From sequence record KJ019086.1: a stretch of DNA of 64,000 bases, one strand, 5' to 3'. Made by a program: the position numbers and the translations under genes. The notes beneath the pieces were generated by a model. It searched no databases. It had not been told where the DNA came from and saw only the letters and a program-made list of their open reading frames with translations. Of this stretch, positions 1-64,000 are shown piece by piece. How positions within the stretch are numbered: the first letter of the stretch is position 1; each line of letters opens with the position of its first letter.

Positions 1-927
1 ATGTCATTCGCCAATTTAAAGAAGCAATCCTCCCTAGGGAGTCTCACCGAGAAGTTGGTGAAAGAAGTAGAGAAGATGAATAATACACAGTCCGGTGGTG
101 AAGACGACCGTTACTGGAAACTCACATGTGACAAGTCACAGAACGGATATGCAGTTATCCGTTTCCTCCCTGCACCAGACAGTGAGGATATGCCTTTCGT
201 GAAACTATACTCCCACGCCTTCCAATCAAAGGGTGGTTGGTTTATCGAAAACAGTCTAACTACACTCAATCAGAAAGATCCTGTATCTGAGTATAACTCT
301 GAACTCTGGAACAACGGAACTGAAGCAGGTAAAGAACAGGCACGTAAGCAGAAGCGTAAGCTCACCTATATCGCTAACATCTACGTAGTAAAGGATCCAG
401 CTAACCCTGAGAACGAAGGTGGAGTATTCCTCTACAAGTTCGGTAAGAAGATCTTTGACAAACTCATGAGTGCCATGCAACCTGAGTTTGAAGATGAAGA
501 TGCCATCAACCCCTTTGATTTCTGGGAAGGTGCAAACTTCAACCTCAAGGCTAAGAGCGTTGCAGGTTATCGTAACTACGACTCCTCTGGATTCGGTAAG
601 GTTACTTCCCTCAACGATGATGATGAGGTTCTAGAAGGTGTCTGGAAGAAAGAATACTCTCTTGCTGAACTCGTAGCCCCTGATCAGTTCAAGGACTATG
701 AGACACTCAAGAAGCGTATGAATCAAGTTCTAGGACTTGGTGGCACTTCACGTCCAGCACCACAAGAAGACACTGAAGACGATAACATTGAGTCTCAGTT
801 GCGTTCTTCACGTCCTGCCTTCGCTAAGGAAGAAAGCTCATACTCTGAACCTGAGCTACCTTCTATGAGTTCTAGTGATGAAGATCAATCTGCTCTCGAT
901 TATTTTCAATCTTTAGCCTCTGACTGA
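1..927 (+). CDS. gp32: T4 gp32-like single-stranded DNA-binding protein
   Basis: GYAVIRFLPAP, HAFQ-GGWFIENSLTT, KFGKKIFDK, PFDFWEGANF motifs and acidic tail ending YFQSLASD, typical of cyanophage gp32. Confidence 0.95.
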   Translation: MSFANLKKQSSLGSLTEKLVKEVEKMNNTQSGGEDDRYWKLTCDKSQNGYAVIRFLPAPDSEDMPFVKLYSHAFQSKGGWFIENSLTTLNQKDPVSEYNSELWNNGTEAGKEQARKQKRKLTYIANIYVVKDPANPENEGGVFLYKFGKKIFDKLMSAMQPEFEDEDAINPFDFWEGANFNLKAKSVAGYRNYDSSGFGKVTSLNDDDEVLEGVWKKEYSLAELVAPDQFKDYETLKKRMNQVLGLGGTSRPAPQEDTEDDNIESQLRSSRPAFAKEESSYSEPELPSMSSSDEDQSALDYFQSLASD

Positions 928-935
928 TAAGTTTC

Positions 936-960
936 GGGATCCTACGGGATCCCTTTTTTT
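936..960 (+). terminator. Rho-independent terminator after gp32
   Basis: Perfect stem GGGATCC/GGATCCC with TACG (UNCG-type) loop followed by a T-run. Confidence 0.9.
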
Positions 961-974
961 ATACAAATAAGATA

Positions 975-1175
975 ATGAAACTTACAAGAGGAACAAAGGT
1001 TATTGGTTGTCTAATGATTGCAGCTCTCTTCTATACGATGGGACTTAATCAACATAAATCAAACATCATCAGGTCTACAATTATTGATAAGTGTGCGGAT
1101 AAAACACCTAGAAGATATACCAGCTGCGCAGCTAATGTAATACAAAATATAAACAGCTGGACGAACAACAATTAA
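975..1175 (+). CDS. Hypothetical protein with N-terminal hydrophobic segment
   Basis: 66-aa ORF between the terminator and petE. Confidence 0.6.
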   Translation: MKLTRGTKVIGCLMIAALFYTMGLNQHKSNIIRSTIIDKCADKTPRRYTSCAANVIQNINSWTNNN

Positions 1176-1187
1176 CGGAGAAACATT

Positions 1188-1511
1188 ATGAAAATCGTAT
1201 TAGCTATTGTAGCTGCCTTCTTTCTTGCACTTCCTGCTTATGCTGCTGATGTTCAAATGGGTTTCAACGGAAACCTGGTATTTGAACCTAATGAACTCAC
1301 AATCTCCGCAGGAGATACAGTCCACTTTCTGAATGATATGCTTCCTCCACATAATATTATTGTGGAGGCTAGACCTGACCTTTCACGAGAGTCACTTATG
1401 TTTAACCCCGGTGAGTCACAAGATATTGTGTTCGCTGATGTAGGTGACTATGAGTTCTTCTGTGGTCCTCATCAGGGAGCCGGAATGACCGGAGTGATTC
1501 ACGTTGAGTGA
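1188..1511 (+). CDS. petE: Plastocyanin (auxiliary metabolic gene)
   Basis: Signal peptide ending AYA; type-1 copper ligands PPHN...FCGPHQGAGM; GGAG RBS. Confidence 0.95.
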   Translation: MKIVLAIVAAFFLALPAYAADVQMGFNGNLVFEPNELTISAGDTVHFLNDMLPPHNIIVEARPDLSRESLMFNPGESQDIVFADVGDYEFFCGPHQGAGMTGVIHVE

Positions 1512-1892
1512 TCAGTTCTGAACAAGATACTTTAGAGGTAGAGTCAATGCTGTCTTTACCTCTATAGTTTTTAACTCATAATACGAAGTTGCACTCTGGT
1601 TCCAGTCATACTGACGAACCTTATTTAAGTGCATATTATATCCAACAAACCCCCAGTTATACACTGCGTTCACCGATGTAATCGGATACTGATCGTAGAG
1701 TAGATTGGGGGTTTTTGCGTAGTAATTGTAAATATATACCTTTCCTGGTAGGGGTGCATTGACTTCAGTATCCTTGAGTCTAGCCATCACCAAGTCCATA
1801 ATATCATCAGACTTTTCTGTTCCAATTAGATTATCTAGAATAGGTTTCAGCCTATTAGAACTCTTCTGTTGGGATACCTTCTTTCTAGCCAT
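1512..1892 (-). CDS. T4 gp2-like DNA end protector protein
   Basis: YxAKTPNLLYDQYP and WGFVGYNMH motifs as in cyanophage gp2-like proteins; coupled to gp4. Confidence 0.65.
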   Translation of the reverse strand: MARKKVSQQKSSNRLKPILDNLIGTEKSDDIMDLVMARLKDTEVNAPLPGKVYIYNYYAKTPNLLYDQYPITSVNAVYNWGFVGYNMHLNKVRQYDWNQSATSYYELKTIEVKTALTLPLKYLVQN

Positions 1893-2325
1893 TCTTAAAT
1901 AGATCCTTTTCTGTTAGTATTCTGAACTCAAGTCCATTATCTTCGCAGAACTCCTCTGCCGCCCTCCACTTAGCAGTGTTTTGTGCGTAGAGTGACTCAG
2001 CAATCATCACATTCTTAGTCCGCTTGGTGTATTTGGGTGGACTACACTCACGGTGGGGTTTGATTTCAATGAGACACTTCTTAATTCCACCACCCTTCTT
2101 CACATACTCCACATAGAAATCTGGGAAATACCTGGCTACTTTTTTCTTCATGGGGTTCCAATACTTGATGGCGATTTCTTCAGAGCCCCAACGTTGGACA
2201 GTTTCTCTACTATCCAAATAAACCATGAATTTTCGTTCCCACCCAGATCTATAGATAATCTGATTGGGATTTCCAATATACTTTTTGGGATTAGAGGGTT
2301 TGTAAACACCCTTCATGCTTGCCAT
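1885..2325 (-). CDS. gp4: T4 gp4-like head completion nuclease
   Basis: YKPSNPKKYIGNP, IIYRSGWERKFM, YFPDF, IEIKP (TnsA-like PD-(D/E)xK). Confidence 0.92.
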   Translation of the reverse strand: MASMKGVYKPSNPKKYIGNPNQIIYRSGWERKFMVYLDSRETVQRWGSEEIAIKYWNPMKKKVARYFPDFYVEYVKKGGGIKKCLIEIKPHRECSPPKYTKRTKNVMIAESLYAQNTAKWRAAEEFCEDNGLEFRILTEKDLFKNG

Positions 2326-2355
2326 ATAAATAATAATAGTCCCTAGTAGTATTTA
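2325..2355. promoter_or_regulatory. Back-to-back T4-type late promoters
   Basis: TATAAATA at 2325-2332 (+) and TATTTA at 2350-2355 (TAAATA on -) in the 35-bp gap between divergent genes. Confidence 0.7.
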
Positions 2356-2360
2356 GTAGA

Positions 2361-3107
2361 GTGAGAAGAGATCTAACCCTACAGGATGTTCGTCCTCTAA
2401 TAGGGAACTTATCACGGACAAATATCTACCAAGTGCAATTTGGTGGATTGAGTCCTGGTCTTATTGGATATCTAGCTTCTAGGAGTGTTGGTCCCCAGTT
2501 TATCGCAGATGGTGCTGGTTTGATGTGCTATGAAGCTTCCCTACCAGGATCATCACTATCACAAGTTCAGAGTTCTAACTTCCACGGAGTGGTAGAGAAC
2601 TTCGCACACACAAGAGTATTCACACCCATTACCTTATCATTCTATTGTGACAGTGGTTATCAAACACTGAGAATGTTGGAACACTGGATGGAGTATGTTG
2701 TCAGTGGAAATGGAACAGCAGGAATGGCATATGGTGGAAATAACTATAACTATCGTCTAAAGTATCCCAATGACCCATCAGATGGGTATAAGTGTGACTC
2801 TACTAGTGTATATAAGTTTGAAGGTGACAGGGAAAATGGAAGTGTGATGGAGTATTCCTTCATTGGACTGTATCCTTCCAACCTATCCTCAGTCCCTGTT
2901 AGATACGGACCCAATAATGAGATTACTAGAGTAACTTGTAGTTTCTCCTATGATAGGTATGTTGCTGGATCTAAAAGAAGTTTTGATTGGGTTCTTGGTA
3001 ACTCTAACAATAGAGATCAATCTAACGGTAACTTTATTAATCAAACAGTTAGGGATCTTTTGGATGTTGGTGTTGACTTTGTTGGTAACATCCTAAACAG
3101 GAGATAA
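2361..3107 (+). CDS. Tail tube-like / gp54-like baseplate tail-tube initiator
   Basis: GTG start; CxEASLPGSS, F-HTRVFTPITLSFY, WMEY motifs of the gp19/gp54 fold; position before gp48. Confidence 0.7.
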   Translation: MRRDLTLQDVRPLIGNLSRTNIYQVQFGGLSPGLIGYLASRSVGPQFIADGAGLMCYEASLPGSSLSQVQSSNFHGVVENFAHTRVFTPITLSFYCDSGYQTLRMLEHWMEYVVSGNGTAGMAYGGNNYNYRLKYPNDPSDGYKCDSTSVYKFEGDRENGSVMEYSFIGLYPSNLSSVPVRYGPNNEITRVTCSFSYDRYVAGSKRSFDWVLGNSNNRDQSNGNFINQTVRDLLDVGVDFVGNILNRR

Positions 3108-3110
3108 ATA
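3104..3110 (+). promoter_or_regulatory. Late promoter
   Basis: ATAAATA immediately upstream of gp48. Confidence 0.55.
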
Positions 3111-3115
3111 GTAAT

Positions 3116-4075
3116 ATGGCAAAATCTAAGAAACAACTAAGATACCCACTTACTAGGATTGAGTCCAACTCCGACTATCTATCTATTAATGTGTGTAAAT
3201 ATAATCCACCAGGTTTTACTGGGGGTAACACTGCTGATACTATGTTCGATATCCCATCCAGCACTAGTATAGGTGGTGGTGGTAACTGCTCAAAGAAATC
3301 TATTGAGGGTAATATTTTATTGCCCATGCCTGATTCAATCGTAGACTCAAATATAACTAACTGGGAGAGTAATGAGATTAATAGTGTAGCTGCTTCTGCT
3401 ATTGGCAGTATCAAACAGGGATTGGAGGAATTTACACTAGATAGTATGATAAACAGCCCAGGCAAAAAACTCACAGATGGGTTAGCGCGTGCACAAACTA
3501 CAGCAAGTAACGCTTTAGACGCCGCAAAGGATCCAGCTGTTTCTGCTGCTTTGGAAAACTACTTTATTGGTAATGCTGTTAATCTATTTGGTGCAAACGT
3601 AGACGCAACATCACTCCTATCCAGAGAAAAGGGTTTAGTTCTTAACCCAAACATGGAGTTTCTATTCAAAGGTGTTCAACTTCGATCTTTCGACTTCACC
3701 TTTGTCATGAACCCCAGAAGTAGACAGGAGTCTATCGAGGTTAAATCTATCATCAATACTTTCAAGAAGAGAATGGCAGCTAAGAGTAGTGCTGAGGGAT
3801 CAGGACCTAGAGGGTTATTTGTCAAAGCGCCTGATGTATTTGAACTCCAATTTAAGAGGGGTTCTTCCAAACATCCTTTCTTATATACTATGAAGACTTG
3901 CGCACTCACAAAGATGACTGTAGATTATATGAGAACTGGTAATTATATCACATATGAGGATAGTACTCCAGTTCAATTAGCAATGGCTTTGAGTTTCACT
4001 GAACTCAACCCAATATACGCAGAGGATTATGATATGAATAACCTACCTGGTGCAGATGAAGGAGTTGGATTCTAA
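3116..4075 (+). CDS. gp48: Baseplate tail-tube cap gp48-like
   Basis: LRYP, LPMP, VLNPNMEFLFKGVQLRSFDFTF, CALTKMTVDY, LSFTELNPIY. Confidence 0.85.
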   Translation: MAKSKKQLRYPLTRIESNSDYLSINVCKYNPPGFTGGNTADTMFDIPSSTSIGGGGNCSKKSIEGNILLPMPDSIVDSNITNWESNEINSVAASAIGSIKQGLEEFTLDSMINSPGKKLTDGLARAQTTASNALDAAKDPAVSAALENYFIGNAVNLFGANVDATSLLSREKGLVLNPNMEFLFKGVQLRSFDFTFVMNPRSRQESIEVKSIINTFKKRMAAKSSAEGSGPRGLFVKAPDVFELQFKRGSSKHPFLYTMKTCALTKMTVDYMRTGNYITYEDSTPVQLAMALSFTELNPIYAEDYDMNNLPGADEGVGF

Positions 4076-4734
4076 TGACTTATTTTAGAGAGCTACCAAA
4101 CTTAGAGTACGAAAACTTTCTATCAGATTCTACTGGATCTGGTGATTATATCCTAATGAAGAATATCTTCGTTAGGGGGAAGCTTCGTGATGACTTACAA
4201 AATGTATTAACTCTATTCAATAAGTATATTATTGAAGAGGATGAGAGGCCAGATCAGATTGCTCTGAAACTATATGGTGATCCAGGTTTAGATTGGGTTA
4301 TTCGTATGGTGGGTGAAATTACTAACATGCCCAACGATTGGCCAATATCTTCACAACAACTCTATGAGTTCTGTGTGGAAAAGTATGATGGTGAGAAGGG
4401 TATGAATGGTGTTAAGTATTATCAAACTACTGAAGTTAAAGACTCACAGGGTAGAATATTACTAGCAGCTGGTCTCACAGTTGATAAGAACTTCACAATC
4501 CCTGATCCCGATCCAGATCACCAGGGTAATATTATTAATCCAACTGAACCAGTTACTAACTACGCATACGAAACCAATCTTAACGATAGTAAGAGGGAAC
4601 TATATGTATTGAAGAAGTCGTTCATTGGTCAGTTTGTGAGTGATATGAGAGATATTAATACATATGGATTCAACTCTGAGTTTGTGAATTCTAAAACTCT
4701 TCGTGTGGCAAACACTAGGGTAACCAATCCCTGA
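4075..4734 (+). CDS. gp53: Baseplate wedge protein gp53
   Basis: MTYFRELPN, ERPDQIALKLYGDP-LDWV (LysM-like), WP motif. Confidence 0.9.
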   Translation: MTYFRELPNLEYENFLSDSTGSGDYILMKNIFVRGKLRDDLQNVLTLFNKYIIEEDERPDQIALKLYGDPGLDWVIRMVGEITNMPNDWPISSQQLYEFCVEKYDGEKGMNGVKYYQTTEVKDSQGRILLAAGLTVDKNFTIPDPDPDHQGNIINPTEPVTNYAYETNLNDSKRELYVLKKSFIGQFVSDMRDINTYGFNSEFVNSKTLRVANTRVTNP

Positions 4735-4740
4735 TAAATA
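4734..4740 (+). promoter_or_regulatory. Late promoter
   Basis: ATAAATA upstream of gp26. Confidence 0.55.
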
Positions 4741-4770
4741 CAGCATACCTTTCTATATTATTCTTACATC

Positions 4771-5481
4771 ATGGCGTTACCTAAGATTGCCAAGATAACC
4801 TATGAATTGGTTATTCCTTCCACTGGCAAAAAGATTAAGTATAGACCTTTTCTAGTTAAAGAAGAGAAAGTTCTTATTCTTGCACAAGAATCTGGTTCCC
4901 AAACGGAAATGACCAGAGCTATTAAAGATGTTATCTCTGCTTGTGTTCAAACTCGTGGATTTAAGGTCGATCAGATGGCAACCTTTGATATTGAGTATGT
5001 CTTCTTAAACATTAGGGGGAGATCTGTCGGTGAATCTGTGGATGTTATCGTCACCTGTCCAGATGACGAAAAGACTACAGTTCCCGTTACTATTTATCTA
5101 GATGAAATTGAGGTTATCTTTGATGAAAACCACGAGGCAAACATCAAGTTAGATGATACTTACTCTGTACAGATGAAGTATCCCACTATGGAACAGGTCA
5201 TGGAAGCAGATGCTGACAACATCTCCATCCAAGAAAGTCTAGAACTGATTGCCAAGTGTATTGATCAGATTTATAGTGAAGAGGAATCTTTCGCCGCTTC
5301 TGATTCTTCACTGAAGGAACTTGTATCATGGGTAGAGGATCTGGAACCTAAACAGTTTACTAAACTAGAGAACTTCTTCACCACCATGCCTAAGTTATCA
5401 CATACTATTAATGTGATGAACCCAGAAACAGATGTTGAGAGTTCTGTCGTATTGGAGGGACTGGGTAGTTTTTTCGCGTAA
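4771..5481 (+). CDS. gp26: Baseplate hub subunit gp26
   Basis: MALPKI, YRPFLVKEEKVL, FDIEYVFLNIRGRSVGE, FFTTMPKLSH. Confidence 0.9.
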   Translation: MALPKIAKITYELVIPSTGKKIKYRPFLVKEEKVLILAQESGSQTEMTRAIKDVISACVQTRGFKVDQMATFDIEYVFLNIRGRSVGESVDVIVTCPDDEKTTVPVTIYLDEIEVIFDENHEANIKLDDTYSVQMKYPTMEQVMEADADNISIQESLELIAKCIDQIYSEEESFAASDSSLKELVSWVEDLEPKQFTKLENFFTTMPKLSHTINVMNPETDVESSVVLEGLGSFFA

Positions 5482-5483
5482 GT

Positions 5484-5663
5484 ATGGCTCACATGGATCT
5501 AGAGTCATACTATAAGACCAACTTTGCACTGATGCAACACCACAAGTACAACCTCTCCGATATTGAAGATATGATCCCATGGGAGAGGGACATCTATGTT
5601 ACTCTACTCAAGAACTGGATTGAGGAAGAGGAACAACGAATCGCACAACAGCAGAAAGGATGA
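5484..5663 (+). CDS. gp51: Baseplate hub assembly protein gp51 (59 aa, not in ORF track)
   Basis: Hand translation MAHMDLESYYKTNFALMQHHKYNLSDIEDMIPWERDIYVTLLKNWIEEEEQRIAQQQKG; stop overlaps next ATG. Confidence 0.85.
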   Translation: MAHMDLESYYKTNFALMQHHKYNLSDIEDMIPWERDIYVTLLKNWIEEEEQRIAQQQKG

Positions 5664-7594
5664 GTTTATTCACCTCCGCTACTTCAGGTGTAGATCCCCA
5701 AACAGGATCTTACCTCTCTAAGGAACAAAGAGTTGCGATGTTCCAATCCTCCCGTGGTCGTGGAGGTGGTGGAAGCGCTACGCCTGAAGGTAAAAGAGGT
5801 AAAGTTGCACCACAGAATGCCATTGTTGTAGCAAACAAGATGGCACAGGTGGTTCAGACACTCCAGACAAATACACAGGAGACTGTTCAAGCTGTTAATG
5901 TAAAGGTTCAAGAGAACGCACAAAATATTGAAAACCTCTACAAATCTGTTCAGAATAACAGATCAGCAGAGGCTAAGGAAGAAAAAGCAGAGACAAAAGA
6001 TTTAAGAGCAGACAGAGAGAATGCACTAAGGGCAGGTAAAGAGAAACTTATTGAGGGCATGTCATCAGCTGTTGCTGGTCTTGTCGGTGTAGGTAAGAGG
6101 GCAGCTGATGCTGCACTTAAACCCGTTATGGGTTTCTGGGAAAAGATTAAAGGATTCTTGCTTAATATAGCAGCAGCTTGGGCTATTAAGAATCTCCCAG
6201 TTATTATGGGTTATGTTGAAGATTTTGTTAGTTGGTTAGGTGACTTTAAGAGTTGGTTGCCTAAGTCTCTTACGGGTCTTCGTGGTGTATGGTCTATTGC
6301 GGATAATATTATCCGAGCAATGTGGCGCGGTTTCAGTCGTATTGGCGGCACAATATTCCGTATAGCTACATGGTTAACTAGAAAGCTATTTTCACTACTC
6401 AAGAGAATATTTGCACCTATTGGTAGATTTATTTCAAGAATAGTAGGTGGTATTGTTGACTTCCTGAGACCAATAGTATCTAGAGCACTGAGAGGTTTGG
6501 GTGATGCACTTGGTGGAATGGGGAACTCCATCAATCGAGCTTTTGGTGGTGGTGGTAGTTCCAGTAGTCTAGGTGGAGTTAAAGGTGGCGCTGGTGTTGA
6601 TCCTGGTCAGAAGGCAATAGCTGGAGCTGCCGAAGAAGGTGGCGGTCTTTTTGCAAGGTTCAACAGATTCCTCAAAGGGCTGACGCAGAAAGGCAAGGCT
6701 GCTTTTTCTAAAGGTCAAGAGTTATTTGCGAGTGGTGGTAAAAAGATTCAGCAGGGTATAGGTGCAATACAGGAAACCACCACTGGAGTTAAACCGCAAC
6801 CCGAAAAACATGCGGGATGGCTTAAAAAAGCACTAACTCCTATTGGTGACCTTCTTCCCGGTATGAAGGGAGCACTTAGTGGTATAGGTAAACTAGTCAA
6901 TGGTGTTCTTAAAGTTGTTCCTGGTATTGGTTTTGCTATTGATTTGGCTCTAAACAAGGGAATCAATGGTGATGACTGGACTACTGCTATTGTAGCCGCT
7001 CTTGGTTCCTCTGTCGCTGGTGGTATTGGTATTGCTGGTGGTGCTAAGATTGGTGGTGGAGTTGGTTTTGCTCTTGGTACTGCTATTCCTGGTATAGGTA
7101 ACATTGTTGGTGCCGCTATTGGTGCCGGTCTTGGTGGTATTATCGGTGGTATTGCTGGCGGTGCTCTTGGTGATACTGCAGCCAGAATGGGTCTGGATGC
7201 ATTAAATATAGGAGAAAGTGCTCAGTCGGAAAACAAACCAGCTGATGTGAGTTCTCCTGGAGGTGCGATGGATCTTGAGGGTGGTGCTCACGAAACAGTA
7301 CCTGCTAGTTCTGTGGGAGCTACAACTAACAATAACTCAACATCAGGTATGGTTAGTAGTGCAACCAGTGGTAGTAGCACACCAGAAGGTATGTCAGAAC
7401 CAAACGGTGGTAATACTACTTCTGTTGAAACCATTAATCTAGCTCCTAATGTTGTAGATAGTGGTAAGGAGGATAGTTCTGGAAAACTTGAAGTGCCGTC
7501 TATGATTGATGATAACCCCTTCTGGCAGACAGCAGATCCAGCTTCTGATATGTACAGGAGTTTCGCTTCAACTGAATATGAGTTGGTACACTAA
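5660..7594 (+). CDS. Putative tape-measure / gp29-like hub protein
   Basis: 644 aa, coiled-coil N-terminus, amphipathic and Gly-zipper hydrophobic segments, located after gp51. Confidence 0.5.
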   Translation: MSLFTSATSGVDPQTGSYLSKEQRVAMFQSSRGRGGGGSATPEGKRGKVAPQNAIVVANKMAQVVQTLQTNTQETVQAVNVKVQENAQNIENLYKSVQNNRSAEAKEEKAETKDLRADRENALRAGKEKLIEGMSSAVAGLVGVGKRAADAALKPVMGFWEKIKGFLLNIAAAWAIKNLPVIMGYVEDFVSWLGDFKSWLPKSLTGLRGVWSIADNIIRAMWRGFSRIGGTIFRIATWLTRKLFSLLKRIFAPIGRFISRIVGGIVDFLRPIVSRALRGLGDALGGMGNSINRAFGGGGSSSSLGGVKGGAGVDPGQKAIAGAAEEGGGLFARFNRFLKGLTQKGKAAFSKGQELFASGGKKIQQGIGAIQETTTGVKPQPEKHAGWLKKALTPIGDLLPGMKGALSGIGKLVNGVLKVVPGIGFAIDLALNKGINGDDWTTAIVAALGSSVAGGIGIAGGAKIGGGVGFALGTAIPGIGNIVGAAIGAGLGGIIGGIAGGALGDTAARMGLDALNIGESAQSENKPADVSSPGGAMDLEGGAHETVPASSVGATTNNNSTSGMVSSATSGSSTPEGMSEPNGGNTTSVETINLAPNVVDSGKEDSSGKLEVPSMIDDNPFWQTADPASDMYRSFASTEYELVH

Positions 7595-9555
7595 TGGCAC
7601 AACCACAAATTGCTGCAAACAAAACTAAAGCTCTGAGAATTGGTCAGAGGTTGATGGTTGGTGCCAAGAGTTTTGGTAAAGGTGTCAGGAATAGTGTTGA
7701 TACTTCACAACAGGTTATCACTCAGAGTGCTCGTAAGATCAAATCAGATCAGAAAAGAATCAACACAGAGAATAGGAAGCAGCAAAGGTTTGAGGAAGCA
7801 GTACGGGAAGAAACAGAGAGAAGACAGAAATCCCTAACAAAGGGTGCATATGGTGTTGGTAGTGCTGCCAAGAAGCTAACCGAGAAGGTTGTGGTGGATC
7901 CAATGAAAGCTATTTGGAACATTATTGCTGCTTGGGCTATTAAGAATCTCCCAACTATTGTTGATGAAGTTAGAAAATTTGTAAAGAAAGTGAGGATTGT
8001 AATAGCTGCTATTAATAACGCGTTTAGAGCAACTGGTAACCTATTTAAGGGGTGGTTATCATATGGACAGGCTTGGCTGACAAATATGGTTACCTTTGAC
8101 TGGGGTGACTCCACAGGTAGGTTGGAAGACGCACAGGCTGAAATAGATAATAGTTATGATGAATTAGATGCAAGTTGGAATACTATCTACAATGTATGGG
8201 GTAAGGAGGAAGAAGAGTTAGACAAAATGCTAACTTGGTTGGATAGTGGTAAGACTGTTAAACAGGCTACTGATGCTATTACACAAGGTATTCCATTGCC
8301 ACAGACACCTGCTTTTGGTGATGGTAGTAGGGAAGGTGGCGGAGGTTATGGTGGATCAGGCATCCAAATGAGTGCTGATGAGCAACAACTTACAGAGTCA
8401 TTGATTGCCGGTGAGGAGGGGGTAAGAACCAAAGCATATCAGGATAGTGAAGGTATTTGGACAATTGGTTATGGTCAGACTAGAATTAATGGTCGTGCAG
8501 TAAGACCAGGTGATACAATAACAAAAGCACAAGCATTGAGTGGTTTTAGAGGTGCTCTTGCAGAACACCAACAAAGGGCAATCAATCAACTTGGTGAGGA
8601 GAGATGGTCACAACTGGACGCAAGATCTAGAGCAGTTCTCACCTCTATAACATACAACTATGGTAGTATTCCTGGTAGAGTTCTACCTGCTGCTAAAACT
8701 GGTAATGCTGAAGACATTGCTGTAGCGATGAATAGTTTGTATGGAGATAATAGAGGAGTTCTAAAAGGTAGAAGACAGAGAGAGCAATCTATTCTTAGGG
8801 GCGGTACTTCTTCCTACTTAGATAAAGACTTTATGGCTGGTGGTCAATTTGCAGGCTCTGGTACTGGTCCTCTAGTCATGGGTGGTGGAAATGAATCTAG
8901 TTCAGGTTCAATATCTTCATCTGGAGGCACAACCAACACGACTGCAATGAAGAAAGGTGATATGGTTGGTGGTTTTAGTGTTAGTTCTGCATTTGGACGT
9001 AGAGCTGCACCTACTGCTGGTGCTAGTTCTAATCATGGGGGTCTTGATATTGCTACTCCACAAGGAACATACTTAGCTTTTGATGTTGATGTTGAGATTA
9101 TGTTCGCTGGTTCAGCTGGTGGATATGGATATGTCATTGATGCTTGGTCGGCATCATTAGGAATTCAGTTCCGTTGTGCTCACATGTCAGTATTAATGTG
9201 TAACCCAGGACAGAAAGTTCGTGCTGGAACTGCTGTTGGTAGAACTGGTGGTGCAGTGGGAAGTCGTGGAGCTGGTACATCCACTGGACCTCATCTTCAC
9301 TTTGAAGTGAGTAATCAGAAGGGTTCTGCTAACTATGGTGGTTCAAATAGTGCTAGTATGTTAGCCAGATACGCAAAACACTTAATCCTTAGCTCATCTA
9401 AACCACAACCACAGTCACTCAGACCAGCTACAGTGAGTTCTTCCTCACAGCAAACCGCTAATCAACTTAACTCTTCTGCTTCCTCCAGAAGAACTAATGG
9501 TAGGAGAACTGATCAAAAAATAATACTAATCAAGGAAAATACTATTATTAAATAA
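7594..9555 (+). CDS. Virion muralytic protein: GH24 lysozyme + M23 peptidase domains
   Basis: EEGVRTKAYQDSEGIWTIGYG gives the E-x8-D-x5-T triad of T4-type lysozymes; HGGLD (HxxxD) and GPHLHFEV (HxH) of M23. Confidence 0.85.
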   Translation: MAQPQIAANKTKALRIGQRLMVGAKSFGKGVRNSVDTSQQVITQSARKIKSDQKRINTENRKQQRFEEAVREETERRQKSLTKGAYGVGSAAKKLTEKVVVDPMKAIWNIIAAWAIKNLPTIVDEVRKFVKKVRIVIAAINNAFRATGNLFKGWLSYGQAWLTNMVTFDWGDSTGRLEDAQAEIDNSYDELDASWNTIYNVWGKEEEELDKMLTWLDSGKTVKQATDAITQGIPLPQTPAFGDGSREGGGGYGGSGIQMSADEQQLTESLIAGEEGVRTKAYQDSEGIWTIGYGQTRINGRAVRPGDTITKAQALSGFRGALAEHQQRAINQLGEERWSQLDARSRAVLTSITYNYGSIPGRVLPAAKTGNAEDIAVAMNSLYGDNRGVLKGRRQREQSILRGGTSSYLDKDFMAGGQFAGSGTGPLVMGGGNESSSGSISSSGGTTNTTAMKKGDMVGGFSVSSAFGRRAAPTAGASSNHGGLDIATPQGTYLAFDVDVEIMFAGSAGGYGYVIDAWSASLGIQFRCAHMSVLMCNPGQKVRAGTAVGRTGGAVGSRGAGTSTGPHLHFEVSNQKGSANYGGSNSASMLARYAKHLILSSSKPQPQSLRPATVSSSSQQTANQLNSSASSRRTNGRRTDQKIILIKENTIIK

Positions 9556-9557
9556 CC

Positions 9558-9565
9558 TATAAATA
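9558..9565 (+). promoter_or_regulatory. Late promoter
   Basis: TATAAATA upstream of 9590. Confidence 0.7.
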
Positions 9566-9589
9566 CCTAATATAGGTGTGTAAGGTGTA

Positions 9590-10939
9590 ATGTCTAAGAG
9601 ACCAGCAATATATAGAAAAGTCTCAGTAGTTACTAAAGATGGTTTTAGGGCAGATATTCGTCTTGCTTGTGTGTCAATTGACTTCTTTCAGGATATAATG
9701 TCACCTGCACTAACGGCAAAGATTATTATTGCCAATACTATGACTAATATTGAGGATGATCAGGGTGCCACCGTATCTCTCTATGAAGGATTGAAGTTGC
9801 GCGGTGGTGAGGCAGTTGAGATTGAAATAGAAGCAAATAGTGAAGATAACTTACCTATTGAATTTAATAATCCTGCGTTGTATGTCAGTGGTGTATCTGA
9901 AATGAGTAGGAAGTCACTCAAACAGTTCTTCACTATCAACTTATACACCAAGGAGGCATATGATAATGAGACTAAGTTCCTAGAGAAAGCATATCCAAAA
10001 GAATCTAGAGTGAGTGATCATGTTAGTACTATAGTTTCTGAGTCTTTTCCTACAACTACTCTCAATAAGGTAGATACTACCTCAAATACTTATGGTTTTT
10101 TGGGTAATCAACTCAAGCCATTCTATGCTCTTATCAGGTTAGCAAGTAAAGCAGTTCCTGAAGGTGCTGGTAGTGGTGGAAATAGTGCGACAGCTGGTTT
10201 CTTCTTCTACCAATCTATGAGTGGATTTAACTTTAGATCCATTGATAAAATGATGGGGGAAGAACCAAAGGCACAATATACTTACACTGAAGTTAGTTCA
10301 TCTGAAGAGACTGGAGATTTTGAAGCTACCCCAGAACTACCTTCTAATAGGTTTAAGATTGAGAAGTTTCACGTCACTAAAAACCAGAACCTCTTGAAGA
10401 ACCTTAGTCAAGGTGTATACGCCTCTGCTAAGAAGTTCTTTAACCCTGTAGATTTTACAGTCACCCCACCACAAGAGTTCTTCAGTGGTGATAAGTACAT
10501 CAGGGGTGTTAGTAACTTGGGTCAGGCTTTTGATCCACAAGACATCAGCTTAGTGGGTGATTCTTTGAGTTTCACTAATGTACCATCTAGGATTCTTAAT
10601 GAGGTATATGATATTGGAACTGTTGAGAAAGAAGTGAATCAGGAACCCACACAAAACCCTGATGAGTTTCTAGCACAGAGAAAGATGAGGTATAATACAT
10701 TATTCACTCAAGATGTTTATATTCAAGTTAGTGTTAATACTAATCTTGAGGCTGGTGATCTTGTTAAATGTCTATTCCCTAAAACTCAAGAGTGTCCTAC
10801 TGATGATATAGATCAGGATCAGTTAAGTGGTCTATATATGATTAAGGAAATTAGACATCACTTTGATACTAGGGGTTCTTATTCATCTATGAGACTACTT
10901 CGTGACACCTTTGGTTTATATGGAGTGAATAACAAATGA
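9590..10939 (+). CDS. Baseplate hub protein (gp27/gpD-like)
   Basis: LASKAVP, AGFFFYQ-GFNFRSID, LEAGD...SGLYMIKEIRH C-terminus; directly before gp5. Confidence 0.6.
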   Translation: MSKRPAIYRKVSVVTKDGFRADIRLACVSIDFFQDIMSPALTAKIIIANTMTNIEDDQGATVSLYEGLKLRGGEAVEIEIEANSEDNLPIEFNNPALYVSGVSEMSRKSLKQFFTINLYTKEAYDNETKFLEKAYPKESRVSDHVSTIVSESFPTTTLNKVDTTSNTYGFLGNQLKPFYALIRLASKAVPEGAGSGGNSATAGFFFYQSMSGFNFRSIDKMMGEEPKAQYTYTEVSSSEETGDFEATPELPSNRFKIEKFHVTKNQNLLKNLSQGVYASAKKFFNPVDFTVTPPQEFFSGDKYIRGVSNLGQAFDPQDISLVGDSLSFTNVPSRILNEVYDIGTVEKEVNQEPTQNPDEFLAQRKMRYNTLFTQDVYIQVSVNTNLEAGDLVKCLFPKTQECPTDDIDQDQLSGLYMIKEIRHHFDTRGSYSSMRLLRDTFGLYGVNNK

Positions 10940-12993
10940 CAATTAAACTTGGTAGAATCGCTGACATTGAACCACAAAAGGAACAGGTCGATGGTGGTGG
11001 ATGGGCGTGGAGATATAAAGTACGCATCCTAGACAAACACTCACAGGATAAGAATGTTCTTCCTGATGAGGATCTACCGTGGGCACAGGTTATTATGCCT
11101 GTCACGGCAGGTTCTGGTGCTGCTAACTATGCAGTATCGCCTATGATTAACCAGGGTGACACTGTAAGAATTGAGTATTATGATCTAGACGAACAACAAC
11201 CAGTTATTACAGGTATCCTCCCTAGAACTAAAAAGGTTTCTACAGGTCCAGTGGGTGAGAATAACGGATATCTACCACACACTGGTTATACAGAGAGGAG
11301 AGAGCCAAACTCCAAACAGGTAAAGGATGAGTCACATGAATCTAATAAGGAGAGTCAAGTATCTACAAGGTCAGATAGGTTCTCCAGTGTTTTTGGTGAT
11401 ACAACAGTTCTAGCAGATAGTTGTGATCCCAATGCCTACAAAATTAACGCAGTAACATCTGCTATCACTAATCTATTCAACCAGATTAATAACTTTGCTA
11501 ATCAAGCGTCATACATTGAGACTATCACACAAGCAACTATTGATAGAATTCATGCCATTGTAAATCCATATGTGGGACAAATCTTCAATGGATTGTTTGA
11601 GGGATTGGTTCCTATTCTCAACCAGGGTTTGGCTGCATTATACAAGAAAATATTCGCTCAAGTATTGGCTGCCACTAATGGTAATGTAATTGCTGCCACT
11701 GCTGCCGCAGAAGCAGCACTCATCGCACTTATGCCAGCTATTATGGCACTACAGGAAGCCATTCAGATGTTGGCATCTCTAACAGTTGAGCAAATGTTAG
11801 ACGAGATTGATTCCCTAGTTAGGGATGCAGTTGATAATAATGATGACTTCTCCCGTTGTGCGGCAGAAGACTTCGCTTCTGCTATGATCAACGATATTGT
11901 TGATAAGACTGATAATGGTATGCAACCACTACTAAACGCAGTCACTATTATTCTAGCACTCGCAAGTGTTGGTAGTGGATTCACCGCTGGTACTGCTATT
12001 CGTAGTACTTTGGATGTCCTAAAAGATCTCACATCTGCTCTACTTGCACCAGGTCAAAGTGGTGGTGGTAATTGTGGTGGAATCACAAAGGAATATGCAT
12101 TTGGTATAGGTCCTGTGAAGGATGTGGGTGATGTTATGGATGCTCTTCTAGAGTCAGCAAACATAGCAAAGTCACTAGTAGATGAGGCAAAGAAAACACA
12201 ACAGGAAGTTGATGGTCTCCTAGACACATTTGGTGACTTCCCATTTATGAGTTCCACTACAAATATTATATCTAATCTAGACAAGTGTTCCACACTAGAA
12301 CCTACTACTTGTTTTGGTCCTGAAGTTGTATTATTTGGTGGTAGAGGTGATGGTGCTGAAGCTCGTGCTATTATTGGCAACACAAAATCAAAATCAGATG
12401 ATAGAATTGCTGGTAATGCGCAGGGTGGCATTGTTGCTATTGAAGTTCTAGATGGTGGTTCAGGTTATGAGTATCCACCATATGTGGATATTAGAGATAA
12501 CTGTGGTCTAGGTATTGGTGGTGTTGGTAGAGCAGTCCTAAAGGGTGATAAGGTAGATAAAATCTATATGGTGAATATTGGTGAAGACTATCCTGGAGAT
12601 GCACCTGGGGACTTTATTGTTGATACTATTATCATCGTTGATGGTGGCATAGGATATGAACCAGGTATTACTCCTGGAGGTGAATATGAAGTTATTACTG
12701 ACCCAGATGGAACAGTAATTGATATTATTCCTACCAACCCAGTACCAATTCCTGGTCCTCCAACTATAAATATACCAGATGTATCTCCACCTATTCCACC
12801 AGGAGGTAATATCATTGATGGTAATGTTGTAGATGAGAATGGTAAAGTAATAGCACCCGCTAAGATTGGTACTGGTTTAGTGTTCTATCCAGTTATCAAA
12901 CAGATACCCCCACTTAAGGACCTCCTTGAGGGTAATGTTCCTGGATTTACACCGGAAGAAGTTGTATTCATTATTGATTGTATTCAGAGTTAG
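10936..12993 (+). CDS. gp5: gp5-like baseplate hub/spike protein, N-terminal OB-fold part
   Basis: RYKVRILDKH, DEDLPWAQV, GDTVRIEYYDLDEQQPVITGIL of gp5/VgrG OB fold; no lysozyme motif seen. Confidence 0.75.
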   Translation: MTIKLGRIADIEPQKEQVDGGGWAWRYKVRILDKHSQDKNVLPDEDLPWAQVIMPVTAGSGAANYAVSPMINQGDTVRIEYYDLDEQQPVITGILPRTKKVSTGPVGENNGYLPHTGYTERREPNSKQVKDESHESNKESQVSTRSDRFSSVFGDTTVLADSCDPNAYKINAVTSAITNLFNQINNFANQASYIETITQATIDRIHAIVNPYVGQIFNGLFEGLVPILNQGLAALYKKIFAQVLAATNGNVIAATAAAEAALIALMPAIMALQEAIQMLASLTVEQMLDEIDSLVRDAVDNNDDFSRCAAEDFASAMINDIVDKTDNGMQPLLNAVTIILALASVGSGFTAGTAIRSTLDVLKDLTSALLAPGQSGGGNCGGITKEYAFGIGPVKDVGDVMDALLESANIAKSLVDEAKKTQQEVDGLLDTFGDFPFMSSTTNIISNLDKCSTLEPTTCFGPEVVLFGGRGDGAEARAIIGNTKSKSDDRIAGNAQGGIVAIEVLDGGSGYEYPPYVDIRDNCGLGIGGVGRAVLKGDKVDKIYMVNIGEDYPGDAPGDFIVDTIIIVDGGIGYEPGITPGGEYEVITDPDGTVIDIIPTNPVPIPGPPTINIPDVSPPIPPGGNIIDGNVVDENGKVIAPAKIGTGLVFYPVIKQIPPLKDLLEGNVPGFTPEEVVFIIDCIQS

Positions 12994-12995
12994 AC

Positions 12996-13697
12996 ATGGC
13001 AGAACAAAATTGGGAAAGAAGAATACTCCAGAGTTTTGGTGCTAACTTTCGACTAGATGTTAGTAACCCACAGAAGACTGTTGGTGGTGAAGATGTATAT
13101 AACTTCTACTCTGTTACAGATGAGGAGAAAGTATGTCTAATGGGACAACAACAGGATGGTCTCTGGCGCCTCTACAATGATGATAAGGTAGAGATTGTAG
13201 GTGGTGCCAAAGTTGTTGAGGATGGTGTATGTGTAACTATTGTTGGTAAGAACGGTGATGTAGTTATTAACGCTGACAACAATGGGAGGGTTAGAATCCG
13301 TGGGCAGAATATCAACCTCCAGGCAGATGAGGATGTTAATATCACTGCGGGTAGGAATGTTAATATCAAATCTGGTTCTGGTAGAACTCTCCTTGCGGGC
13401 AATACCCTGGAGAAAGACGCACTCAAAGGTAATCTATTAGACCCAGAGAAACAATGGGCATGGAGAGTATTTGAAGGAACTGGACTACCTGCTGGTATGT
13501 TCCCACAACTCATGTCACCCTTCAGTGGTATTACAGACCTAGCGGGATCTATTGTTGGTGGAGTTGGGTTCGGTGATGCAATCAGTGGGGCTGTGAGTAG
13601 TGCAGTCAGTGGGGCAGTCAGTGGTGCTGTTGGTGGTGTCGCCGGTGGTGTCGCCGGTGATATTGCTGGTGACGCAATTGGTGGTATTATACCCTGA
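12996..13697 (+). CDS. gp5 C-terminal-like beta-helix spike protein
   Basis: Start moved to ATG 12996; repeated beta strands (NINLQADEDVNITAGRNVNIKSG) and Gly/Ala 4-residue repeats at the C-terminus. Confidence 0.55.
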   Translation: MAEQNWERRILQSFGANFRLDVSNPQKTVGGEDVYNFYSVTDEEKVCLMGQQQDGLWRLYNDDKVEIVGGAKVVEDGVCVTIVGKNGDVVINADNNGRVRIRGQNINLQADEDVNITAGRNVNIKSGSGRTLLAGNTLEKDALKGNLLDPEKQWAWRVFEGTGLPAGMFPQLMSPFSGITDLAGSIVGGVGFGDAISGAVSSAVSGAVSGAVGGVAGGVAGDIAGDAIGGIIP

Positions 13698-13703
13698 TAA
13701 ATA
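13697..13703 (+). promoter_or_regulatory. Late promoter of the collagen-fibre operon
   Basis: ATAAATA upstream of 13736. Confidence 0.6.
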
Positions 13704-13735
13704 TAAGAAGCACCTATAACTAGCACCTATTAGTA

Positions 13736-16525
13736 ATGGCAAGCATTCAATTCCCAGCAAATCCGAAAGTTGGTGATACTTACTACGACGTAGATACAAA
13801 TATAACTTACACCTGGGAGGGTGAATACTGGTTTGCAACAGGACCAGGCACAGGTATTGGTGCCACTGGAGCAACTGGAGCACAAGGAAATCAAGGTTCT
13901 AGTGGTGAAAAGGGTGAGCCAGGAACTCGCGGAATTAAAGGAGATACTGGATCTACTGGTTCTACCGGTCCCACAGGTCCTGGTGGTTTTATTGGATTAA
14001 CAGGTGCAACTGGTCCTCAAGGTTCTCCCGGTGGTGCTACCGGTGCTACAGGTAATATTGGTCCTTTAGGAACTACTGGTGCAACTGGTCCTGATGGTGC
14101 TAGTGGTGCTACAGGTATTCAGGGTCCTATTGGTACTCCAGGTGGTGCAACTGGCGCTACTGGTTTAGCTGGTCCTCCAGGAAATGTTGGTGCTACTGGT
14201 CCTCTCGGTCCTAATGGTACTCCAGGTGGTGCTACTGGTCCTCTTGGTCCTGTTGGTTCTACTGGAGCCACTGGTGCTGGTGCTACTGGCTCTGATGGTG
14301 CTACTGGTTCTACAGGTATTCAGGGACTACAAGGTTCCCCAGGTGGTGCAACTGGTGCTACTGGTATTGATGGTTTACTAGGTCCTATTGGTGCCACAGG
14401 TACTACAGGAGCTACCGGTGTTGATGGTCCTATTGGTGCCACAGGTACTACAGGTGCCACAGGTGAGACAGGTGATACAGGTTCAACCGGTGCTGCTGGT
14501 CCTACCGGTATTCCTGGAGCCACTGGTTTCACAGGTCCTGAAGGTGCTACGGGTTCCAAAGGTGATGAAGGTTCTACAGGTAGTACAGGTCCTCAAGGTT
14601 CTCCAGGTGGTGCCACTGGTGCTACTGGTGTTGATGGTCCTGTAGGTTCTACAGGTGCCACAGCTGCTACTGGTGCCACTGGTCCTGACGGTCCTACCGG
14701 TCCCGCAGGTCCTACAGGTTTATTAGGTGCCACTGGTGCTACTGGTGATGATGGTTCTACCGGAGCCACTGGTGCTACTGGTTTTGGTGCTACAGGTGCT
14801 GATGGTGCTACTGGTTCTACAGGTTCTACAGGTCCTGATGGTCCTCTTGGTTCTACTGGTGCCACTGGTATTGCAGGTGGTGTGAGTCATGTATGGTCAC
14901 CAGATGTTTCTATCCTAACTGCCAACAACTCTTTCCTATTCACCCACGATGTAGACGAAGATATTAAGATCCTAAAGATCTCCAAGTTTAGTTCAACATT
15001 CACCAATGAGGAGGCACTACTTAATAGTTTTGCAATCGGTGATTCACTTAGACTAACATCAGGTCCAGCAACATTCCAATATACTGTTAGAGCCAATGGT
15101 GGACTCACAGTATCATCTGGTGTTGACGTGTTTATGTTACTCGTCAGTGATGGTTTCTTAGCATCTGGTAGTGGAACACTCAATGGTTCAACAGTTGTTC
15201 TTCAACGTCCCACATCATCCACCTTCGCTACATTTAACTTCGGTGTATCCACTATCAACTGGCCTACTACTGATGGTGATGTAACTATTGACTATCCATT
15301 CCTAGTAAACAATGGTCCTAGGTATGTTGCATTCAATCAGAAGGATCTACTAGGTAGGGATGATGAGCAGTTCTTCTTTGAACCTTTAGTATCTACAGAC
15401 CTAAACTCATTCCAGTTCCAGGTTAAGACTACTAACTTCTTCAAATCAGAAATTGAAGGTGGTTACTACTATAGTGATATTGATGCCTATGTGTATCTAA
15501 CTGATATCACCGAACTATATTCAGATCCAAGTAATCCAGTAACCAGTGTGGGTTCACCTTGGAATGTTCAGGTTGTAGGTATTGCCTCCGCCATTCCTGG
15601 TGTTGCTGGTTCTCCAGGTGGTGCAACCGGTGCTACTGGTCCTGCTGGTCCTCCAAGTGGTGCAACTGGTGCTACAGGTGATCTTGGTCCTATTGGTCCC
15701 GGTGGTCCTACTGGTCCCGTTGGTGTTAACGGATCCCCAGGTTCACCCGGTGGTGCAACTGGTGCCACTGGTGCTGATGGTCCTGAAGGTGCTACTGGTT
15801 CTACAGGTGCAACAGGTGCATTCGTTACTGGTAGTAATCTTGTAGCAGGTATTATCACAGCCACCACATTCGATGGTGATGCTACATCATCTGATAAGAT
15901 TAAGACTAATCGGTCCAGCAGTGCGGCTGTTAACTATCTAACTTTCGTTTCTGATGATAACACTGGTGGTGCCGTTAGTGAAACCCTCAAGACAAACTTG
16001 AATGTAAGTTTCATTCCTTCTTCTGGTGATTTTATCGCTAGTAGGATTACAGCAAGTAACAACTTCTACCTGGGTGGTACTGAGGTCAATTCTTCAGCAT
16101 CTGAACTAAATGTGTTGGTTGGTGTTACTGACTTCTTAGATGAAGATAATATGGCATCCGATAGTCCTACGGCTATCCCATCACAACAATCAGTTAAGAG
16201 GTATGTTGACGCTAACGCTTTCTCTGGTATTACTACAGTTAGTATCCTAGTGGGCGCTGGTTCTAGTGATGTATACTTCGCAAGTTCTATTGTTCCAACT
16301 ACTAATGAGTCCATTGACTTGGGTAGTATTGACTATAAGTTCAGAGACCTCTACCTATCAGACACAACCATATATACTAACACTGGTGAACTTAGTGTAG
16401 GTTTGAATACCACAGCACCAACCGCAAAGGTTGTTCTTGGTCCAGCACTACAAACAATTGTTCAACAGTCCACTGATTTTGATGACTTTAAGATCAGAAT
16501 CGCAGCACAAAGTTGGGGTGGCTAA
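13736..16525 (+). CDS. Collagen-like tail fibre protein
   Basis: Two long interrupted Gly-X-Y tracts (GAT, GPx, GST), N-terminal FPANPKVGD...WEGEYW domain, C-terminal [11 protein letters not shown] fibre motif. Confidence 0.85.
13850..14880 (+). repeat. Collagen Gly-X-Y repeat tract 1 (approximate limits)
   Basis: Many GGTGCTACTGGT / GGTGCAACTGGT units; recurring [11 protein letters not shown]; second tract at about 15598-15820. Confidence 0.85.
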
Positions 16526-16528
16526 TTA

Positions 16529-16951
16529 ATGGGTTATCGTAATGAGAAAGCTCCCCACACTGGGAGCTTATTGGTAGGAACTGGGGGTAGAGTTACTTTT
16601 ACTGGTAGATCCTCTGGTGATATGAATAAGATTGCCACTTGGGGTGAAGAAGGGGGACAGATAGAATCTACCAACTTTTCTGATCTTCTGGCACTATACG
16701 AGGAGTCTTTCGCGGTATCTATTGTCAGTGAAGATGAACCTTCGCTAAGACCTTTGGGTGAAGACCTAAAACTAGGAGATCTGTGGTATAGTACGTCAGA
16801 ACGGAGACAGTATGTTTTTACAAATGGAATTGATGACCTTCCAGTCACCTTTAGAGGCTGGACACCTGTTATTTCAGGACTTAGTACGATTGCTAACGGA
16901 TTTATTGTATCCAATGGTATCATTGTTGGTGTGGCAGCAACAACTCCATAA
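16529..16951 (+). CDS. Fibre-associated hypothetical protein
   Basis: 140 aa directly after collagen gene; GDLWYST motif seen in phage fibre proteins. Confidence 0.55.
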   Translation: MGYRNEKAPHTGSLLVGTGGRVTFTGRSSGDMNKIATWGEEGGQIESTNFSDLLALYEESFAVSIVSEDEPSLRPLGEDLKLGDLWYSTSERRQYVFTNGIDDLPVTFRGWTPVISGLSTIANGFIVSNGIIVGVAATTP

Positions 16952-16986
16952 TATGGTATAATGGTGGGTAAGTATCTTATACCCAC

Positions 16987-17550
16987 ATGAGCCACGAGCA
17001 CGAAGATTACGAATTTGAAAAAGATTATTGGGGTGATTGTTGTAATACCTTCGATGAGGATCAGAAACACTATGTGTATGCCCGTCTAATGGGATTAGAA
17101 CAGGCACACTATAGTTTTCGTTTGCCTGGTATTTCTGTAATTGATATTGGTGGCGGTCCTTCTTCGATGTTATTGAAGACTGAAGGACTTACTAGAGGTT
17201 TGGTTGTAGATCCTATTTCATATCCCCAATGGACTAAAGATAGGTATTCAGTAAAGAATATTGAAGTCCATGTAGATGTTGGTGAGAATGTAACAGAGAC
17301 AGGATATGATGAGGTGTGGATATACAATTGTATGCAACACGCTATTGATCCAGAGAAGATTATTGCTAACGCAAGGGAAGCAGCACCAGTCCTAAGATTG
17401 TTTGAGTGGATTGATATTCCAGCACACGATGGTCACCCCCACGAACTAACAGAGCAATCACTAAATAAGTGGATTGGTCAAACCGGTAGTGTTACATCTC
17501 TAGCAGAGAGTGGTTGCTATGGTAAAGCATATTATGGAGTATTTGAGTGA
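16987..17550 (+). CDS. Class I SAM-dependent methyltransferase
   Basis: VIDIGGGP motif I, VVDP motif II, YDEVWIYNCMQH. Confidence 0.75.
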   Translation: MSHEHEDYEFEKDYWGDCCNTFDEDQKHYVYARLMGLEQAHYSFRLPGISVIDIGGGPSSMLLKTEGLTRGLVVDPISYPQWTKDRYSVKNIEVHVDVGENVTETGYDEVWIYNCMQHAIDPEKIIANAREAAPVLRLFEWIDIPAHDGHPHELTEQSLNKWIGQTGSVTSLAESGCYGKAYYGVFE

Positions 17551-18626
17551 GATTTCATCTATTAGGTTTGCCCCATACAGTAACCCACCCAGACTATACT
17601 GCTTGTGCATACACCATGAAGGTGTTGAAGTTTGGTAAGATGATGAAGGCGCGTGGTCATACAATTATTCACTATGGTCACGAAGATAGTAAGTTGGTAT
17701 GTGATGAGCATGTTTCAGTAACTACCAATGCAGACCTAGAGAAAGCATACGGCAGTTATGATTGGAGAAAGAACTTCTTCAAGTTCAATACATCGGATCA
17801 CGCATATCAGACATTCTATAAGAATGCTATTCGTGAAGTAGGTAAGCGTAAACAGAAGAATGATTTCATCCTACCTTTCTGGGGTAGTGGTACTCGTCCT
17901 GTATGTGATGCTCACCCAGAAATGATTTGTGTGGAACCCGGTATTGGTTATGCTGGTGGTCACTGGTCTCAGTGGAAAGTGTTTGAGAGTTACGCTATTC
18001 TCCATGCATACTGTAATCTAACATCAGTAGGAACCTGCAAACAGAGTTGGTATGATGTTGTTATCCCTAATTACTTTGACTTAGATGATTTCACCTACGC
18101 CCCAGAAACTAAGGAAGACTATTTTCTATTCTTGGGGCGTGTATATAGCGGTAAGGGCATTGATATTGCTGTACAGGTTACTGAACACATAGGTGCTAAA
18201 CTAAAAGTAGCAGGACAGAACCCAGAGAACAGAACTTTCCCACCACATGTGGAGTTTGTTGGATATGCTGATATTGAGATGAGACGGGAGTTGATGTCTA
18301 AAGCAAAGGCATCCTTTGTTGCATCACAATACCTAGAACCTTTCGGTGGTGTTCAGGTGGAGAACTTATTATCAGGAACTCCTACTATCACTACAGACTG
18401 GGGTGCTTTCGTTGAGAACAACCCAGACGGACTAACTGGTTTCCGTTGTCGTACATTCGGTGACTTTGTTGATGCCGCTAATAACATTGACCAGATATCT
18501 CCTGCAGTATGTCGCACTTTCGGTGAGCAGTTTGCACTGGAGAATATTGCTCCCAAGTACGAGAAGTATTTCCAGGATGTTCTCAATGTATATACTGGAA
18601 AGGGATGGTATGAACTAAATGAATGA
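17547..18626 (+). CDS. GT-B fold (GT4-like) glycosyltransferase
   Basis: FLGRV-GKG, EPFGGVQVENLLSGTPTITTDWGAFVE (E-x7-E-type signature). Confidence 0.88.
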   Translation: MRFHLLGLPHTVTHPDYTACAYTMKVLKFGKMMKARGHTIIHYGHEDSKLVCDEHVSVTTNADLEKAYGSYDWRKNFFKFNTSDHAYQTFYKNAIREVGKRKQKNDFILPFWGSGTRPVCDAHPEMICVEPGIGYAGGHWSQWKVFESYAILHAYCNLTSVGTCKQSWYDVVIPNYFDLDDFTYAPETKEDYFLFLGRVYSGKGIDIAVQVTEHIGAKLKVAGQNPENRTFPPHVEFVGYADIEMRRELMSKAKASFVASQYLEPFGGVQVENLLSGTPTITTDWGAFVENNPDGLTGFRCRTFGDFVDAANNIDQISPAVCRTFGEQFALENIAPKYEKYFQDVLNVYTGKGWYELNE

Positions 18627-19212
18627 ACTAATACAAACGATTGATTGTATTACTCAAACTGAAATCAATACAATCAAAGAATATGTCCAAGATGATTGGT
18701 GGCAACCTACTACTATCTTTGGAATGTCTGGTTGTGAAATTAATACAGATGTTAGATCCAATGATAGAATATCTCTCCATGATGATAGTATTGCCGCTCA
18801 GATTATTCATACGGGTATGAATAAGGCACTCCTTGAGTATAGAACACAACTCTATAATGTTGATCCATACTTCAACAATTACCCAGTTCCAGGATCATAT
18901 AGGACTAATTGTCATAGGGAAGGTATTCAACTCCTTAGATATAAAGAAGGACAACACTACAACTGGCATCACGATACTGCAGCAGATCGTGCAGTAAATG
19001 AGTATCACAGAACGATCTCTATTGTGTTATACTTATCAGATGACTTTGAGGGTGGTAGAACAGTATTCCCCCACAGAGCATACAAACCAAAAGCAGGACA
19101 GGCACTAATTTTTCCCTCTAACTGGTGTTTCCCACATAAGTGTGAACCAATCACAAAGGGTGTGAAGTTAGCATCTGTTTCCTGGTACTATTCACATTAT
19201 AACTATGACTGA
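18619..19212 (+). CDS. 2OG-Fe(II) oxygenase, prolyl-4-hydroxylase-like
   Basis: HHD...ISIVLYLSDDFEGGRTVF...FPH...K: HxD...H facial triad. Confidence 0.88.
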   Translation: MNELIQTIDCITQTEINTIKEYVQDDWWQPTTIFGMSGCEINTDVRSNDRISLHDDSIAAQIIHTGMNKALLEYRTQLYNVDPYFNNYPVPGSYRTNCHREGIQLLRYKEGQHYNWHHDTAADRAVNEYHRTISIVLYLSDDFEGGRTVFPHRAYKPKAGQALIFPSNWCFPHKCEPITKGVKLASVSWYYSHYNYD

Positions 19213-19381
19213 AAATAAGACTACACCACAAACAGTAGAAGAAGCAACTCATGCTGCTTTCACTGGAAAGATGAACATGATCAAGTGTGCAGAACACTGT
19301 GGGATGACGATAAAACAGTTTAAATTAACCTTCCGTGAGTATCTAAAATACCACCCAATAGACGAAAATTATCCTATCTAA
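19205..19381 (+). CDS. Small hypothetical protein (58 aa, not in ORF track)
   Basis: MTENKTTPQTVEEATHAAFTGKMNMIKCAEHCGMTIKQFKLTFREYLKYHPIDENYPI; HTH-like pattern. Confidence 0.6.
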   Translation: MTENKTTPQTVEEATHAAFTGKMNMIKCAEHCGMTIKQFKLTFREYLKYHPIDENYPI

Positions 19382-19384
19382 ATA
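19378..19384 (+). promoter_or_regulatory. Late promoter
   Basis: CTAAATA upstream of the 1955-aa gene. Confidence 0.55.
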
Positions 19385-19415
19385 TATGTAAGCAAGTATA
19401 TGATGGTACGGAACA

Positions 19416-22400
19416 TTGCCCCTTAATAAGTTAGAGAATTTCATTAAGAATACGGATGGACGTACTCTGTATGTTAATCCAAACGATCTTAATGCTACTG
19501 ATAGTATTACAAACCAAGGCACTTCCCTTACAGAACCCTTCAGAACTATTCAGAGGGCGTTAATTGAGAGTGCGCGTTTCTCATATGTGCGTGGTGATGA
19601 TAATGATCTCATCGAGAGAACCACCATCATGGTGTATCCCGGTGAGCATCCTATCGATAACCGTCCTGGTTTCGGTATTAAGACAGTAGGTAATAGTCCG
19701 GTAGCGGTAACTCCTTCAGGTGAGTTGATTGATCCGTTCCAAGCATTTAACCTGACTGATGCTAGTAACTTTGATATTGAGTCTAGTAATAACGTTCTCT
19801 ATAGATTTAACAGTATCTACGGTGGTGTTGTTGTTCCCCGTGGTACTTCTATCGTGGGTATGGACCTACGTAAGACAAAGATTCGTCCGATATATGTTCC
19901 CAACCCCACTGATGATTCAGTAGATTACTCAGCGATCTTCCGTATCACAGGTACTTGCTACTTCTGGCAGTTCACCATCTTTGATGGTAACGAGAATGGT
20001 GTAGTATTCACTGACCCAAGAGATTTCTCTGAGAATAACCAGTCCAGACCCACTTTCTCACACCACAAACTAACAGCATTTGAATACGCTGATGGTGTTA
20101 ACCCAGCGGTAGAATCAGGGTTTGAACTTACTGACCTTGCTATGTATTATAGTAAGTTGTCTAACGCATATAATGAAGCATCTGGTCGTCCTATTGATGA
20201 GAAGTATCCATCAGATCCTGGTGGTTTTTCACCACAACGTCCTGAGTTTGAGATTGTTGGTGCATTCGCAACTGACCCAATCAATATCACTCGTTTAATC
20301 TCTGGTGATGGTTTTGTCCCTGATGCTGTCATCACAGTAGATACACAGGTCCCACATGAACTAAACACTGGAACACCAATTAAGATTCGTGGTGTTGCCA
20401 TCAGTGACTATAATATCTCTACAAAAGTATCTGCAGTTCTTAGTCCTACTAGGTTTACGTATAACCTATCATTCGTAAGACCTAACCTACCAGCAGAACC
20501 TTCAGTATCCTCTGCAACTGTAACCGTTGAGACTGATACTGTAACAGGTGCTTCACCATACATCTTTAACTGTTCGATGAGATCAGTTTGGGGTATCAAT
20601 GGAATGCACGCCGATGGTGCCAAAGCAACTGGATTCCGTTCCATGGTTGTTGCTCAGTTCACCGCGATCTCCCTTCAAAAAGATGATAGATCCTTCGTTA
20701 CTTATAATAAACAGGCACGTAGATACGATGGTATCAACGTCAATAAGACTGTAAGGGGTGCTGAACTATCTGCACAGTCATCTTCTACTAACTCAGCAAC
20801 TGTATACCACCTAGATCCTGACGCTATCTATCGTCCTGACTGGGGTACAACTCACATCAAGATGAGTAATGATGCAGTCATTCAGATTGTGTCTGTATTC
20901 GCTATTGGTTTCAATCAACACTTTGCTTCTATTGGTGGAGCTGATGCATCAATCACAAACTCTAACTCCAACTTTGGTCAGTTTGCACTGAAAGCTGATG
21001 GATTCAAGAATGATGCTTTCCTCAAAGATGATAAAGGTTTCCTAACATCATTTGTTTCTCCTAAGAGTGCGTATAACCCAGAAACTGATGATATTGAGAT
21101 CATTGACTGGATCAACATTGACTTTGATCTAACTCGTAGTATTGCCTTTGCTAATCAACTCTATCTAACTGGTTATACTAACGCGGAAGATAAACCACCA
21201 GTAGTTAATCAGGGTTTCCGAATTGGTGCCAACTACAAAGAGAGTCTCATTCAGAGAACAACAGTTGGTGCTGGTGCAGATGTAACCTCATCAGTAAGAA
21301 TGTGTGATAATATTCTCGGTCCTGGTAACAATCAAGCAACTGGTAGTAGTGTCGCTAGAAAGGTATATCAAGTTCTAGCTGGACCTATCAACAATACCCT
21401 CTCACTGGGTGTTCATGGACTACTTAATGGTGAGAGTGTCAGAGTATTCTCATCAACAGGTGACCTACCTGAGAACCTAGAAAGAGGTGCCCTATACTAC
21501 GCAAATGTGGTTGATGGTGAGAATATTCGTATTGCTACTTCCGAGTCTAATGCACTCAACAACATCTTCCTCAACATCTATGGTGGTGTTGAACTTCGTG
21601 TTGAGTCTAGAGTTAATGATAAGGAAGCAGGTGAAAGAGGTCATCCCGTTCAGTATGACTACACTAACCAGAACTGGTTTGTTCATACTGATGCCAATAG
21701 TGATATCTATCAGTATATTGTAGCCAACCCAACCTCTACAGATGGTATTGACTTTGTATCCATATTCAAGAGATTTGGTGATAACAGGGCACTAGAAGAC
21801 AAACTATATCGCCTCAGGTATGTTATTCCTAAGGAGTCAAGGAACGCAAAACCACCTACCCCTGGTTATGTTCTACAAGCATCAGCAACAACAGGTGCTA
21901 GGAATAACGATGACTTTATCCTACAGGATATTGGTATCAATGACTATGAATATAACAGAAACCCACGTTATATTGTAAGTTGTACTGTTATTGCTAATGA
22001 AGTTGAGGTTCGTAGTGAGATTCCACACAACTTGAATGTTGGTGATAAGATTAAAATAGTGAATGTTGCCAGTACAAATAACACTGGCGCATCACAAATC
22101 AAAGGTTTCAATGGTGAGTTCCTAGTTACTAGAGTTATCAACTCTCGTGAGTTTAGGTATGATATTACTGATGTAAATGGTTTTAGTAGAAATCCTGGTA
22201 CCTTCACCAACAACATCAATGAAAGAAACATTCTTCTACCTCGTTATGAGAGAAAGGATCTACAGAGTAATGTATTCGTATATCGTATTGAAACTATCAC
22301 TGATTTCCTAGAAGGTGAGAGGGATGGTATCTACCACTTATTCCTTCTTAATGGTTCTAACCCAGTAACAGAGACATTCACTGATATCCAATACAATCAA

Positions 22401-25283
22401 CCTGTGGAAGATTTATATCCACAGATGGATCCTGATAACCTTATTCAGAACCCCCCTGCAACCACAACGTTTGCTAAGAGGGCACCCCTAGGTGATGTTA
22501 CTATTGATGAACAACAGAACTCCATTACTAAAGAGTCTGTTGATAAAATATACAAGACACTTAATGTTGGTATCATTGAGACTGCTACTGATGGCACTGT
22601 TGGTGCTGGTGGAACACGTACAACCACACTAACATTCCAAAGAGAGCACGAGTTCAACTCTGTGTATAGTTACACCACACTAGTTGGTGGTGGTGGATAT
22701 ACTGATGGTACTTTCTATGATGTTAAACTACTCAGTGAGTTTGGCACAGTATGGGGAGGTGCTTCTGCTGTTGTTACTGTTACTGCTGGTACAGTTACCG
22801 CAGTTACTATCATGGATCCTGGTTCAGGTTATTCTGCAGGTCAGACACTATTCATCGATGGAACTACAATTGGTGGTGGTACTAACGCTACTATTAGTAT
22901 TACTCAGGCAGACTTAGAGGATAACAAGCATAGTATCCTACAGATTTCTGGTGGTGCTTTGTATAACCCAGATTCATATGTAGTGATGACCAGTGTTGAG
23001 GATCAGTCTTCAGTTGGTGTTGCTAGAACTTCTGGAAGTCCTGCTATTATTCCTGGTATGTACGCATATCCAGCAGATAGTGGAACAGGTATTTCTTCAA
23101 CTACATATAACTCCGATACAGGTTTAACAACACTAGTATCTACAGGTAGTGCTGGTTTTGGTCTTCAGAGGGGTAACACTTTCGTTGTATTCAGTAGTAA
23201 CTATAGCTATCTCGGTAAGTTCTTTGTATCTAATGTTCCAACTCCAGATACATTGGAGTTCTACTCATACCGAGATCTAGGAACTGTATCTATTGTAGGT
23301 AAGACAGGTTTAGATGTAAATGATGCTAACACTGGTTCCTTAGGTGAGAACGTGGGTGTTAGAGCTACACCACTATATGATAACGGTGTATTCTATCTTG
23401 AACAGTCTTCAGGTACTGGAACACAACTAACAGTTAGGGCTGAAGATGGTGGTGTGGCTGGTAATGTAGACTCTAAGATGTACCTAGGAAGATACTTCCA
23501 AATGGGTTCTGAGATTATCAGAGTTGCTAGTAAGAACTTTGATGGAGCCAATAACAATATCGTAACTGTTATCCGTGGTGCTCTTGGTACCGTTGTTAGC
23601 AACCTTCCCATTAATACTAAGGTGAAGGCAATCAGACCTTCCGCACTAGAACTTAGAAGACCTTCTATTCTACGTGCCTCAGGTCACACCTTTGAATATC
23701 TTGGTTATGGTCCTGGTAACTATTCCACTTCATTACCACAACTACAGGTTAAGCAACTCCCAGATGATGAAATTTACCTAGTACAGGCTCAGGAACTATC
23801 CTGTGGTCAGGTTGTTTATACTGGTATGAGTGATAATGGTGACTTCTATATCGGTAATACCAAGTATTCCGCAACCTCAGGAACACAATCAACCTTTGAT
23901 GTTCCCATCCCAACTGTTGCTGGTCAACCAGGTAGTTCTAATAATGTTGTGTTTGATGAAGTTATCATCAACCGTCGTCTATTCGTATCTGGTGGTGAAA
24001 CTAATGAGGTTCAGTCACAGTTTGATGGTCCTGTTAAGTTTACCCAGTCTGTTACTATCCAGAACAATCTTTTCGTAACTGGTACAACTCAACTCAATAG
24101 AATTGAGATCACCAGTACAGAGAACGCAACCAGTTCTGCTAATGGTGGAGCACTAACTATCAGAGGTGGTGCTGCTATTGGTAAAGACTTCTATGTTGGT
24201 GGTGAAATGTACACCAACGCATATCAAATAGAAGATACAAGTGCAGTTCTTGAAATTGGTACTAACCAGTCATCTAAGGATATCTCTGTTGGTGGTTCAA
24301 CTGATACAGATAGAGTTGTTTTTAATACAACTAAACTAGCAACAGGTGAAGGTGCTGAAGAGGTAGTTAACGCAGACGCTGGTGTTGTTGTTGAGGGTGG
24401 ATTAGTTGTTCGTGATGTTATTATCGCGAAAGAGTTTAGAGGTGCTGGAACTGGTGGTGGTCCTGGTACTATCCTACTCTGGGGTGGTTCTACTAGTGCT
24501 CTCCCTGACAGATATCTACTCTGCAACGGAGCTACTCTCAATAAAAACACATATAACAAACTATTCGAAGCCATTGGTTATATCCATGGTGGTAGTGGTA
24601 ATAGTTTTAAGTTACCAGATTTGAGAAATAGGTTTATCCCTGGTGCTGGTAGTTCTTATGCGGTAGCTGCAAAAGGTGGGGATGATTCAGTTGTACTAAC
24701 TGAAACGCAGATGCCACGCCACACGCACTCAACTTCAGCAGTCAACGCACCACATACTCACCCAGTATCGTTTACTAGTGGAGCGGCAAATGCACCACAT
24801 AAACACCCAGCTGGCACAGGTGGCGGTGGAAATCATAACCACCCATCAGGTGGCACAGGTGGTGGTGGTAATCACAATCACCCATCAGGTGGCTCTAACA
24901 ATACAGGCAACCATGGACACCCGTATAGTGCTCCGGGGCAATCCAAAACTGATGTTGCTAATTCTAACGAGAAGAATGTAACTAGCAACGTCAATGCCTC
25001 AGGTGCAGGAACCGGTGGTGGTGGAGCACACTCCCACTCTGTTTCAGTTAACAGTACATCCTCAGCTCATAATCACCCAGTAAGTGTCAACTCTGGATCT
25101 TCAGCTCATAATCACCCTGTTAGTGTTAATTCAGCTAATGCACCACATTCCCACCCAATTAGTGGTAATGCAGGTTCTGCAAACGCACCTCACGTTCACC
25201 CAATTGGTAATACTGGTGGTACTGCTTCCTTTGACAATAGACCCAAATACTACGCTCTCTGCTATATTATCCAATCAGAGTGA
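19416..25283 (+). CDS. Large tail fibre / baseplate-associated protein with tail-collar domain and HxH needle
   Basis: Cyanophage-type N-terminus MPLNKLENFIKN; collar motif GTILLWGG...YLLCNG...FKLPDLRNRF; 11 HxH motifs; TTG start (in-frame TGA at 19401). Confidence 0.8.
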   Translation: MPLNKLENFIKNTDGRTLYVNPNDLNATDSITNQGTSLTEPFRTIQRALIESARFSYVRGDDNDLIERTTIMVYPGEHPIDNRPGFGIKTVGNSPVAVTPSGELIDPFQAFNLTDASNFDIESSNNVLYRFNSIYGGVVVPRGTSIVGMDLRKTKIRPIYVPNPTDDSVDYSAIFRITGTCYFWQFTIFDGNENGVVFTDPRDFSENNQSRPTFSHHKLTAFEYADGVNPAVESGFELTDLAMYYSKLSNAYNEASGRPIDEKYPSDPGGFSPQRPEFEIVGAFATDPINITRLISGDGFVPDAVITVDTQVPHELNTGTPIKIRGVAISDYNISTKVSAVLSPTRFTYNLSFVRPNLPAEPSVSSATVTVETDTVTGASPYIFNCSMRSVWGINGMHADGAKATGFRSMVVAQFTAISLQKDDRSFVTYNKQARRYDGINVNKTVRGAELSAQSSSTNSATVYHLDPDAIYRPDWGTTHIKMSNDAVIQIVSVFAIGFNQHFASIGGADASITNSNSNFGQFALKADGFKNDAFLKDDKGFLTSFVSPKSAYNPETDDIEIIDWINIDFDLTRSIAFANQLYLTGYTNAEDKPPVVNQGFRIGANYKESLIQRTTVGAGADVTSSVRMCDNILGPGNNQATGSSVARKVYQVLAGPINNTLSLGVHGLLNGESVRVFSSTGDLPENLERGALYYANVVDGENIRIATSESNALNNIFLNIYGGVELRVESRVNDKEAGERGHPVQYDYTNQNWFVHTDANSDIYQYIVANPTSTDGIDFVSIFKRFGDNRALEDKLYRLRYVIPKESRNAKPPTPGYVLQASATTGARNNDDFILQDIGINDYEYNRNPRYIVSCTVIANEVEVRSEIPHNLNVGDKIKIVNVASTNNTGASQIKGFNGEFLVTRVINSREFRYDITDVNGFSRNPGTFTNNINERNILLPRYERKDLQSNVFVYRIETITDFLEGERDGIYHLFLLNGSNPVTETFTDIQYNQPVEDLYPQMDPDNLIQNPPATTTFAKRAPLGDVTIDEQQNSITKESVDKIYKTLNVGIIETATDGTVGAGGTRTTTLTFQREHEFNSVYSYTTLVGGGGYTDGTFYDVKLLSEFGTVWGGASAVVTVTAGTVTAVTIMDPGSGYSAGQTLFIDGTTIGGGTNATISITQADLEDNKHSILQISGGALYNPDSYVVMTSVEDQSSVGVARTSGSPAIIPGMYAYPADSGTGISSTTYNSDTGLTTLVSTGSAGFGLQRGNTFVVFSSNYSYLGKFFVSNVPTPDTLEFYSYRDLGTVSIVGKTGLDVNDANTGSLGENVGVRATPLYDNGVFYLEQSSGTGTQLTVRAEDGGVAGNVDSKMYLGRYFQMGSEIIRVASKNFDGANNNIVTVIRGALGTVVSNLPINTKVKAIRPSALELRRPSILRASGHTFEYLGYGPGNYSTSLPQLQVKQLPDDEIYLVQAQELSCGQVVYTGMSDNGDFYIGNTKYSATSGTQSTFDVPIPTVAGQPGSSNNVVFDEVIINRRLFVSGGETNEVQSQFDGPVKFTQSVTIQNNLFVTGTTQLNRIEITSTENATSSANGGALTIRGGAAIGKDFYVGGEMYTNAYQIEDTSAVLEIGTNQSSKDISVGGSTDTDRVVFNTTKLATGEGAEEVVNADAGVVVEGGLVVRDVIIAKEFRGAGTGGGPGTILLWGGSTSALPDRYLLCNGATLNKNTYNKLFEAIGYIHGGSGNSFKLPDLRNRFIPGAGSSYAVAAKGGDDSVVLTETQMPRHTHSTSAVNAPHTHPVSFTSGAANAPHKHPAGTGGGGNHNHPSGGTGGGGNHNHPSGGSNNTGNHGHPYSAPGQSKTDVANSNEKNVTSNVNASGAGTGGGGAHSHSVSVNSTSSAHNHPVSVNSGSSAHNHPVSVNSANAPHSHPISGNAGSANAPHVHPIGNTGGTASFDNRPKYYALCYIIQSE
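24813..24890 (+). repeat. 39-bp imperfect tandem repeat x2 (GTGGGGNHNHPSG)
   Basis: Units 24813-24851 and 24852-24890 differ only at synonymous sites. Confidence 0.8.
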
Positions 25284-25286
25284 TGG

Positions 25287-25294
25287 TATAAATA
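25287..25294 (+). promoter_or_regulatory. Late promoter
   Basis: TATAAATA upstream of 25326. Confidence 0.7.
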
Positions 25295-25325
25295 TCTATA
25301 AGGTACTCTAACCATTTTATAGATA

Positions 25326-27434
25326 ATGGCGAATTTTAATAAGGCGTTTAACTTTAGAGGTGGCTTCCAAGTTGATGAAGACACCTTTTTGGTGCGCGGT
25401 TCTAACGTTGGTATCGGATCTTCTGTTCCATCAGAAAGACTAGATGTTGACGGTGTTATTAAAGCTCGCGGTTTAATTATTGACTCCACTGATGTTGTTG
25501 CCATTACTACCGCATATGTTGGTGTTGTAAGTGCAACTGAGGTTCAATCCGGTATATTCACTGGAACTCCAAAAAATGGTGGTATTGCTACTTACTATGG
25601 TGATGGATCACAACTAATCAATCTCCCCACATCTCAGTGGGTTGATATTGATGTAGGATTAGGCTTCACTAGTATCTACGCAGCTGGAAATGTTGGTGTT
25701 GATACTGTAGATCCTAGGTATAAGTTTCAGGTCGGTGGAGTTCCTTTCAAAACCAAAACTGGTCCCCTCTTACAAGCACAAGATGGTGTAGGTGTTGAGG
25801 ATGGTAACATTTATTTCTCTGGTATTGCCTCTGCCAGATTCAAACCCGGTCTAGAAAAGCAGGGTTTTGTGGGTTATGGTTCATATATTAATACATTAAA
25901 TGCAGCTGAACTCACCACTGGTGATATTCCTTCATATGCATATGGTGATCTTATTATCACCGAAGAAATTATAGCACCTAAACTAACAGGTATTGCATCA
26001 ACTGCTATCGGTGTTACAACTGATGCTCAGTTATCATTTGATACTGCAGTAGCAAACGAACTTAGAGCAAAGAATAGATTTATCAGTACAGAAGGTTATC
26101 TTCAGATTGGTACTGATGAAGATGTTGCTGGTGTAGGTGATATTGAAGTAGTAAAAGATACAGATAACTCCAACATCTATTCAATATCTAATACTCGAGC
26201 ACAAATTCTGGTGGGTAATGAGAGACCCGGTGGATCTAATCGTGGTATTGGTGGAATAAGGAAGGGCACATTTACTAGTGATCCACTCACATCAGCCACT
26301 GATGTAGATTTGGTTAACTATGATGTCGGTAACCTAAACTTCTATCTCCATAACGGATCTGGTGGTCAGGGTGCAACAACTGGTAAGTTCCGTTGGATAT
26401 ATGGCCAGAGAGATATTTCAGTTATGGAGCTGGATAAAGATGGTCAATTAGTTCTACCTGATAATGTAGTGGTTACAGGTCCACTCCTAAGTGTTGGTGG
26501 AAGTGCATATCTCAAGAATGGTGCTCAGTTAGATGGTGATCTAAATGTTACATCAGGTATTGGTTCTTTCGCTAATGATGTTAATATCTTTGGAGAACTC
26601 AGTGTAGGTAGTATCTCAATATCTGGTGTTGTTACATTTAGTGGTATTGACACAGATATCCTAACTGTAGGATCAGACACAGTTATTCAATCTGGCATTG
26701 CAACCATTGCAAGAATTATGGTTGTTAATGATACAACCAATTCAGTAGATATCGATGGTTCTCTTGAGTCATCAACATTAGTAACAACTAACGCTAGTTC
26801 TTCCACATTAGTATTCTCACAGAGTTTAACAGGACCGAATGGTTTCACAGTATCATCTGATGGTAGTGTAACAGCCTCTAGTGTGGATGTATCAGGTAAT
26901 ATAGGTGCTGGTGGGACTTTTGAAGGTGTTGATATTGTTACAAACACCGGAAGCATCAACGACCTCACTGTTAGTGAATTAATCGGATCTAAAGTCGATG
27001 TTAGTGAGGTCGAAACTGATAGTCTCAATGTAGCAAACTCATCCACAGTTAATGACCTAAGTGCTACTAGTATTGAGACCACATCCATTCAGGCAGACAC
27101 CACTGATTTCAATGCCATGGAAGCAACTGCCGCAAGTGTGGATAGTTTAGGTTCTAAGAGTGGATCAAAAGTAGATATATCTGATGATCTAGACTTACAG
27201 AACAACGATATCGATGGAGTTAATGAGATAAACGTTGAGAACCTCAACGCAAACGATAGGGTTTCTAGCTCCTTTGGGCGCTATGGTATTACTAACAACA
27301 ACTACGTTTCTATTGATTATGGGGACAGAGGTTTCGGTAGTCAAGATCTTCCAGCTATTACTTTCGAGGTGTTTGATGATAACAACGTTTCCCTAGGACA
27401 GACATACTTCAAACTATATACCCCTGTCCCCTGA
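25326..27434 (+). CDS. Virion structural / fibre-like protein
   Basis: MANFNKAFNFRGGFQVD, NVGIGSSVP repeats, YYGDGSQLINLP motif typical of cyanophage fibre proteins. Confidence 0.65.
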   Translation: MANFNKAFNFRGGFQVDEDTFLVRGSNVGIGSSVPSERLDVDGVIKARGLIIDSTDVVAITTAYVGVVSATEVQSGIFTGTPKNGGIATYYGDGSQLINLPTSQWVDIDVGLGFTSIYAAGNVGVDTVDPRYKFQVGGVPFKTKTGPLLQAQDGVGVEDGNIYFSGIASARFKPGLEKQGFVGYGSYINTLNAAELTTGDIPSYAYGDLIITEEIIAPKLTGIASTAIGVTTDAQLSFDTAVANELRAKNRFISTEGYLQIGTDEDVAGVGDIEVVKDTDNSNIYSISNTRAQILVGNERPGGSNRGIGGIRKGTFTSDPLTSATDVDLVNYDVGNLNFYLHNGSGGQGATTGKFRWIYGQRDISVMELDKDGQLVLPDNVVVTGPLLSVGGSAYLKNGAQLDGDLNVTSGIGSFANDVNIFGELSVGSISISGVVTFSGIDTDILTVGSDTVIQSGIATIARIMVVNDTTNSVDIDGSLESSTLVTTNASSSTLVFSQSLTGPNGFTVSSDGSVTASSVDVSGNIGAGGTFEGVDIVTNTGSINDLTVSELIGSKVDVSEVETDSLNVANSSTVNDLSATSIETTSIQADTTDFNAMEATAASVDSLGSKSGSKVDISDDLDLQNNDIDGVNEINVENLNANDRVSSSFGRYGITNNNYVSIDYGDRGFGSQDLPAITFEVFDDNNVSLGQTYFKLYTPVP

Positions 27435-27441
27435 AGAATAA

Positions 27442-27500
27442 TGTGACAGTCGACAAACTGGCACAGGGGGGTTGGCAAACCCCCTTTTTTGTGCTATAAT
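27442..27500 (+). promoter_or_regulatory. Element 1
   Basis: TGTGACA-N10-TGGCACA; TTGGCA in G/C hairpin + T6; N17; TATAAT. Confidence 0.85.
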
Positions 27501-27533
27501 AACAGGGTAGTCAAACAGAGAGGTTAGGTTCTA

Positions 27534-27884
27534 GTGGGTTTCCTGAAGTCTCTGTTTGCTACTGCCTTGGTGGGTATTGTTGGTGTGGTGTCTCCCGCCG
27601 AGGCAAGTGTGGGTGGTAATATGTCCCCAGTCGTAGAGGGTATGTGTATAAAGTACACACCCTTTGGCAATCTGCCATGTAAGATTAGAGTAGATGATAG
27701 TAAAGAATTAGTGTATATTACAGACGGATATAACACTATGACATATACCAAGCACCCATTCATACCATATGCGTGGACAATGTATGTGAATGAACAACGG
27801 ATATCTAATATGTTATGCTCCCTAGATAAGTATAACTTCTCTTGTTTCACCTCAATCCAATTTGTTCCTGATTATGAAAACTAA
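27534..27884 (+). CDS. Hypothetical secreted protein
   Basis: Signal peptide ending PAEA; first gene after element 1. Confidence 0.6.
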   Translation: MGFLKSLFATALVGIVGVVSPAEASVGGNMSPVVEGMCIKYTPFGNLPCKIRVDDSKELVYITDGYNTMTYTKHPFIPYAWTMYVNEQRISNMLCSLDKYNFSCFTSIQFVPDYEN

Positions 27885-28206
27885 ATCATTGATGCTCACC
27901 AGTTTGATGGTGGCAACGATAACCGCATCACCTGTCATGGCGTACGGATATCGCCAACCATACTATCAACAACCCCCAGTTGTTATTCAACAGCCAGCAC
28001 CTGTTATCATTCAACAACCAAGACCCAGTACCCTAGAAACTGTTTTGGGTATTGCAGTTATTGGTGCAGGTTTATACTGGAATAGTCCAGCATATCAGAA
28101 CGATCATGGATATTATAATGGAAATAGAAACCATCATCACAACCAATACCAAGGTGGCAAAACATATGTAATTTGTAATGATTACGGACGGAGGTATTAC
28201 TGCTGA
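27874..28206 (+). CDS. Hypothetical secreted/membrane protein, Q/P-rich
   Basis: ATG 27874; signal peptide ending VMA, PVVIQQP repeats. Confidence 0.6.
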   Translation: MKTKSLMLTSLMVATITASPVMAYGYRQPYYQQPPVVIQQPAPVIIQQPRPSTLETVLGIAVIGAGLYWNSPAYQNDHGYYNGNRNHHHNQYQGGKTYVICNDYGRRYYC

Positions 28207-28415
28207 TGGATTTTGTGGCATTTATGATTGATAAGGAAAACGCCTTATCACTGATACAATCACTTCACGAATCTGCCGATAAGTGTAGTAAAGATGGAAG
28301 ACGAATTATGGAAGCAAACTATACCAAACTAGCAGACATGATGATGGAACAATACCTAGTATCAGAGAGTATCCACAGGAAGAGAAAAAGAAATAACGGA
28401 GATTATATCGGCTAA
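28206..28415 (+). CDS. Hypothetical protein
   Basis: Translationally coupled 69-aa ORF. Confidence 0.55.
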   Translation: MDFVAFMIDKENALSLIQSLHESADKCSKDGRRIMEANYTKLADMMMEQYLVSESIHRKRKRNNGDYIG

Positions 28416-28987
28416 TGATTGACTATCTTACCATCCCTAATAGCTTATCAGACAAACTTTGTGACGACATCATTCATAAGTTTGACAGTGATGATAGAGT
28501 TGATTATGGTAAAATTAATATGGGAGATGTTGATACTGAGGTCAAAAGATGTAAAGAGTTGTTCATATCAATCCTAGATAACTGGCGAGATCTTGACAAT
28601 CAGGTATTCAATGCGTCGGTGAAGGGGTTAAGTCAATACCGTGAGTACATTAATGAGTTATACGATGCCGATTATCTTCTAGGATCAGATAATTCTGATC
28701 AAGGTTACCGGGTAAAGAGATACGATATTGGTGAAGATTACTTTCATTGGCATCATGATCTACGCATAGATGAAAACCGTAGGATGAGATCAGTTGCCTT
28801 CATATGGTATCTAAATGATGTGGAAGAGGGTGGTGAAACAGAATTTAGTAATGGTCTAAAGATACGTCCAGAGAAAGGTAAACTACTTCTATTTCCATCT
28901 ACATGGAACAACGTACACAGAGGGAATACACCAATAAGTAATACGAAGTATGCTATTACTAGTTTCCTCTATTCCTCCTACGATTAG
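28415..28987 (+). CDS. 2OG-Fe(II) oxygenase
   Basis: WHHD, FIWYLNDVEEGGETEF, HRG...KY. Confidence 0.9.
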   Translation: MIDYLTIPNSLSDKLCDDIIHKFDSDDRVDYGKINMGDVDTEVKRCKELFISILDNWRDLDNQVFNASVKGLSQYREYINELYDADYLLGSDNSDQGYRVKRYDIGEDYFHWHHDLRIDENRRMRSVAFIWYLNDVEEGGETEFSNGLKIRPEKGKLLLFPSTWNNVHRGNTPISNTKYAITSFLYSSYD

Positions 28988-29016
28988 GTGATATATACTA
29001 AGTATGGGATACTTCA

Positions 29017-29571
29017 GTGGCAAAGGGTTATCGAATCAGGGGAGACTTTATTGCAAGTCTCATTAAACAACACGACTGTAAGATTGGTTATGAAATTGGG
29101 GTATCCAATGGTGCAACTTTTGGTAAGATCTTAAAGAAATGTGATAATATTGAGTGGCATGGTGTAGATCCATGGGTTGTATGTCCCGAGTATGATAAAC
29201 GCCCCAATGGTAAGGGTAAGTGGAATCATGATAGTAACTATGAGAAAGTTCAGGAGATTGTTAGTAAGTATCCAAAGCGTGCATATACCCACCGCATGAC
29301 CTCTGTAGAGGCTGCAAAGGAGGTAGAGGATAGAAGTATTGATATTATCTTTATAGACGGTCTGCACACCTACGAGGGGGTGAAGGAAGATCTAGAGGCT
29401 TGGGTGCCAAAGATCAAAATAGGTGGTATAATCTCTGGACATGACTATAAAGGTATGAAGAGACATGAGGGTGTGACTATACGAGTGAATGAAGTATTTG
29501 GTGAAGAAAACATTACTACTGGTCCAGATGTGACCTGGTGGTTATACAAAACGGAGGAACACGATGACTGA
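29017..29571 (+). CDS. Class I SAM methyltransferase (Methyltransf_24-like)
   Basis: YEIGVSNG, GVDPW, DIIFIDGLHTYEGVKEDLEAW, GGIISGHDY. Confidence 0.88.
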   Translation: MAKGYRIRGDFIASLIKQHDCKIGYEIGVSNGATFGKILKKCDNIEWHGVDPWVVCPEYDKRPNGKGKWNHDSNYEKVQEIVSKYPKRAYTHRMTSVEAAKEVEDRSIDIIFIDGLHTYEGVKEDLEAWVPKIKIGGIISGHDYKGMKRHEGVTIRVNEVFGEENITTGPDVTWWLYKTEEHDD

Positions 29572-30325
29572 GGGTTATGTTGTTATTGCACTTGGCGATA
29601 AGTATGTTCAACTCGCCAAGAACTTTGAAGATACACTAAGACAAAACGGTGACAATCGTCCTGTTCATGTTGTCACTGAAGACATGATTGATAAGGATAA
29701 TGATAAGTATAGGGACTGTGATGTTCCCAACGAAAGGTATAACTGCTACCCCAAACTTCACTTCAATGAGTATGCGATATTTGATCATAGTATCCTAATC
29801 GATGCCGATGTTCTGTGCGTAGGTGATACCCAACACGTTTGGGATATGTGTAAAGAACAGGAACAGTTTATTCTTCACCGTGGGTGGGGACAAGTTACTA
29901 AATGGAATAGAGAACTACAGAAGAAAGTGTGGGACGTTCATGGGTTCGTACCTCCTCGCATTCACGGAGCTTTCTGTTATCTAAGGAAGGCAGATATCAA
30001 TGAAGACTTCTTTGAATTTATCCAAAATAATGTGTGGTTTCAGTATACTGAATGGTGTACGGAAGATGTCAAAGCAAGACATCACAGGTTAAGTAGATCA
30101 GACCAGGTGATATATGCTATTGGTTATGGTAAGTTTGATCTCATGCCCTGTCAGTTAATGGAAGTCCCTATTATGACTCATATATTGACAGCGGCACACG
30201 TTAATCCTCCATACGATAGAATCACTTTTAAGGATCAAATTGGACCCGATTTACAACATCCAGTGGCATTTGCCCATATCGAACAACTATTTCAGGAGAG
30301 CACCCCAGAAAGTTTTCTAAGGTGA
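29564..30325 (+). CDS. GT-A fold (GT8-like) glycosyltransferase
   Basis: YPKL...ILIDADVL (DxD), SDQ motif; stop codon lies in element 2. Confidence 0.65.
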   Translation: MTEGYVVIALGDKYVQLAKNFEDTLRQNGDNRPVHVVTEDMIDKDNDKYRDCDVPNERYNCYPKLHFNEYAIFDHSILIDADVLCVGDTQHVWDMCKEQEQFILHRGWGQVTKWNRELQKKVWDVHGFVPPRIHGAFCYLRKADINEDFFEFIQNNVWFQYTEWCTEDVKARHHRLSRSDQVIYAIGYGKFDLMPCQLMEVPIMTHILTAAHVNPPYDRITFKDQIGPDLQHPVAFAHIEQLFQESTPESFLR

Positions 30326-30379
30326 CAGTCCACAAACTGGCACACAGGGCTTGGCAACCCTCCAAAAAGGTGCTATACT
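30321..30379 (+). promoter_or_regulatory. Element 2
   Basis: GGTGACA-N10-TGGCACA; TTGGCA-N17-TATACT. Confidence 0.85.
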
Positions 30380-30405
30380 ATCCAAGTAACCAAAGGAAAT
30401 GATTT

Positions 30406-30627
30406 ATGAAACCAGCAGAAATTCTCTACGAAATGCAATCCATTCGTAAAGTCTGGCATAATAATAATTTCGTCATCAGTCCCGAACTAAACCGTCGCTA
30501 TTGTGAACTTCTTAAACTCCGCCGTGAACGAGTTTCTCAATTCTATAAAGAGGGAAGGGTCGCTACAGGATCACAGACCCCCGACCTCAAAGCCCGAGAG
30601 GCAGCCAGACAAGCCGAGGTTGGTTGA
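30406..30627 (+). CDS. Hypothetical protein
   Basis: First ORF after element 2; LLKLRRERV motif. Confidence 0.65.
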   Translation: MKPAEILYEMQSIRKVWHNNNFVISPELNRRYCELLKLRRERVSQFYKEGRVATGSQTPDLKAREAARQAEVG

Positions 30628-30631
30628 GCCT

Positions 30632-30871
30632 ATGCAGGAACTTCTAGATACTTTCTATACAACTCCCTATGGTGATTTTGCCATTAGAAAGACTCGTTTC
30701 GGTGTTCATACCTCATATGATCGAGAGGGAACCGATTTGGTGACAGGTTTAGAGTGGATTGACGTATTCACCACCACACCTTGTCACCTACAATGGGAGA
30801 AGGAGGGTTACAAACCCCCCGAAGGTACAGTTCAAGCAACCTATGATAGTGTAGTCTCTGGAAAACTCTAA
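30632..30871 (+). CDS. Hypothetical protein
   Basis: Start moved to ATG 30632 to avoid overlap; ends YDSVVSGKL. Confidence 0.6.
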   Translation: MQELLDTFYTTPYGDFAIRKTRFGVHTSYDREGTDLVTGLEWIDVFTTTPCHLQWEKEGYKPPEGTVQATYDSVVSGKL

Positions 30872-31218
30872 TGGAAGACCGAAAATCACAACTATACAGC
30901 ATCATGTATGATGCTATCAGTGAACTAACTGAGCACGAGAGTGCTGAGGATATCTTTGACAATATTGTAGAGTATTTTGCTCTACGTGTTGAAGAAGCCC
31001 GTACTGAGGTTGATACTTACACGGATATGTTAAACGTATTCCGTAAAGACAACCCAGTGAGAGACGTTCCTAGTGCAGATCCATACAAGAGAACTGAATG
31101 GGAACACGCATTTGGTGATATGGATGACATCAATCAAACATACATGCCATCAAACCAACACATCTGGAACGAGTTTCTTAAGAATATCAAATTCACGGAC
31201 AATCAAGATACTAAATAA
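30871..31218 (+). CDS. Hypothetical protein
   Basis: Coupled 115-aa ORF. Confidence 0.6.
   Translation: MEDRKSQLYSIMYDAISELTEHESAEDIFDNIVEYFALRVEEARTEVDTYTDMLNVFRKDNPVRDVPSADPYKRTEWEHAFGDMDDINQTYMPSNQHIWNEFLKNIKFTDNQDTK
31211..31217 (+). promoter_or_regulatory. Possible late promoter before CP12-like gene
   Basis: CTAAATA followed by AGGAG RBS; similar CTAAATA at 31863 and 34154. Confidence 0.5.
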
Positions 31219-31238
31219 ACACTATCAGGAGAAAAGAG

Positions 31239-31436
31239 ATGACTACTGACCCAAACGATAAGTACGCTAAGTTCAAAGTACCATTTGGCACTAATGAACA
31301 TCACGAAGATGATGAATGGGATCCTACAACTGAGGGTAAAATCTCTGATTGGCACAACCGACATCAAGATAAACTCTTAGATGAGTTTTGTGACACTCAC
31401 CCAGGCGCACCCCAATGTAAGGTGTTTGACGATTAG
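31239..31436 (+). CDS. CP12-like protein (Calvin-cycle inhibitor family C-terminus)
   Basis: C-terminal LLDEFCDTHPGAPQCKVFDD matches the CP12 FC-x3-P-x4-C-x-V[YF]DD motif; N-terminus divergent. Confidence 0.6.
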   Translation: MTTDPNDKYAKFKVPFGTNEHHEDDEWDPTTEGKISDWHNRHQDKLLDEFCDTHPGAPQCKVFDD

Positions 31437-31484
31437 CAAAGTGGCACAAGACCACTTGACAGTACCACATTATTAGGTTACAGT
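31425..31484 (+). promoter_or_regulatory. Element 3 (degenerate left arm)
   Basis: TTTGACG-N10-TGGCACA; TTGACA-N17-TACAGT. Confidence 0.65.
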
Positions 31485-31488
31485 ACAT

Positions 31489-31677
31489 TTGTTCAAGAGG
31501 TTTCTCATGACTACCGTTGTTGACTCAGAGGTTATCTTTGCTGACGCTTTCAGTGAAGATGGTATAGACTACGGAACTGGTTATTATGTAACTAAGTTCT
31601 ATAGCAATGGTATGACCGACCTATTTGGACCATACAATTTTGAGGAAGACGCCCTCAATCTTGCCACTGTTTATTGA
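31489..31677 (+). CDS. Hypothetical protein
   Basis: ORF after element 3; exact start uncertain. Confidence 0.45.
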   Translation: MFKRFLMTTVVDSEVIFADAFSEDGIDYGTGYYVTKFYSNGMTDLFGPYNFEEDALNLATVY

Positions 31678-31894
31678 TTCCTTCCTTTTTATTATGACTT
31701 TTGACACCTACGAAGACGAAAGTATCTTCACTATTCTCGGTATTGCCGAAGAAGGCGAAGAAGAAACAGAAAACCCCTATTCCACTGAGGATACTAAAAC
31801 ACTAAAAGAATATGGCTATTGATTTCTCGTTCATTCTAGGTTTAGTTTTCATTTGGTTGGGACTAAATATCCGTATAGTGAGAGAGGTGGAATA

Positions 31895-32182
31895 GTGGAT
31901 TTCAGGGTAACAGTAAGAACACACACCGGGGCAGTTAGAGTTGTCGAGGTGAGCAACATGCCGAACGAGGAGGCAGCCAGAGCGGAAGCTGTTGGTATGA
32001 CTTTCGGTAGGGTTCTGCAGGTTGAGTGTTTAGATGAGATCCCAGAACAATCCAAACCTAAAAAGAAAAGAGGACCAGTTCAAGAGATTGAACGAGAACT
32101 TAGACCAGGTGAAACCGAAACAATTGTAACAGGTTACAATAGCAACCCGTTAGCAGTGTTCTTCACTTTAGATGTTTTTTAG
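31895..32182 (+). CDS. Hypothetical protein
   Basis: GTG start after GAGG RBS and CTAAATA at 31863. Confidence 0.55.
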   Translation: MDFRVTVRTHTGAVRVVEVSNMPNEEAARAEAVGMTFGRVLQVECLDEIPEQSKPKKKRGPVQEIERELRPGETETIVTGYNSNPLAVFFTLDVF

Positions 32183-32214
32183 GGGTTGACACACCCCTTT
32201 TTTTGTGCTATACT
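32181..32214 (+). promoter_or_regulatory. Element 4 (hairpin-promoter only, palindrome absent)
   Basis: AGGGGT-TGACAC-ACCCCT-T-run containing TTGACA; N17; TATACT. Confidence 0.75.
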
Positions 32215-32235
32215 TATACCAATCGCAGGAGATCA

Positions 32236-32502
32236 ATGGAAGAAAACATGTCGATTTCGACAGAACTTCTAACCAGCATAAACGACGCCATGTATGTTGC
32301 CACTAACAACGCAGCTACTTACATGCACGGTGATAGAGGTGCTGACGCTATGTGTCTCCTAAACGAGTGGACTACAGAGGATGGTGAATGTTTACTCACA
32401 CAATATGCAAAGGGTGAAGTATGTGAGCACATGGGAACTTTCATGTTTATCAACCTAGAAGAAGAAACATGGGGTGAGTTTATTATATCCGATGATGAGT
32501 AA
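32236..32502 (+). CDS. Hypothetical acidic protein
   Basis: ATG after AGGAG. Confidence 0.6.
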   Translation: MEENMSISTELLTSINDAMYVATNNAATYMHGDRGADAMCLLNEWTTEDGECLLTQYAKGEVCEHMGTFMFINLEEETWGEFIISDDE

Positions 32503-32749
32503 ACTATATACTACAGACAATTATTCAGGTACAATGAACCTAACTGAACATCAAAAGATTCAACTCTCACAATTTATTCATGAGTCGTTCTCTACATTCT
32601 ATGAGGAGGAACTAAAGTTTCAAGTAGAAACTCTAAAAGATGATGATAAGTTGGATTGGACTTATACAATCACACCAAGAGACTCAGGGGAGATTTATGA
32701 TAAGGTTCAGGAATTATTCACACTGGAAAGGCGTGTGACAGTAGAATAA
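32492..32749 (+). CDS. Hypothetical protein
   Basis: Stop lies in element 5. Confidence 0.55.
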   Translation: MMSKLYTTDNYSGTMNLTEHQKIQLSQFIHESFSTFYEEELKFQVETLKDDDKLDWTYTITPRDSGEIYDKVQELFTLERRVTVE

Positions 32750-32793
32750 GTGACACAAGGGGGGTTGGCAAACCCCCTTTTTGCTGCCATAAT
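32734..32793 (+). promoter_or_regulatory. Element 5
   Basis: TGTGACA-N10-TGACACA; TTGGCA hairpin + T-run; N17; CATAAT. Confidence 0.85.
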
Positions 32794-32815
32794 ATACTCA
32801 TACACACAAAGACCC

Positions 32816-32944
32816 ATGAACGTCCCCAACTGGCAGAAGCACTCCAAGAAAGACCAGAAGGGTCGCGGAGTGAGCAAGGGTCAGATGAGAGCCCGCAAAC
32901 AGGCTCTACGTGCCCTGAAGGCAAAGCTCCTTGTGACAGTCTAG
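32816..32944 (+). CDS. Small basic protein (42 aa)
   Basis: MNVPNWQKHSKKDQKGRGVSKGQMRARKQALRALKAKLLVTV; start moved out of the element. Confidence 0.65.
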   Translation: MNVPNWQKHSKKDQKGRGVSKGQMRARKQALRALKAKLLVTV

Positions 32945-32991
32945 GAAGTGGCACAAGCCCCCTAGGCAAGACCCCCAAACCCTGCTATACT
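32932..32991 (+). promoter_or_regulatory. Element 6
   Basis: TGTGACA-N10-TGGCACA; TAGGCA-N17-TATACT. Confidence 0.85.
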
Positions 32992-33014
32992 AAACACATA
33001 CAAAGGAAACCACC

Positions 33015-33425
33015 ATGGCTCGTCACTCTGAAGTTCTCATCCAAGGCACCGAGGTTCCCGGTCTTCGCATGATCGTAACCGTTCCAGTCGATCACACCTG
33101 GGCATCAGAAACCGCCGAGAGCATCTATGGATTTGGTGGCAACACCCAATATATCTGGCGGAAGTCTTGGGAGACTAACCAACCCGCCCCCCGTGGTGGT
33201 GGTTCCTCCTCCTCCTCCTCTGGCATGGGTCCTGGAGCTATCCTGATGGGGATGATTGGTCTTATCCTGGTTGCTGGTATTGGTTCCGCCTTCGAGGGTA
33301 ACGACACCCCCTCAGCTCCTTCCTATGACGCTCCCGCACCTGTTGAGAGGTCATACGTTCCACAGGCACCCGCAGCCTCCTATGACAATGGCCCTTGTCT
33401 CACCGCTAACTTCGAACCTTGTTAA
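33015..33425 (+). CDS. Hypothetical membrane protein
   Basis: Central TM segment, Ser/Gly and Pro/Ala linkers. Confidence 0.65.
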   Translation: MARHSEVLIQGTEVPGLRMIVTVPVDHTWASETAESIYGFGGNTQYIWRKSWETNQPAPRGGGSSSSSSGMGPGAILMGMIGLILVAGIGSAFEGNDTPSAPSYDAPAPVERSYVPQAPAASYDNGPCLTANFEPC

Positions 33426-33426
33426 T

Positions 33427-33600
33427 ATGAATGACTTTCGCCCCCCGCATCACACCACTACTAAAGAAGAGTGGGAGTTTATTTTCCAAACACAGATACA
33501 TAACTGCGCCCAACTAAAGAACACAGAACTCCAACGTTTTGTGTGTGTAGATAGTATGGGCAACAAAACTACCAAATATGTTATAGAATACAATGACTGA
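33427..33600 (+). CDS. Hypothetical protein
   Basis: ATG 33427, 57 aa. Confidence 0.5.
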   Translation: MNDFRPPHHTTTKEEWEFIFQTQIHNCAQLKNTELQRFVCVDSMGNKTTKYVIEYND

Positions 33601-33883
33601 AAAAGAAGTAGAGCTACACTTTGGGAGTGAGTATGAGGCTGGCATTGACTATGGGGATAGTGATGATTCAGACATTTTAGACTACACCAAAGAAGTAAGT
33701 GTCACACTAACCCGTTCAGATTGGAATTGGTTTGTTACACTGATGTCAGACTCCGTTAATAAGATGGAGGCTGCAGTTTCTGCACAAGGTATGGATGCTG
33801 AGTCCTTCCTTTCTATTGATGTTCTTCGCACTATTCGTAATGAAATCGCAACTCAGAGTGGGCTCACTCAATACATTGATTGA
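33593..33883 (+). CDS. Hypothetical acidic protein
   Basis: Overlapping-start 96-aa ORF. Confidence 0.6.
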   Translation: MTEKEVELHFGSEYEAGIDYGDSDDSDILDYTKEVSVTLTRSDWNWFVTLMSDSVNKMEAAVSAQGMDAESFLSIDVLRTIRNEIATQSGLTQYID

Positions 33884-33884
33884 G

Positions 33885-34157
33885 ATGCCAGTAGTGGCAC
33901 CTAAAGGTTATCACTATGAGGCAGTAGAACACAAACAAAACGTAGTGGCTATTTGGTTATGTGGAGGTCCAACATACCTCTACAAGATGGGAGAAACTGC
34001 TAGAACTATTCACTCCTTCTATAATATTAAGAAGAAAACCTGGTATGCACCTATCAACTGCAAGAAGCCAGGTAAGGAGGTATCAGTGGATAAGATACGA
34101 CCTTACACATCAATGCAACTGAACTACAACCCTCTGGAGATGCTACTATATGGCTAA
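33885..34157 (+). CDS. Hypothetical protein
   Basis: Start moved to ATG 33885; APKGYHYE...YAPIN-KKPGK...PYTSMQLN. Confidence 0.65.
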   Translation: MPVVAPKGYHYEAVEHKQNVVAIWLCGGPTYLYKMGETARTIHSFYNIKKKTWYAPINCKKPGKEVSVDKIRPYTSMQLNYNPLEMLLYG

Positions 34158-34192
34158 ATATATGTTATAATATCATAACATATATCACGAAT

Positions 34193-34414
34193 ATGAAGTC
34201 CAAAGACCAATACAAGAAAGAGTTTCAATTCACACTGAATACATCCGATGATAAGATCGCGGAAGAGAATATTCTTCACGATTTCGCCAGAGAGGTTTCA
34301 GTTATTGATGCTTTCCTACAGGGTGGGAAGGTATCACTAAAGGAGGCAAAACAGCGTATCAAAGATGTATACAAAGTGTGGAAGAACTCACTGAAAAACA
34401 ACAACCAAATGTAA
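34193..34414 (+). CDS. Hypothetical protein
   Basis: 73 aa; upstream CTAAATA and TGTTATAAT. Confidence 0.6.
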   Translation: MKSKDQYKKEFQFTLNTSDDKIAEENILHDFAREVSVIDAFLQGGKVSLKEAKQRIKDVYKVWKNSLKNNNQM

Positions 34415-34801
34415 ATGGAACCTTTCCTGCGAATGGCTGTTGATGTAGCTGAGTCTTCACCTTCTAGAAAGAAGGTTGGAGCTGTTCTAATGAATAAGAA
34501 CAAAGTTATAGCAACAGCCACAAATCATGATTGTAAATCACACCCTCTACAAGCAAAGTGGGCAGACCGTGTGGGACTATCTGAAAAGATATATCTACAC
34601 GCTGAGATGTCAGCAATGATCAAAGCCCGTGATGACTCAGACAAAATCGTTGTAGTTAGACTAGGAGGACATTCTGGTCACGAACTACGACAATCACGTC
34701 CTTGTCCTATATGTGAATCATACCTGAAATATTCGGGTATTGAACACGTATATTATTCCACTGGGAATAACAAATTTACCTATGAATACTGGGGGAAATG
34801 A
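34415..34801 (+). CDS. Cytidine/dCMP deaminase-family zinc protein
   Basis: HAE and PCPIC (HxE...PCxxC) motifs, KVGAVL N-terminal strand. Confidence 0.85.
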   Translation: MEPFLRMAVDVAESSPSRKKVGAVLMNKNKVIATATNHDCKSHPLQAKWADRVGLSEKIYLHAEMSAMIKARDDSDKIVVVRLGGHSGHELRQSRPCPICESYLKYSGIEHVYYSTGNNKFTYEYWGK

Positions 34802-34998
34802 TGGAAACGTTCACAGCAACTTGTCCCAAAGACTACGACAGACATCACTATTCAGTTGTCAACAAAGACGGCACGAATAGGATGTTTAGTAGTTGGGAAC
34901 TCGCACAGAGTTACTGGTGGCATACTAACAAACTTGGTACACTATCACACATCGATGTGATAGACTATAAAGAACAATCAAGAGGTTTTGGAGCATGA
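34798..34998 (+). CDS. Hypothetical protein
   Basis: Coupled ORF; DYDRHHY motif. Confidence 0.6.
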   Translation: MMETFTATCPKDYDRHHYSVVNKDGTNRMFSSWELAQSYWWHTNKLGTLSHIDVIDYKEQSRGFGA

Positions 34999-35213
34999 AC
35001 ATGTTGGGTAAACAATCAGAGACTGGGATGAAAGTAACCTTTCTTGGTTATATCCCAGAACAAGTGAAGTTCGCAGGATCTGACACACCAGACAAACTGA
35101 ATACCACTACAACATATACCATTGAACAGGTAAAACGATTCAACTCGTATACCAAGATCAAACTAGTTGGTGATGATCTGTGGTATAATTCAGTTCACTT
35201 TAGAGTTACTTAA
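34995..35213 (+). CDS. Hypothetical protein
   Basis: Coupled ORF. Confidence 0.55.
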   Translation: MNMLGKQSETGMKVTFLGYIPEQVKFAGSDTPDKLNTTTTYTIEQVKRFNSYTKIKLVGDDLWYNSVHFRVT

Positions 35214-35413
35214 TGGATAACATCTATGGGCGTGAGTATCACAGACATGCTGTTGATTATGCTCTGATGATAGGTGAGTTAGAAGGAACTTACACTCACC
35301 TGAAACGAATGTCTTACTTTGAGGATGCTGCTATCCTTGAAGAAATGAAGAAACGTTACTACAAGATCTACTTCCGTACCTTACGTGAAGAAAGAGAAAA
35401 AGCAGAAAACTAA
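35213..35413 (+). CDS. Hypothetical protein
   Basis: Coupled ORF. Confidence 0.55.
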   Translation: MDNIYGREYHRHAVDYALMIGELEGTYTHLKRMSYFEDAAILEEMKKRYYKIYFRTLREEREKAEN

Positions 35414-35431
35414 CCTAATTGAGGATTTTGA

Positions 35432-35740
35432 ATGGTGTTAACTTGGACCGACGAAGAGAAAGTAAACCTAACCCGTGCAGAGGTTAGTATTCATGGGGAG
35501 AATATCACTCCAGATAAACTAGACAACAAAACTCTACCAACAGATATTCATGTCATTGAATATGAGATGGAAGGTGTAACTTACTACGACGCGGTTCGTG
35601 CCTACAAAATGGTTAGCATCTTTGATGTATATCACGATAAGCTAAAAGGTGGTGGTAAAGTTGTTAGAATCACCAACGGGTATGGTAGCATTAGACCTAA
35701 CCTGTGGAACAACAATAAGAGTGAGAAAGGTGATGAGTGA
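35432..35740 (+). CDS. Hypothetical protein
   Basis: GAGG RBS; YDAVRAYKMVSIFD-YHD...GYG-IRPNLW. Confidence 0.65.
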   Translation: MVLTWTDEEKVNLTRAEVSIHGENITPDKLDNKTLPTDIHVIEYEMEGVTYYDAVRAYKMVSIFDVYHDKLKGGGKVVRITNGYGSIRPNLWNNNKSEKGDE

Positions 35741-35912
35741 GAGGAAGGCAGAGGACTGGATTAGTGAGTGGAAAGGAATGAATGATGAGTTCATTGAAGA
35801 AGACACTATGTTTAGAGTTCAGATTCCCTCTGCTGAAAAGACACAAGAATGGATGGATAGAGAACCATTAATCTTAAAAGTAGATCACTCGAAGTATTAT
35901 TTTGATGACTGA
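35733..35912 (+). CDS. Hypothetical protein
   Basis: ATG 35733 overlapping upstream stop region. Confidence 0.5.
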   Translation: MSERKAEDWISEWKGMNDEFIEEDTMFRVQIPSAEKTQEWMDREPLILKVDHSKYYFDD

Positions 35913-36108
35913 AGAAGATCCAATGATCAACTGGAAACAGAAGATGATGAAACATTGCACCCACGATTGGGAAAAGCAACTATTACGTGAAGGTGCCACA
36001 TCATCTGTGACAGCAATGGGTATAATGTCACTAAAGAAACGATACAAAAGGATTATGGGTATTGATGATGATCCAAAGCCACCTGTAGTTCAGTACGCCT
36101 CCTATTGA
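35902..36108 (+). CDS. Hypothetical protein
   Basis: 68-aa ORF. Confidence 0.55.
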   Translation: MMTEEDPMINWKQKMMKHCTHDWEKQLLREGATSSVTAMGIMSLKKRYKRIMGIDDDPKPPVVQYASY

Positions 36109-36114
36109 TACTTT

Positions 36115-36519
36115 ATGAATAAGAACAAGCACAATGAGATTGTAGGATCTACAGTAGAAAGATCAGACGAGAGGATCAAAGACACTGGGGAGGTATTCAC
36201 TCCCCTAGAACTGTGTCGTGAGATGGTTAGTGAGATCCCCCTATCTACCCTGCAAGATCCTAACTCCACCTTTTTGGATAATTCTGCTGGCTGTGGCAAC
36301 TTCCTCATCGCCCTCAGGGACCGGCTATTGGAATATCATGAGTTATCACATATCGTAGACAATATGATCTACTGTGTGGAACTTATGGAGGACAACCATA
36401 GGGAAATATGTAAGACAATGGGTGTATCTACCGATCATCCACACTATGTGAGGGCAAATGCACTGGAATACGATTATAGCTTCGGCAACCCCGTTGGGTT
36501 GGAGAGTTTCTTCGTGTGA
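36115..36519 (+). CDS. Short N6-adenine DNA methyltransferase-like protein (SAM-binding half only)
   Basis: GEVFTP (motif X) and FLDNSAGCGNFL (motif I); no NPPY motif IV or TRD. Confidence 0.75.
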   Translation: MNKNKHNEIVGSTVERSDERIKDTGEVFTPLELCREMVSEIPLSTLQDPNSTFLDNSAGCGNFLIALRDRLLEYHELSHIVDNMIYCVELMEDNHREICKTMGVSTDHPHYVRANALEYDYSFGNPVGLESFFV

Positions 36520-36574
36520 CAGTTGAATAAGTGACACAAGGGGGGTAGGCACCCCCCTTTTTTTGTGCCATAAT
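36515..36574 (+). promoter_or_regulatory. Element 7
   Basis: TGTGACA-N10-TGACACA; TAGGCA hairpin + T7; N17; CATAAT. Confidence 0.85.
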
Positions 36575-36599
36575 ACAACCAAACAAACCCCATCAAGAC

Positions 36600-37136
36600 A
36601 TGTTCAGTTCAATCTTTTCTGATAATACACTACAGGATTATATCAACCAAAATATTAAAGATCCTTGGGTAGGCACACCTTTTGAGGGTTATGTGTTTAT
36701 GTCACCTAAACAAAAGGGTGAGTTTGGTGAGCGGTTTGTATCTAAGTTTATGACACTAGCTGGATGTAATGTTAAGAGAGCAAAGACATCTACATCAGGT
36801 CATGATCGTCTGATTGATGGTATCCTGACTGAGATTAAGTTTGGTGTTGCTATCCGCGATAAAAAAGATGGTGTTTGTGTTGATGGATTCATCATTAATC
36901 ACGTCTCCGTTGGTAAAGACTGGGAGCGTCTTATTTTCTGTGGCATTAACCCTGATGAGGATGATGTTCGTTTTGTTTTTATCACTAAGGAGGACTTTGA
37001 ATCACACCTCAAGAGTGATGACTGTTTATTCAATGTTCAGCAAGGTGGAAAGAAAGTCGGCAATGATGACTATATTTGCACCAAAGTATCAGAACTGTTG
37101 CAGACCAATATCGTTCGTCCGATTGATCAGTGGTGA
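36600..37136 (+). CDS. PD-(D/E)xK restriction-endonuclease-like protein
   Basis: KGEFGE, GHD, TEIKF pattern of type II REase cores. Confidence 0.6.
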   Translation: MFSSIFSDNTLQDYINQNIKDPWVGTPFEGYVFMSPKQKGEFGERFVSKFMTLAGCNVKRAKTSTSGHDRLIDGILTEIKFGVAIRDKKDGVCVDGFIINHVSVGKDWERLIFCGINPDEDDVRFVFITKEDFESHLKSDDCLFNVQQGGKKVGNDDYICTKVSELLQTNIVRPIDQW

Positions 37137-37196
37137 TGTTACACCTAAACAACTGGCACAAGGGGGGTAGGCACCCCCCTTTTTTTGTGCCATAAT
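37137..37196 (+). promoter_or_regulatory. Element 8
   Basis: TGTTACA-N10-TGGCACA; TAGGCA hairpin + T7; N17; CATAAT. Confidence 0.85.
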
Positions 37197-37222
37197 ACAG
37201 AGGTAAACAACGGGAACCACCC

Positions 37223-37600
37223 ATGCAACTACCTACCCCCCTGCTAAACAGAGGTTACATTGTAGATGGCAATACTGCCAGTAGGGTATATCAGCACGGT
37301 TTTATAGTAGAGTTAGAGGCACTAACTACCCTAAACATGCCCATAGGTTTACTAAACTATATTATAAACGAAAACGATATAGAGTGCCCCTGGGCACCAT
37401 CAGATGTAGAGCAGTTTGATACTATCTGGCACTATACTGTTACAGATATTAGAGGTGAGATACTAGATAATACATATGGTTTTACAACCTATTATATGTT
37501 TGACTCTATTAGAGAGATACATAACGCACTAACAGATATTACAGTAGATAATGCGTTAGATATTATGAATGGCACATCTGAACTATATGCCACCTGCTAA
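37223..37600 (+). CDS. Hypothetical protein
   Basis: Between elements 8 and 9; stop in element 9. Confidence 0.6.
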   Translation: MQLPTPLLNRGYIVDGNTASRVYQHGFIVELEALTTLNMPIGLLNYIINENDIECPWAPSDVEQFDTIWHYTVTDIRGEILDNTYGFTTYYMFDSIREIHNALTDITVDNALDIMNGTSELYATC

Positions 37601-37645
37601 ACTGGCACAGGGGGGCTAGGCACAGCCCCCTACACCTGCTATACT
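37586..37645 (+). promoter_or_regulatory. Element 9
   Basis: TATGCCA-N10-TGGCACA; TAGGCA-N17-TATACT. Confidence 0.85.
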
Positions 37646-37667
37646 AAACACATACCAAACCAATACT

Positions 37668-37844
37668 ATGTTTGAATTGATGTTATTGGCGGGGGTGGCA
37701 TTCACACCTCTCCAAGGATCAGAAACTATCAACCAATTTTGTTCTGAAGTTGTTGGTATCCCATACGCCAGTGATAACTTCACTGACCAAGAATGGGAAC
37801 GTTTTACTTATTGTCGTGAATCTATCAAGGTACCTCAAAAATGA
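37668..37844 (+). CDS. Small secreted/membrane protein (58 aa, not in ORF track)
   Basis: MFELMLLAGVAFTPLQGSETINQFCSEVVGIPYASDNFTDQEWERFTYCRESIKVPQK. Confidence 0.6.
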   Translation: MFELMLLAGVAFTPLQGSETINQFCSEVVGIPYASDNFTDQEWERFTYCRESIKVPQK

Positions 37845-38128
37845 AAGAATCAATTATCTCTGGCATCAAAGGCGCTCTAATCGGCACAGGTTCTGCACTC
37901 GTTGTGTTTGCTGGAATTGAGTTCTTCTTCCCTACCCCAGATACATACACAATCGATCTCAACAAAAGAGAAACTATCTCCCTAAAGATGTCTGTTATTC
38001 GCACACCCTGTGGATATGATTATTGTTTCATTCCTGCCATCAAAGAAGGAGAAGCAATTGAGATTGAAACACATAACCCAAACCCTGAGCCCGGTTTCCT
38101 TCGCCCTGTAGAATCTACTGATTATTGA
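37841..38128 (+). CDS. Hypothetical membrane protein
   Basis: N-terminal TM; ATGA overlap. Confidence 0.6.
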   Translation: MKESIISGIKGALIGTGSALVVFAGIEFFFPTPDTYTIDLNKRETISLKMSVIRTPCGYDYCFIPAIKEGEAIEIETHNPNPEPGFLRPVESTDY

Positions 38129-38129
38129 T

Positions 38130-38339
38130 ATGGATTATCAACCCCCAACTCTCTGTATTCGGAGTATTGAACCAGCTACAACTCCCGGTAGGTTCTTGTT
38201 AGATATGCCTTCACTTTGGAGAGAACCAGGAGCATTAGAGGTGGATCAATATACCATCGATTATGTTACTGGTGGGAAATATGAGGTTCCTAAATGTCCC
38301 CCAGGTTATCCAAATCCACCAACCCCTGATACACAATGA
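38130..38339 (+). CDS. Hypothetical protein
   Basis: 69-aa Pro-rich ORF. Confidence 0.55.
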   Translation: MDYQPPTLCIRSIEPATTPGRFLLDMPSLWREPGALEVDQYTIDYVTGGKYEVPKCPPGYPNPPTPDTQ

Positions 38340-38406
38340 CACCCGAAGAATTTGAAGAAAACGCAAGAATTATCACGGGTGACCCAACATGGTCACTAGA
38401 TGATGA

Positions 38407-38466
38407 TGTGACAGTTGAGGAAGTGTCACAAGCCCCCTTGGCAAACCCCCTGAAACCTGTTATCTT
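38407..38466 (+). promoter_or_regulatory. Element 10 (perfect palindrome)
   Basis: TGTGACA-N10-TGTCACA; TTGGCA-N17-TATCTT. Confidence 0.85.
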
Positions 38467-38526
38467 ATAGGAGTGGGAGAGATACACCCCCCACACCAAA
38501 CAAACCCCCTACAACCCCTTCTAAGT

Positions 38527-38877
38527 ATGAATCTCAAGGCACTGGCACTCACTTCCGTTCTCGCCGTTGGTGGTATCTTTGGATCAGTTGCACCAGCATC
38601 AGCTGGCACCTGTTGGTTTGAAAACTACAGTGGTAGTTTGTCTCCAACATATTGTTCCACATATGTTAGGACTAACGCTAACGGACACAGGGTTGTGGAT
38701 GTTGTTGACTATGAAGGAACCACAATGACGTTAGTATTCTGGACTGATAGTTCAGTTGAGATTCTTTACACTAACGGACAATACAATGGCCAAAGAGTTG
38801 TGGCAACTTGGTACTTCGATGATGATGGTGACCGTCGCATCTACGTTGGTGACTTTGAAATGAGTCTCCGAGTTTGA
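38527..38877 (+). CDS. Secreted hypothetical protein
   Basis: Start moved to ATG 38527; signal peptide MNLKALALT...APASA. Confidence 0.65.
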   Translation: MNLKALALTSVLAVGGIFGSVAPASAGTCWFENYSGSLSPTYCSTYVRTNANGHRVVDVVDYEGTTMTLVFWTDSSVEILYTNGQYNGQRVVATWYFDDDGDRRIYVGDFEMSLRV

Positions 38878-38884
38878 TAACACT

Positions 38885-38909
38885 GGAGGGTTTATAACCC
38901 TCCTTTTTT
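38885..38909 (+). terminator. Rho-independent terminator
   Basis: GGAGGGTT-TAT-AACCCTCC followed by T6. Confidence 0.85.
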
Positions 38910-38917
38910 ATGCCATG

Positions 38918-38946
38918 TTGCCATTGTAGCTGATATGTGTTATAAT
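38918..38946 (+). promoter_or_regulatory. Sigma70-like promoter without palindrome
   Basis: TTGCCA-N17-TATAAT. Confidence 0.75.
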
Positions 38947-38971
38947 ACCTTTGTCAGGATCAGTAGGGATT

Positions 38972-39241
38972 ATGAAACGCAAAGCAACCAGGAACTTTGA
39001 TCTTAGGATCAGGTTAGATAAGAACAAATGGAAAGTAGTTCAGTTAGAAGAGGGTAAGATAGTTACCCCAGCTAAGTTGAAAGAACTGAACGCTAGACAG
39101 ATAAGAGATTATACAGAAGAAGTTAAAGAGGTTGACTTAAGTTTTCTATCACCAGAAGATAAGCGTTACTACCGTAAACATAAGTCTAATCCAGATATGG
39201 ATTGGGCTCTAGATATTCTCTCCTACCCCCCAACTAAATGA
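38972..39241 (+). CDS. Hypothetical basic protein
   Basis: ATG 38972 downstream of promoter. Confidence 0.55.
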   Translation: MKRKATRNFDLRIRLDKNKWKVVQLEEGKIVTPAKLKELNARQIRDYTEEVKEVDLSFLSPEDKRYYRKHKSNPDMDWALDILSYPPTK

Positions 39242-39402
39242 AAAGCAAGTATGTAGAGCTTATGTCCTTATGGAAAAGAGCTATGTCAATGAACAACAAA
39301 GAGGAAGCATTCCGTCTAAAGAGTGAGGCTAACCAACTCATTATAGAAGGGAAGGTAACAGATAGGGAGATAACAGCAGGTAAGTTTATTGGTTGGCGTT
39401 GA
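39238..39402 (+). CDS. Hypothetical protein (54 aa, not in ORF track)
   Basis: MKSKYVELMSLWKRAMS..., ATG overlaps upstream stop. Confidence 0.5.
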   Translation: MKSKYVELMSLWKRAMSMNNKEEAFRLKSEANQLIIEGKVTDREITAGKFIGWR

Positions 39403-39412
39403 TTGATATAAA

Positions 39413-39574
39413 CTGATTTTCTCATATTCAGGGAGCACGGGGTGACCTGTTCTCCCTTTCTTTATGCCGATATGGTTTTTTATGAGTTTGGGTCTAGTGC
39501 CTGACTGGGTTCTCAGGGGGCAACAAACCCCATATCACCCTGATACCACCCCCCTACACAAAACCACAAACCAT
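39413..39574 (+). repeat. ~160-bp non-coding block, copy A (partner at 49221-49381)
   Basis: Ungapped alignment of conserved motifs with copy B; abuts element 11. Confidence 0.8.
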
Positions 39575-39634
39575 TGTGCCAGTTGGACTAGTGGCACAAC
39601 CCCCCTAGGCAAACCCACAGCAGTCGTGTATTGT
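39575..39634 (+). promoter_or_regulatory. Element 11 (perfect palindrome)
   Basis: TGTGCCA-N10-TGGCACA; TAGGCA-N17-TATTGT. Confidence 0.85.
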
Positions 39635-39680
39635 ATAGAAGTGGAGGGGAGACCCACCACACACACCATTCACCAAAACA

Positions 39681-39863
39681 ATGACTGAACAATCAACATT
39701 CTCAGTTCATTATTCAAGTGATGAACACGATCAAATCTTAACTGAAACTGATTCTCTCTTTGAAGCAACTTGTGAGTACTACGAGATGATCGAAGATTTA
39801 GAAGATGATGAATGGATTTCAATCTACAATGAAGATTACAAAATCCTCAAGATTTCAGAATGA
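39681..39863 (+). CDS. Small acidic hypothetical protein
   Basis: Flanked by 20-bp direct repeats at 39644 and 39862. Confidence 0.6.
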   Translation: MTEQSTFSVHYSSDEHDQILTETDSLFEATCEYYEMIEDLEDDEWISIYNEDYKILKISE

Positions 39864-39898
39864 GGGGAGACCCACCACACAAACCACTAACTAACCAA

Positions 39899-40081
39899 AT
39901 GAACCGTATCCAAATCAACAAAGAACTCACACAACTTCGCGAAGAACGTGAAAAAGCACAGCGTGAAGTTGATAACATTCAAGCATGTATGAATGAGTTG
40001 ATGAAGAAGCGTAATGAGTTGGATATGGAACAAGAAGAGCGTTCAGGTCAGATGTTATTCGACCAGATGTTCGGAGGTTGA
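39899..40081 (+). CDS. Small coiled-coil protein
   Basis: Start moved to ATG 39899; ends LFDQMFGG. Confidence 0.65.
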   Translation: MNRIQINKELTQLREEREKAQREVDNIQACMNELMKKRNELDMEQEERSGQMLFDQMFGG

Positions 40082-40110
40082 GTTAGTAACACAAACTATT
40101 CACTAAAACA

Positions 40111-40356
40111 ATGAACACAACAACAATCAACATTCTCAAATCACTGGACATTCTTTCCACTTTGATTCAAGCATTCTATGAGATTGGATATGAACTTGGC
40201 ACCTTCTATCGCAACCATCTTCACTCACATGTGAAGTTTGCTATTGAATACTCTGGTCTTGTTATTCGTGAGACCTATGATAACCGTCAAGAGTATTTCA
40301 CAAAACTGAATAACATCCGCAACCAAGCTGGTTCATACTTTGTCTATAACGTGTGA
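40111..40356 (+). CDS. Hypothetical protein
   Basis: Stop TGA is in the left arm of element 12. Confidence 0.6.
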   Translation: MNTTTINILKSLDILSTLIQAFYEIGYELGTFYRNHLHSHVKFAIEYSGLVIRETYDNRQEYFTKLNNIRNQAGSYFVYNV

Positions 40357-40411
40357 CAGTTGAGGAAGTGGCACAAGCCCCCTAGGCAAACCCCTCAGGG
40401 GGTGCTATACT
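40352..40411 (+). promoter_or_regulatory. Element 12
   Basis: TGTGACA-N10-TGGCACA; TAGGCA-N17-TATACT. Confidence 0.9.
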
Positions 40412-40436
40412 ATATTCATACCAAAGGGAACCACCC

Positions 40437-40679
40437 ATGACTCATCTTTCCTTCACTCAGACCACACAAAACGCACTCCGTGAGTTAGATCGTTTAGAGG
40501 GAATTAAAGTTAGACTCGCTGGTTTGATTGTTGATCTTAAAGAGACACCATCAGCTAACTCTGAGACTTGGGTCAGGATGTATACTGATCGCCTCGTTTC
40601 TAATGTTATCCCAGCCATCAAGGAAGTTAAAGAATATCTCACTAGTCAGGATGCACTAGTTACCAAAGCATCCAACTGA
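40437..40679 (+). CDS. Hypothetical protein
   Basis: Between elements 12 and 13. Confidence 0.6.
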   Translation: MTHLSFTQTTQNALRELDRLEGIKVRLAGLIVDLKETPSANSETWVRMYTDRLVSNVIPAIKEVKEYLTSQDALVTKASN

Positions 40680-40727
40680 CAAACTGGCACAAGGGGGGTT
40701 GGCAAGACCCCCCAAAACCCCTATACT
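40668..40727 (+). promoter_or_regulatory. Element 13 (degenerate left arm)
   Basis: GCATCCA-N10-TGGCACA; TTGGCA-N17-TATACT. Confidence 0.8.
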
Positions 40728-40756
40728 AAACACATACCAAACAAAGGGAACAACCC

Positions 40757-41008
40757 ATGGCTCAACAAATCAAAATGAGAACACGAGTTTATTCTGATGT
40801 GACAGTAAGAGATCCACAGAAATATTATGATAGTGTGTTTAGGGGATATAATGAATACTGGACACTATTAGATTCAGAAGATCCACAATGTATCTTAGTT
40901 GAGACTACAGCACAATATGATCTAAACCCAGGGGGTTTGGATAACTTATACGACTTGATTACTCCTGAAATGTATCAGTCAACATCAAGGACTTATGTGA
41001 AAGTATAA
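40757..41008 (+). CDS. Hypothetical protein
   Basis: Between elements 13 and 14. Confidence 0.6.
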   Translation: MAQQIKMRTRVYSDVTVRDPQKYYDSVFRGYNEYWTLLDSEDPQCILVETTAQYDLNPGGLDNLYDLITPEMYQSTSRTYVKV

Positions 41009-41010
41009 GG

Positions 41011-41069
41011 TGTGACAGTTGGAGAAGTGGCACACGCTTCCCCGCAAACCACCCCACACCTGCTATACT
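41011..41069 (+). promoter_or_regulatory. Element 14 (non-consensus -35)
   Basis: TGTGACA-N10-TGGCACA; CCCGCA-N17-TATACT with TG extension. Confidence 0.8.
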
Positions 41070-41090
41070 ATATTCATACCAAAGGAACCA

Positions 41091-41258
41091 ATGTTTAAGT
41101 CACAAGTTCAGCGAATCGTCCGCGACACTGTTATTGGTCAGAGTGCTTCACTCACACGCGAAGAGAAGTGGTCCGTGTTCATCCAAGTCTGTGATGGTCT
41201 CTACAGTGACGGTCGCATCACACTCAAGCAACATGAAAGTTGGACATCCCCTTTCTGA
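41091..41258 (+). CDS. Hypothetical protein (55 aa)
   Basis: Start moved to ATG 41091; ends WTSPF. Confidence 0.65.
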   Translation: MFKSQVQRIVRDTVIGQSASLTREEKWSVFIQVCDGLYSDGRITLKQHESWTSPF

Positions 41259-41267
41259 TCACCCTGA

Positions 41268-41327
41268 TGTGACAGTTGGACTAGTGGCACAAGCCCCCTA
41301 GGCAAACCCCTCCACACCTGCTATACT
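41268..41327 (+). promoter_or_regulatory. Element 15
   Basis: TGTGACA-N10-TGGCACA; TAGGCA-N17-TATACT. Confidence 0.9.
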
Positions 41328-41351
41328 ATATTCATACCAAAGGAACCCAAC

Positions 41352-41549
41352 ATGGTTATCGACACTGACAACTATTTCACCACTGACAACGATCTTCTTC
41401 AGGCAGTATCACAATTCATTCTCTCACTGAATAACAAACTTATCAGTCAGAATGAGAACTTCCAGAGAGATACTGGTATCACTACTCTTGATAGTTTCAA
41501 TGAGTGTCTTATCGCTGAATGTGAAGAATACAAGTGTTATGATGTATAA
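41352..41549 (+). CDS. Hypothetical protein
   Basis: First ORF after element 15. Confidence 0.55.
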   Translation: MVIDTDNYFTTDNDLLQAVSQFILSLNNKLISQNENFQRDTGITTLDSFNECLIAECEEYKCYDV

Positions 41550-41686
41550 TGAGATTACTTATTCTCTTCTTGTTTGTCACTGGGTTCCTAGTCCTTAGAT
41601 TCGGAGTTGTCCCCCATGACAACTACGTATTCGATTGTGACAACATCCCACAAACAACAATCAACACCATCGCCTGTGGTGGTTAA
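41549..41686 (+). CDS. Small membrane protein (45 aa, not in ORF track)
   Basis: MRLLILFLFVTGFLVLRFG..., TAATG overlap. Confidence 0.45.
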   Translation: MRLLILFLFVTGFLVLRFGVVPHDNYVFDCDNIPQTTINTIACGG

Positions 41687-41709
41687 CACTCAACCTCAAC
41701 TATTTCATC

Positions 41710-42219
41710 ATGACTGATACTAACAAGGCTCAAACAATTGAAGAGCTGAAAGCTGAAGTTTCTGAACTGAAGGCAGCTAGGAAGGAAGAACTTCTGGCAC
41801 AGGCAGAACAACGAAAGCAAGATGAGGAACTTCGTTCACTCGAACTTCAGAAACAAGCTCTAGAAAGTGGTTCCCTCCCCTCCCCCACAGGCACACCTCA
41901 GTCACTACAACGTAGGATGACTGATATTGAAAACGCACGAGTTCGCACCTGGGCATATGCACTAGGAGCTTATTTCACTGGTCCTATCATGCCAGCTGTG
42001 GTGGCTAATCGTACTAAGAATTGGACACCTTTCTGGGCTGGATTGGGTCTTGGTATTGTATCTCTCCCCCTAGCATTTGCTGACCTTGGTATCATCTCCT
42101 CTGTTCCTGCAGCTGCTTTAGGAACTGTACTTCAGGCTCAGAAATCTAACAAGAAGCGTGAGGAGTTGGGTATTGTTTCCCCTGAGGAAGCTGACCTCCT
42201 CCGGTTCAAACAGTTCTGA
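41710..42219 (+). CDS. Coiled-coil + membrane hypothetical protein
   Basis: N-terminal coiled coil, two hydrophobic segments. Confidence 0.7.
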   Translation: MTDTNKAQTIEELKAEVSELKAARKEELLAQAEQRKQDEELRSLELQKQALESGSLPSPTGTPQSLQRRMTDIENARVRTWAYALGAYFTGPIMPAVVANRTKNWTPFWAGLGLGIVSLPLAFADLGIISSVPAAALGTVLQAQKSNKKREELGIVSPEEADLLRFKQF

Positions 42220-42224
42220 TTAAG

Positions 42225-42253
42225 TTACATCTCTGACCTCCTCAGTTTATACT
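42225..42253 (+). promoter_or_regulatory. Possible sigma70-like promoter
   Basis: TTACAT-N17-TATACT upstream of 42317. Confidence 0.4.
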
Positions 42254-42316
42254 GACGACTAAACCAACTGAGAGCGCTGGTCCCCTCTCACAACTCACCT
42301 TATCTAACTATCTACT

Positions 42317-42862
42317 ATGGCTATTTTCTCCGAAGAGTTCACCAACAGCATCAAGTCTAAAGTTGATTCAGCAAAGAACAAAATCTCTAACATCAACATT
42401 GGGAAACAGAGTGTCGTTGCTATTGTGGGAGGTACTTTAGTATTCTCAACCCTCGCAGTTGGTGCAGTTGGTGCTACAGTTCGTCAGGTTGTTGGTTCTA
42501 ACATTGGCAAAGAATGTAATGTGGCTGTTGGTGACTATGTGAGGTTGGCTGAAGTTCAAGAGACACAACTACTCAAGGCTAATGGATATATTCAATCGGT
42601 TCTAGAAAACCCTTGGAGCGCCCTAGTCCTTGGTGCTAGGATGTCTGAGATGGCAGACGAGATGAGTGCTCGTTGGGATGAGATTGGTAAAGCTGATGAC
42701 ACTTACCTTGAATCATGTGTTCTTGATGGTGACTTCAAGCGTTGGGTATTTGGTGGATATGTTCAAGAGGATCGTGAAGTGAAGTGGGAAGCTCAAGCTA
42801 ACCTAGAGGAAACTCGTCAGGTTACAGTTAAACTCTCTGAGCAACTAGATAGCCGGTACTGA
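42317..42862 (+). CDS. Membrane-anchored hypothetical protein
   Basis: TM segment near residues 33-55; stop abuts element 16. Confidence 0.7.
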   Translation: MAIFSEEFTNSIKSKVDSAKNKISNINIGKQSVVAIVGGTLVFSTLAVGAVGATVRQVVGSNIGKECNVAVGDYVRLAEVQETQLLKANGYIQSVLENPWSALVLGARMSEMADEMSARWDEIGKADDTYLESCVLDGDFKRWVFGGYVQEDREVKWEAQANLEETRQVTVKLSEQLDSRY

Positions 42863-42922
42863 TGTGACAGTTGAATAAGTGGCACAAGGGGGGTTCGCAA
42901 CCCTCCTTTTTTATGCTATACT
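42863..42922 (+). promoter_or_regulatory. Element 16
   Basis: TGTGACA-N10-TGGCACA; TTCGCA hairpin + T-run; N17; TATACT. Confidence 0.85.
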
Positions 42923-42946
42923 ATATTCATACCAAAGGAACCACAC

Positions 42947-43198
42947 ATGCCCAACCCTTTCGAGTCACTGACCTCTGAGGAGTTTTCGTTTCTATCTGAC
43001 GCATGTGCCCTCTCTGAGCAAATGTGGAGGGAGCGCTCCCGTTCTATAAAAGCAGGGGAGCCACGTTGGTTTCTAGATGGTGAGCCCATGTTCACTGAAG
43101 AGGAATGTCGCTCAGAAATGAAACGATACCGTGAGCTACAGAAGCGAGTTTCCTGGTTCTCCCTCACACCAGAAGAGATGGAGCGTGTGACAGTCTAG
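42947..43198 (+). CDS. Hypothetical protein
   Basis: Ends RVTV-stop inside element 17. Confidence 0.6.
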   Translation: MPNPFESLTSEEFSFLSDACALSEQMWRERSRSIKAGEPRWFLDGEPMFTEEECRSEMKRYRELQKRVSWFSLTPEEMERVTV

Positions 43199-43245
43199 AA
43201 ACTGGCACAACCCCCCTAGACAAACCCCTCTTTTTCTGCTATACT
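43186..43245 (+). promoter_or_regulatory. Element 17
   Basis: TGTGACA-N10-TGGCACA; TAGACA-N17-TATACT. Confidence 0.9.
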
Positions 43246-43267
43246 ATTCACATACAGACAAAACACT

Positions 43268-44173
43268 ATGGCTAAGAATCTCCACCTAGAACACCCAGAA
43301 GACCAGCTCCTCACTGGTGACGATAGTGTCATCAGTTGGTTCTACGCAACCTCTAGTTCCTCTGTGAAGATGGATGGTAGTCCTGCAATAGTTTGGGGAA
43401 CTAACCCAGAAAATGGTGAGTTCTTTGTGGGAACTAAGTCAGTGTTCAATAAGAAGAAGATCAAGATATGTTATACCCAGAAAGATATTACAACCTTATA
43501 TGGTCATCAACCTAATGTGGTTGCTATCCTTACCGCCTGTTTGGCATATCTCCCCCGCACTGATGTAGTGTATCAGGGTGACTTTATTGGGTTTGGTGGT
43601 GATGATACCTACACCCCAAATACTGTCACCTATGTGTTCCCTGAGGTTATTCAGGAACGTGTTATCATGGCACCCCATACTTTCTATGTGGGTGAGAAGA
43701 TGACTGAGATGGATGCCTTCCCTATCTTATCCACTCTAGATGAATCACGTCATGTTCACTTTGTTCAACCCACTGTAGATATCTACAACGATAAGGCAAA
43801 CTGGGAAGAGTTTCAGCGTTGTTATGATGAAGTGAAAGAGGTAGATGGTTTCCTAGGTATCAAGAGAGCCGCAGAGGCAAAGATCATCATCAACCAGTTA
43901 CTTCGTAATAACAAGTATCTCAGTATCCCACTATTAACTGAGATCTTTGGTACTAAAGAGATGGCTATTCTCTACACCTTCGCACTACATGAGAAGTTCA
44001 GAATCCTTGAGGATGCTATCTACTACGATGGTCCTCAGTGTTTGTTAGATGGTGATGATGTAGAGTCTGAGGGTATTGTTAGAACCAACCAGTTTGGTTC
44101 TATGAAACTCGTCAATCGTTATATCTTCAGTGTAGCAAACTTCAACAACAGCAAGTTCAGAGAGGTGAAGTAA
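43268..44173 (+). CDS. Phage protein with ligase/capping-type nucleotidyltransferase motifs
   Basis: HLEHPED, VKMDGSPA (KxDG), YQGDF, EGIV, MKLVNR. Confidence 0.6.
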   Translation: MAKNLHLEHPEDQLLTGDDSVISWFYATSSSSVKMDGSPAIVWGTNPENGEFFVGTKSVFNKKKIKICYTQKDITTLYGHQPNVVAILTACLAYLPRTDVVYQGDFIGFGGDDTYTPNTVTYVFPEVIQERVIMAPHTFYVGEKMTEMDAFPILSTLDESRHVHFVQPTVDIYNDKANWEEFQRCYDEVKEVDGFLGIKRAAEAKIIINQLLRNNKYLSIPLLTEIFGTKEMAILYTFALHEKFRILEDAIYYDGPQCLLDGDDVESEGIVRTNQFGSMKLVNRYIFSVANFNNSKFREVK

Positions 44174-44367
44174 TGATTGACTTCGATACTCTAACTCACG
44201 AAGAACTAGAGAGACTATCTGATGACTGTGAAGACTTTCTTCTTCATAGAAATATACCTCTAAGGTCACATTCCTATGAGAATATCATCAGACATGCTAT
44301 TTTGGAAGGATACCAACTATCTCGGTATCCTGGTGTGACACCTGGGAAACTGGCACAAGACCCCTAG
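44173..44367 (+). CDS. Hypothetical protein
   Basis: Reads through the palindrome of element 18; stop is the TAG of the -35 box. Confidence 0.6.
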   Translation: MIDFDTLTHEELERLSDDCEDFLLHRNIPLRSHSYENIIRHAILEGYQLSRYPGVTPGKLAQDP

Positions 44368-44393
44368 ACAAACCAGACCACACCTGCTATACT
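44334..44393 (+). promoter_or_regulatory. Element 18
   Basis: TGTGACA-N10-TGGCACA; TAGACA-N17-TATACT. Confidence 0.9.
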
Positions 44394-44417
44394 ATATTCA
44401 TACCAAACAAACAACCC

Positions 44418-44675
44418 ATGCAACTCACAGCACAACACGCAAACATCGTTGTTGATTTCTACCCTGTAAAGTATTCTGATGGTACTATCAGTGAGCGTCT
44501 AATGTATAAAACAGTGAAGTTCGTTGGTTCACCTCCATCCAAGTCATATATCAACAAAGAATCCTTCGAAAAGGAAGTTGATTCCCGTGTTTATGGTTTT
44601 GGTTATGAGGTGACTGCTCTACATACAGAGCCACAACTCTTCAACTCTGCACTTGTTCAAACTCGCTGGTCATAA
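44418..44675 (+). CDS. Hypothetical protein
   Basis: MQLTAQHANIVVDFYPVKY... Confidence 0.65.
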   Translation: MQLTAQHANIVVDFYPVKYSDGTISERLMYKTVKFVGSPPSKSYINKESFEKEVDSRVYGFGYEVTALHTEPQLFNSALVQTRWS

Positions 44676-44677
44676 GT

Positions 44678-44869
44678 ATGAATTACACACAACGGTTGTA
44701 TGAGGCTGAACAACTCTCCACTATGTGTTACCTTTGTAATATTGACCTAACGGAATGTATTACAGAGGTTTCTGATTACCTAGAGTTGGGTTATAATGAC
44801 AGTAAAGATATTGCCTCAGGTACCTATAAAGTTCTCTCATCAATGAATCCCCATGAGCCTATCAAATGA
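44678..44869 (+). CDS. Hypothetical protein
   Basis: 63-aa ORF in operon. Confidence 0.5.
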   Translation: MNYTQRLYEAEQLSTMCYLCNIDLTECITEVSDYLELGYNDSKDIASGTYKVLSSMNPHEPIK

Positions 44870-45212
44870 ATCAATGAGCAAGCTTGTCGATAACATTGCC
44901 TCTGATGTTTTCCATCTTATTGCTTCTGACCCATACTATACTGAGACCTTTATGAATCTATTACCCGGTGCAATCACTGAGGTTATTGGTGATACTTCCC
45001 CTGAACTTATTGGTGAGTTGGGTGGTAGAATCATGGACAGAGTTGGGGTTGATGGATGTGATGTCAATTCCGATAAAGTATGGGAGCAAAGGTATAGATC
45101 TCTGTTTCACTATGTTAAAAAGAACTACGCATCAGAGTATGTTGATGGGGCAGAATATGGTCAGATGGGTACAATGTATGGAGATTTTACTAGCACCTCG
45201 GAGTTAGACTGA
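44853..45212 (+). CDS. Hypothetical acidic protein
   Basis: 119-aa ORF in operon. Confidence 0.6.
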   Translation: MSLSNESMSKLVDNIASDVFHLIASDPYYTETFMNLLPGAITEVIGDTSPELIGELGGRIMDRVGVDGCDVNSDKVWEQRYRSLFHYVKKNYASEYVDGAEYGQMGTMYGDFTSTSELD

Positions 45213-45415
45213 TGCCATCGTTCACGCCATATGGAAGATACCAACTGACTTCAGTTCAGGTGGATTTAATCCTACACTGCATGAGTGAGTATAAAGGACT
45301 CACCACACAGGAAGATAACGAGAGGAGAAAGATTGTAGAAGAACTTAGCAACTCTTTTACTGATACTGACCCATCAGATCCTTACCTAGATCATTACTAT
45401 ACTTGTGACTATTGA
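45212..45415 (+). CDS. Hypothetical protein
   Basis: TGATG coupling. Confidence 0.55.
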   Translation: MPSFTPYGRYQLTSVQVDLILHCMSEYKGLTTQEDNERRKIVEELSNSFTDTDPSDPYLDHYYTCDY

Positions 45416-45789
45416 TGACTGAACTCTTTCCATTTCCTGGTTTCCAGTATAGATTAGACTATACAGATAACGGAACCCCAAAGTTATGTTGGTTTGAATG
45501 TGAGGATCATTTATCCAAACATATATCTAGATACAAACTAACAAAGAAAACTCACAGGGCAAAGATCCAAACCCCTCGCGGTGTGAAGTTGGCGAAAGAC
45601 CCGCTAGCCACCAAACCAGCCAGGAAACGGAAAACCACCCCCCAGAAACCCAGTGATACCAAGGGTTCTAAAGTATCAAAAACACAAAAATCCATAACGA
45701 AGGGCAAGAAGGTAGAAACACCCACCCCCTCCCGTAGGAAAGCGAAGAAATCAGTTTTTAGTACCGTGGAGGACTTCTTTACCAAATGA
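45412..45789 (+). CDS. Hypothetical protein with Lys/Pro-rich C-terminal tail
   Basis: FPFPGFQYRL...CWFECEDHL N-domain; K/R/T/P-rich tail. Confidence 0.7.
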   Translation: MMTELFPFPGFQYRLDYTDNGTPKLCWFECEDHLSKHISRYKLTKKTHRAKIQTPRGVKLAKDPLATKPARKRKTTPQKPSDTKGSKVSKTQKSITKGKKVETPTPSRRKAKKSVFSTVEDFFTK

Positions 45790-45977
45790 TTGTACCTAAC
45801 GAATCAGAATTGCTTCACCTAAAGATACAAGCAGCAATGAGGGAGAATGCTTTTCCTCACAATCAGTTGATGTATCTGGGTGAGAGAGAAGATCAACACT
45901 GGTATCTAATAGCAGGAAAACATGAAGTGCCAGTAACAATGTTAGAAGGATTTGAGAGGATTGATGATGAAGAATGA
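45786..45977 (+). CDS. Hypothetical protein
   Basis: LHLKIQAAMRE...HWYLIAGKHEVPV. Confidence 0.6.
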   Translation: MIVPNESELLHLKIQAAMRENAFPHNQLMYLGEREDQHWYLIAGKHEVPVTMLEGFERIDDEE

Positions 45978-46115
45978 TAAACTAAAGACATATCACCTAA
46001 AGGTAAAGTTTATGGATGAACTAACCTATGGTCAGTTTATTACAGCACCCAGTGAAGAGGAAGCCATGAGACTTTTCATTGAGGAGTATATCTACATCGC
46101 GTCTGAGAGAGAAAC

Positions 46116-46307
46116 ATGAACTATAATAAGGTGGCTGAGGCTCTTCATGAAGAAGTAACTGATTATATCTTTAAGAACCATTATCACCATATCAAATCAG
46201 TTTATACTGATGTTGTTGAGGAATACATAGAGAGGGAAGTGGGTCCTCTAACTGAGAAGAACCACAAACAACTAGTTAAACAACTCGTTAAATTCTACAT
46301 CTCCTGA
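46116..46307 (+). CDS. Hypothetical protein
   Basis: 63-aa ORF. Confidence 0.55.
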   Translation: MNYNKVAEALHEEVTDYIFKNHYHHIKSVYTDVVEEYIEREVGPLTEKNHKQLVKQLVKFYIS

Positions 46308-46321
46308 TTGAGCTTTTCGTT

Positions 46322-46531
46322 ATGTCTTCACCATCAGCATTCACACCAGCATTAGGTCTAGAAGTTGAATACAGGGGCTTTGTGGGTTATATCAAGTTTA
46401 TAGATGAAGAATATTTAACAGTGTGTGTGAAGAAGAAAGAGCACCAAATGTTTGGTGATGTTTGTATGGTTGTGTATCCAAGTCAGTGGGAACACATTAA
46501 ACTAATGGGCGGACCTCACAGAGACCGCTAG
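46322..46531 (+). CDS. Hypothetical protein (SH3-like pattern)
   Basis: GLEVEY-GFVGYIKFI-EEYLTVC; stop is left arm of element 19. Confidence 0.6.
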   Translation: MSSPSAFTPALGLEVEYRGFVGYIKFIDEEYLTVCVKKKEHQMFGDVCMVVYPSQWEHIKLMGGPHRDR

Positions 46532-46588
46532 GACAGCTGAGGAAGTGGCACAAGGGGGCTAGGCAAGCCCCCTTTGTCGTGCTATACT
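46529..46588 (+). promoter_or_regulatory. Element 19
   Basis: TAGGACA-N10-TGGCACA; TAGGCA hairpin; N17; TATACT. Confidence 0.85.
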
Positions 46589-46615
46589 ATATTCATACCA
46601 AAGGGAACCACCCCC

Positions 46616-46762
46616 ATGACTATCAACTTTAAAAGTCTATTCATCACCACTTGTGTGGGTCTCACCCTAATACTAGGGAGCTTCGCTTTTACCAGTGATT
46701 ATGGTACTGAGACCGGGCGTGGCGAACAGACTGAGAGCCCTTACTACGGACCCGCTTTCTAA
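46616..46762 (+). CDS. Small secreted/membrane protein (48 aa)
   Basis: Start moved to ATG 46616; MTINFKSLFITTCVGLTLILGSFAFT. Confidence 0.55.
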   Translation: MTINFKSLFITTCVGLTLILGSFAFTSDYGTETGRGEQTESPYYGPAF

Positions 46763-46807
46763 AGTGGCACAAGGGGGGTTGGCAATACCCTCTACACCTG
46801 CTATACT
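46748..46807 (+). promoter_or_regulatory. Element 20 (left arm lost)
   Basis: TGGCACA at 46765; TTGGCA-N17-TATACT. Confidence 0.8.
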
Positions 46808-46830
46808 AAACACATACCAAACAAAGAACC

Positions 46831-47007
46831 ATGTTCAAACTTCAACTCAAGTGGCAGAAAGAAGGTGAGTGGATTGATACAGTATACGCTCCTACAGAAT
46901 ACGCAACAGCTTTCTTTCGTTGGAGACAGTACCAAGAGCTTTGGGGTGATACTCACACCTATCGCCTCCTCGATGTGACACCTCAGGAAGTGGCACAAGC
47001 CTCCTAG
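46831..47007 (+). CDS. Hypothetical protein (58 aa, not in ORF track)
   Basis: MFKLQLKWQKEGEWIDTVY...; reads through element 21 palindrome. Confidence 0.55.
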   Translation: MFKLQLKWQKEGEWIDTVYAPTEYATAFFRWRQYQELWGDTHTYRLLDVTPQEVAQAS

Positions 47008-47033
47008 GCAAACCACCCCACACCTGCTATACT
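46974..47033 (+). promoter_or_regulatory. Element 21
   Basis: TGTGACA-N10-TGGCACA; TAGGCA-N17-TATACT. Confidence 0.9.
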
Positions 47034-47056
47034 AAACACATACCAAACAAAGAACC

Positions 47057-47338
47057 ATGAATTTCAAGTCCTTCCTTCTTTCCTCACTCATCGTCACCAC
47101 CGGGCTAGTAGCCTCAGCACCAGGAGCCAAAGCCGCTGAATGTTTCATGGGTGATGGCTATCGGGTTTGTATGGAGAGCTTAGGCATGAATCGTTGGGAA
47201 GTATCCTTCGAGAACAACCATGGCTCAGAGTTTATGGAGGTTCAGTGTATTGGCAAGAGTGTGAGTGATTGGACATCACGAGGTGATTTGAGTCAGTCTG
47301 AGGCAAACTATCTCGCAGAACAGTTCTGTTCCTGGTAA
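47057..47338 (+). CDS. Secreted 4-Cys protein
   Basis: Signal peptide MNFKSFLL...APGAKA; similar to 50744-51061. Confidence 0.7.
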   Translation: MNFKSFLLSSLIVTTGLVASAPGAKAAECFMGDGYRVCMESLGMNRWEVSFENNHGSEFMEVQCIGKSVSDWTSRGDLSQSEANYLAEQFCSW

Positions 47339-47371
47339 GATATAACAACTAACCAACTCTACACTATTATC

Positions 47372-47530
47372 ATGTTTGTATCCTTCACTGAAATCCAAGA
47401 CTACATTCGCGAAGACCAATACACATATAGTGAGCGTCAGTTCCGCTCACGCAAATACAACAAAAACGAACGTCGTTATCAGCGTCGTCAGAAGCAACAA
47501 CAAAGAGAACGCAACTACGATAGCGTGTGA
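47372..47530 (+). CDS. Small R/Q-rich protein (52 aa, not in ORF track)
   Basis: MFVSFTEIQDYIREDQY...RERNYDSV; stop in element 22. Confidence 0.55.
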   Translation: MFVSFTEIQDYIREDQYTYSERQFRSRKYNKNERRYQRRQKQQQRERNYDSV

Positions 47531-47584
47531 CAGTTGGAGAAGTGGCACACACTTCTCCACAAACCCCCCAGGGGGTGCTATACT
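47526..47584 (+). promoter_or_regulatory. Element 22 (non-consensus -35)
   Basis: TGTGACA-N10-TGGCACA; TCCACA-N17-TATACT. Confidence 0.8.
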
Positions 47585-47609
47585 ATATTCATACCAAAGG
47601 GAACCACCC

Positions 47610-47834
47610 ATGACCACCACCACTCCAAACCTCTACAACGAAGCTATCCGTCGTTTGGCTGACGGTTTCTCCTCAGAGTTCGCTGAGTTCTGTGCAGGAG
47701 ACGAGAGGGTTCATGAGATCATGATGGACCTCGCTAGTGAGTTTGTAGAAACCAATATCCCTGTAGTGAGTGAGGAGAGCCAAACCGATGTGGCATCTGA
47801 GCTCCTCATGAGTATCACAGTCACCAAGGTGTGA
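47610..47834 (+). CDS. Hypothetical acidic protein
   Basis: Start moved to ATG 47610; stop in element 23. Confidence 0.65.
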   Translation: MTTTTPNLYNEAIRRLADGFSSEFAEFCAGDERVHEIMMDLASEFVETNIPVVSEESQTDVASELLMSITVTKV

Positions 47835-47889
47835 CAGTCTAGGAACTGGCACAAGGGGGGTTGGCAACACCCCCCAAAACCTCTATACT
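47830..47889 (+). promoter_or_regulatory. Element 23
   Basis: TGTGACA-N10-TGGCACA; TTGGCA hairpin; N17; TATACT. Confidence 0.9.
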
Positions 47890-47914
47890 AAACACATACC
47901 AAACAACCCAGACC

Positions 47915-48463
47915 ATGAACTTCAAGAAACTCCTCCTTTCCACTCTCGCACTTGGTTCAGTTGTAGCCCCTTCAGCAAACGCTGGTTATACCTATGAGGG
48001 TTATCACTTGATGGATGGTTCTGACTTTCCTGGTTATGAGAGAGTGGCAACCCCAATGATTCAGGCTCTCAATGAAATGGGTGTTCCTGTTGTTGATGGT
48101 GGTAAGAATAACGTAGAAATGTGTATTCCTGAAGAGGAAAAGATGACTCTTGGTTTCTACGTTCCAGCATCCAATGTGATGGTTATCTGTACCAAGTCTA
48201 TCCCAGGTTGGCTTCAGATGGAGACACTTACCCACGAAACAGTTCATGTCATCCAAGACGCACGGGCTGGTATTGATAACGGAGATTTGGGAGAGGCACC
48301 AACCGATCACCTTATCACCCTCGCTAATGAGATGGATCCCGATAAGATGAATATCATCTACAGCCTCTACGATGAGTCTGATTACGCAGTAGAGATTGAA
48401 GCTTTCTACTTTGAAACAGAACCCCAGGTGGTTATGAATGAGATCCAACGTTGGGCATTCTGA
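47915..48463 (+). CDS. Secreted HExxH zinc metallopeptidase-like protein
   Basis: Start moved to ATG 47915; signal peptide ending SANA; THETVHVIQ and downstream EIEA glutamate. Confidence 0.65.
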   Translation: MNFKKLLLSTLALGSVVAPSANAGYTYEGYHLMDGSDFPGYERVATPMIQALNEMGVPVVDGGKNNVEMCIPEEEKMTLGFYVPASNVMVICTKSIPGWLQMETLTHETVHVIQDARAGIDNGDLGEAPTDHLITLANEMDPDKMNIIYSLYDESDYAVEIEAFYFETEPQVVMNEIQRWAF

Positions 48464-48505
48464 TACACTAAGTAACACTCACCAAACACACTAACTAACA
48501 ACATC

Positions 48506-48892
48506 ATGGGCACACGTTCACGCATCGGTTATCAACTTCCAACTGGCAATATCGTTTCTGTGTATCATCATTGGGATTCCTATCCTACGTGGTTGGGTAA
48601 GAGACTCACCAAAAACTATATCACTGATAAAACTATCACCGAACTGATTGATGGTGGTGATATGTCATCTATCGAGAGTAATCGCGACTGGGATCTTAAT
48701 GAAGTTGCCCCACATGTTCAGTATTATTCACAACGTGGTGACACTGGATGTGAACCCCTCCTTCACAAAAACCAAAGAGAGTTTATCAAAACCACTGTAG
48801 ACTGTTGGGGTGAGTATTCCTACCTATACAGGAATGGACGTTGGTTCTGTTATGATGAGAAGGGTAAGTCTGTTTCACTGAAGAACTTATGA
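48506..48892 (+). CDS. Conserved-looking phage hypothetical protein
   Basis: MGTRSRIG...SVYHHWDSYPTWLG...LIDGGDMS...EYSYLY. Confidence 0.75.
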   Translation: MGTRSRIGYQLPTGNIVSVYHHWDSYPTWLGKRLTKNYITDKTITELIDGGDMSSIESNRDWDLNEVAPHVQYYSQRGDTGCEPLLHKNQREFIKTTVDCWGEYSYLYRNGRWFCYDEKGKSVSLKNL

Positions 48893-49224
48893 TTAGCAAA
48901 CTGTTTTCACTATCTCTTGTTCTTGTGGGTTCTATCTTACCCGCACAGGCATACCCCAATATCGTATATTGGGAACGCATTGATTGTAACCTCATCACCG
49001 AAACTATCCAGAAGTGTGATAGGTACAATGGGCAGAATGGAGTTTTCATCGAATCATACTATCTGGACATATACACAAACGAACATAGCTTTATAGATCC
49101 ACGAGGACCTGAAATAGTTGTACCTGATGTAATAGAAGAAGAGACACTAGATGATATCCAACCTGATGTAGAATACAACGAACCGATAACAACAACAGAC
49201 CCACTCCTGAATGATAGTTACTGA
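48889..49224 (+). CDS. Secreted hypothetical protein
   Basis: Signal peptide ending PAQA; acidic tail. Confidence 0.55.
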   Translation: MISKLFSLSLVLVGSILPAQAYPNIVYWERIDCNLITETIQKCDRYNGQNGVFIESYYLDIYTNEHSFIDPRGPEIVVPDVIEEETLDDIQPDVEYNEPITTTDPLLNDSY

Positions 49225-49381
49225 TTTTTCCATATTCCTGTCGGCAACCACCTCCTATCATACCCCCTGCCAAACCGATATGGTTTTTTCACCTTTCCCG
49301 TCTAGTGGCTCACTGGTGTCTCAGCGAGGCACAAATGAGATTTCACCCCCATACCCCCAGACAGAGCAAAACTCATAACCA
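49221..49381 (+). repeat. ~160-bp non-coding block, copy B (partner at 39413-39574)
   Basis: Same motif order and spacing as copy A; abuts element 24. Confidence 0.8.
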
Positions 49382-49440
49382 TGTGACAGTTGGATTAGTG
49401 GCACACGAAAGCCCGCAAACCCCTCAGGGGGTGCTATACT
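49382..49440 (+). promoter_or_regulatory. Element 24 (non-consensus -35)
   Basis: TGTGACA-N10-TGGCACA; CCCGCA-N17-TATACT. Confidence 0.85.
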
Positions 49441-49462
49441 AAACCCATACACAACAAAACCA

Positions 49463-49819
49463 ATGATCTACTCTATCACTCACCAGGAGACTGGCATTAC
49501 GTATTCAGTTAGCACTGAAGATATTCGTAAAGTTGCTAACATCCTCCCAATGAACTCTGAGGAGTTGGCTGACATGATGACAGGTCTGAATTGTGACTCA
49601 TATGCAGATATGGCAGAAGAGTATATTGAAGAAGTTGCGGATATGTATGATGATGTGACACTGGCAACTGATAAGTTTATGAGTAGCACTGATGAAAGGG
49701 CACAAACAACGTTCGCCTACTATCGTATCATGAACTGTGATAACTCTGATGAAGTGACTACACAATATTGGCGTGATGACGCTATGGCTATGATCACTGA
49801 CTACAATGATCGCAAATGA
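49463..49819 (+). CDS. Hypothetical acidic protein
   Basis: First ORF after element 24. Confidence 0.6.
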   Translation: MIYSITHQETGITYSVSTEDIRKVANILPMNSEELADMMTGLNCDSYADMAEEYIEEVADMYDDVTLATDKFMSSTDERAQTTFAYYRIMNCDNSDEVTTQYWRDDAMAMITDYNDRK

Positions 49820-50127
49820 AACGCTACGGACTTTATTGGCTGAGAGCTATCACCCTAGGTGCTGGTCTAAACTTTGTTCTGACTGGTTATCTCATGGGTC
49901 ACCAAAAGTGGAAGTTTCAACATGCAGCTCCACTCTCAGCGTTTATCTGCGTGAATCTATCGTATGTGGCGGATCGTCTTATCTTTGGCGATAAGAAGGA
50001 ACCTGAAGATTTAGATCCAGATACTATTGTTATATCAACCCCACATTGTTGCCCCGTATGTTCAGAGTATCCTTGCACTTGTGACAGTTGGGAAAGTGGC
50101 ACAACCCCCCTAGGCAACACCCTCTGA
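49816..50127 (+). CDS. Hypothetical membrane protein with C-terminal Cys cluster
   Basis: Two hydrophobic segments; CCPVC..CTC; reads into element 25. Confidence 0.5.
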   Translation: MKRYGLYWLRAITLGAGLNFVLTGYLMGHQKWKFQHAAPLSAFICVNLSYVADRLIFGDKKEPEDLDPDTIVISTPHCCPVCSEYPCTCDSWESGTTPLGNTL

Positions 50128-50139
50128 ACCTGCTATACT
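50080..50139 (+). promoter_or_regulatory. Element 25
   Basis: TGTGACA-N10-TGGCACA; TAGGCA-N17-TATACT. Confidence 0.9.
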
Positions 50140-50163
50140 AAACACATACCAAAGGAACCAACC

Positions 50164-50361
50164 ATGAAAGTCTCTCAGGAAGTTTTCAAGAGTTACATTC
50201 AGATACTGGATGAAAACACACAAACATCATGGGATATCCTAAATGTTTTGAATGATATTGTTAGAGGTGACTGGGATAACTCAGTCCAGTATTGTTTGGA
50301 AAATCCATCAGGCGACCCTATGGATGATTTCAACTACGCAGGCAGTCGCCACCACTATTGA
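50164..50361 (+). CDS. Hypothetical protein
   Basis: Ends DDFNYAGSRHHY. Confidence 0.65.
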   Translation: MKVSQEVFKSYIQILDENTQTSWDILNVLNDIVRGDWDNSVQYCLENPSGDPMDDFNYAGSRHHY

Positions 50362-50390
50362 TCACTAACTCACCACACTAACTAACAACT

Positions 50391-50675
50391 ATGACACGCA
50401 CTCCAATGACAGTCACCCTCAAGCGTAGCGACTGGGAATGTTATACAGACACCCCCGATACTATCATCGAAACTATCAACTCATACTTCTCTTATGTGTT
50501 ATCAACTAAAGATAACGCGTTTGATGCACAGTCTGAGATATTCAAGTTTCTGAATATGTTTAGTGAGTTTGGGTTTATGGATAGTGAGTGCCTAGAATGT
50601 GCAACTAGAGTCATCAACAGATATTTCGATTCATACCTCTCCCGCTGGAGTCAGGTGGGTGATGTGACAGTCTAG
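50391..50675 (+). CDS. Hypothetical protein
   Basis: Ends DVTV-stop inside element 26. Confidence 0.65.
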   Translation: MTRTPMTVTLKRSDWECYTDTPDTIIETINSYFSYVLSTKDNAFDAQSEIFKFLNMFSEFGFMDSECLECATRVINRYFDSYLSRWSQVGDVTV

Positions 50676-50721
50676 GAAGTGGCACACGCTTTCCCGCAAA
50701 CCCCTCAGGGGGTGCTATACT
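50663..50721 (+). promoter_or_regulatory. Element 26 (non-consensus -35)
   Basis: TGTGACA-N10-TGGCACA; CCCGCA-N17-TATACT. Confidence 0.85.
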
Positions 50722-50743
50722 ATATTCATACCAAAGGAACCAA

Positions 50744-51061
50744 ATGAATTTCAGAACACTAGCACTCACCACCACCCTGGCTCTCTCCACTGTCCTAGGT
50801 GGTTTGGCTCCTGAAGCTAAGTCAGCTGACTTTTGTGACAACATCCCCGGCAACTCGGGATACGTTTGTGTTACCATGGGTCTCTGGTTCGACTTGGTTG
50901 AGGCAGACATACCCGCCTTTGGTGGTAAAGAGTCATTACACATCACCTGTGACAATGGCTGGTCATATCGATCTAATGGTAACTGGAACAAAGACGCCGC
51001 TTCCCTTGTGGCTAAGGAATACTGTGAAGGTGCTGGCTGGAACAGCCACTCCGAGGTGTGA
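50744..51061 (+). CDS. Secreted 4-Cys protein
   Basis: Signal peptide MNFRTLAL...APEAKS; similar to 47057-47338; stop in element 27. Confidence 0.7.
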   Translation: MNFRTLALTTTLALSTVLGGLAPEAKSADFCDNIPGNSGYVCVTMGLWFDLVEADIPAFGGKESLHITCDNGWSYRSNGNWNKDAASLVAKEYCEGAGWNSHSEV

Positions 51062-51116
51062 CAGTCTAGGAAGTGGCACAAGCCCCCTAGGCAAGACCCC
51101 TCGGGTCTGCTATACT
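51057..51116 (+). promoter_or_regulatory. Element 27
   Basis: TGTGACA-N10-TGGCACA; TAGGCA-N17-TATACT. Confidence 0.9.
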
Positions 51117-51140
51117 ATATTCATACCAAACAAAGAAACC

Positions 51141-51407
51141 ATGTTTCCACACCTCCACATCTCTGAATCCAACCTCGGACCTCACACCTCCACGTTTTTC
51201 AAAGTATCATCACAACCACAAGATGAGTGGCAGAATGGCATTTTCCATAACTCACCTTATGGTATCTTTCACCTTCATTCTGAGAAAGGTGTTTATAAGT
51301 TGGAACTATCTTCCTCAGGTTTGAATACACCTAAGTTCAGGAAGTGTAAGTGTGAAGATGAACTTACCGCACTCACTAAGATTCGTCAGTGGATGGATAA
51401 GTTCTGA
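51141..51407 (+). CDS. Hypothetical protein
   Basis: Start moved to ATG 51141; WQNGIFHNSPY motif. Confidence 0.65.
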   Translation: MFPHLHISESNLGPHTSTFFKVSSQPQDEWQNGIFHNSPYGIFHLHSEKGVYKLELSSSGLNTPKFRKCKCEDELTALTKIRQWMDKF

Positions 51408-51442
51408 TATTATCTAACACAAACCACTCACAACAAACTATC

Positions 51443-51616
51443 ATGAACCGACTAGAACTACTGACCCAACGTGAACAACTGATGGAGAGGATTGACTCTA
51501 TCTGTGATGAATTCTTTTATAAGAACTATAATGGAGATACATCAGAAGCAGATGAATTAGTTCGTATTCTATGTGATGCTGTTTGTGAAACCATAGACCC
51601 AGCGGGCATGGTGTGA
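51443..51616 (+). CDS. Small acidic protein (57 aa, not in ORF track)
   Basis: MNRLELLTQREQLMEEIDSI...LCDAVCETID; stop in element 28. Confidence 0.6.
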   Translation: MNRLELLTQREQLMERIDSICDEFFYKNYNGDTSEADELVRILCDAVCETIDPAGMV

Positions 51617-51671
51617 CAGTTGGAGAAGTGGCACAAGCCCCCTAGGCAAACCCCTCCATACCTGCTATACT
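51612..51671 (+). promoter_or_regulatory. Element 28
   Basis: Identical to element 29 over 61 bp. Confidence 0.9.
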
Positions 51672-51696
51672 ATATTCATACCAAAGGAAACCGACC

Positions 51697-51960
51697 ATGT
51701 TCCAAGTCTGTACCGAAGACGCTCTAGATCACCGCTACACAATTGATGAGTTTGAGACACTGGAAGAAGCCCAATCTTGTTATAACGAGTGTGTGAAGGT
51801 TGGAGCTGAGGGTTATGAGATTTCGGTTGAGTTAGAGGAAATCATTGGCGATCATGATGATTACGTTTCCATCGAGTTCACCGAGTGGTTTACACAAGAG
51901 AGTTGGGAGGAAGCACATCCATGGAATGATAAGGAAGGAGTTTGGGAGAACGTTGACTGA
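51697..51960 (+). CDS. Very acidic hypothetical protein
   Basis: 87 aa between identical elements 28 and 29. Confidence 0.65.
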   Translation: MFQVCTEDALDHRYTIDEFETLEEAQSCYNECVKVGAEGYEISVELEEIIGDHDDYVSIEFTEWFTQESWEEAHPWNDKEGVWENVD

Positions 51961-51961
51961 C

Positions 51962-52021
51962 TGTGACAGTTGGAGAAGTGGCACAAGCCCCCTAGGCAAA
52001 CCCCTCCATACCTGCTATACT
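51962..52021 (+). promoter_or_regulatory. Element 29
   Basis: TGTGACA-N10-TGGCACA; TAGGCA-N17-TATACT. Confidence 0.9.
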
Positions 52022-52048
52022 AAACACATACCAAACAAAGGAAACCAC

Positions 52049-52390
52049 ATGACCACCACCCAAACCAAAACCGAGTTCCTCACCGAGGCAATGATCGAAC
52101 AGGTGAACAACCTCTGGAAGGTTTATAACGTGGAGTCAGGTCACACCATCACCCCACTTCTTAAGTATGAAGTGGCTAAGAAGTACATCAAGGTCTATCG
52201 TTTAGACGTTGTGAATGGTGAGATTCGTGACGGTCGTTCAGTGTTTATGTTTATCGATAAGGAGACTGGTGCAGTTCTGAAACCAGCCTCATGGAGAGCA
52301 CCCGCTAAGGGTATCCGGTTCTACATTGAACAGTTGGCTGAGTCTCCTGAGCTCGTGGATCAGTATGGTAGTTTCCTCTACCGTCGCTGA
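52049..52390 (+). CDS. Conserved-looking phage hypothetical protein
   Basis: Start moved to ATG 52049; KKYIKV...FIDKETGAVLKPASWRAPAKGIR. Confidence 0.75.
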   Translation: MTTTQTKTEFLTEAMIEQVNNLWKVYNVESGHTITPLLKYEVAKKYIKVYRLDVVNGEIRDGRSVFMFIDKETGAVLKPASWRAPAKGIRFYIEQLAESPELVDQYGSFLYRR

Positions 52391-52450
52391 TGTGACAGCC
52401 ACCAAAGTGGCACAGGGGGGCTAGGCAGCTCCCCTTCTTTATGCTATACT
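52391..52450 (+). promoter_or_regulatory. Element 30
   Basis: TGTGACA-N10-TGGCACA; TAGGCA hairpin; N17; TATACT. Confidence 0.9.
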
Positions 52451-52472
52451 ATATTCATACCAAAGGAACCAG

Positions 52473-53726
52473 ATGGCTCTCACTCTCCGCCCCCACCAAC
52501 TAGAAGCACTTCAGGTGATGGCTGAGACTCGTCTTGGTCAGATATTAGTTCCGACTGGTGGCGGCAAGACTCTTATCGCTATCATGGACGTTGTGAGGAC
52601 TCTAGAGAACGCAGGAACCCCTCAGACTATCGTTGTGGTGGCACCTAGGATATTGTTAGCCCAGCAACTCTGTAGTGAGTATATGGAGGTTCTGAGTGAT
52701 AGGTTCGCCAACGTTATCCCCGCCCATATTCACTCAGGTCACACACCTCACTTCAGCACCACTAACATTCAGAAGATCCATCTTTTTGAGAAGATGATGG
52801 ATACCGCCAACCTCCACCGCATATACTTCACCACATACAACTCACTTCCACGTTTAGCAGAAGCAGGTGTGAGTGTCGATACTATTATGTTTGATGAGGC
52901 ACATAACTCGACTCGTAATGACTTCTATCCCGCTACCAAGTATTTCTCACAGACCGCTAGTCGTTGTTATTTCTTTACAGCAACTCCCCGTCACTCGGTA
53001 ACATCCAAGAGACACGGAATGAACGAGTCTGATGTATATGGTCAGGTCATCTACAATGTTCCTGCCCCTACACTTGTTCAGGGTGGGTTTATCATCCCCC
53101 CACAGGTTCGTGTTAAAGAGATGGAGTTTGTAGCTAAACATGAGCTCATCTCACAACGTGATACAAACCACCTCATCTCTTGTATTGATGACAACCACAC
53201 GAGCAAAGTTCTAGTTTGTGCTAAGTCAGTCAAACAGATCATGCGTATGTTTAGTGAGACCGATATCAGCCAACAACTTGATGATCGTGGTTTCTCCTAT
53301 ATGTACATCTCAGCTAAGACTGGTGGTGTTATCAATGGCAAGAAAGTATCACGTACTATGTTCTTCGATACTCTAAATGAGTGGGGTAAGGATAACAACA
53401 AGAAGTTTATTGTTCTTCATCATTCTATTCTCTCTGAGGGTATCAATGTAAGTGGTCTAGAGTCAGCTATCTTCTTACGTACTATGGATCACATTACTAT
53501 CAGTCAAACGATTGGTCGTGTGATTCGACTTCACAAGGATGATGCTAAAGCTATGAGAGATGGTTCGATTCGCCCCGGTGATCTTAACTCCTATACTAAG
53601 TCCTTTGGTTTGTGTATTGTTCCAGTTTATTCTAAAACACAACAAACAGTTGCCAAGTCTCTTCAGGCAGTTGTTAATACCGTCTTTGTGGAAGGTGAAG
53701 CAGCAACCACAGTTGTGAGGCGTTAG
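52473..53726 (+). CDS. Superfamily 2 DEAH-box helicase (ResIII-like)
   Basis: LRPHQ, VPTGGGKT (Walker A), FDEAH, FTATP, LSEGINV, QTIGRVIR. Confidence 0.9.
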   Translation: MALTLRPHQLEALQVMAETRLGQILVPTGGGKTLIAIMDVVRTLENAGTPQTIVVVAPRILLAQQLCSEYMEVLSDRFANVIPAHIHSGHTPHFSTTNIQKIHLFEKMMDTANLHRIYFTTYNSLPRLAEAGVSVDTIMFDEAHNSTRNDFYPATKYFSQTASRCYFFTATPRHSVTSKRHGMNESDVYGQVIYNVPAPTLVQGGFIIPPQVRVKEMEFVAKHELISQRDTNHLISCIDDNHTSKVLVCAKSVKQIMRMFSETDISQQLDDRGFSYMYISAKTGGVINGKKVSRTMFFDTLNEWGKDNNKKFIVLHHSILSEGINVSGLESAIFLRTMDHITISQTIGRVIRLHKDDAKAMRDGSIRPGDLNSYTKSFGLCIVPVYSKTQQTVAKSLQAVVNTVFVEGEAATTVVRR

Positions 53727-53834
53727 TATGAATTATCAAAACCAAGCTCTTGTGATACTTCTAGGTCTAATGGTTATAGCTGGTATTAACGTAATTCACT
53801 ATGAACAACAATGGCAATGTAGGATGCATCAAAC

Positions 53835-54545
53835 CTATTGTTTTGTTTCTGAATAATACCATAGGTAACCCTTCCAACGCGAACCCCATTTGATAGAAGT
53901 ACAAATACCCTTCCCACGATCCTCCTCATTAAAGGATCTCATCGCATCACTAATAGAGTCAAAGACGGGAGTAACATGACCAGTCTTATGAACTCCATAG
54001 ACTTGTTTCTTATTCTTAGCGTGTTTATGAATCCACCATTTGTAACCATATGCCGAACCCTCTCTTGTGATACTTCTCCTGATATTTGATGGCCTACCAT
54101 TCACAAACTCAGCGGCAGCAACCCAACCGTGAAAGGTTTTGATCTTACCCGTTTCCAAGCACCTACACTTGATCACGTTCTTATCATGTTTCTTAGGTTT
54201 CTTCTTTCGTTGATAACCCCAACGCCTATCCCCATTATGATATGACTCTTTATTATTCAGCTTCCTACCAGTATGTTCTAACACCAAATTGTTATATTCA
54301 GGTTGATACTTATTCATCCAATATTCCACTCTCTCTTTAACCTTATTATCATTCACTTCTTCTAGTATGCGTATAGTGAAGTCATCGGAGTTATAGTAAC
54401 CCAACGCATTCGACAGTGGAGTATTTTCCTCCTTATGATTTTCCAATATCCCAGCCCAAACTTTATTGAGGGGAAGCGTATCATAACCGATGTATTTGTG
54501 AGAGGTTTGTCTATTCAAGATGATGTAGATGTTTGTGATGCTCAC
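53835..54545 (-). CDS. GIY-YIG-like homing endonuclease with NUMOD1-type C-terminal repeats, possibly inactive
   Basis: NIYIILN...KYIG; two C-terminal units (TFHGWVAAAEF...SAYGYKW; VFDSISDAMR...WKGYLW); only minus-strand gene in the region. Confidence 0.7.
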   Translation of the reverse strand: MSITNIYIILNRQTSHKYIGYDTLPLNKVWAGILENHKEENTPLSNALGYYNSDDFTIRILEEVNDNKVKERVEYWMNKYQPEYNNLVLEHTGRKLNNKESYHNGDRRWGYQRKKKPKKHDKNVIKCRCLETGKIKTFHGWVAAAEFVNGRPSNIRRSITREGSAYGYKWWIHKHAKNKKQVYGVHKTGHVTPVFDSISDAMRSFNEEDRGKGICTSIKWGSRWKGYLWYYSETKQ

Positions 54546-54660
54546 GGAAGATACTCTCTATTCTGGTTGTATATATAAACATTATCTTTTTTTATCACAT
54601 GTGCCTGTTTATCTCCCTTATGAATGTTATAATAGGAAAGGAGAGAAAGAGATGAATAAG

Positions 54661-54951
54661 CAATGGAATCACCTAGGTAAGAGTTATCTAATAGAAGGAA
54701 CTAAACAATACATCAACCAATGGAATCACCTAAGAGAAGGTATCACTAATCCCCTATAGAAAGACCCAATAGAATGTAATCTAATCCATTGTAATCACCT
54801 ATAGGATAGTATCATATAACGAGGTCTTTACATCTCACTAAGCTCCTCCTAAACTCCACTGCCCGTTGCATATAAAGATCCATAGAAAGGTCTCTGCCCA
54901 CTGAGCCTAAACCTCTCTGCCCGTTGCAACCTAAGCCCGTTATAACACGGG
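54661..54951. repeat. Cluster of short direct repeats in AT-rich intergenic DNA
   Basis: CAATGGAATCACCTA at 54661 and 54718 (degenerate at 54787); CTGCCCGTTGCA at 54859 and 54917. Confidence 0.7.
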
Positions 54952-55002
54952 ACTTCGGAAATGTCAAGGGATCTCCGAAAAACTTAATATTTCCGAGACA
55001 CC

Positions 55003-55062
55003 CCAGACACCCACGGAACTGGCACAAACCCCCTTGGCAAACCCCCCGAAATGGCATATACT
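55003..55062 (+). promoter_or_regulatory. Element 31 (degenerate left arm)
   Basis: CCAGACA-N10-TGGCACA; TTGGCA-N17-TATACT. Confidence 0.8.
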
Positions 55063-55087
55063 ATATTCATACACAAGGGAACCACCC

Positions 55088-55321
55088 ATGGAATTCATCC
55101 AAACTGACTACCCCGCTAACATGGCTCCCAATGTTATGGAGAGGAACTATGGTCGGGGTATCATCCTGACTCAGGTTAATGAGGATGGTGTCATTCCATT
55201 CTCAGTATTCAATTTCAAAAAAGAGGATTGGAACTGGGGAGCTGACTACTACATGACCGAGCATAACTTTTATACACTAGAGGAGGCAGAGGCGGTAGTG
55301 ACTCAGCTCGTAGCCAGCTGA
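55088..55321 (+). CDS. Hypothetical protein
   Basis: Start moved to ATG 55088; stop in element 32. Confidence 0.6.
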   Translation: MEFIQTDYPANMAPNVMERNYGRGIILTQVNEDGVIPFSVFNFKKEDWNWGADYYMTEHNFYTLEEAEAVVTQLVAS

Positions 55322-55369
55322 ACCACTGGCACATGGGGGCTAGGCACAGCCCCCTCTATACCCTATACT
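55310..55369 (+). promoter_or_regulatory. Element 32
   Basis: GTAGCCA-N10-TGGCACA; TAGGCA hairpin; N17; TATACT. Confidence 0.85.
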
Positions 55370-55395
55370 ATATTCATACCAAAGGGAACCACCCC

Positions 55396-55554
55396 ATGAC
55401 CAAAGCAACTCAGAGACCTTCCACCCAGAGCCGTTACACCAGTCAGGTAGCCATGGATCGTAAGGCAGCAGCACTCCAGAGGGCTGAGGAGCGTCGCCTC
55501 ACGGGTTCTGCCGACGTGGATCAGGTGAACCGCCTCTACACTGTGACACTCTGA
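55396..55554 (+). CDS. Small hypothetical protein (52 aa)
   Basis: Start moved to ATG 55396; stop in element 33. Confidence 0.55.
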   Translation: MTKATQRPSTQSRYTSQVAMDRKAAALQRAEERRLTGSADVDQVNRLYTVTL

Positions 55555-55601
55555 TAACCGGCGCACAGGGGGTTGACAATACACCCCCATGGCTCTATAC
55601 T
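55542..55601 (+). promoter_or_regulatory. Element 33 (degenerate right arm)
   Basis: TGTGACA-N12-GCGCACA; TTGACA hairpin; N17; TATACT. Confidence 0.75.
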
Positions 55602-55625
55602 ACACTCATACACAGATCCAACCCC

Positions 55626-55787
55626 ATGAACAGCCAACAGCATCTAGACTCCCTGGTATCCTCACTAGCCCAGGACGGTTGCCAAGAGATCGCAGTTATC
55701 AAGCTCCCTTCCCAAGCGAAGAGGAACCACAAGACCCTGTTCAGCCCACCTAATAGGAAAGGACCTCGGGCTAAGGTTTCAGCCTAA
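55626..55787 (+). CDS. Small hypothetical protein (53 aa, not in ORF track)
   Basis: MNSQQHLDSLVSSLAQDGCQEIAVIKLPSQAKR... Confidence 0.5.
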   Translation: MNSQQHLDSLVSSLAQDGCQEIAVIKLPSQAKRNHKTLFSPPNRKGPRAKVSA

Positions 55788-55824
55788 CTCCCCCATTCAC
55801 TCATCCCCCTACACTCTGAGAACT

Positions 55825-56007
55825 ATGAACAACATCGATAACTTAGCTATGGATCGCCTGGATCAGTTGGCTTCCATGGTTATCCATCACACGGCGAATG
55901 GAAACGAATCACTCGCTGAACTCTGTGACCAGGAGGCAAGGGACCTACTGAACGAACTGGAATCCGAGGACTATACCTTCTGGACTATGAACCTGTTGGA
56001 AGCCTAG
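55825..56007 (+). CDS. Small acidic protein
   Basis: Last ORF of the early array. Confidence 0.55.
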   Translation: MNNIDNLAMDRLDQLASMVIHHTANGNESLAELCDQEARDLLNELESEDYTFWTMNLLEA

Positions 56008-56477
56008 GGACAGGTTAGGGGGCTGATCGACAGTCCCCCGAATCGACAGGTCCCCCGCCCGTTGAGCCGATACCCCCGGATCGCGATACCAAAAGCAATA
56101 GGGGACCCAACTCGCAACCTACAAACGTTTCCCAGCGGGCTATAATTATCGATTCCATTTTATTTTTCCCAGGGTCACCGAGCCCACAGAGTCGCCTATA
56201 TTATTCCCTTCCCAGTTTCCCAGGGTCTCCCAAAATTTTCCCCAGTAAAAATATTCCCCATAAGGTTATGCAATAAACACGGAGTGTTTCTCGTAGGGAA
56301 CCGTAGAGGAACAATCTGTTTCTCTTCACCCCCTAGGGGCTCTCCGTATCTCTCTGTCACTCTCCCATTATAACATACAATACTCTACATTACATACAGT
56401 TACTCTGAGAATACAAACACAGAGATATAGTATAAAATGTAGAAGTTCTATATACAACAGTTGTTACCCCTATATGA
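56008..56477. other. ~470-bp non-coding gap with TTCCCAG repeats at the early/core boundary
   Basis: No credible ORF; TTCCCAG at 56129, 56166, 56209, 56217; ATCGACAG twice. Confidence 0.55.
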
Positions 56478-56642
56478 ATGAAAAAGGAAAACACGTTTAT
56501 CACTGAGTTACAAGAGAATGTCTCCACGGGAGATCTAATGGCTTCTATTCCCCCACAGATCCTCTCAGAGATGGGATGGTATGAGGGCACGGAGGTACGT
56601 TGGGTCATCGATGGAAACGAGTTAGTTCTTATGGAGTCTTAG
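56478..56642 (+). CDS. AbrB/MazE-like small DNA-binding protein (54 aa, not in ORF track)
   Basis: MKKENTFITELQENVSTGDLMASIPPQILSEMGWYEGTEVRWVIDGNELVLMES fits the IP-x6-GW-x-EG-x-x-V swapped-hairpin pattern. Confidence 0.65.
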   Translation: MKKENTFITELQENVSTGDLMASIPPQILSEMGWYEGTEVRWVIDGNELVLMES

Positions 56643-56653
56643 AGACTAAAAAA

Positions 56654-56845
56654 ATGGCACAAAAAACATCCCTGTATCATATCTACGTCAACAAAGAGCC
56701 CATCTATGTCAATCTAGATGAGGATGATTTTAAGCGAGAATATAGTTACCTGTTGGGGTTTTTGGAGTTGACTAATCTAAAGAAAGATGCTACAATAGAG
56801 TATGAGGAATGTGAGACTATTCTTGGTTTAGAATCGTCTTACTAA
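56654..56845 (+). CDS. Hypothetical protein
   Basis: Start moved to ATG 56654; YHIY...ESSY. Confidence 0.65.
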   Translation: MAQKTSLYHIYVNKEPIYVNLDEDDFKREYSYLLGFLELTNLKKDATIEYEECETILGLESSY

Positions 56846-56886
56846 TCCTCTACATACTAGTATGAACACATTAATGGAGTATTGAA

Positions 56887-57654
56887 ATGGCAAAGGGTTT
56901 CACCGTGAAGGCGAAGACACCCCCTAAAGGAACCGAAGCTAAAAAGGCATCGGAATGGGATTATGATAAGGCTAAGGAGATTATGCGTGGTAAGAGCGTA
57001 GTATTCTGTCTCCCTGGTCGTGGCGTTAGTTATACGTATCTAAAGAACTTTGTTCAGCTATGCTTTGACTTAGTTCAAATGGGAGCTTCGATTCAGATCT
57101 CTCAAGACTATAGTTCAATGGTTAACTTTGCACGTTGTAAGTGCTTAGGTGCCAACGTCCTACGGGGTCCTGATCAGATTCCATGGGATGGTCGACTTAA
57201 GTACGATTACCAACTCTGGATTGATAGTGATATCGTATTCAACACTGAGAAGTTCCTACAACTTGTTCTAATGGACAAGGACATCGCTTCTGGTTGGTAT
57301 TGTACTGAAGACGGACGTACCTCCTCTGTAGCCCACTGGTTAGAGGAAGATGACTTTGCCAAGAATGGTGGTGTTATGAACCATGAGAACCTAGAAACAA
57401 TGGCTAAGCGTAAGAAGCCTTTCACGGTTGACTACACTGGCTTCGGTTGGGTCCTTATCAAGAATGGTGTCTTTGAGCACCCTGAGATGAAGTATCCATG
57501 GTTCGCACCTAAGATGCAGATCTTTGAATCTGGTGATGTACAGGATATGTGTGGTGAAGACGTTAGCTTCTGTTTAGATGCTATCGAAGCTGGATTTGAG
57601 ATCTGGTGCGACCCTCGTATCCGTGTTGGACATGAGAAGTCACGAGTGATCTAA
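56887..57654 (+). CDS. Cyanophage GT-A-like (glycosyltransferase-fold) protein
   Basis: MAKGFTVKAK N-terminus; LWIDSDIVF (DxD), DYTGFG, GEDVSFC, RVGHEK. Confidence 0.75.
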   Translation: MAKGFTVKAKTPPKGTEAKKASEWDYDKAKEIMRGKSVVFCLPGRGVSYTYLKNFVQLCFDLVQMGASIQISQDYSSMVNFARCKCLGANVLRGPDQIPWDGRLKYDYQLWIDSDIVFNTEKFLQLVLMDKDIASGWYCTEDGRTSSVAHWLEEDDFAKNGGVMNHENLETMAKRKKPFTVDYTGFGWVLIKNGVFEHPEMKYPWFAPKMQIFESGDVQDMCGEDVSFCLDAIEAGFEIWCDPRIRVGHEKSRVI

Positions 57655-57818
57655 TGGACCACTTGTATGATATAATCATAGAAGGTCAGGTTATTCATAA
57701 GGGAGTATGTGAAGAGGAGTTTCTAGATCTTATGGAGATCTTCTCTTCCAACTATTATGAATGTGGGTTCCCCCATCCTGACACCATCTCTCACACAATG
57801 TATACTAAGGAGAACTAA
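57654..57818 (+). CDS. Small hypothetical protein (54 aa, not in ORF track)
   Basis: TAATG coupling on both sides; YYECGFPHP. Confidence 0.6.
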   Translation: MDHLYDIIIEGQVIHKGVCEEEFLDLMEIFSSNYYECGFPHPDTISHTMYTKEN

Positions 57819-57949
57819 TGTACGGAAACACTAAGACTCAGGATGCGGCAAGACCTAAGAGAACCTCTCAAGGTCGTTCAGCAAACACTAAGATGAGTGC
57901 TACCTCACGAAACTCTCGTAAGAAGAGATACAAAGGGCAGGGGAAGTGA
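57818..57949 (+). CDS. Small basic protein (43 aa, not in ORF track)
   Basis: PKRTSQGRSANTKMSATSRNSRKKRYKGQGK. Confidence 0.65.
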   Translation: MYGNTKTQDAARPKRTSQGRSANTKMSATSRNSRKKRYKGQGK

Positions 57950-58407
57950 TCCACTACGGACACTTATCTAATGGTAGGATGTCTCCAAAGAATGTTTTGG
58001 AGCGTCTTATCATTAACTCTGTTGGTGAAACTGATGAAGAGTGTTGGGAGACCACACTGAAAAGTGGTGGTGGTTTCGGACACACAAGAATAAGGTTAGA
58101 TGATGGAACTAGAATGATGGTACATCGTCTTTCGTGGGAAGCACATAACGCTGAACCTATTCCTGATGGAATGTTAGTATTACATAAGTGTGATAATCCT
58201 AAATGTTTCAATCCTCATCATCTATTCTTAGGGACACAAACAGACAATATGAGAGATAAGGTAGATAAGGGTAGAGCAAACTTCTACTCTAAACTAACCC
58301 CAGAGCAGAGAGTTCTTATTAGACACTCTACAGAGGATAATAAGACACTCTCACGAAAGTTTGGAGTTACTACCGCTCGTATTAGACAACTAAAACAAGG
58401 TAGATAA
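57946..58407 (+). CDS. HNH homing endonuclease
   Basis: VHRLSWE, VLHKCDNPKCFNPHHLFLGTQTDNMRD; C-terminal HTH-like segment. Confidence 0.9.
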   Translation: MIHYGHLSNGRMSPKNVLERLIINSVGETDEECWETTLKSGGGFGHTRIRLDDGTRMMVHRLSWEAHNAEPIPDGMLVLHKCDNPKCFNPHHLFLGTQTDNMRDKVDKGRANFYSKLTPEQRVLIRHSTEDNKTLSRKFGVTTARIRQLKQGR

Positions 58408-58414
58408 GATATCT

Positions 58415-58445
58415 AACCACCTCTAAATACTAGGGGTGGTTTTTT
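58415..58445 (+). terminator. Hairpin terminator containing a late-promoter motif in its loop
   Basis: AACCACCTCT...AGGGGTGGTT stem + T-run; CTAAATA at 58423-58429. Confidence 0.6.
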
Positions 58446-58459
58446 AGTGCTATTTCTTT

Positions 58460-59068
58460 ATGGAAGTGTTGCATGAGTTTTTGAATGTACATCCAGATGA
58501 CATGTGGGTGTATAACAAACTACAACTTTGTCGTAAGTTGGAGTATATCTGTGGACCTCTAGGGGCACCAGTACCCTTTCCTGGTTGGTATATCCTTAAG
58601 CCTGCTATAAACTTCCTTGGTATGGGAAGAAACTCAAGAAAGATATGGTTAACTCCTGAAGATAAGACAGAAAACTTTGGAATACCGGGTGAGTTTTGGT
58701 CTGAGTTCTTTGTAGGGGAACATATTAGTATAGATTATCACAAAAGACATCAGATATTAACTGTCAAGGGATACCCAGAGGATAAGAAACACATCTCTGA
58801 GTGCTCTAGATGGAAGAAGTGGACTAAAGTTGATAGAGAAGTACCATTCCCAGAAGTATTAGGGGATGTATGGAGGAACTATGCTACTATTAACATTGAA
58901 TGCATTGGTGGAAATATGATTGAAGCCCATGTTAGGGGTAACCCTGACTTTGTTTGGGGTAATGAAGAAGCTATTCCAGTGTGGAAAGGTGATAGAATAG
59001 ATCCACCGGATGGTTATACATATGTCAAGAGTCCAGATTACGAAAGAGTTGGGTTCTACATCAAGTAA
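58460..59068 (+). CDS. Hypothetical protein (ATP-grasp-like pattern)
   Basis: WVYNKL, CGP-G, KPAINFLGMG, EFF-GEHISIDY, IEAHVRGNPDF. Confidence 0.7.
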   Translation: MEVLHEFLNVHPDDMWVYNKLQLCRKLEYICGPLGAPVPFPGWYILKPAINFLGMGRNSRKIWLTPEDKTENFGIPGEFWSEFFVGEHISIDYHKRHQILTVKGYPEDKKHISECSRWKKWTKVDREVPFPEVLGDVWRNYATINIECIGGNMIEAHVRGNPDFVWGNEEAIPVWKGDRIDPPDGYTYVKSPDYERVGFYIK

Positions 59069-59135
59069 ATAAAGTATCAGGGGATAGAAACCCCCTTAAA
59101 AGTTCTATAACTGTTGTTTTTAGGACTATAGTACT

Positions 59136-59273
59136 ATGGGAAGACCAGTAGATCGATCAGAAGGAGTTCTTTTAGTCACCGATTATGGTGCTCTTGAGTG
59201 GGCATTGAAGAAAAAGAAGGAAATGGCGAAGAGATGTCCGTCATGTTCTTGTCAGACAAAGGCAACTTCCTGA
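59136..59273 (+). CDS. Small hypothetical protein (45 aa, not in ORF track)
   Basis: MGRPVDRSEGVLLVTDYG...; preceded by TAAATA (59066) and a hairpin. Confidence 0.5.
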   Translation: MGRPVDRSEGVLLVTDYGALEWALKKKKEMAKRCPSCSCQTKATS

Positions 59274-59280
59274 TAATACA

Positions 59281-59297
59281 CTAAATACAACTAAATA
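59281..59297 (+). promoter_or_regulatory. Tandem late promoters of the wedge operon
   Basis: CTAAATA at 59281 and 59291. Confidence 0.6.
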
Positions 59298-59307
59298 CGC
59301 AACAATA

Positions 59308-59712
59308 ATGGCAGAAGTCACACGTATTTCTAGGGCATTTAAGGACATTAGTCTCTCGTTCAAACCTCATCCGGTTACGGGAGATATTTCTGTGCTCAAA
59401 AACGAGAGAGCGATCAACAAATCTGTACAGAATATCGTCGAAACCATTCCTGGTGAGAAGTTTTTCAATCCTAACTTTGGTTCTGACGTTAGATCAATGC
59501 TTTTTGAGTTAGTTGACTTTGGTAGTTCCGCATTAATTGAGGATCAGATCCTAACTTCCATTAATAACTACGAACCAAGAGTTAATAAAGTAAAAGTATC
59601 GGTAGATCCGAGACCTGATACTAATGAATTCGAGGTTACTGTTAATTATGAAATCATAGGACAACCATTTCCTTCCCAAACATTCACATTCATCTTAGAG
59701 GCAACTAGGTAA
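59308..59712 (+). CDS. gp25: Baseplate wedge subunit gp25
   Basis: FKDISLSF, GEKFFNPNFGSDV, YEPRV. Confidence 0.93.
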   Translation: MAEVTRISRAFKDISLSFKPHPVTGDISVLKNERAINKSVQNIVETIPGEKFFNPNFGSDVRSMLFELVDFGSSALIEDQILTSINNYEPRVNKVKVSVDPRPDTNEFEVTVNYEIIGQPFPSQTFTFILEATR

Positions 59713-61637
59713 TGGCATTTACTAAGTTCACTAACCTAGATTACGACCAGATTAAGGCGTCTATTAAGGATTATCTAAGAGCAAACTCAGATTTCACTGG
59801 GTTTGACTTTGATGGTTCTAACTTTTCTGTGCTAATTGATACTTTAGCATACAACGCCTACATCAACTCAGTAAATGCCAACATGATTGTCAATGAATCC
59901 TTTTTGGATTCAGCAGTCGTTAGGAGAAACGTGGTTTCTCTTGCTGGAAATATCGGATATCTACCAAGATCAAAGAAAGCAGCACAAGCAAAGATTACAC
60001 TTACTATTGCAACCGCCTCAGATACTCCTACGCTCACCCTGAAGGCGGGTTTGGTGTGTGTTGGGGCACAAGATAACACAAACTATGTGTTCTCCATTCC
60101 AGAGGATATTACGACACTAGTAAATGATGGGGTTGCTCAGTTTGGAACTACTGAAGATCCCATTACTGTCTACCAAGGAACATATTTACAGAACTCCTTT
60201 ACCTATGATGGGTCCTTAGATCAGAGATTCATCATTACCAACTCCAATATGGACTACAGTACCCTTGTGGTGCGTGTTAAAGATCAAAATGAACAGACTC
60301 CTGGTAAAGTCTGGAACAGAGTAGAGAATATTATCAAGATCAATAGGGATAGTGAGATATATTTCTTAGCAGAAGTTGAAAAGGAGTACTATGAACTCCT
60401 ATTTGGTGATGGAATCTTTGGTAAGAAGCTAAAACAGGGACAACAACCTGTTGCGAGTTACATTTTGACTGATGGGTCATCAGGAAATGGACCTTCTAAG
60501 TTCAGTTATTCGGGTTCTGTGGTTAGTTCGACTGGTGGAGTGATAATCCCTACCAATACCATCGATATAACCACTGTAGAGAGTGCTAGGAATGGTGCAA
60601 ATATTGAATCTGTTGACTCTGTAAGGTATTATGCACCCAAACTCTATGGTGCTCAGTATAGAAGTGTAACTGCTCGTGATTACGAGGGTATTATTAAGGA
60701 AATTTACCCAAATACGGAGTCTGTCTCTGTTGTTGGTGGTGAAGAACTCGATCCACCCCAGTTTGGTAACGTTTTAATCAGTATCAAACCGGTAAATGGT
60801 ACCGAAGTCTCTGATTTTGACAAAAAGAACATATTGGAGGGGTTGAAACAGTACACAATCGCTGGAATCAACCAACAACTAGTGGATCTTAAGATTCTAT
60901 TCGTCGAATTGGACTCTTATGTCTACTATGATGTAACTAAAGTGGCATCTGCTGACTCTTTGAAGACAGAAGTCATTGGTTCACTCAATACTTACGCAAA
61001 ATCAGTCGATCTTAACAAGTTTGGCGGTAGATTCAAGTATTCGAAGGCACAGAAGGTAATTGACGACACCAGTATCGCTGTTACCTCCAATATTACTCGT
61101 GTTGTTATCCGTAGAAACCTATCTGCAGCGATTGGGCAGTTTGCACAGTATGAATTGTGCTTTGGTAACGGTTTTCACATCAAAGCATCAGGTGGAAACA
61201 TCAAAACCACTGGTTTCCGAATTACTGGGTTGAATGATGTTGTATACTTAACAGATACACCAAATAAAGATGCAAATGGAAATGTAGATAACTCAGGGAA
61301 GGGTAAGATTTCCGTAATTACTGGAATTGCCGATGATAATGGTAGTTTCCGATATACTGTTGTTATTGATAAGGCAGGAACAGTGGATTATACAAAAGGA
61401 GAGATAATGTTGAACACTTTACAGATAAGTTCTACTGTTAAACCCAATAGAATTGTTGAAGTGCAGGCATACCCAACATCTAATGATATTATTGGTTTGA
61501 AGGACCTTTATGTGTCACTAGCTGTTCCTGATAGTGAGATAAATATGGTTAAGGATACTATTACCAGTGGTGAGCAAATCTCTGGTGTAGGATTCAAAGT
61601 AACCTCCAGTTACGGCAACGGCAAGTTAACACGGTAA
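59712..61637 (+). CDS. gp6: Baseplate wedge subunit gp6
   Basis: LDYDQIKASIKDYLR, FDGSNFSVLIDTLAYN, FLDSA, QYRSVTARDY, DPPQFG. Confidence 0.93.
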   Translation: MAFTKFTNLDYDQIKASIKDYLRANSDFTGFDFDGSNFSVLIDTLAYNAYINSVNANMIVNESFLDSAVVRRNVVSLAGNIGYLPRSKKAAQAKITLTIATASDTPTLTLKAGLVCVGAQDNTNYVFSIPEDITTLVNDGVAQFGTTEDPITVYQGTYLQNSFTYDGSLDQRFIITNSNMDYSTLVVRVKDQNEQTPGKVWNRVENIIKINRDSEIYFLAEVEKEYYELLFGDGIFGKKLKQGQQPVASYILTDGSSGNGPSKFSYSGSVVSSTGGVIIPTNTIDITTVESARNGANIESVDSVRYYAPKLYGAQYRSVTARDYEGIIKEIYPNTESVSVVGGEELDPPQFGNVLISIKPVNGTEVSDFDKKNILEGLKQYTIAGINQQLVDLKILFVELDSYVYYDVTKVASADSLKTEVIGSLNTYAKSVDLNKFGGRFKYSKAQKVIDDTSIAVTSNITRVVIRRNLSAAIGQFAQYELCFGNGFHIKASGGNIKTTGFRITGLNDVVYLTDTPNKDANGNVDNSGKGKISVITGIADDNGSFRYTVVIDKAGTVDYTKGEIMLNTLQISSTVKPNRIVEVQAYPTSNDIIGLKDLYVSLAVPDSEINMVKDTITSGEQISGVGFKVTSSYGNGKLTR

Positions 61638-61649
61638 TAGGTATTAAAC

Positions 61650-64000
61650 ATGATCGGTACTGAGCTAGGTATTGACGTGAGAGTTAAGATTCAGGATGTG
61701 GTTTCCTCACAACTTCCTGATTATATTTTAAGTGAAGCTCCACTCACCGACGATTTTCTAAAACAGTTTTACATATCTCAGGAATACCAAGGCGGTACTG
61801 TAGATTTTGCGTCAAACCTAGATCAATACCTCTCTCTGACAACACTTGGCAGTGAGAATCTTTATACTGCCTTTGAACTTACACAAGATGTAAGTATTGA
61901 TGATACTATTATTCATGTTAATACTACAAGTACCTTCCCCAACGAATGGGGTCTTCTAAAGATTGATGATGAGATTGTCACCTATACCGGTCTCACCACA
62001 AACACCTTCACTGGAGTTGTAAGAGGTTTCAGTGGTATTTCTAGTTACAGAGATTCTGATAATCCTTCCGAACTTGTATTTGAAACCACAACCGCTGCCA
62101 CTCACACTACAGAAACCAATGTTGAGAATCTATCAACACTCTTCCTAAAGAATTTCTACGACAAACTCAAGTATACCTTTGCTCCTGGTTTTGAGAACCT
62201 AGAGTTCAATAGTGAAGTTAGTGTTGGTCAGTGGATTCGTCAGGCAAGATCATTCTACCAATCTAAGGGTAGTGAGGAGTCCTTCAAGATTCTATTCAGA
62301 GTATTATATGGTGAAGATCCTCTAGTTATTGATCTAGAGCAGTTCCTTATCAAACCTTCCCAAGCAGAGTACTCTAGAAGGGACTATGCGGTTGCTATTC
62401 CAGTCAGTGGTAACCCTATAACCCTCAAGGGTAAGACAGTGTATCAGAGTGATGCAGAGGACGTGTTTGGTGCCATCTCAGAGATTGAGACATTTACTAG
62501 AGATAACAAATTATATTACAGAATCTACTTCTTTGTTAGTAATGATGAAATTGCTAATGAGAGAAAACTATTCACTATCCCTGGTAGATCAAGAACACAG
62601 AGAGGATGGAATCAGGGTGACACTACAATCACTGTAGATACTACTCTTGGGTTTAGGGATAACAACGAGTTTATCACTGAAGATGGAACTAAGTTTACAT
62701 ACTTGGAGAGAACTGTTAATCAGTTCCTAGGTGTTGAATGTAGTGATACAGAGAAAACACTAGGTACTAATGAAGATATCATTGATGATATTACTATCTT
62801 TGGTATTAATGATGATGGTGAGACTGTCTCACTACGTATGACTGGTGTTATCTCTGATATTGAGTTCCCCGATGAAGTCCCATTCACTACACCTGGGGAG
62901 AAGATATCTGTAGATACCTTAGGTGAGAATATCATCTCTGCTGATGTAACTAGAAGTGAGCCTACACAGAGACAGATCATTGCTAATAGTTTCATCTATA
63001 ACACTTCAGTAAGAATGGAAGTAGATGAACTCAATGGTTCTGATTTCCAAATCAATACTGCCTACTTAGATAAAGCTTTCATTTCTCCTGGTGACTCTGT
63101 TGATATTCTCCAAAGAGGCTCGCAGCTTGTCTATGTCGCTAATCGCAAAGTAACCTCAGTTGACTATCTCAATAGTATTATAACAATCAATGACTCATTT
63201 GGCATCCCTTTAGATCAATCACTTGATATCAGAAGGAATCAGAACTATGCAAAGAGTAGCACTACAGATATTGAGTATGGTCAGAACTCTGTTCTATCCA
63301 ATGTTCTGAACCTTTATGATGCAACAGAGTTTGATGGTAACTTCTATGTTGCAACTAACTCCCTACCTTCCTATGATATGGAAGTTAAAGTTGTTGAGAG
63401 TATTCTTACTGGAGTTACTACTTCTAACTTTGAAGGATATAACTCATTCACTGATCAGTACTCAACAATTATCTTTGATTCTGCCACTTCATTCATAACT
63501 GGTGATCTAATTTCATATAGAGTTATCTCAGTAGAAAGAACAGGTATTCCCCTTATCACTGAAGGTGAATACTTTGTAGAGGTTCTCAGCAACCCCAGAA
63601 AGATTAAACTATATGTATCACCTTCCTTCATTGGAAGTGATAACTTTGTTGGATTCGTGTATAACGATGCAGTAGGTGCTCATGCATTCACTCTAGAGGA
63701 ACAGAAAGATAGAAGAATCAATACTAAGAATGTATTCAAGAAGATTCCCTTCACAGCAACCAAACAGAATATCACTATCCCTAGAACACCCGATGTAACC
63801 CCCTCAGGTTCCCCTGTGGCAGTTCTTACTAATGGTGTAGAGGTATTGTCATATAAGTCACCAGATAAGGTGTTCTTGGGTCCTTTAGAAGAAGTTGTTC
63901 CTGTTGCTTCTGGTGAGGGTTATAGTGTTATTGGACCACCCAATATCCTAATCACACCACCTAATATTCAAGTTACAGATCCAACTGGTATTCCTACTGA
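61650..64000 (+). CDS. Large baseplate wedge protein (gp7-like), 5' part only
   Basis: Open from ATG 61650 to window end (absent from ORF track because no stop); SQLPDY, FLKQFYISQEYQGG, FYQSKGSEESFKILFRVLYG; follows gp6. Confidence 0.8.
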   Translation, partial: MIGTELGIDVRVKIQDVVSSQLPDYILSEAPLTDDFLKQFYISQEYQGGTVDFASNLDQYLSLTTLGSENLYTAFELTQDVSIDDTIIHVNTTSTFPNEWGLLKIDDEIVTYTGLTTNTFTGVVRGFSGISSYRDSDNPSELVFETTTAATHTTETNVENLSTLFLKNFYDKLKYTFAPGFENLEFNSEVSVGQWIRQARSFYQSKGSEESFKILFRVLYGEDPLVIDLEQFLIKPSQAEYSRRDYAVAIPVSGNPITLKGKTVYQSDAEDVFGAISEIETFTRDNKLYYRIYFFVSNDEIANERKLFTIPGRSRTQRGWNQGDTTITVDTTLGFRDNNEFITEDGTKFTYLERTVNQFLGVECSDTEKTLGTNEDIIDDITIFGINDDGETVSLRMTGVISDIEFPDEVPFTTPGEKISVDTLGENIISADVTRSEPTQRQIIANSFIYNTSVRMEVDELNGSDFQINTAYLDKAFISPGDSVDILQRGSQLVYVANRKVTSVDYLNSIITINDSFGIPLDQSLDIRRNQNYAKSSTTDIEYGQNSVLSNVLNLYDATEFDGNFYVATNSLPSYDMEVKVVESILTGVTTSNFEGYNSFTDQYSTIIFDSATSFITGDLISYRVISVERTGIPLITEGEYFVEVLSNPRKIKLYVSPSFIGSDNFVGFVYNDAVGAHAFTLEEQKDRRINTKNVFKKIPFTATKQNITIPRTPDVTPSGSPVAVLTNGVEVLSYKSPDKVFLGPLEEVVPVASGEGYSVIGPPNILITPPNIQVTDPTGIPT

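Follow-up and report, generated by a model that had tools for sequence, protein, structure and literature searches.

What are the two copies of a ~175-bp non-coding module that interrupt the early region of a marine cyanophage, each between small early genes, and what holds their short conserved motifs at the same spacing while the sequence in between differs? The window analysed here, 64,000 nt in length, comprises bases 1-64000 of Synechococcus phage ACG-2014f (KJ019086), a marine Synechococcus phage, and an earlier note on it had described two ungapped non-coding blocks and proposed for them a helically phased, multi-site nucleoprotein complex. The description is borne out by alignment: copy A (39413-39574) and copy B (49221-49381) align without gaps up to a palindrome, immediately before which copy A is 1 nt longer, and their homology begins 14 nt further upstream than noted, at 39399/49207. 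The named blocks are identical at 78/90 positions (block by block 15/17, 15/15, 21/25, 5/5, 11/13 and 11/15), whereas the spacers between them match at 19/71 (10/37, 2/10, 2/6, 2/7 and 3/11), which is chance level given the 26% expected from composition. Both the core of the block and CCGATATGGTTTTTT occur twice in the window against 0-0.12 occurrences expected. The features of the two copies are collected in Table 1.

Table 1. Features of copies A and B and of their immediate surroundings, in window coordinates.
Feature	Position	Strand	Remarks
Copy A stop cluster TGA, TGA, TAA, TGA	39400-39416	+	closes all three forward frames; first TGA is the gene 60 stop
Copy A terminator-like module	39417-39481	+	-19.6 kcal/mol, z -3.9
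Copy A module: T-run plus CTCATATTC	39417-39429	+	
Copy A module: interrupted hairpin AGGGAGCACGGG/CCTGTTCTCCCT	39430-39457	+	T-rich tail next
Copy A module: ATATGG+T6	39470-39481	+	3' of T-rich tail
Copy A invariant core GTCTAGTGCCTGACTGGGTTCTCAG	39492-39516	+	inverted repeat CTAGT-GCCTG-ACTGG, 5 bp, 5-nt loop
Copy A leader-like segment, G-poor, C/A-rich	39517-39574	+	conserved islands AA, CACCC, ATACC, AAAAC
Canonical-type cassette 3' of copy A	39575-39634	+	serves gene 61
Copy A palindrome TGTGCCA-N10-TGGCACA	39575-39598	+	
Gene 61 promoter	-35 TAGGCA 39606-39611; -10 TATTGT 39629-39634	+	
Copy B stop cluster TGA, TGA, TAG, TGA	49208-49224	+	closes all three frames; last TGA is the gene 90 stop
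Copy B terminator-like module, degenerate	49225-49289	+	-9.1 kcal/mol, z -2.5
Copy B outer stem CCATAT/ATATGG and T6	49230-49235/49278-49283; T6 49284-49289	+	all retained
Copy B hairpin interior		+	pairing limited to GGCA/TGCC
Copy B invariant core GTCTAGTGGCTCACTGGTGTCTCAG	49300-49324	+	
Copy B leader-like part common to all B orthologues	49325-49355	+	ends CATACC
Copy B weak promoter-like GAGGCA-18-CATACC	from 49326	+	PWM rank 306 of 226,809
Insertion 3' of copy B	49356-49815	+	alternative leader end, palindrome, promoter, gene 91
Copy B palindrome; promoter -10 TATACT	49382-49405; 49435-49440	+	both inside insertion
Gene 92 ATG	49816	+	block runs into ATG where insertion absent

The element is narrowly distributed. 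An nhmmer search of the whole 226,849-bp genome returned the two copies only, and outside it the element is known only from ACG-2014f strains and five metagenome contigs. No further copies were found in S-CAM7, at loci carrying ~60%-identical relatives of gene 92, or among viral contigs beyond one ACG-2014f genome (three viral-contig matches to the 17-nt core pattern lie within unrelated coding sequence and were set aside as chance); the core was not found in bacteria or archaea (one representative genome per species, 185,579 species), and a literature search found no description of the element. Contig records looked up for signs of transcription were all genome records. A segmental duplication was rejected because the proteins flanking A and B are unrelated, and for the same reason the module appears to have moved on its own.

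The 5' third of the block reads CCATAT, 37 nt, ATATGG and T6, a terminator-like hairpin preceded by the conserved stop cluster. Four different hairpin interiors (those of the A-window type, the L007/L008 type, and metagenome contigs L018 and L019) fold at z -3.5 to -5.8, and in the last two a continuous long stem ends exactly at U6; the copy B hairpin is degenerate in most strains. As in intrinsic (Rho-independent) terminators, the hairpin stands directly before a U-tract and the stem persists while its sequence varies between strains, but the stems are long and interrupted, which is why a simple terminator consensus scan calls neither copy, the stem base CCATAT/ATATGG is invariant in sequence, as ordinary terminators do not need, and the window's copy B is degenerate. 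From the predicted fold, the hairpin would end or attenuate transcription coming from the upstream genes. The earlier note had held the variable segments to be unrelated in sequence and equal in length; the 37-nt spacers, however, are homologous, GGGGTGACCT being present in register in both copy A and metagenomic B orthologues. The hairpin alleles are common to both loci, a pattern that we read as ectopic exchange between loci A and B. The fixed length of this spacer can be put down to its being a hairpin interior, free in sequence but not in size. A -1 frameshift site (UUUUUUA 5' of a putative pseudoknot) was also considered and rejected, since no long ORF runs into the site; roughly half of the strains have an interrupted heptamer (GGAUUUUU), and the spacer measures 11 nt, both of which likewise argue against such a site.

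The 25-nt core is the most constrained part of the module. It is conserved at 25/25 positions in L019 and 22/25 in L018, while identity at third codon positions of gene 92 next to it is 73% and about 61%, respectively; conservation above neighbouring synonymous sites clearly points to purifying selection. Alignment of A, B and the strain sequences likewise supports the view of sequence-constrained islands at fixed spacing. The spacing lock itself holds strictly over the ~75 nt from ATATGG to ATACC, with zero indels in 19 distinct sequences, but not throughout, as some strains have 1-nt indels in the hairpin segment at the 5' end and KJ019148 has one in its C-run; the spacer indels in homologues that the earlier note had named as refuting its idea are therefore present, in a minor way. 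Most of the fixed spacing can be accounted for by common descent of the two copies together with selection on short islands, and spacers other than the hairpin interior have a simpler cause than helical phasing, being the remainder between selected islands in two copies of one ancestral cassette.

The last third of the block is a G-poor leader; ~55 nt of such sequence separate the core from the ATG. A credible sigma-70 promoter was not found within the block (consensus scan, both copies), an nhmmer profile of the 29 canonical cassettes matched neither block, and the phage middle (TGTTATAAT) and late (TATAAATA) promoter motifs are absent from it. With a -35/-10 PWM built from the cassettes, copy B scores weakly (GAGGCA-18-CATACC, top 0.13%) and copy A at background, and we rejected on these grounds a degenerate canonical cassette; the -10-like xATACC lacks the final T in 19/19 sequences. 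With two copies per genome, the block is not a general promoter class. The earlier note had further described the block as fused to the palindrome and promoter. Both window copies do carry the palindrome subtype GTTGGAyTAG at their 3' side (the same subtype is present at 41268, where there is no block), but in 18/44 strain records no palindrome follows copy B, which there, and in metagenome contigs L015 and L017-L019, abuts the gene 92 ATG. By strain comparison, the apparent fusion at copy B is a later insertion of a [cassette + gene 91] unit at its 3' end, and the ancestral 3' end of B (ATACCACCCCTCTGACCAAAAC) is closer to A (ATACCACCCCCCTACACAAAAC) than the window's B is. An HNH endonuclease gene is inserted directly 5' of copy A in some strains, and in KJ019123 copy B was lost together with genes 89-93. 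These indel junctions lie at the block edges.

These data lead us to favour, tentatively and at somewhat less than an even chance, a lineage-specific, two-copy, portable gene-boundary cassette, a rarer second class beside the ~29 palindrome/promoter cassettes of the early region. The stop-codon cluster would close all three frames; the hairpin on its CCATAT/ATATGG base and the U-tract would, judging from the fold, end or attenuate upstream transcription; a protein would recognise the 25-nt core sequence-specifically and set expression of the downstream gene, either on DNA, as operator of a weak activator-dependent promoter, or on nascent RNA, as a hairpin or pseudoknot; and the G-poor unstructured leader would extend as far as the next gene's start codon. 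The short shared islands may in addition make the cassette a recombination linker, at both edges of which genes or whole cassettes are gained or lost. T4-type phages are known to carry promoter-early stem-loop (PeSL) cassettes, for which internal recombination has also been described (Arbiol et al. 2010, PMC2839356; Comeau et al. 2014, PMC4122927); the ~29 canonical early-region cassettes are by comparison their analogues. Like PeSLs, the block is a composite element that fills intergenic space among the small ORFans of a hyperplastic early region; a stem-loop with a T-run is followed by leader and ATG, sequence is conserved over ~100+ bp while flanking genes are unrelated, and junctions of gene insertion, deletion or replacement fall at or in the element (strain comparison). 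It differs in that no strong sigma-70 promoter is detectable inside it, in its two copies per 226,849 bp as against dozens of PeSLs, in its additional invariant 25-nt core, which has no PeSL counterpart, and in its cyanophage host genome, as the literature consulted describes no cyanophage PeSLs; it is also unrelated in sequence to the phage's own ~29 canonical cassettes. Unknown small genes crowd the early regions of T4-like cyanophages, and their expression and shuffling are poorly understood; the block would add to such a region a second type of boundary cassette, at whose edges genes have been gained and lost among 45 co-occurring strains. Should the core bind a phage protein, it would, within its narrow scope of one phage lineage and two copies per genome, open a way to study how marine cyanophages regulate their early genes and provide, beyond the enterobacterial phages, a testable case of gene shuffling by cassettes.

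A different, and in our judgement unlikely, possibility is that the core acts in cis as an RNA operator, modelled as an H-type pseudoknot on the mRNA (S1 CUAGU/ACUGG, S2 sCUs/CAGn, loops of 1 and 5 nt) that would nucleate a phage RNA-binding protein on the unstructured C/A-rich leader and so control translation or processing of the next gene. All invariant core nucleotides fall in S1, S2 or a loop, the ~55 nt between core and ATG are suitably G-poor, and one covarying pair (90:107 of alignment A2, in CG, GC, GU and AU forms) fits the + strand only, with 94% of cells paired in the core helix model. That pair is single, however, and a helix of equal quality arises in 26% of alignments with permuted columns; all B copies have C-C at pair 93:104, RNAalifold backs just the invariant 5-bp hairpin (-3.9 kcal/mol), and several B variants reach their minimum energy with a competing helix, 91-97:104-110, although as an alternative model this helix was itself rejected with 79% of cells paired and no compensatory change. 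Folding of the whole block is ordinary (z -0.9 and -0.3), Rfam 15 gave no match at gathering score across the window and none relevant at E<10 for both blocks, a tRNA/tmRNA search returned none, and efficient termination at the upstream hairpin would leave little RNA extending into the core. The earlier note's view that the block is neither a known nor a clearly covarying RNA is upheld by the missing Rfam match and the lack of significant covariation.

More specifically, 39494-39517 and 49302-49325 might represent a new small cyanophage cis-regulatory RNA, an H-type pseudoknot or a 15-nt boxB-sized hairpin recruiting a phage early protein onto the long unstructured C/A-rich leader, which we consider distinctly unlikely. 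As modelled here, the element would resemble the T4 gene 32 translational operator and the lambda nut sites in placing a compact hairpin or pseudoknot, its first loop 1 nt long, before a long unstructured leader to the start codon, and nutL/nutR, like the element, occur twice per genome with conserved boxes and variable spacers of equal length. The element shares no homologous sequence with these, stands 3' of a terminator-like hairpin rather than of a promoter, and shows covariation that is not significant; its downstream genes encode unrelated small proteins and not, as with gene 32, a single-strand-binding protein. Were such an RNA real, it would imply gene-32-style translational control or nut-style modification of host RNA polymerase, exerted at two points of a 25-kb early region full of terminators.

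Improbable as well is a decaying relic, an old duplicated terminator/promoter cassette without function whose islands stay alike through short-tract gene conversion. The promoter-like elements are crippled, the copy B hairpin is degenerate, copy B can be lost, and exchange between A and B does occur, given that the two loci have hairpin alleles and the GTTCTCAG haplotype in common. Against decay, the same islands are kept within each lineage, divergent metagenomic orthologues included, above neighbouring synonymous sites; polymorphisms such as W in ATATGGWTTTTT are not concerted within genomes, and conversion alone would not produce the same sharp island boundaries in both lineages.

Nor do we give much credence to the DNA nucleoprotein site of the earlier note, be it a replication origin, a recombination/attachment site or an enhancer built from phased protein sites. 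Invariant islands at fixed spacing, the imperfect inverted repeat CTAGT-N5-ACTGG within the core, and the indel junctions at the block edges, with an HNH endonuclease gene adjoining copy A in some strains, would all suit such a site. The block, however, holds no iterons or internal direct repeats and no AT-rich unwinding element, its 3' half being C/A-rich; cumulative GC skew runs monotonically through 39-49 kb with no inflection, and no integrase or recombinase is annotated within 36-53 kb, just the free-standing HNH gene in some strains. Helical phasing in particular is not supported, as island centre-to-centre distances of 53, 30, 21, 16, 25 and 20.5 bp are not consistently multiples of the 10.5-bp turn. 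Furthermore, the G-U state of 90:107 and the hairpin interiors suggest that the transcribed strand is what is constrained, absence of the core from representative genomes of 185,579 bacterial and archaeal species speaks against an attachment site, and copy B is dispensable, since KJ019123, deposited as the complete genome of an isolate, has lost it.

Finally, a short leader peptide (a mini-ORF from the ATG of ATATGG, MxFxxFxSSx...) or a translated CCG ATA TGG frame is highly improbable and was rejected, for although that ATG does not vary, codons 1-7 contain three synonymous changes (TAT/TAC, CCT/CCC, TTC/TTT) and the longer frame is open in both window copies, the mini-ORF is inconsistent in length (10 codons for copy A, 15 for L018 and 33 for the window's copy B), B-haplotype differences beyond codon 10 are all non-synonymous, no frame has a third-position excess, and the longer frame would have to cross the next promoter. 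The earlier note was right that the block is not a gene, variable sites being spread 19/14/13 over the codon positions and the long frame of KJ019148 being broken by a 1-nt insertion. Its statement that the copies share no open frame was wrong as it stood: in each copy the CCG ATA TGG frame stays open from position 55 of the block across the palindrome, corresponding to ORFs 39464-39688 and 49305-49442.

The two copies of the block lie in the early-type stretch of small forward-strand ORFs (about 27-56 kb) of Synechococcus phage ACG-2014f isolate Syn7803US17, a T4-like cyanomyovirus (Kyanoviridae, Atlauavirus) with a genome of 226,849 bp, to which the window corresponds by BLAST at 100% identity and in the same coordinates (KJ019086.1, bases 1-64000). 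They occupy the region's longest intergenic gaps (278 nt for copy A, flanked by genes 60 and 61, and 238 nt for copy B, near genes 90-92; other gaps are about 80 nt), and they match as the earlier note had described: 97 of 161 positions are identical in an ungapped alignment, with 78 of 90 identities in the named motifs and 19 of 71 in the spacers, the 26% expected from composition, and none of the sub-blocks occurs elsewhere in the window. The block is a genuine non-coding element, not described before and confined to one lineage. It is best seen as a second, rare class of mobile boundary cassette, in which stops in three frames are combined with a terminator-like hairpin, an invariant core that is a putative recognition site, and a leader.

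Locations and predicted folding of the features discussed (window coordinates unless another record is named)
Feature	Location	Energy (kcal/mol)	z	Remark
Block	A 39413-39574; B 49221-49381
Stop motif TGAwTGATAnnnACTGA	A 39400-39416; B 49208-49224			forward
Hairpin interior, A, window type		-19.6	-3.9
Hairpin interior, L007/L008 type		-15.8 to -22.8	-3.5 to -4.6
Hairpin interior, contig L018		-24.8	-5.8
Hairpin interior, contig L019		-26.7	-5.8
Core	A 39492-39516; B 49300-49324
Alternative stem GATATGG/CCATATC	39469-39480 / 39525-39536			A only
Leader repeats, 40 nt	39644-39684 and 39862-39902
Gene 61	39681-39863
HNH endonuclease insertion	KJ019100 (L011) 690-1157; KJ019148 (L012) 685-1152			own TGTTATAAT promoter and hairpin
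Deletion of B with genes 89-93	KJ019123 (L013) 9093-9884
Canonical cassettes	27439-55615			about 29 copies, ~75 bp each, between small early ORFs
Gly-X-Y repeats	13850-15830			9-nt period
Truncated sigma-70-family gene	genome 140330-141022 (L021 26330-27022)			outside the window

Just 5' of both copies, a conserved 17-nt motif with four stop codons closes all three forward frames and would insulate the cassette translationally on its 5' side. The first two motifs named in the earlier note, together with the 37 nt between them, make up a hairpin and U-tract, in which the conserved CCATAT and ATATGG pair as the stem base, immediately followed by T6, and the spacer has a fixed length but no fixed sequence because it is the hairpin interior. 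Four unrelated or barely related interiors are present, all of them strongly folding (see table), while the hairpin is degenerate in B copies from ACG-2014f isolates and in HNH-associated A copies (z of about -0.4 to -3.3, most near -2). The spacers, said to be unrelated in sequence, are not truly so: GGGGTGACCT is common, in register, to the A interior and to the B interiors of the metagenome contigs L018 and L019, and a hand count gives about 54% identity between the A interior of KJ019100 and the B interior of the window, showing that the two loci have exchanged hairpin segments. Terminator function is a prediction from modelled folding, and interruptions in the stems kept a simple terminator scan from calling either copy. 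In A only, the GATATGG in the terminator base could also pair with a CCATATC 3' of the core; this alternative stem would enclose the core, and its downstream arm is kept in all A variants and absent from B.

The core, GTCTAGTGnCTnACTGGnnTCTCAG, is identical in 19 of 19 distinct block sequences except at its four n positions, and smaller islands (AA, CACyC, ATAC and AAAC) follow 3' of it at fixed distances. Relative to the window's B, L019 matches at 25 of 25 core positions and 29 of 31 in the next segment, with gene 92 third codon positions 73% identical, and L018 at 22 of 25 core positions, with about 61% at those third positions; conservation above that of the adjacent third positions shows that purifying selection acts on the core sequence itself. 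That its stems are invariant between old paralogues suggests protein recognition rather than structure alone, and the core may be a protein-recognised site, with either DNA or RNA as the target. An RNA element in the form of an H-type pseudoknot is a lead rather than a finding: RNAalifold keeps only the invariant 5-bp hairpin CUAGU-GnCUn-ACUGG, which a second helix (alignment columns 90-93:104-107) would convert into such a pseudoknot, with weak covariation at pair 90:107 (CG, GC, GU or AU across sequences), but helices of equal quality arise in 26% of column-permuted alignments, one second-helix pair is C-C in every B copy, and some B variants have an incompatible helix as their fold of minimum energy. 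Participation of the core in a promoter has logical appeal: gene 92 has to be expressed somehow 3' of the strong hairpin in L018 and L019, and the core lies about 38-63 nt 5' of the start site that the -10-like xATACC predicts, approximately the place of the canonical palindrome. Sequence support is nevertheless poor, as the best site (GAGGCA-18-CATACC, in B) ranks 306 of 226,809, A is at background and no TAnnnT is conserved. Phage middle and late promoter motifs are absent from the block. The interest of the element is moderate to low unless the core turns out to be a new protein-binding RNA or activator site.

The block does not look like a known or clearly structured RNA: it has no Rfam match at any threshold and its whole-block folding is ordinary (z of -0.9 and -0.3 for the two copies); no tRNA was found. 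A shared open frame does exist, contrary to what had been stated, and the conclusion that the block is no gene holds despite it: the three codon phases hold 19, 14 and 13 variable sites among the 19 sequences, KJ019148 carries a 1-nt insertion, and a mini-ORF from an invariant ATG runs for 10, 15 or 33 codons depending on the copy, with all differences beyond codon 10 non-synonymous. The proposed replication origin or attachment site is not supported, as neither iterons nor an AT-rich element were found in the block, the monotonic rise of GC skew across the region shows no inflection particular to A or B, no recombinase gene lies near either copy, and B is dispensable. Distances between the islands do not consistently correspond to full turns of the helix.

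The fixed spacing holds between A and B, which align ungapped, but small indels occur in some strains; likewise, the fusion to the palindrome is seen in the window but is not constant. Among 44 strain records, 18 have B directly abutting the gene 92 start codon (...CATACCACCCCTCTGACCAAAACGGATC ATG), as do the metagenome contigs L015 and L017-L019, whereas the window and 25 other records carry, between CATACC and this ATG, a 460-bp unit of alternative leader end, palindrome cassette and gene 91. The ancestral B 3' end is closer to A than is that of the window's B, which together with the direct abutment indicates that the block originally ran from stop cluster through hairpin, core and leader to ATG; the palindrome after it is a later addition, at B at any rate. 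Like the leaders of canonical cassettes, that of the block is poor in G and lacks structure, and it shares CATACCA with their predicted start region. Gene 61 is an indel between two leader repeats, and in KJ019103 and KJ019111, which lack it, gene 62 directly follows block A's promoter; the annotated gene 62 start (39860) is probably wrong, as these strains begin at the ATG equivalent to 39899 (MNRIQ...).

A profile built from the 19 variants matched only A and B in the complete genome. Within the phage collection the block is confined to 45 ACG-2014f records (A in 45 of 45, B in 44 of 45), and a single metagenome scan contributed five marine contigs; each is an orthologue of B, and L018 and L019 are clearly more divergent. 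It is absent from the related phage S-CAM7, from representative genomes of 185,579 bacterial and archaeal species (one genome per species), and from viral contigs encoding ~60%-identical gene 92 relatives, in which the upstream gene is a different one and the two genes are translationally coupled. In KJ019123, B was lost together with genes 89-93 in one deletion, showing that a phage isolated in culture can do without B and its neighbours. The flanking proteins of A are unrelated to those of B, implying that the non-coding module was copied or moved on its own.

Canonical cassettes follow the order palindrome (TGTGACA-N10-TGGCACA), -35 (TAGGCA/TTGGCA), 17-nt spacer, -10 (TATACT) and leader (ATATTCATACCAAAGGA...ATG), and in about half of them a G6/C6 hairpin with T6 after it holds the -35 in its loop. 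They form a dense system like the promoter-early stem-loops (PeSLs), the terminator/promoter cassettes of T4-type coliphages (PMC2839356, PMC4122927), and are the counterpart of these in cyanophages; S-CAM7 also carries them. The block resembles PeSLs in its evolutionary behaviour but differs in having no strong internal promoter and only two copies, where PeSLs are many. Strain breakpoints do fall at block edges, as the earlier note had proposed to check, but they are of the PeSL kind, with cassettes exchanged under the guidance of homology and a free-standing HNH endonuclease gene, rather than site-specific crossovers. In KJ019100 and KJ019148 this HNH gene separates block A from the gene 60 homologue, and in both the hairpin interior of block A is swapped for a B-like version.

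Besides gp55 and gp33, the phage has a gene for a truncated sigma-70-family protein of 230 aa that comprises only regions 2 and 4, the former being nearest to cyanobacterial RpoD. This protein could define a phage-specific promoter class, and no link between it and the block was found. Within the window, a large structural gene contains long collagen-like Gly-X-Y repeats and probably encodes a fibre protein.
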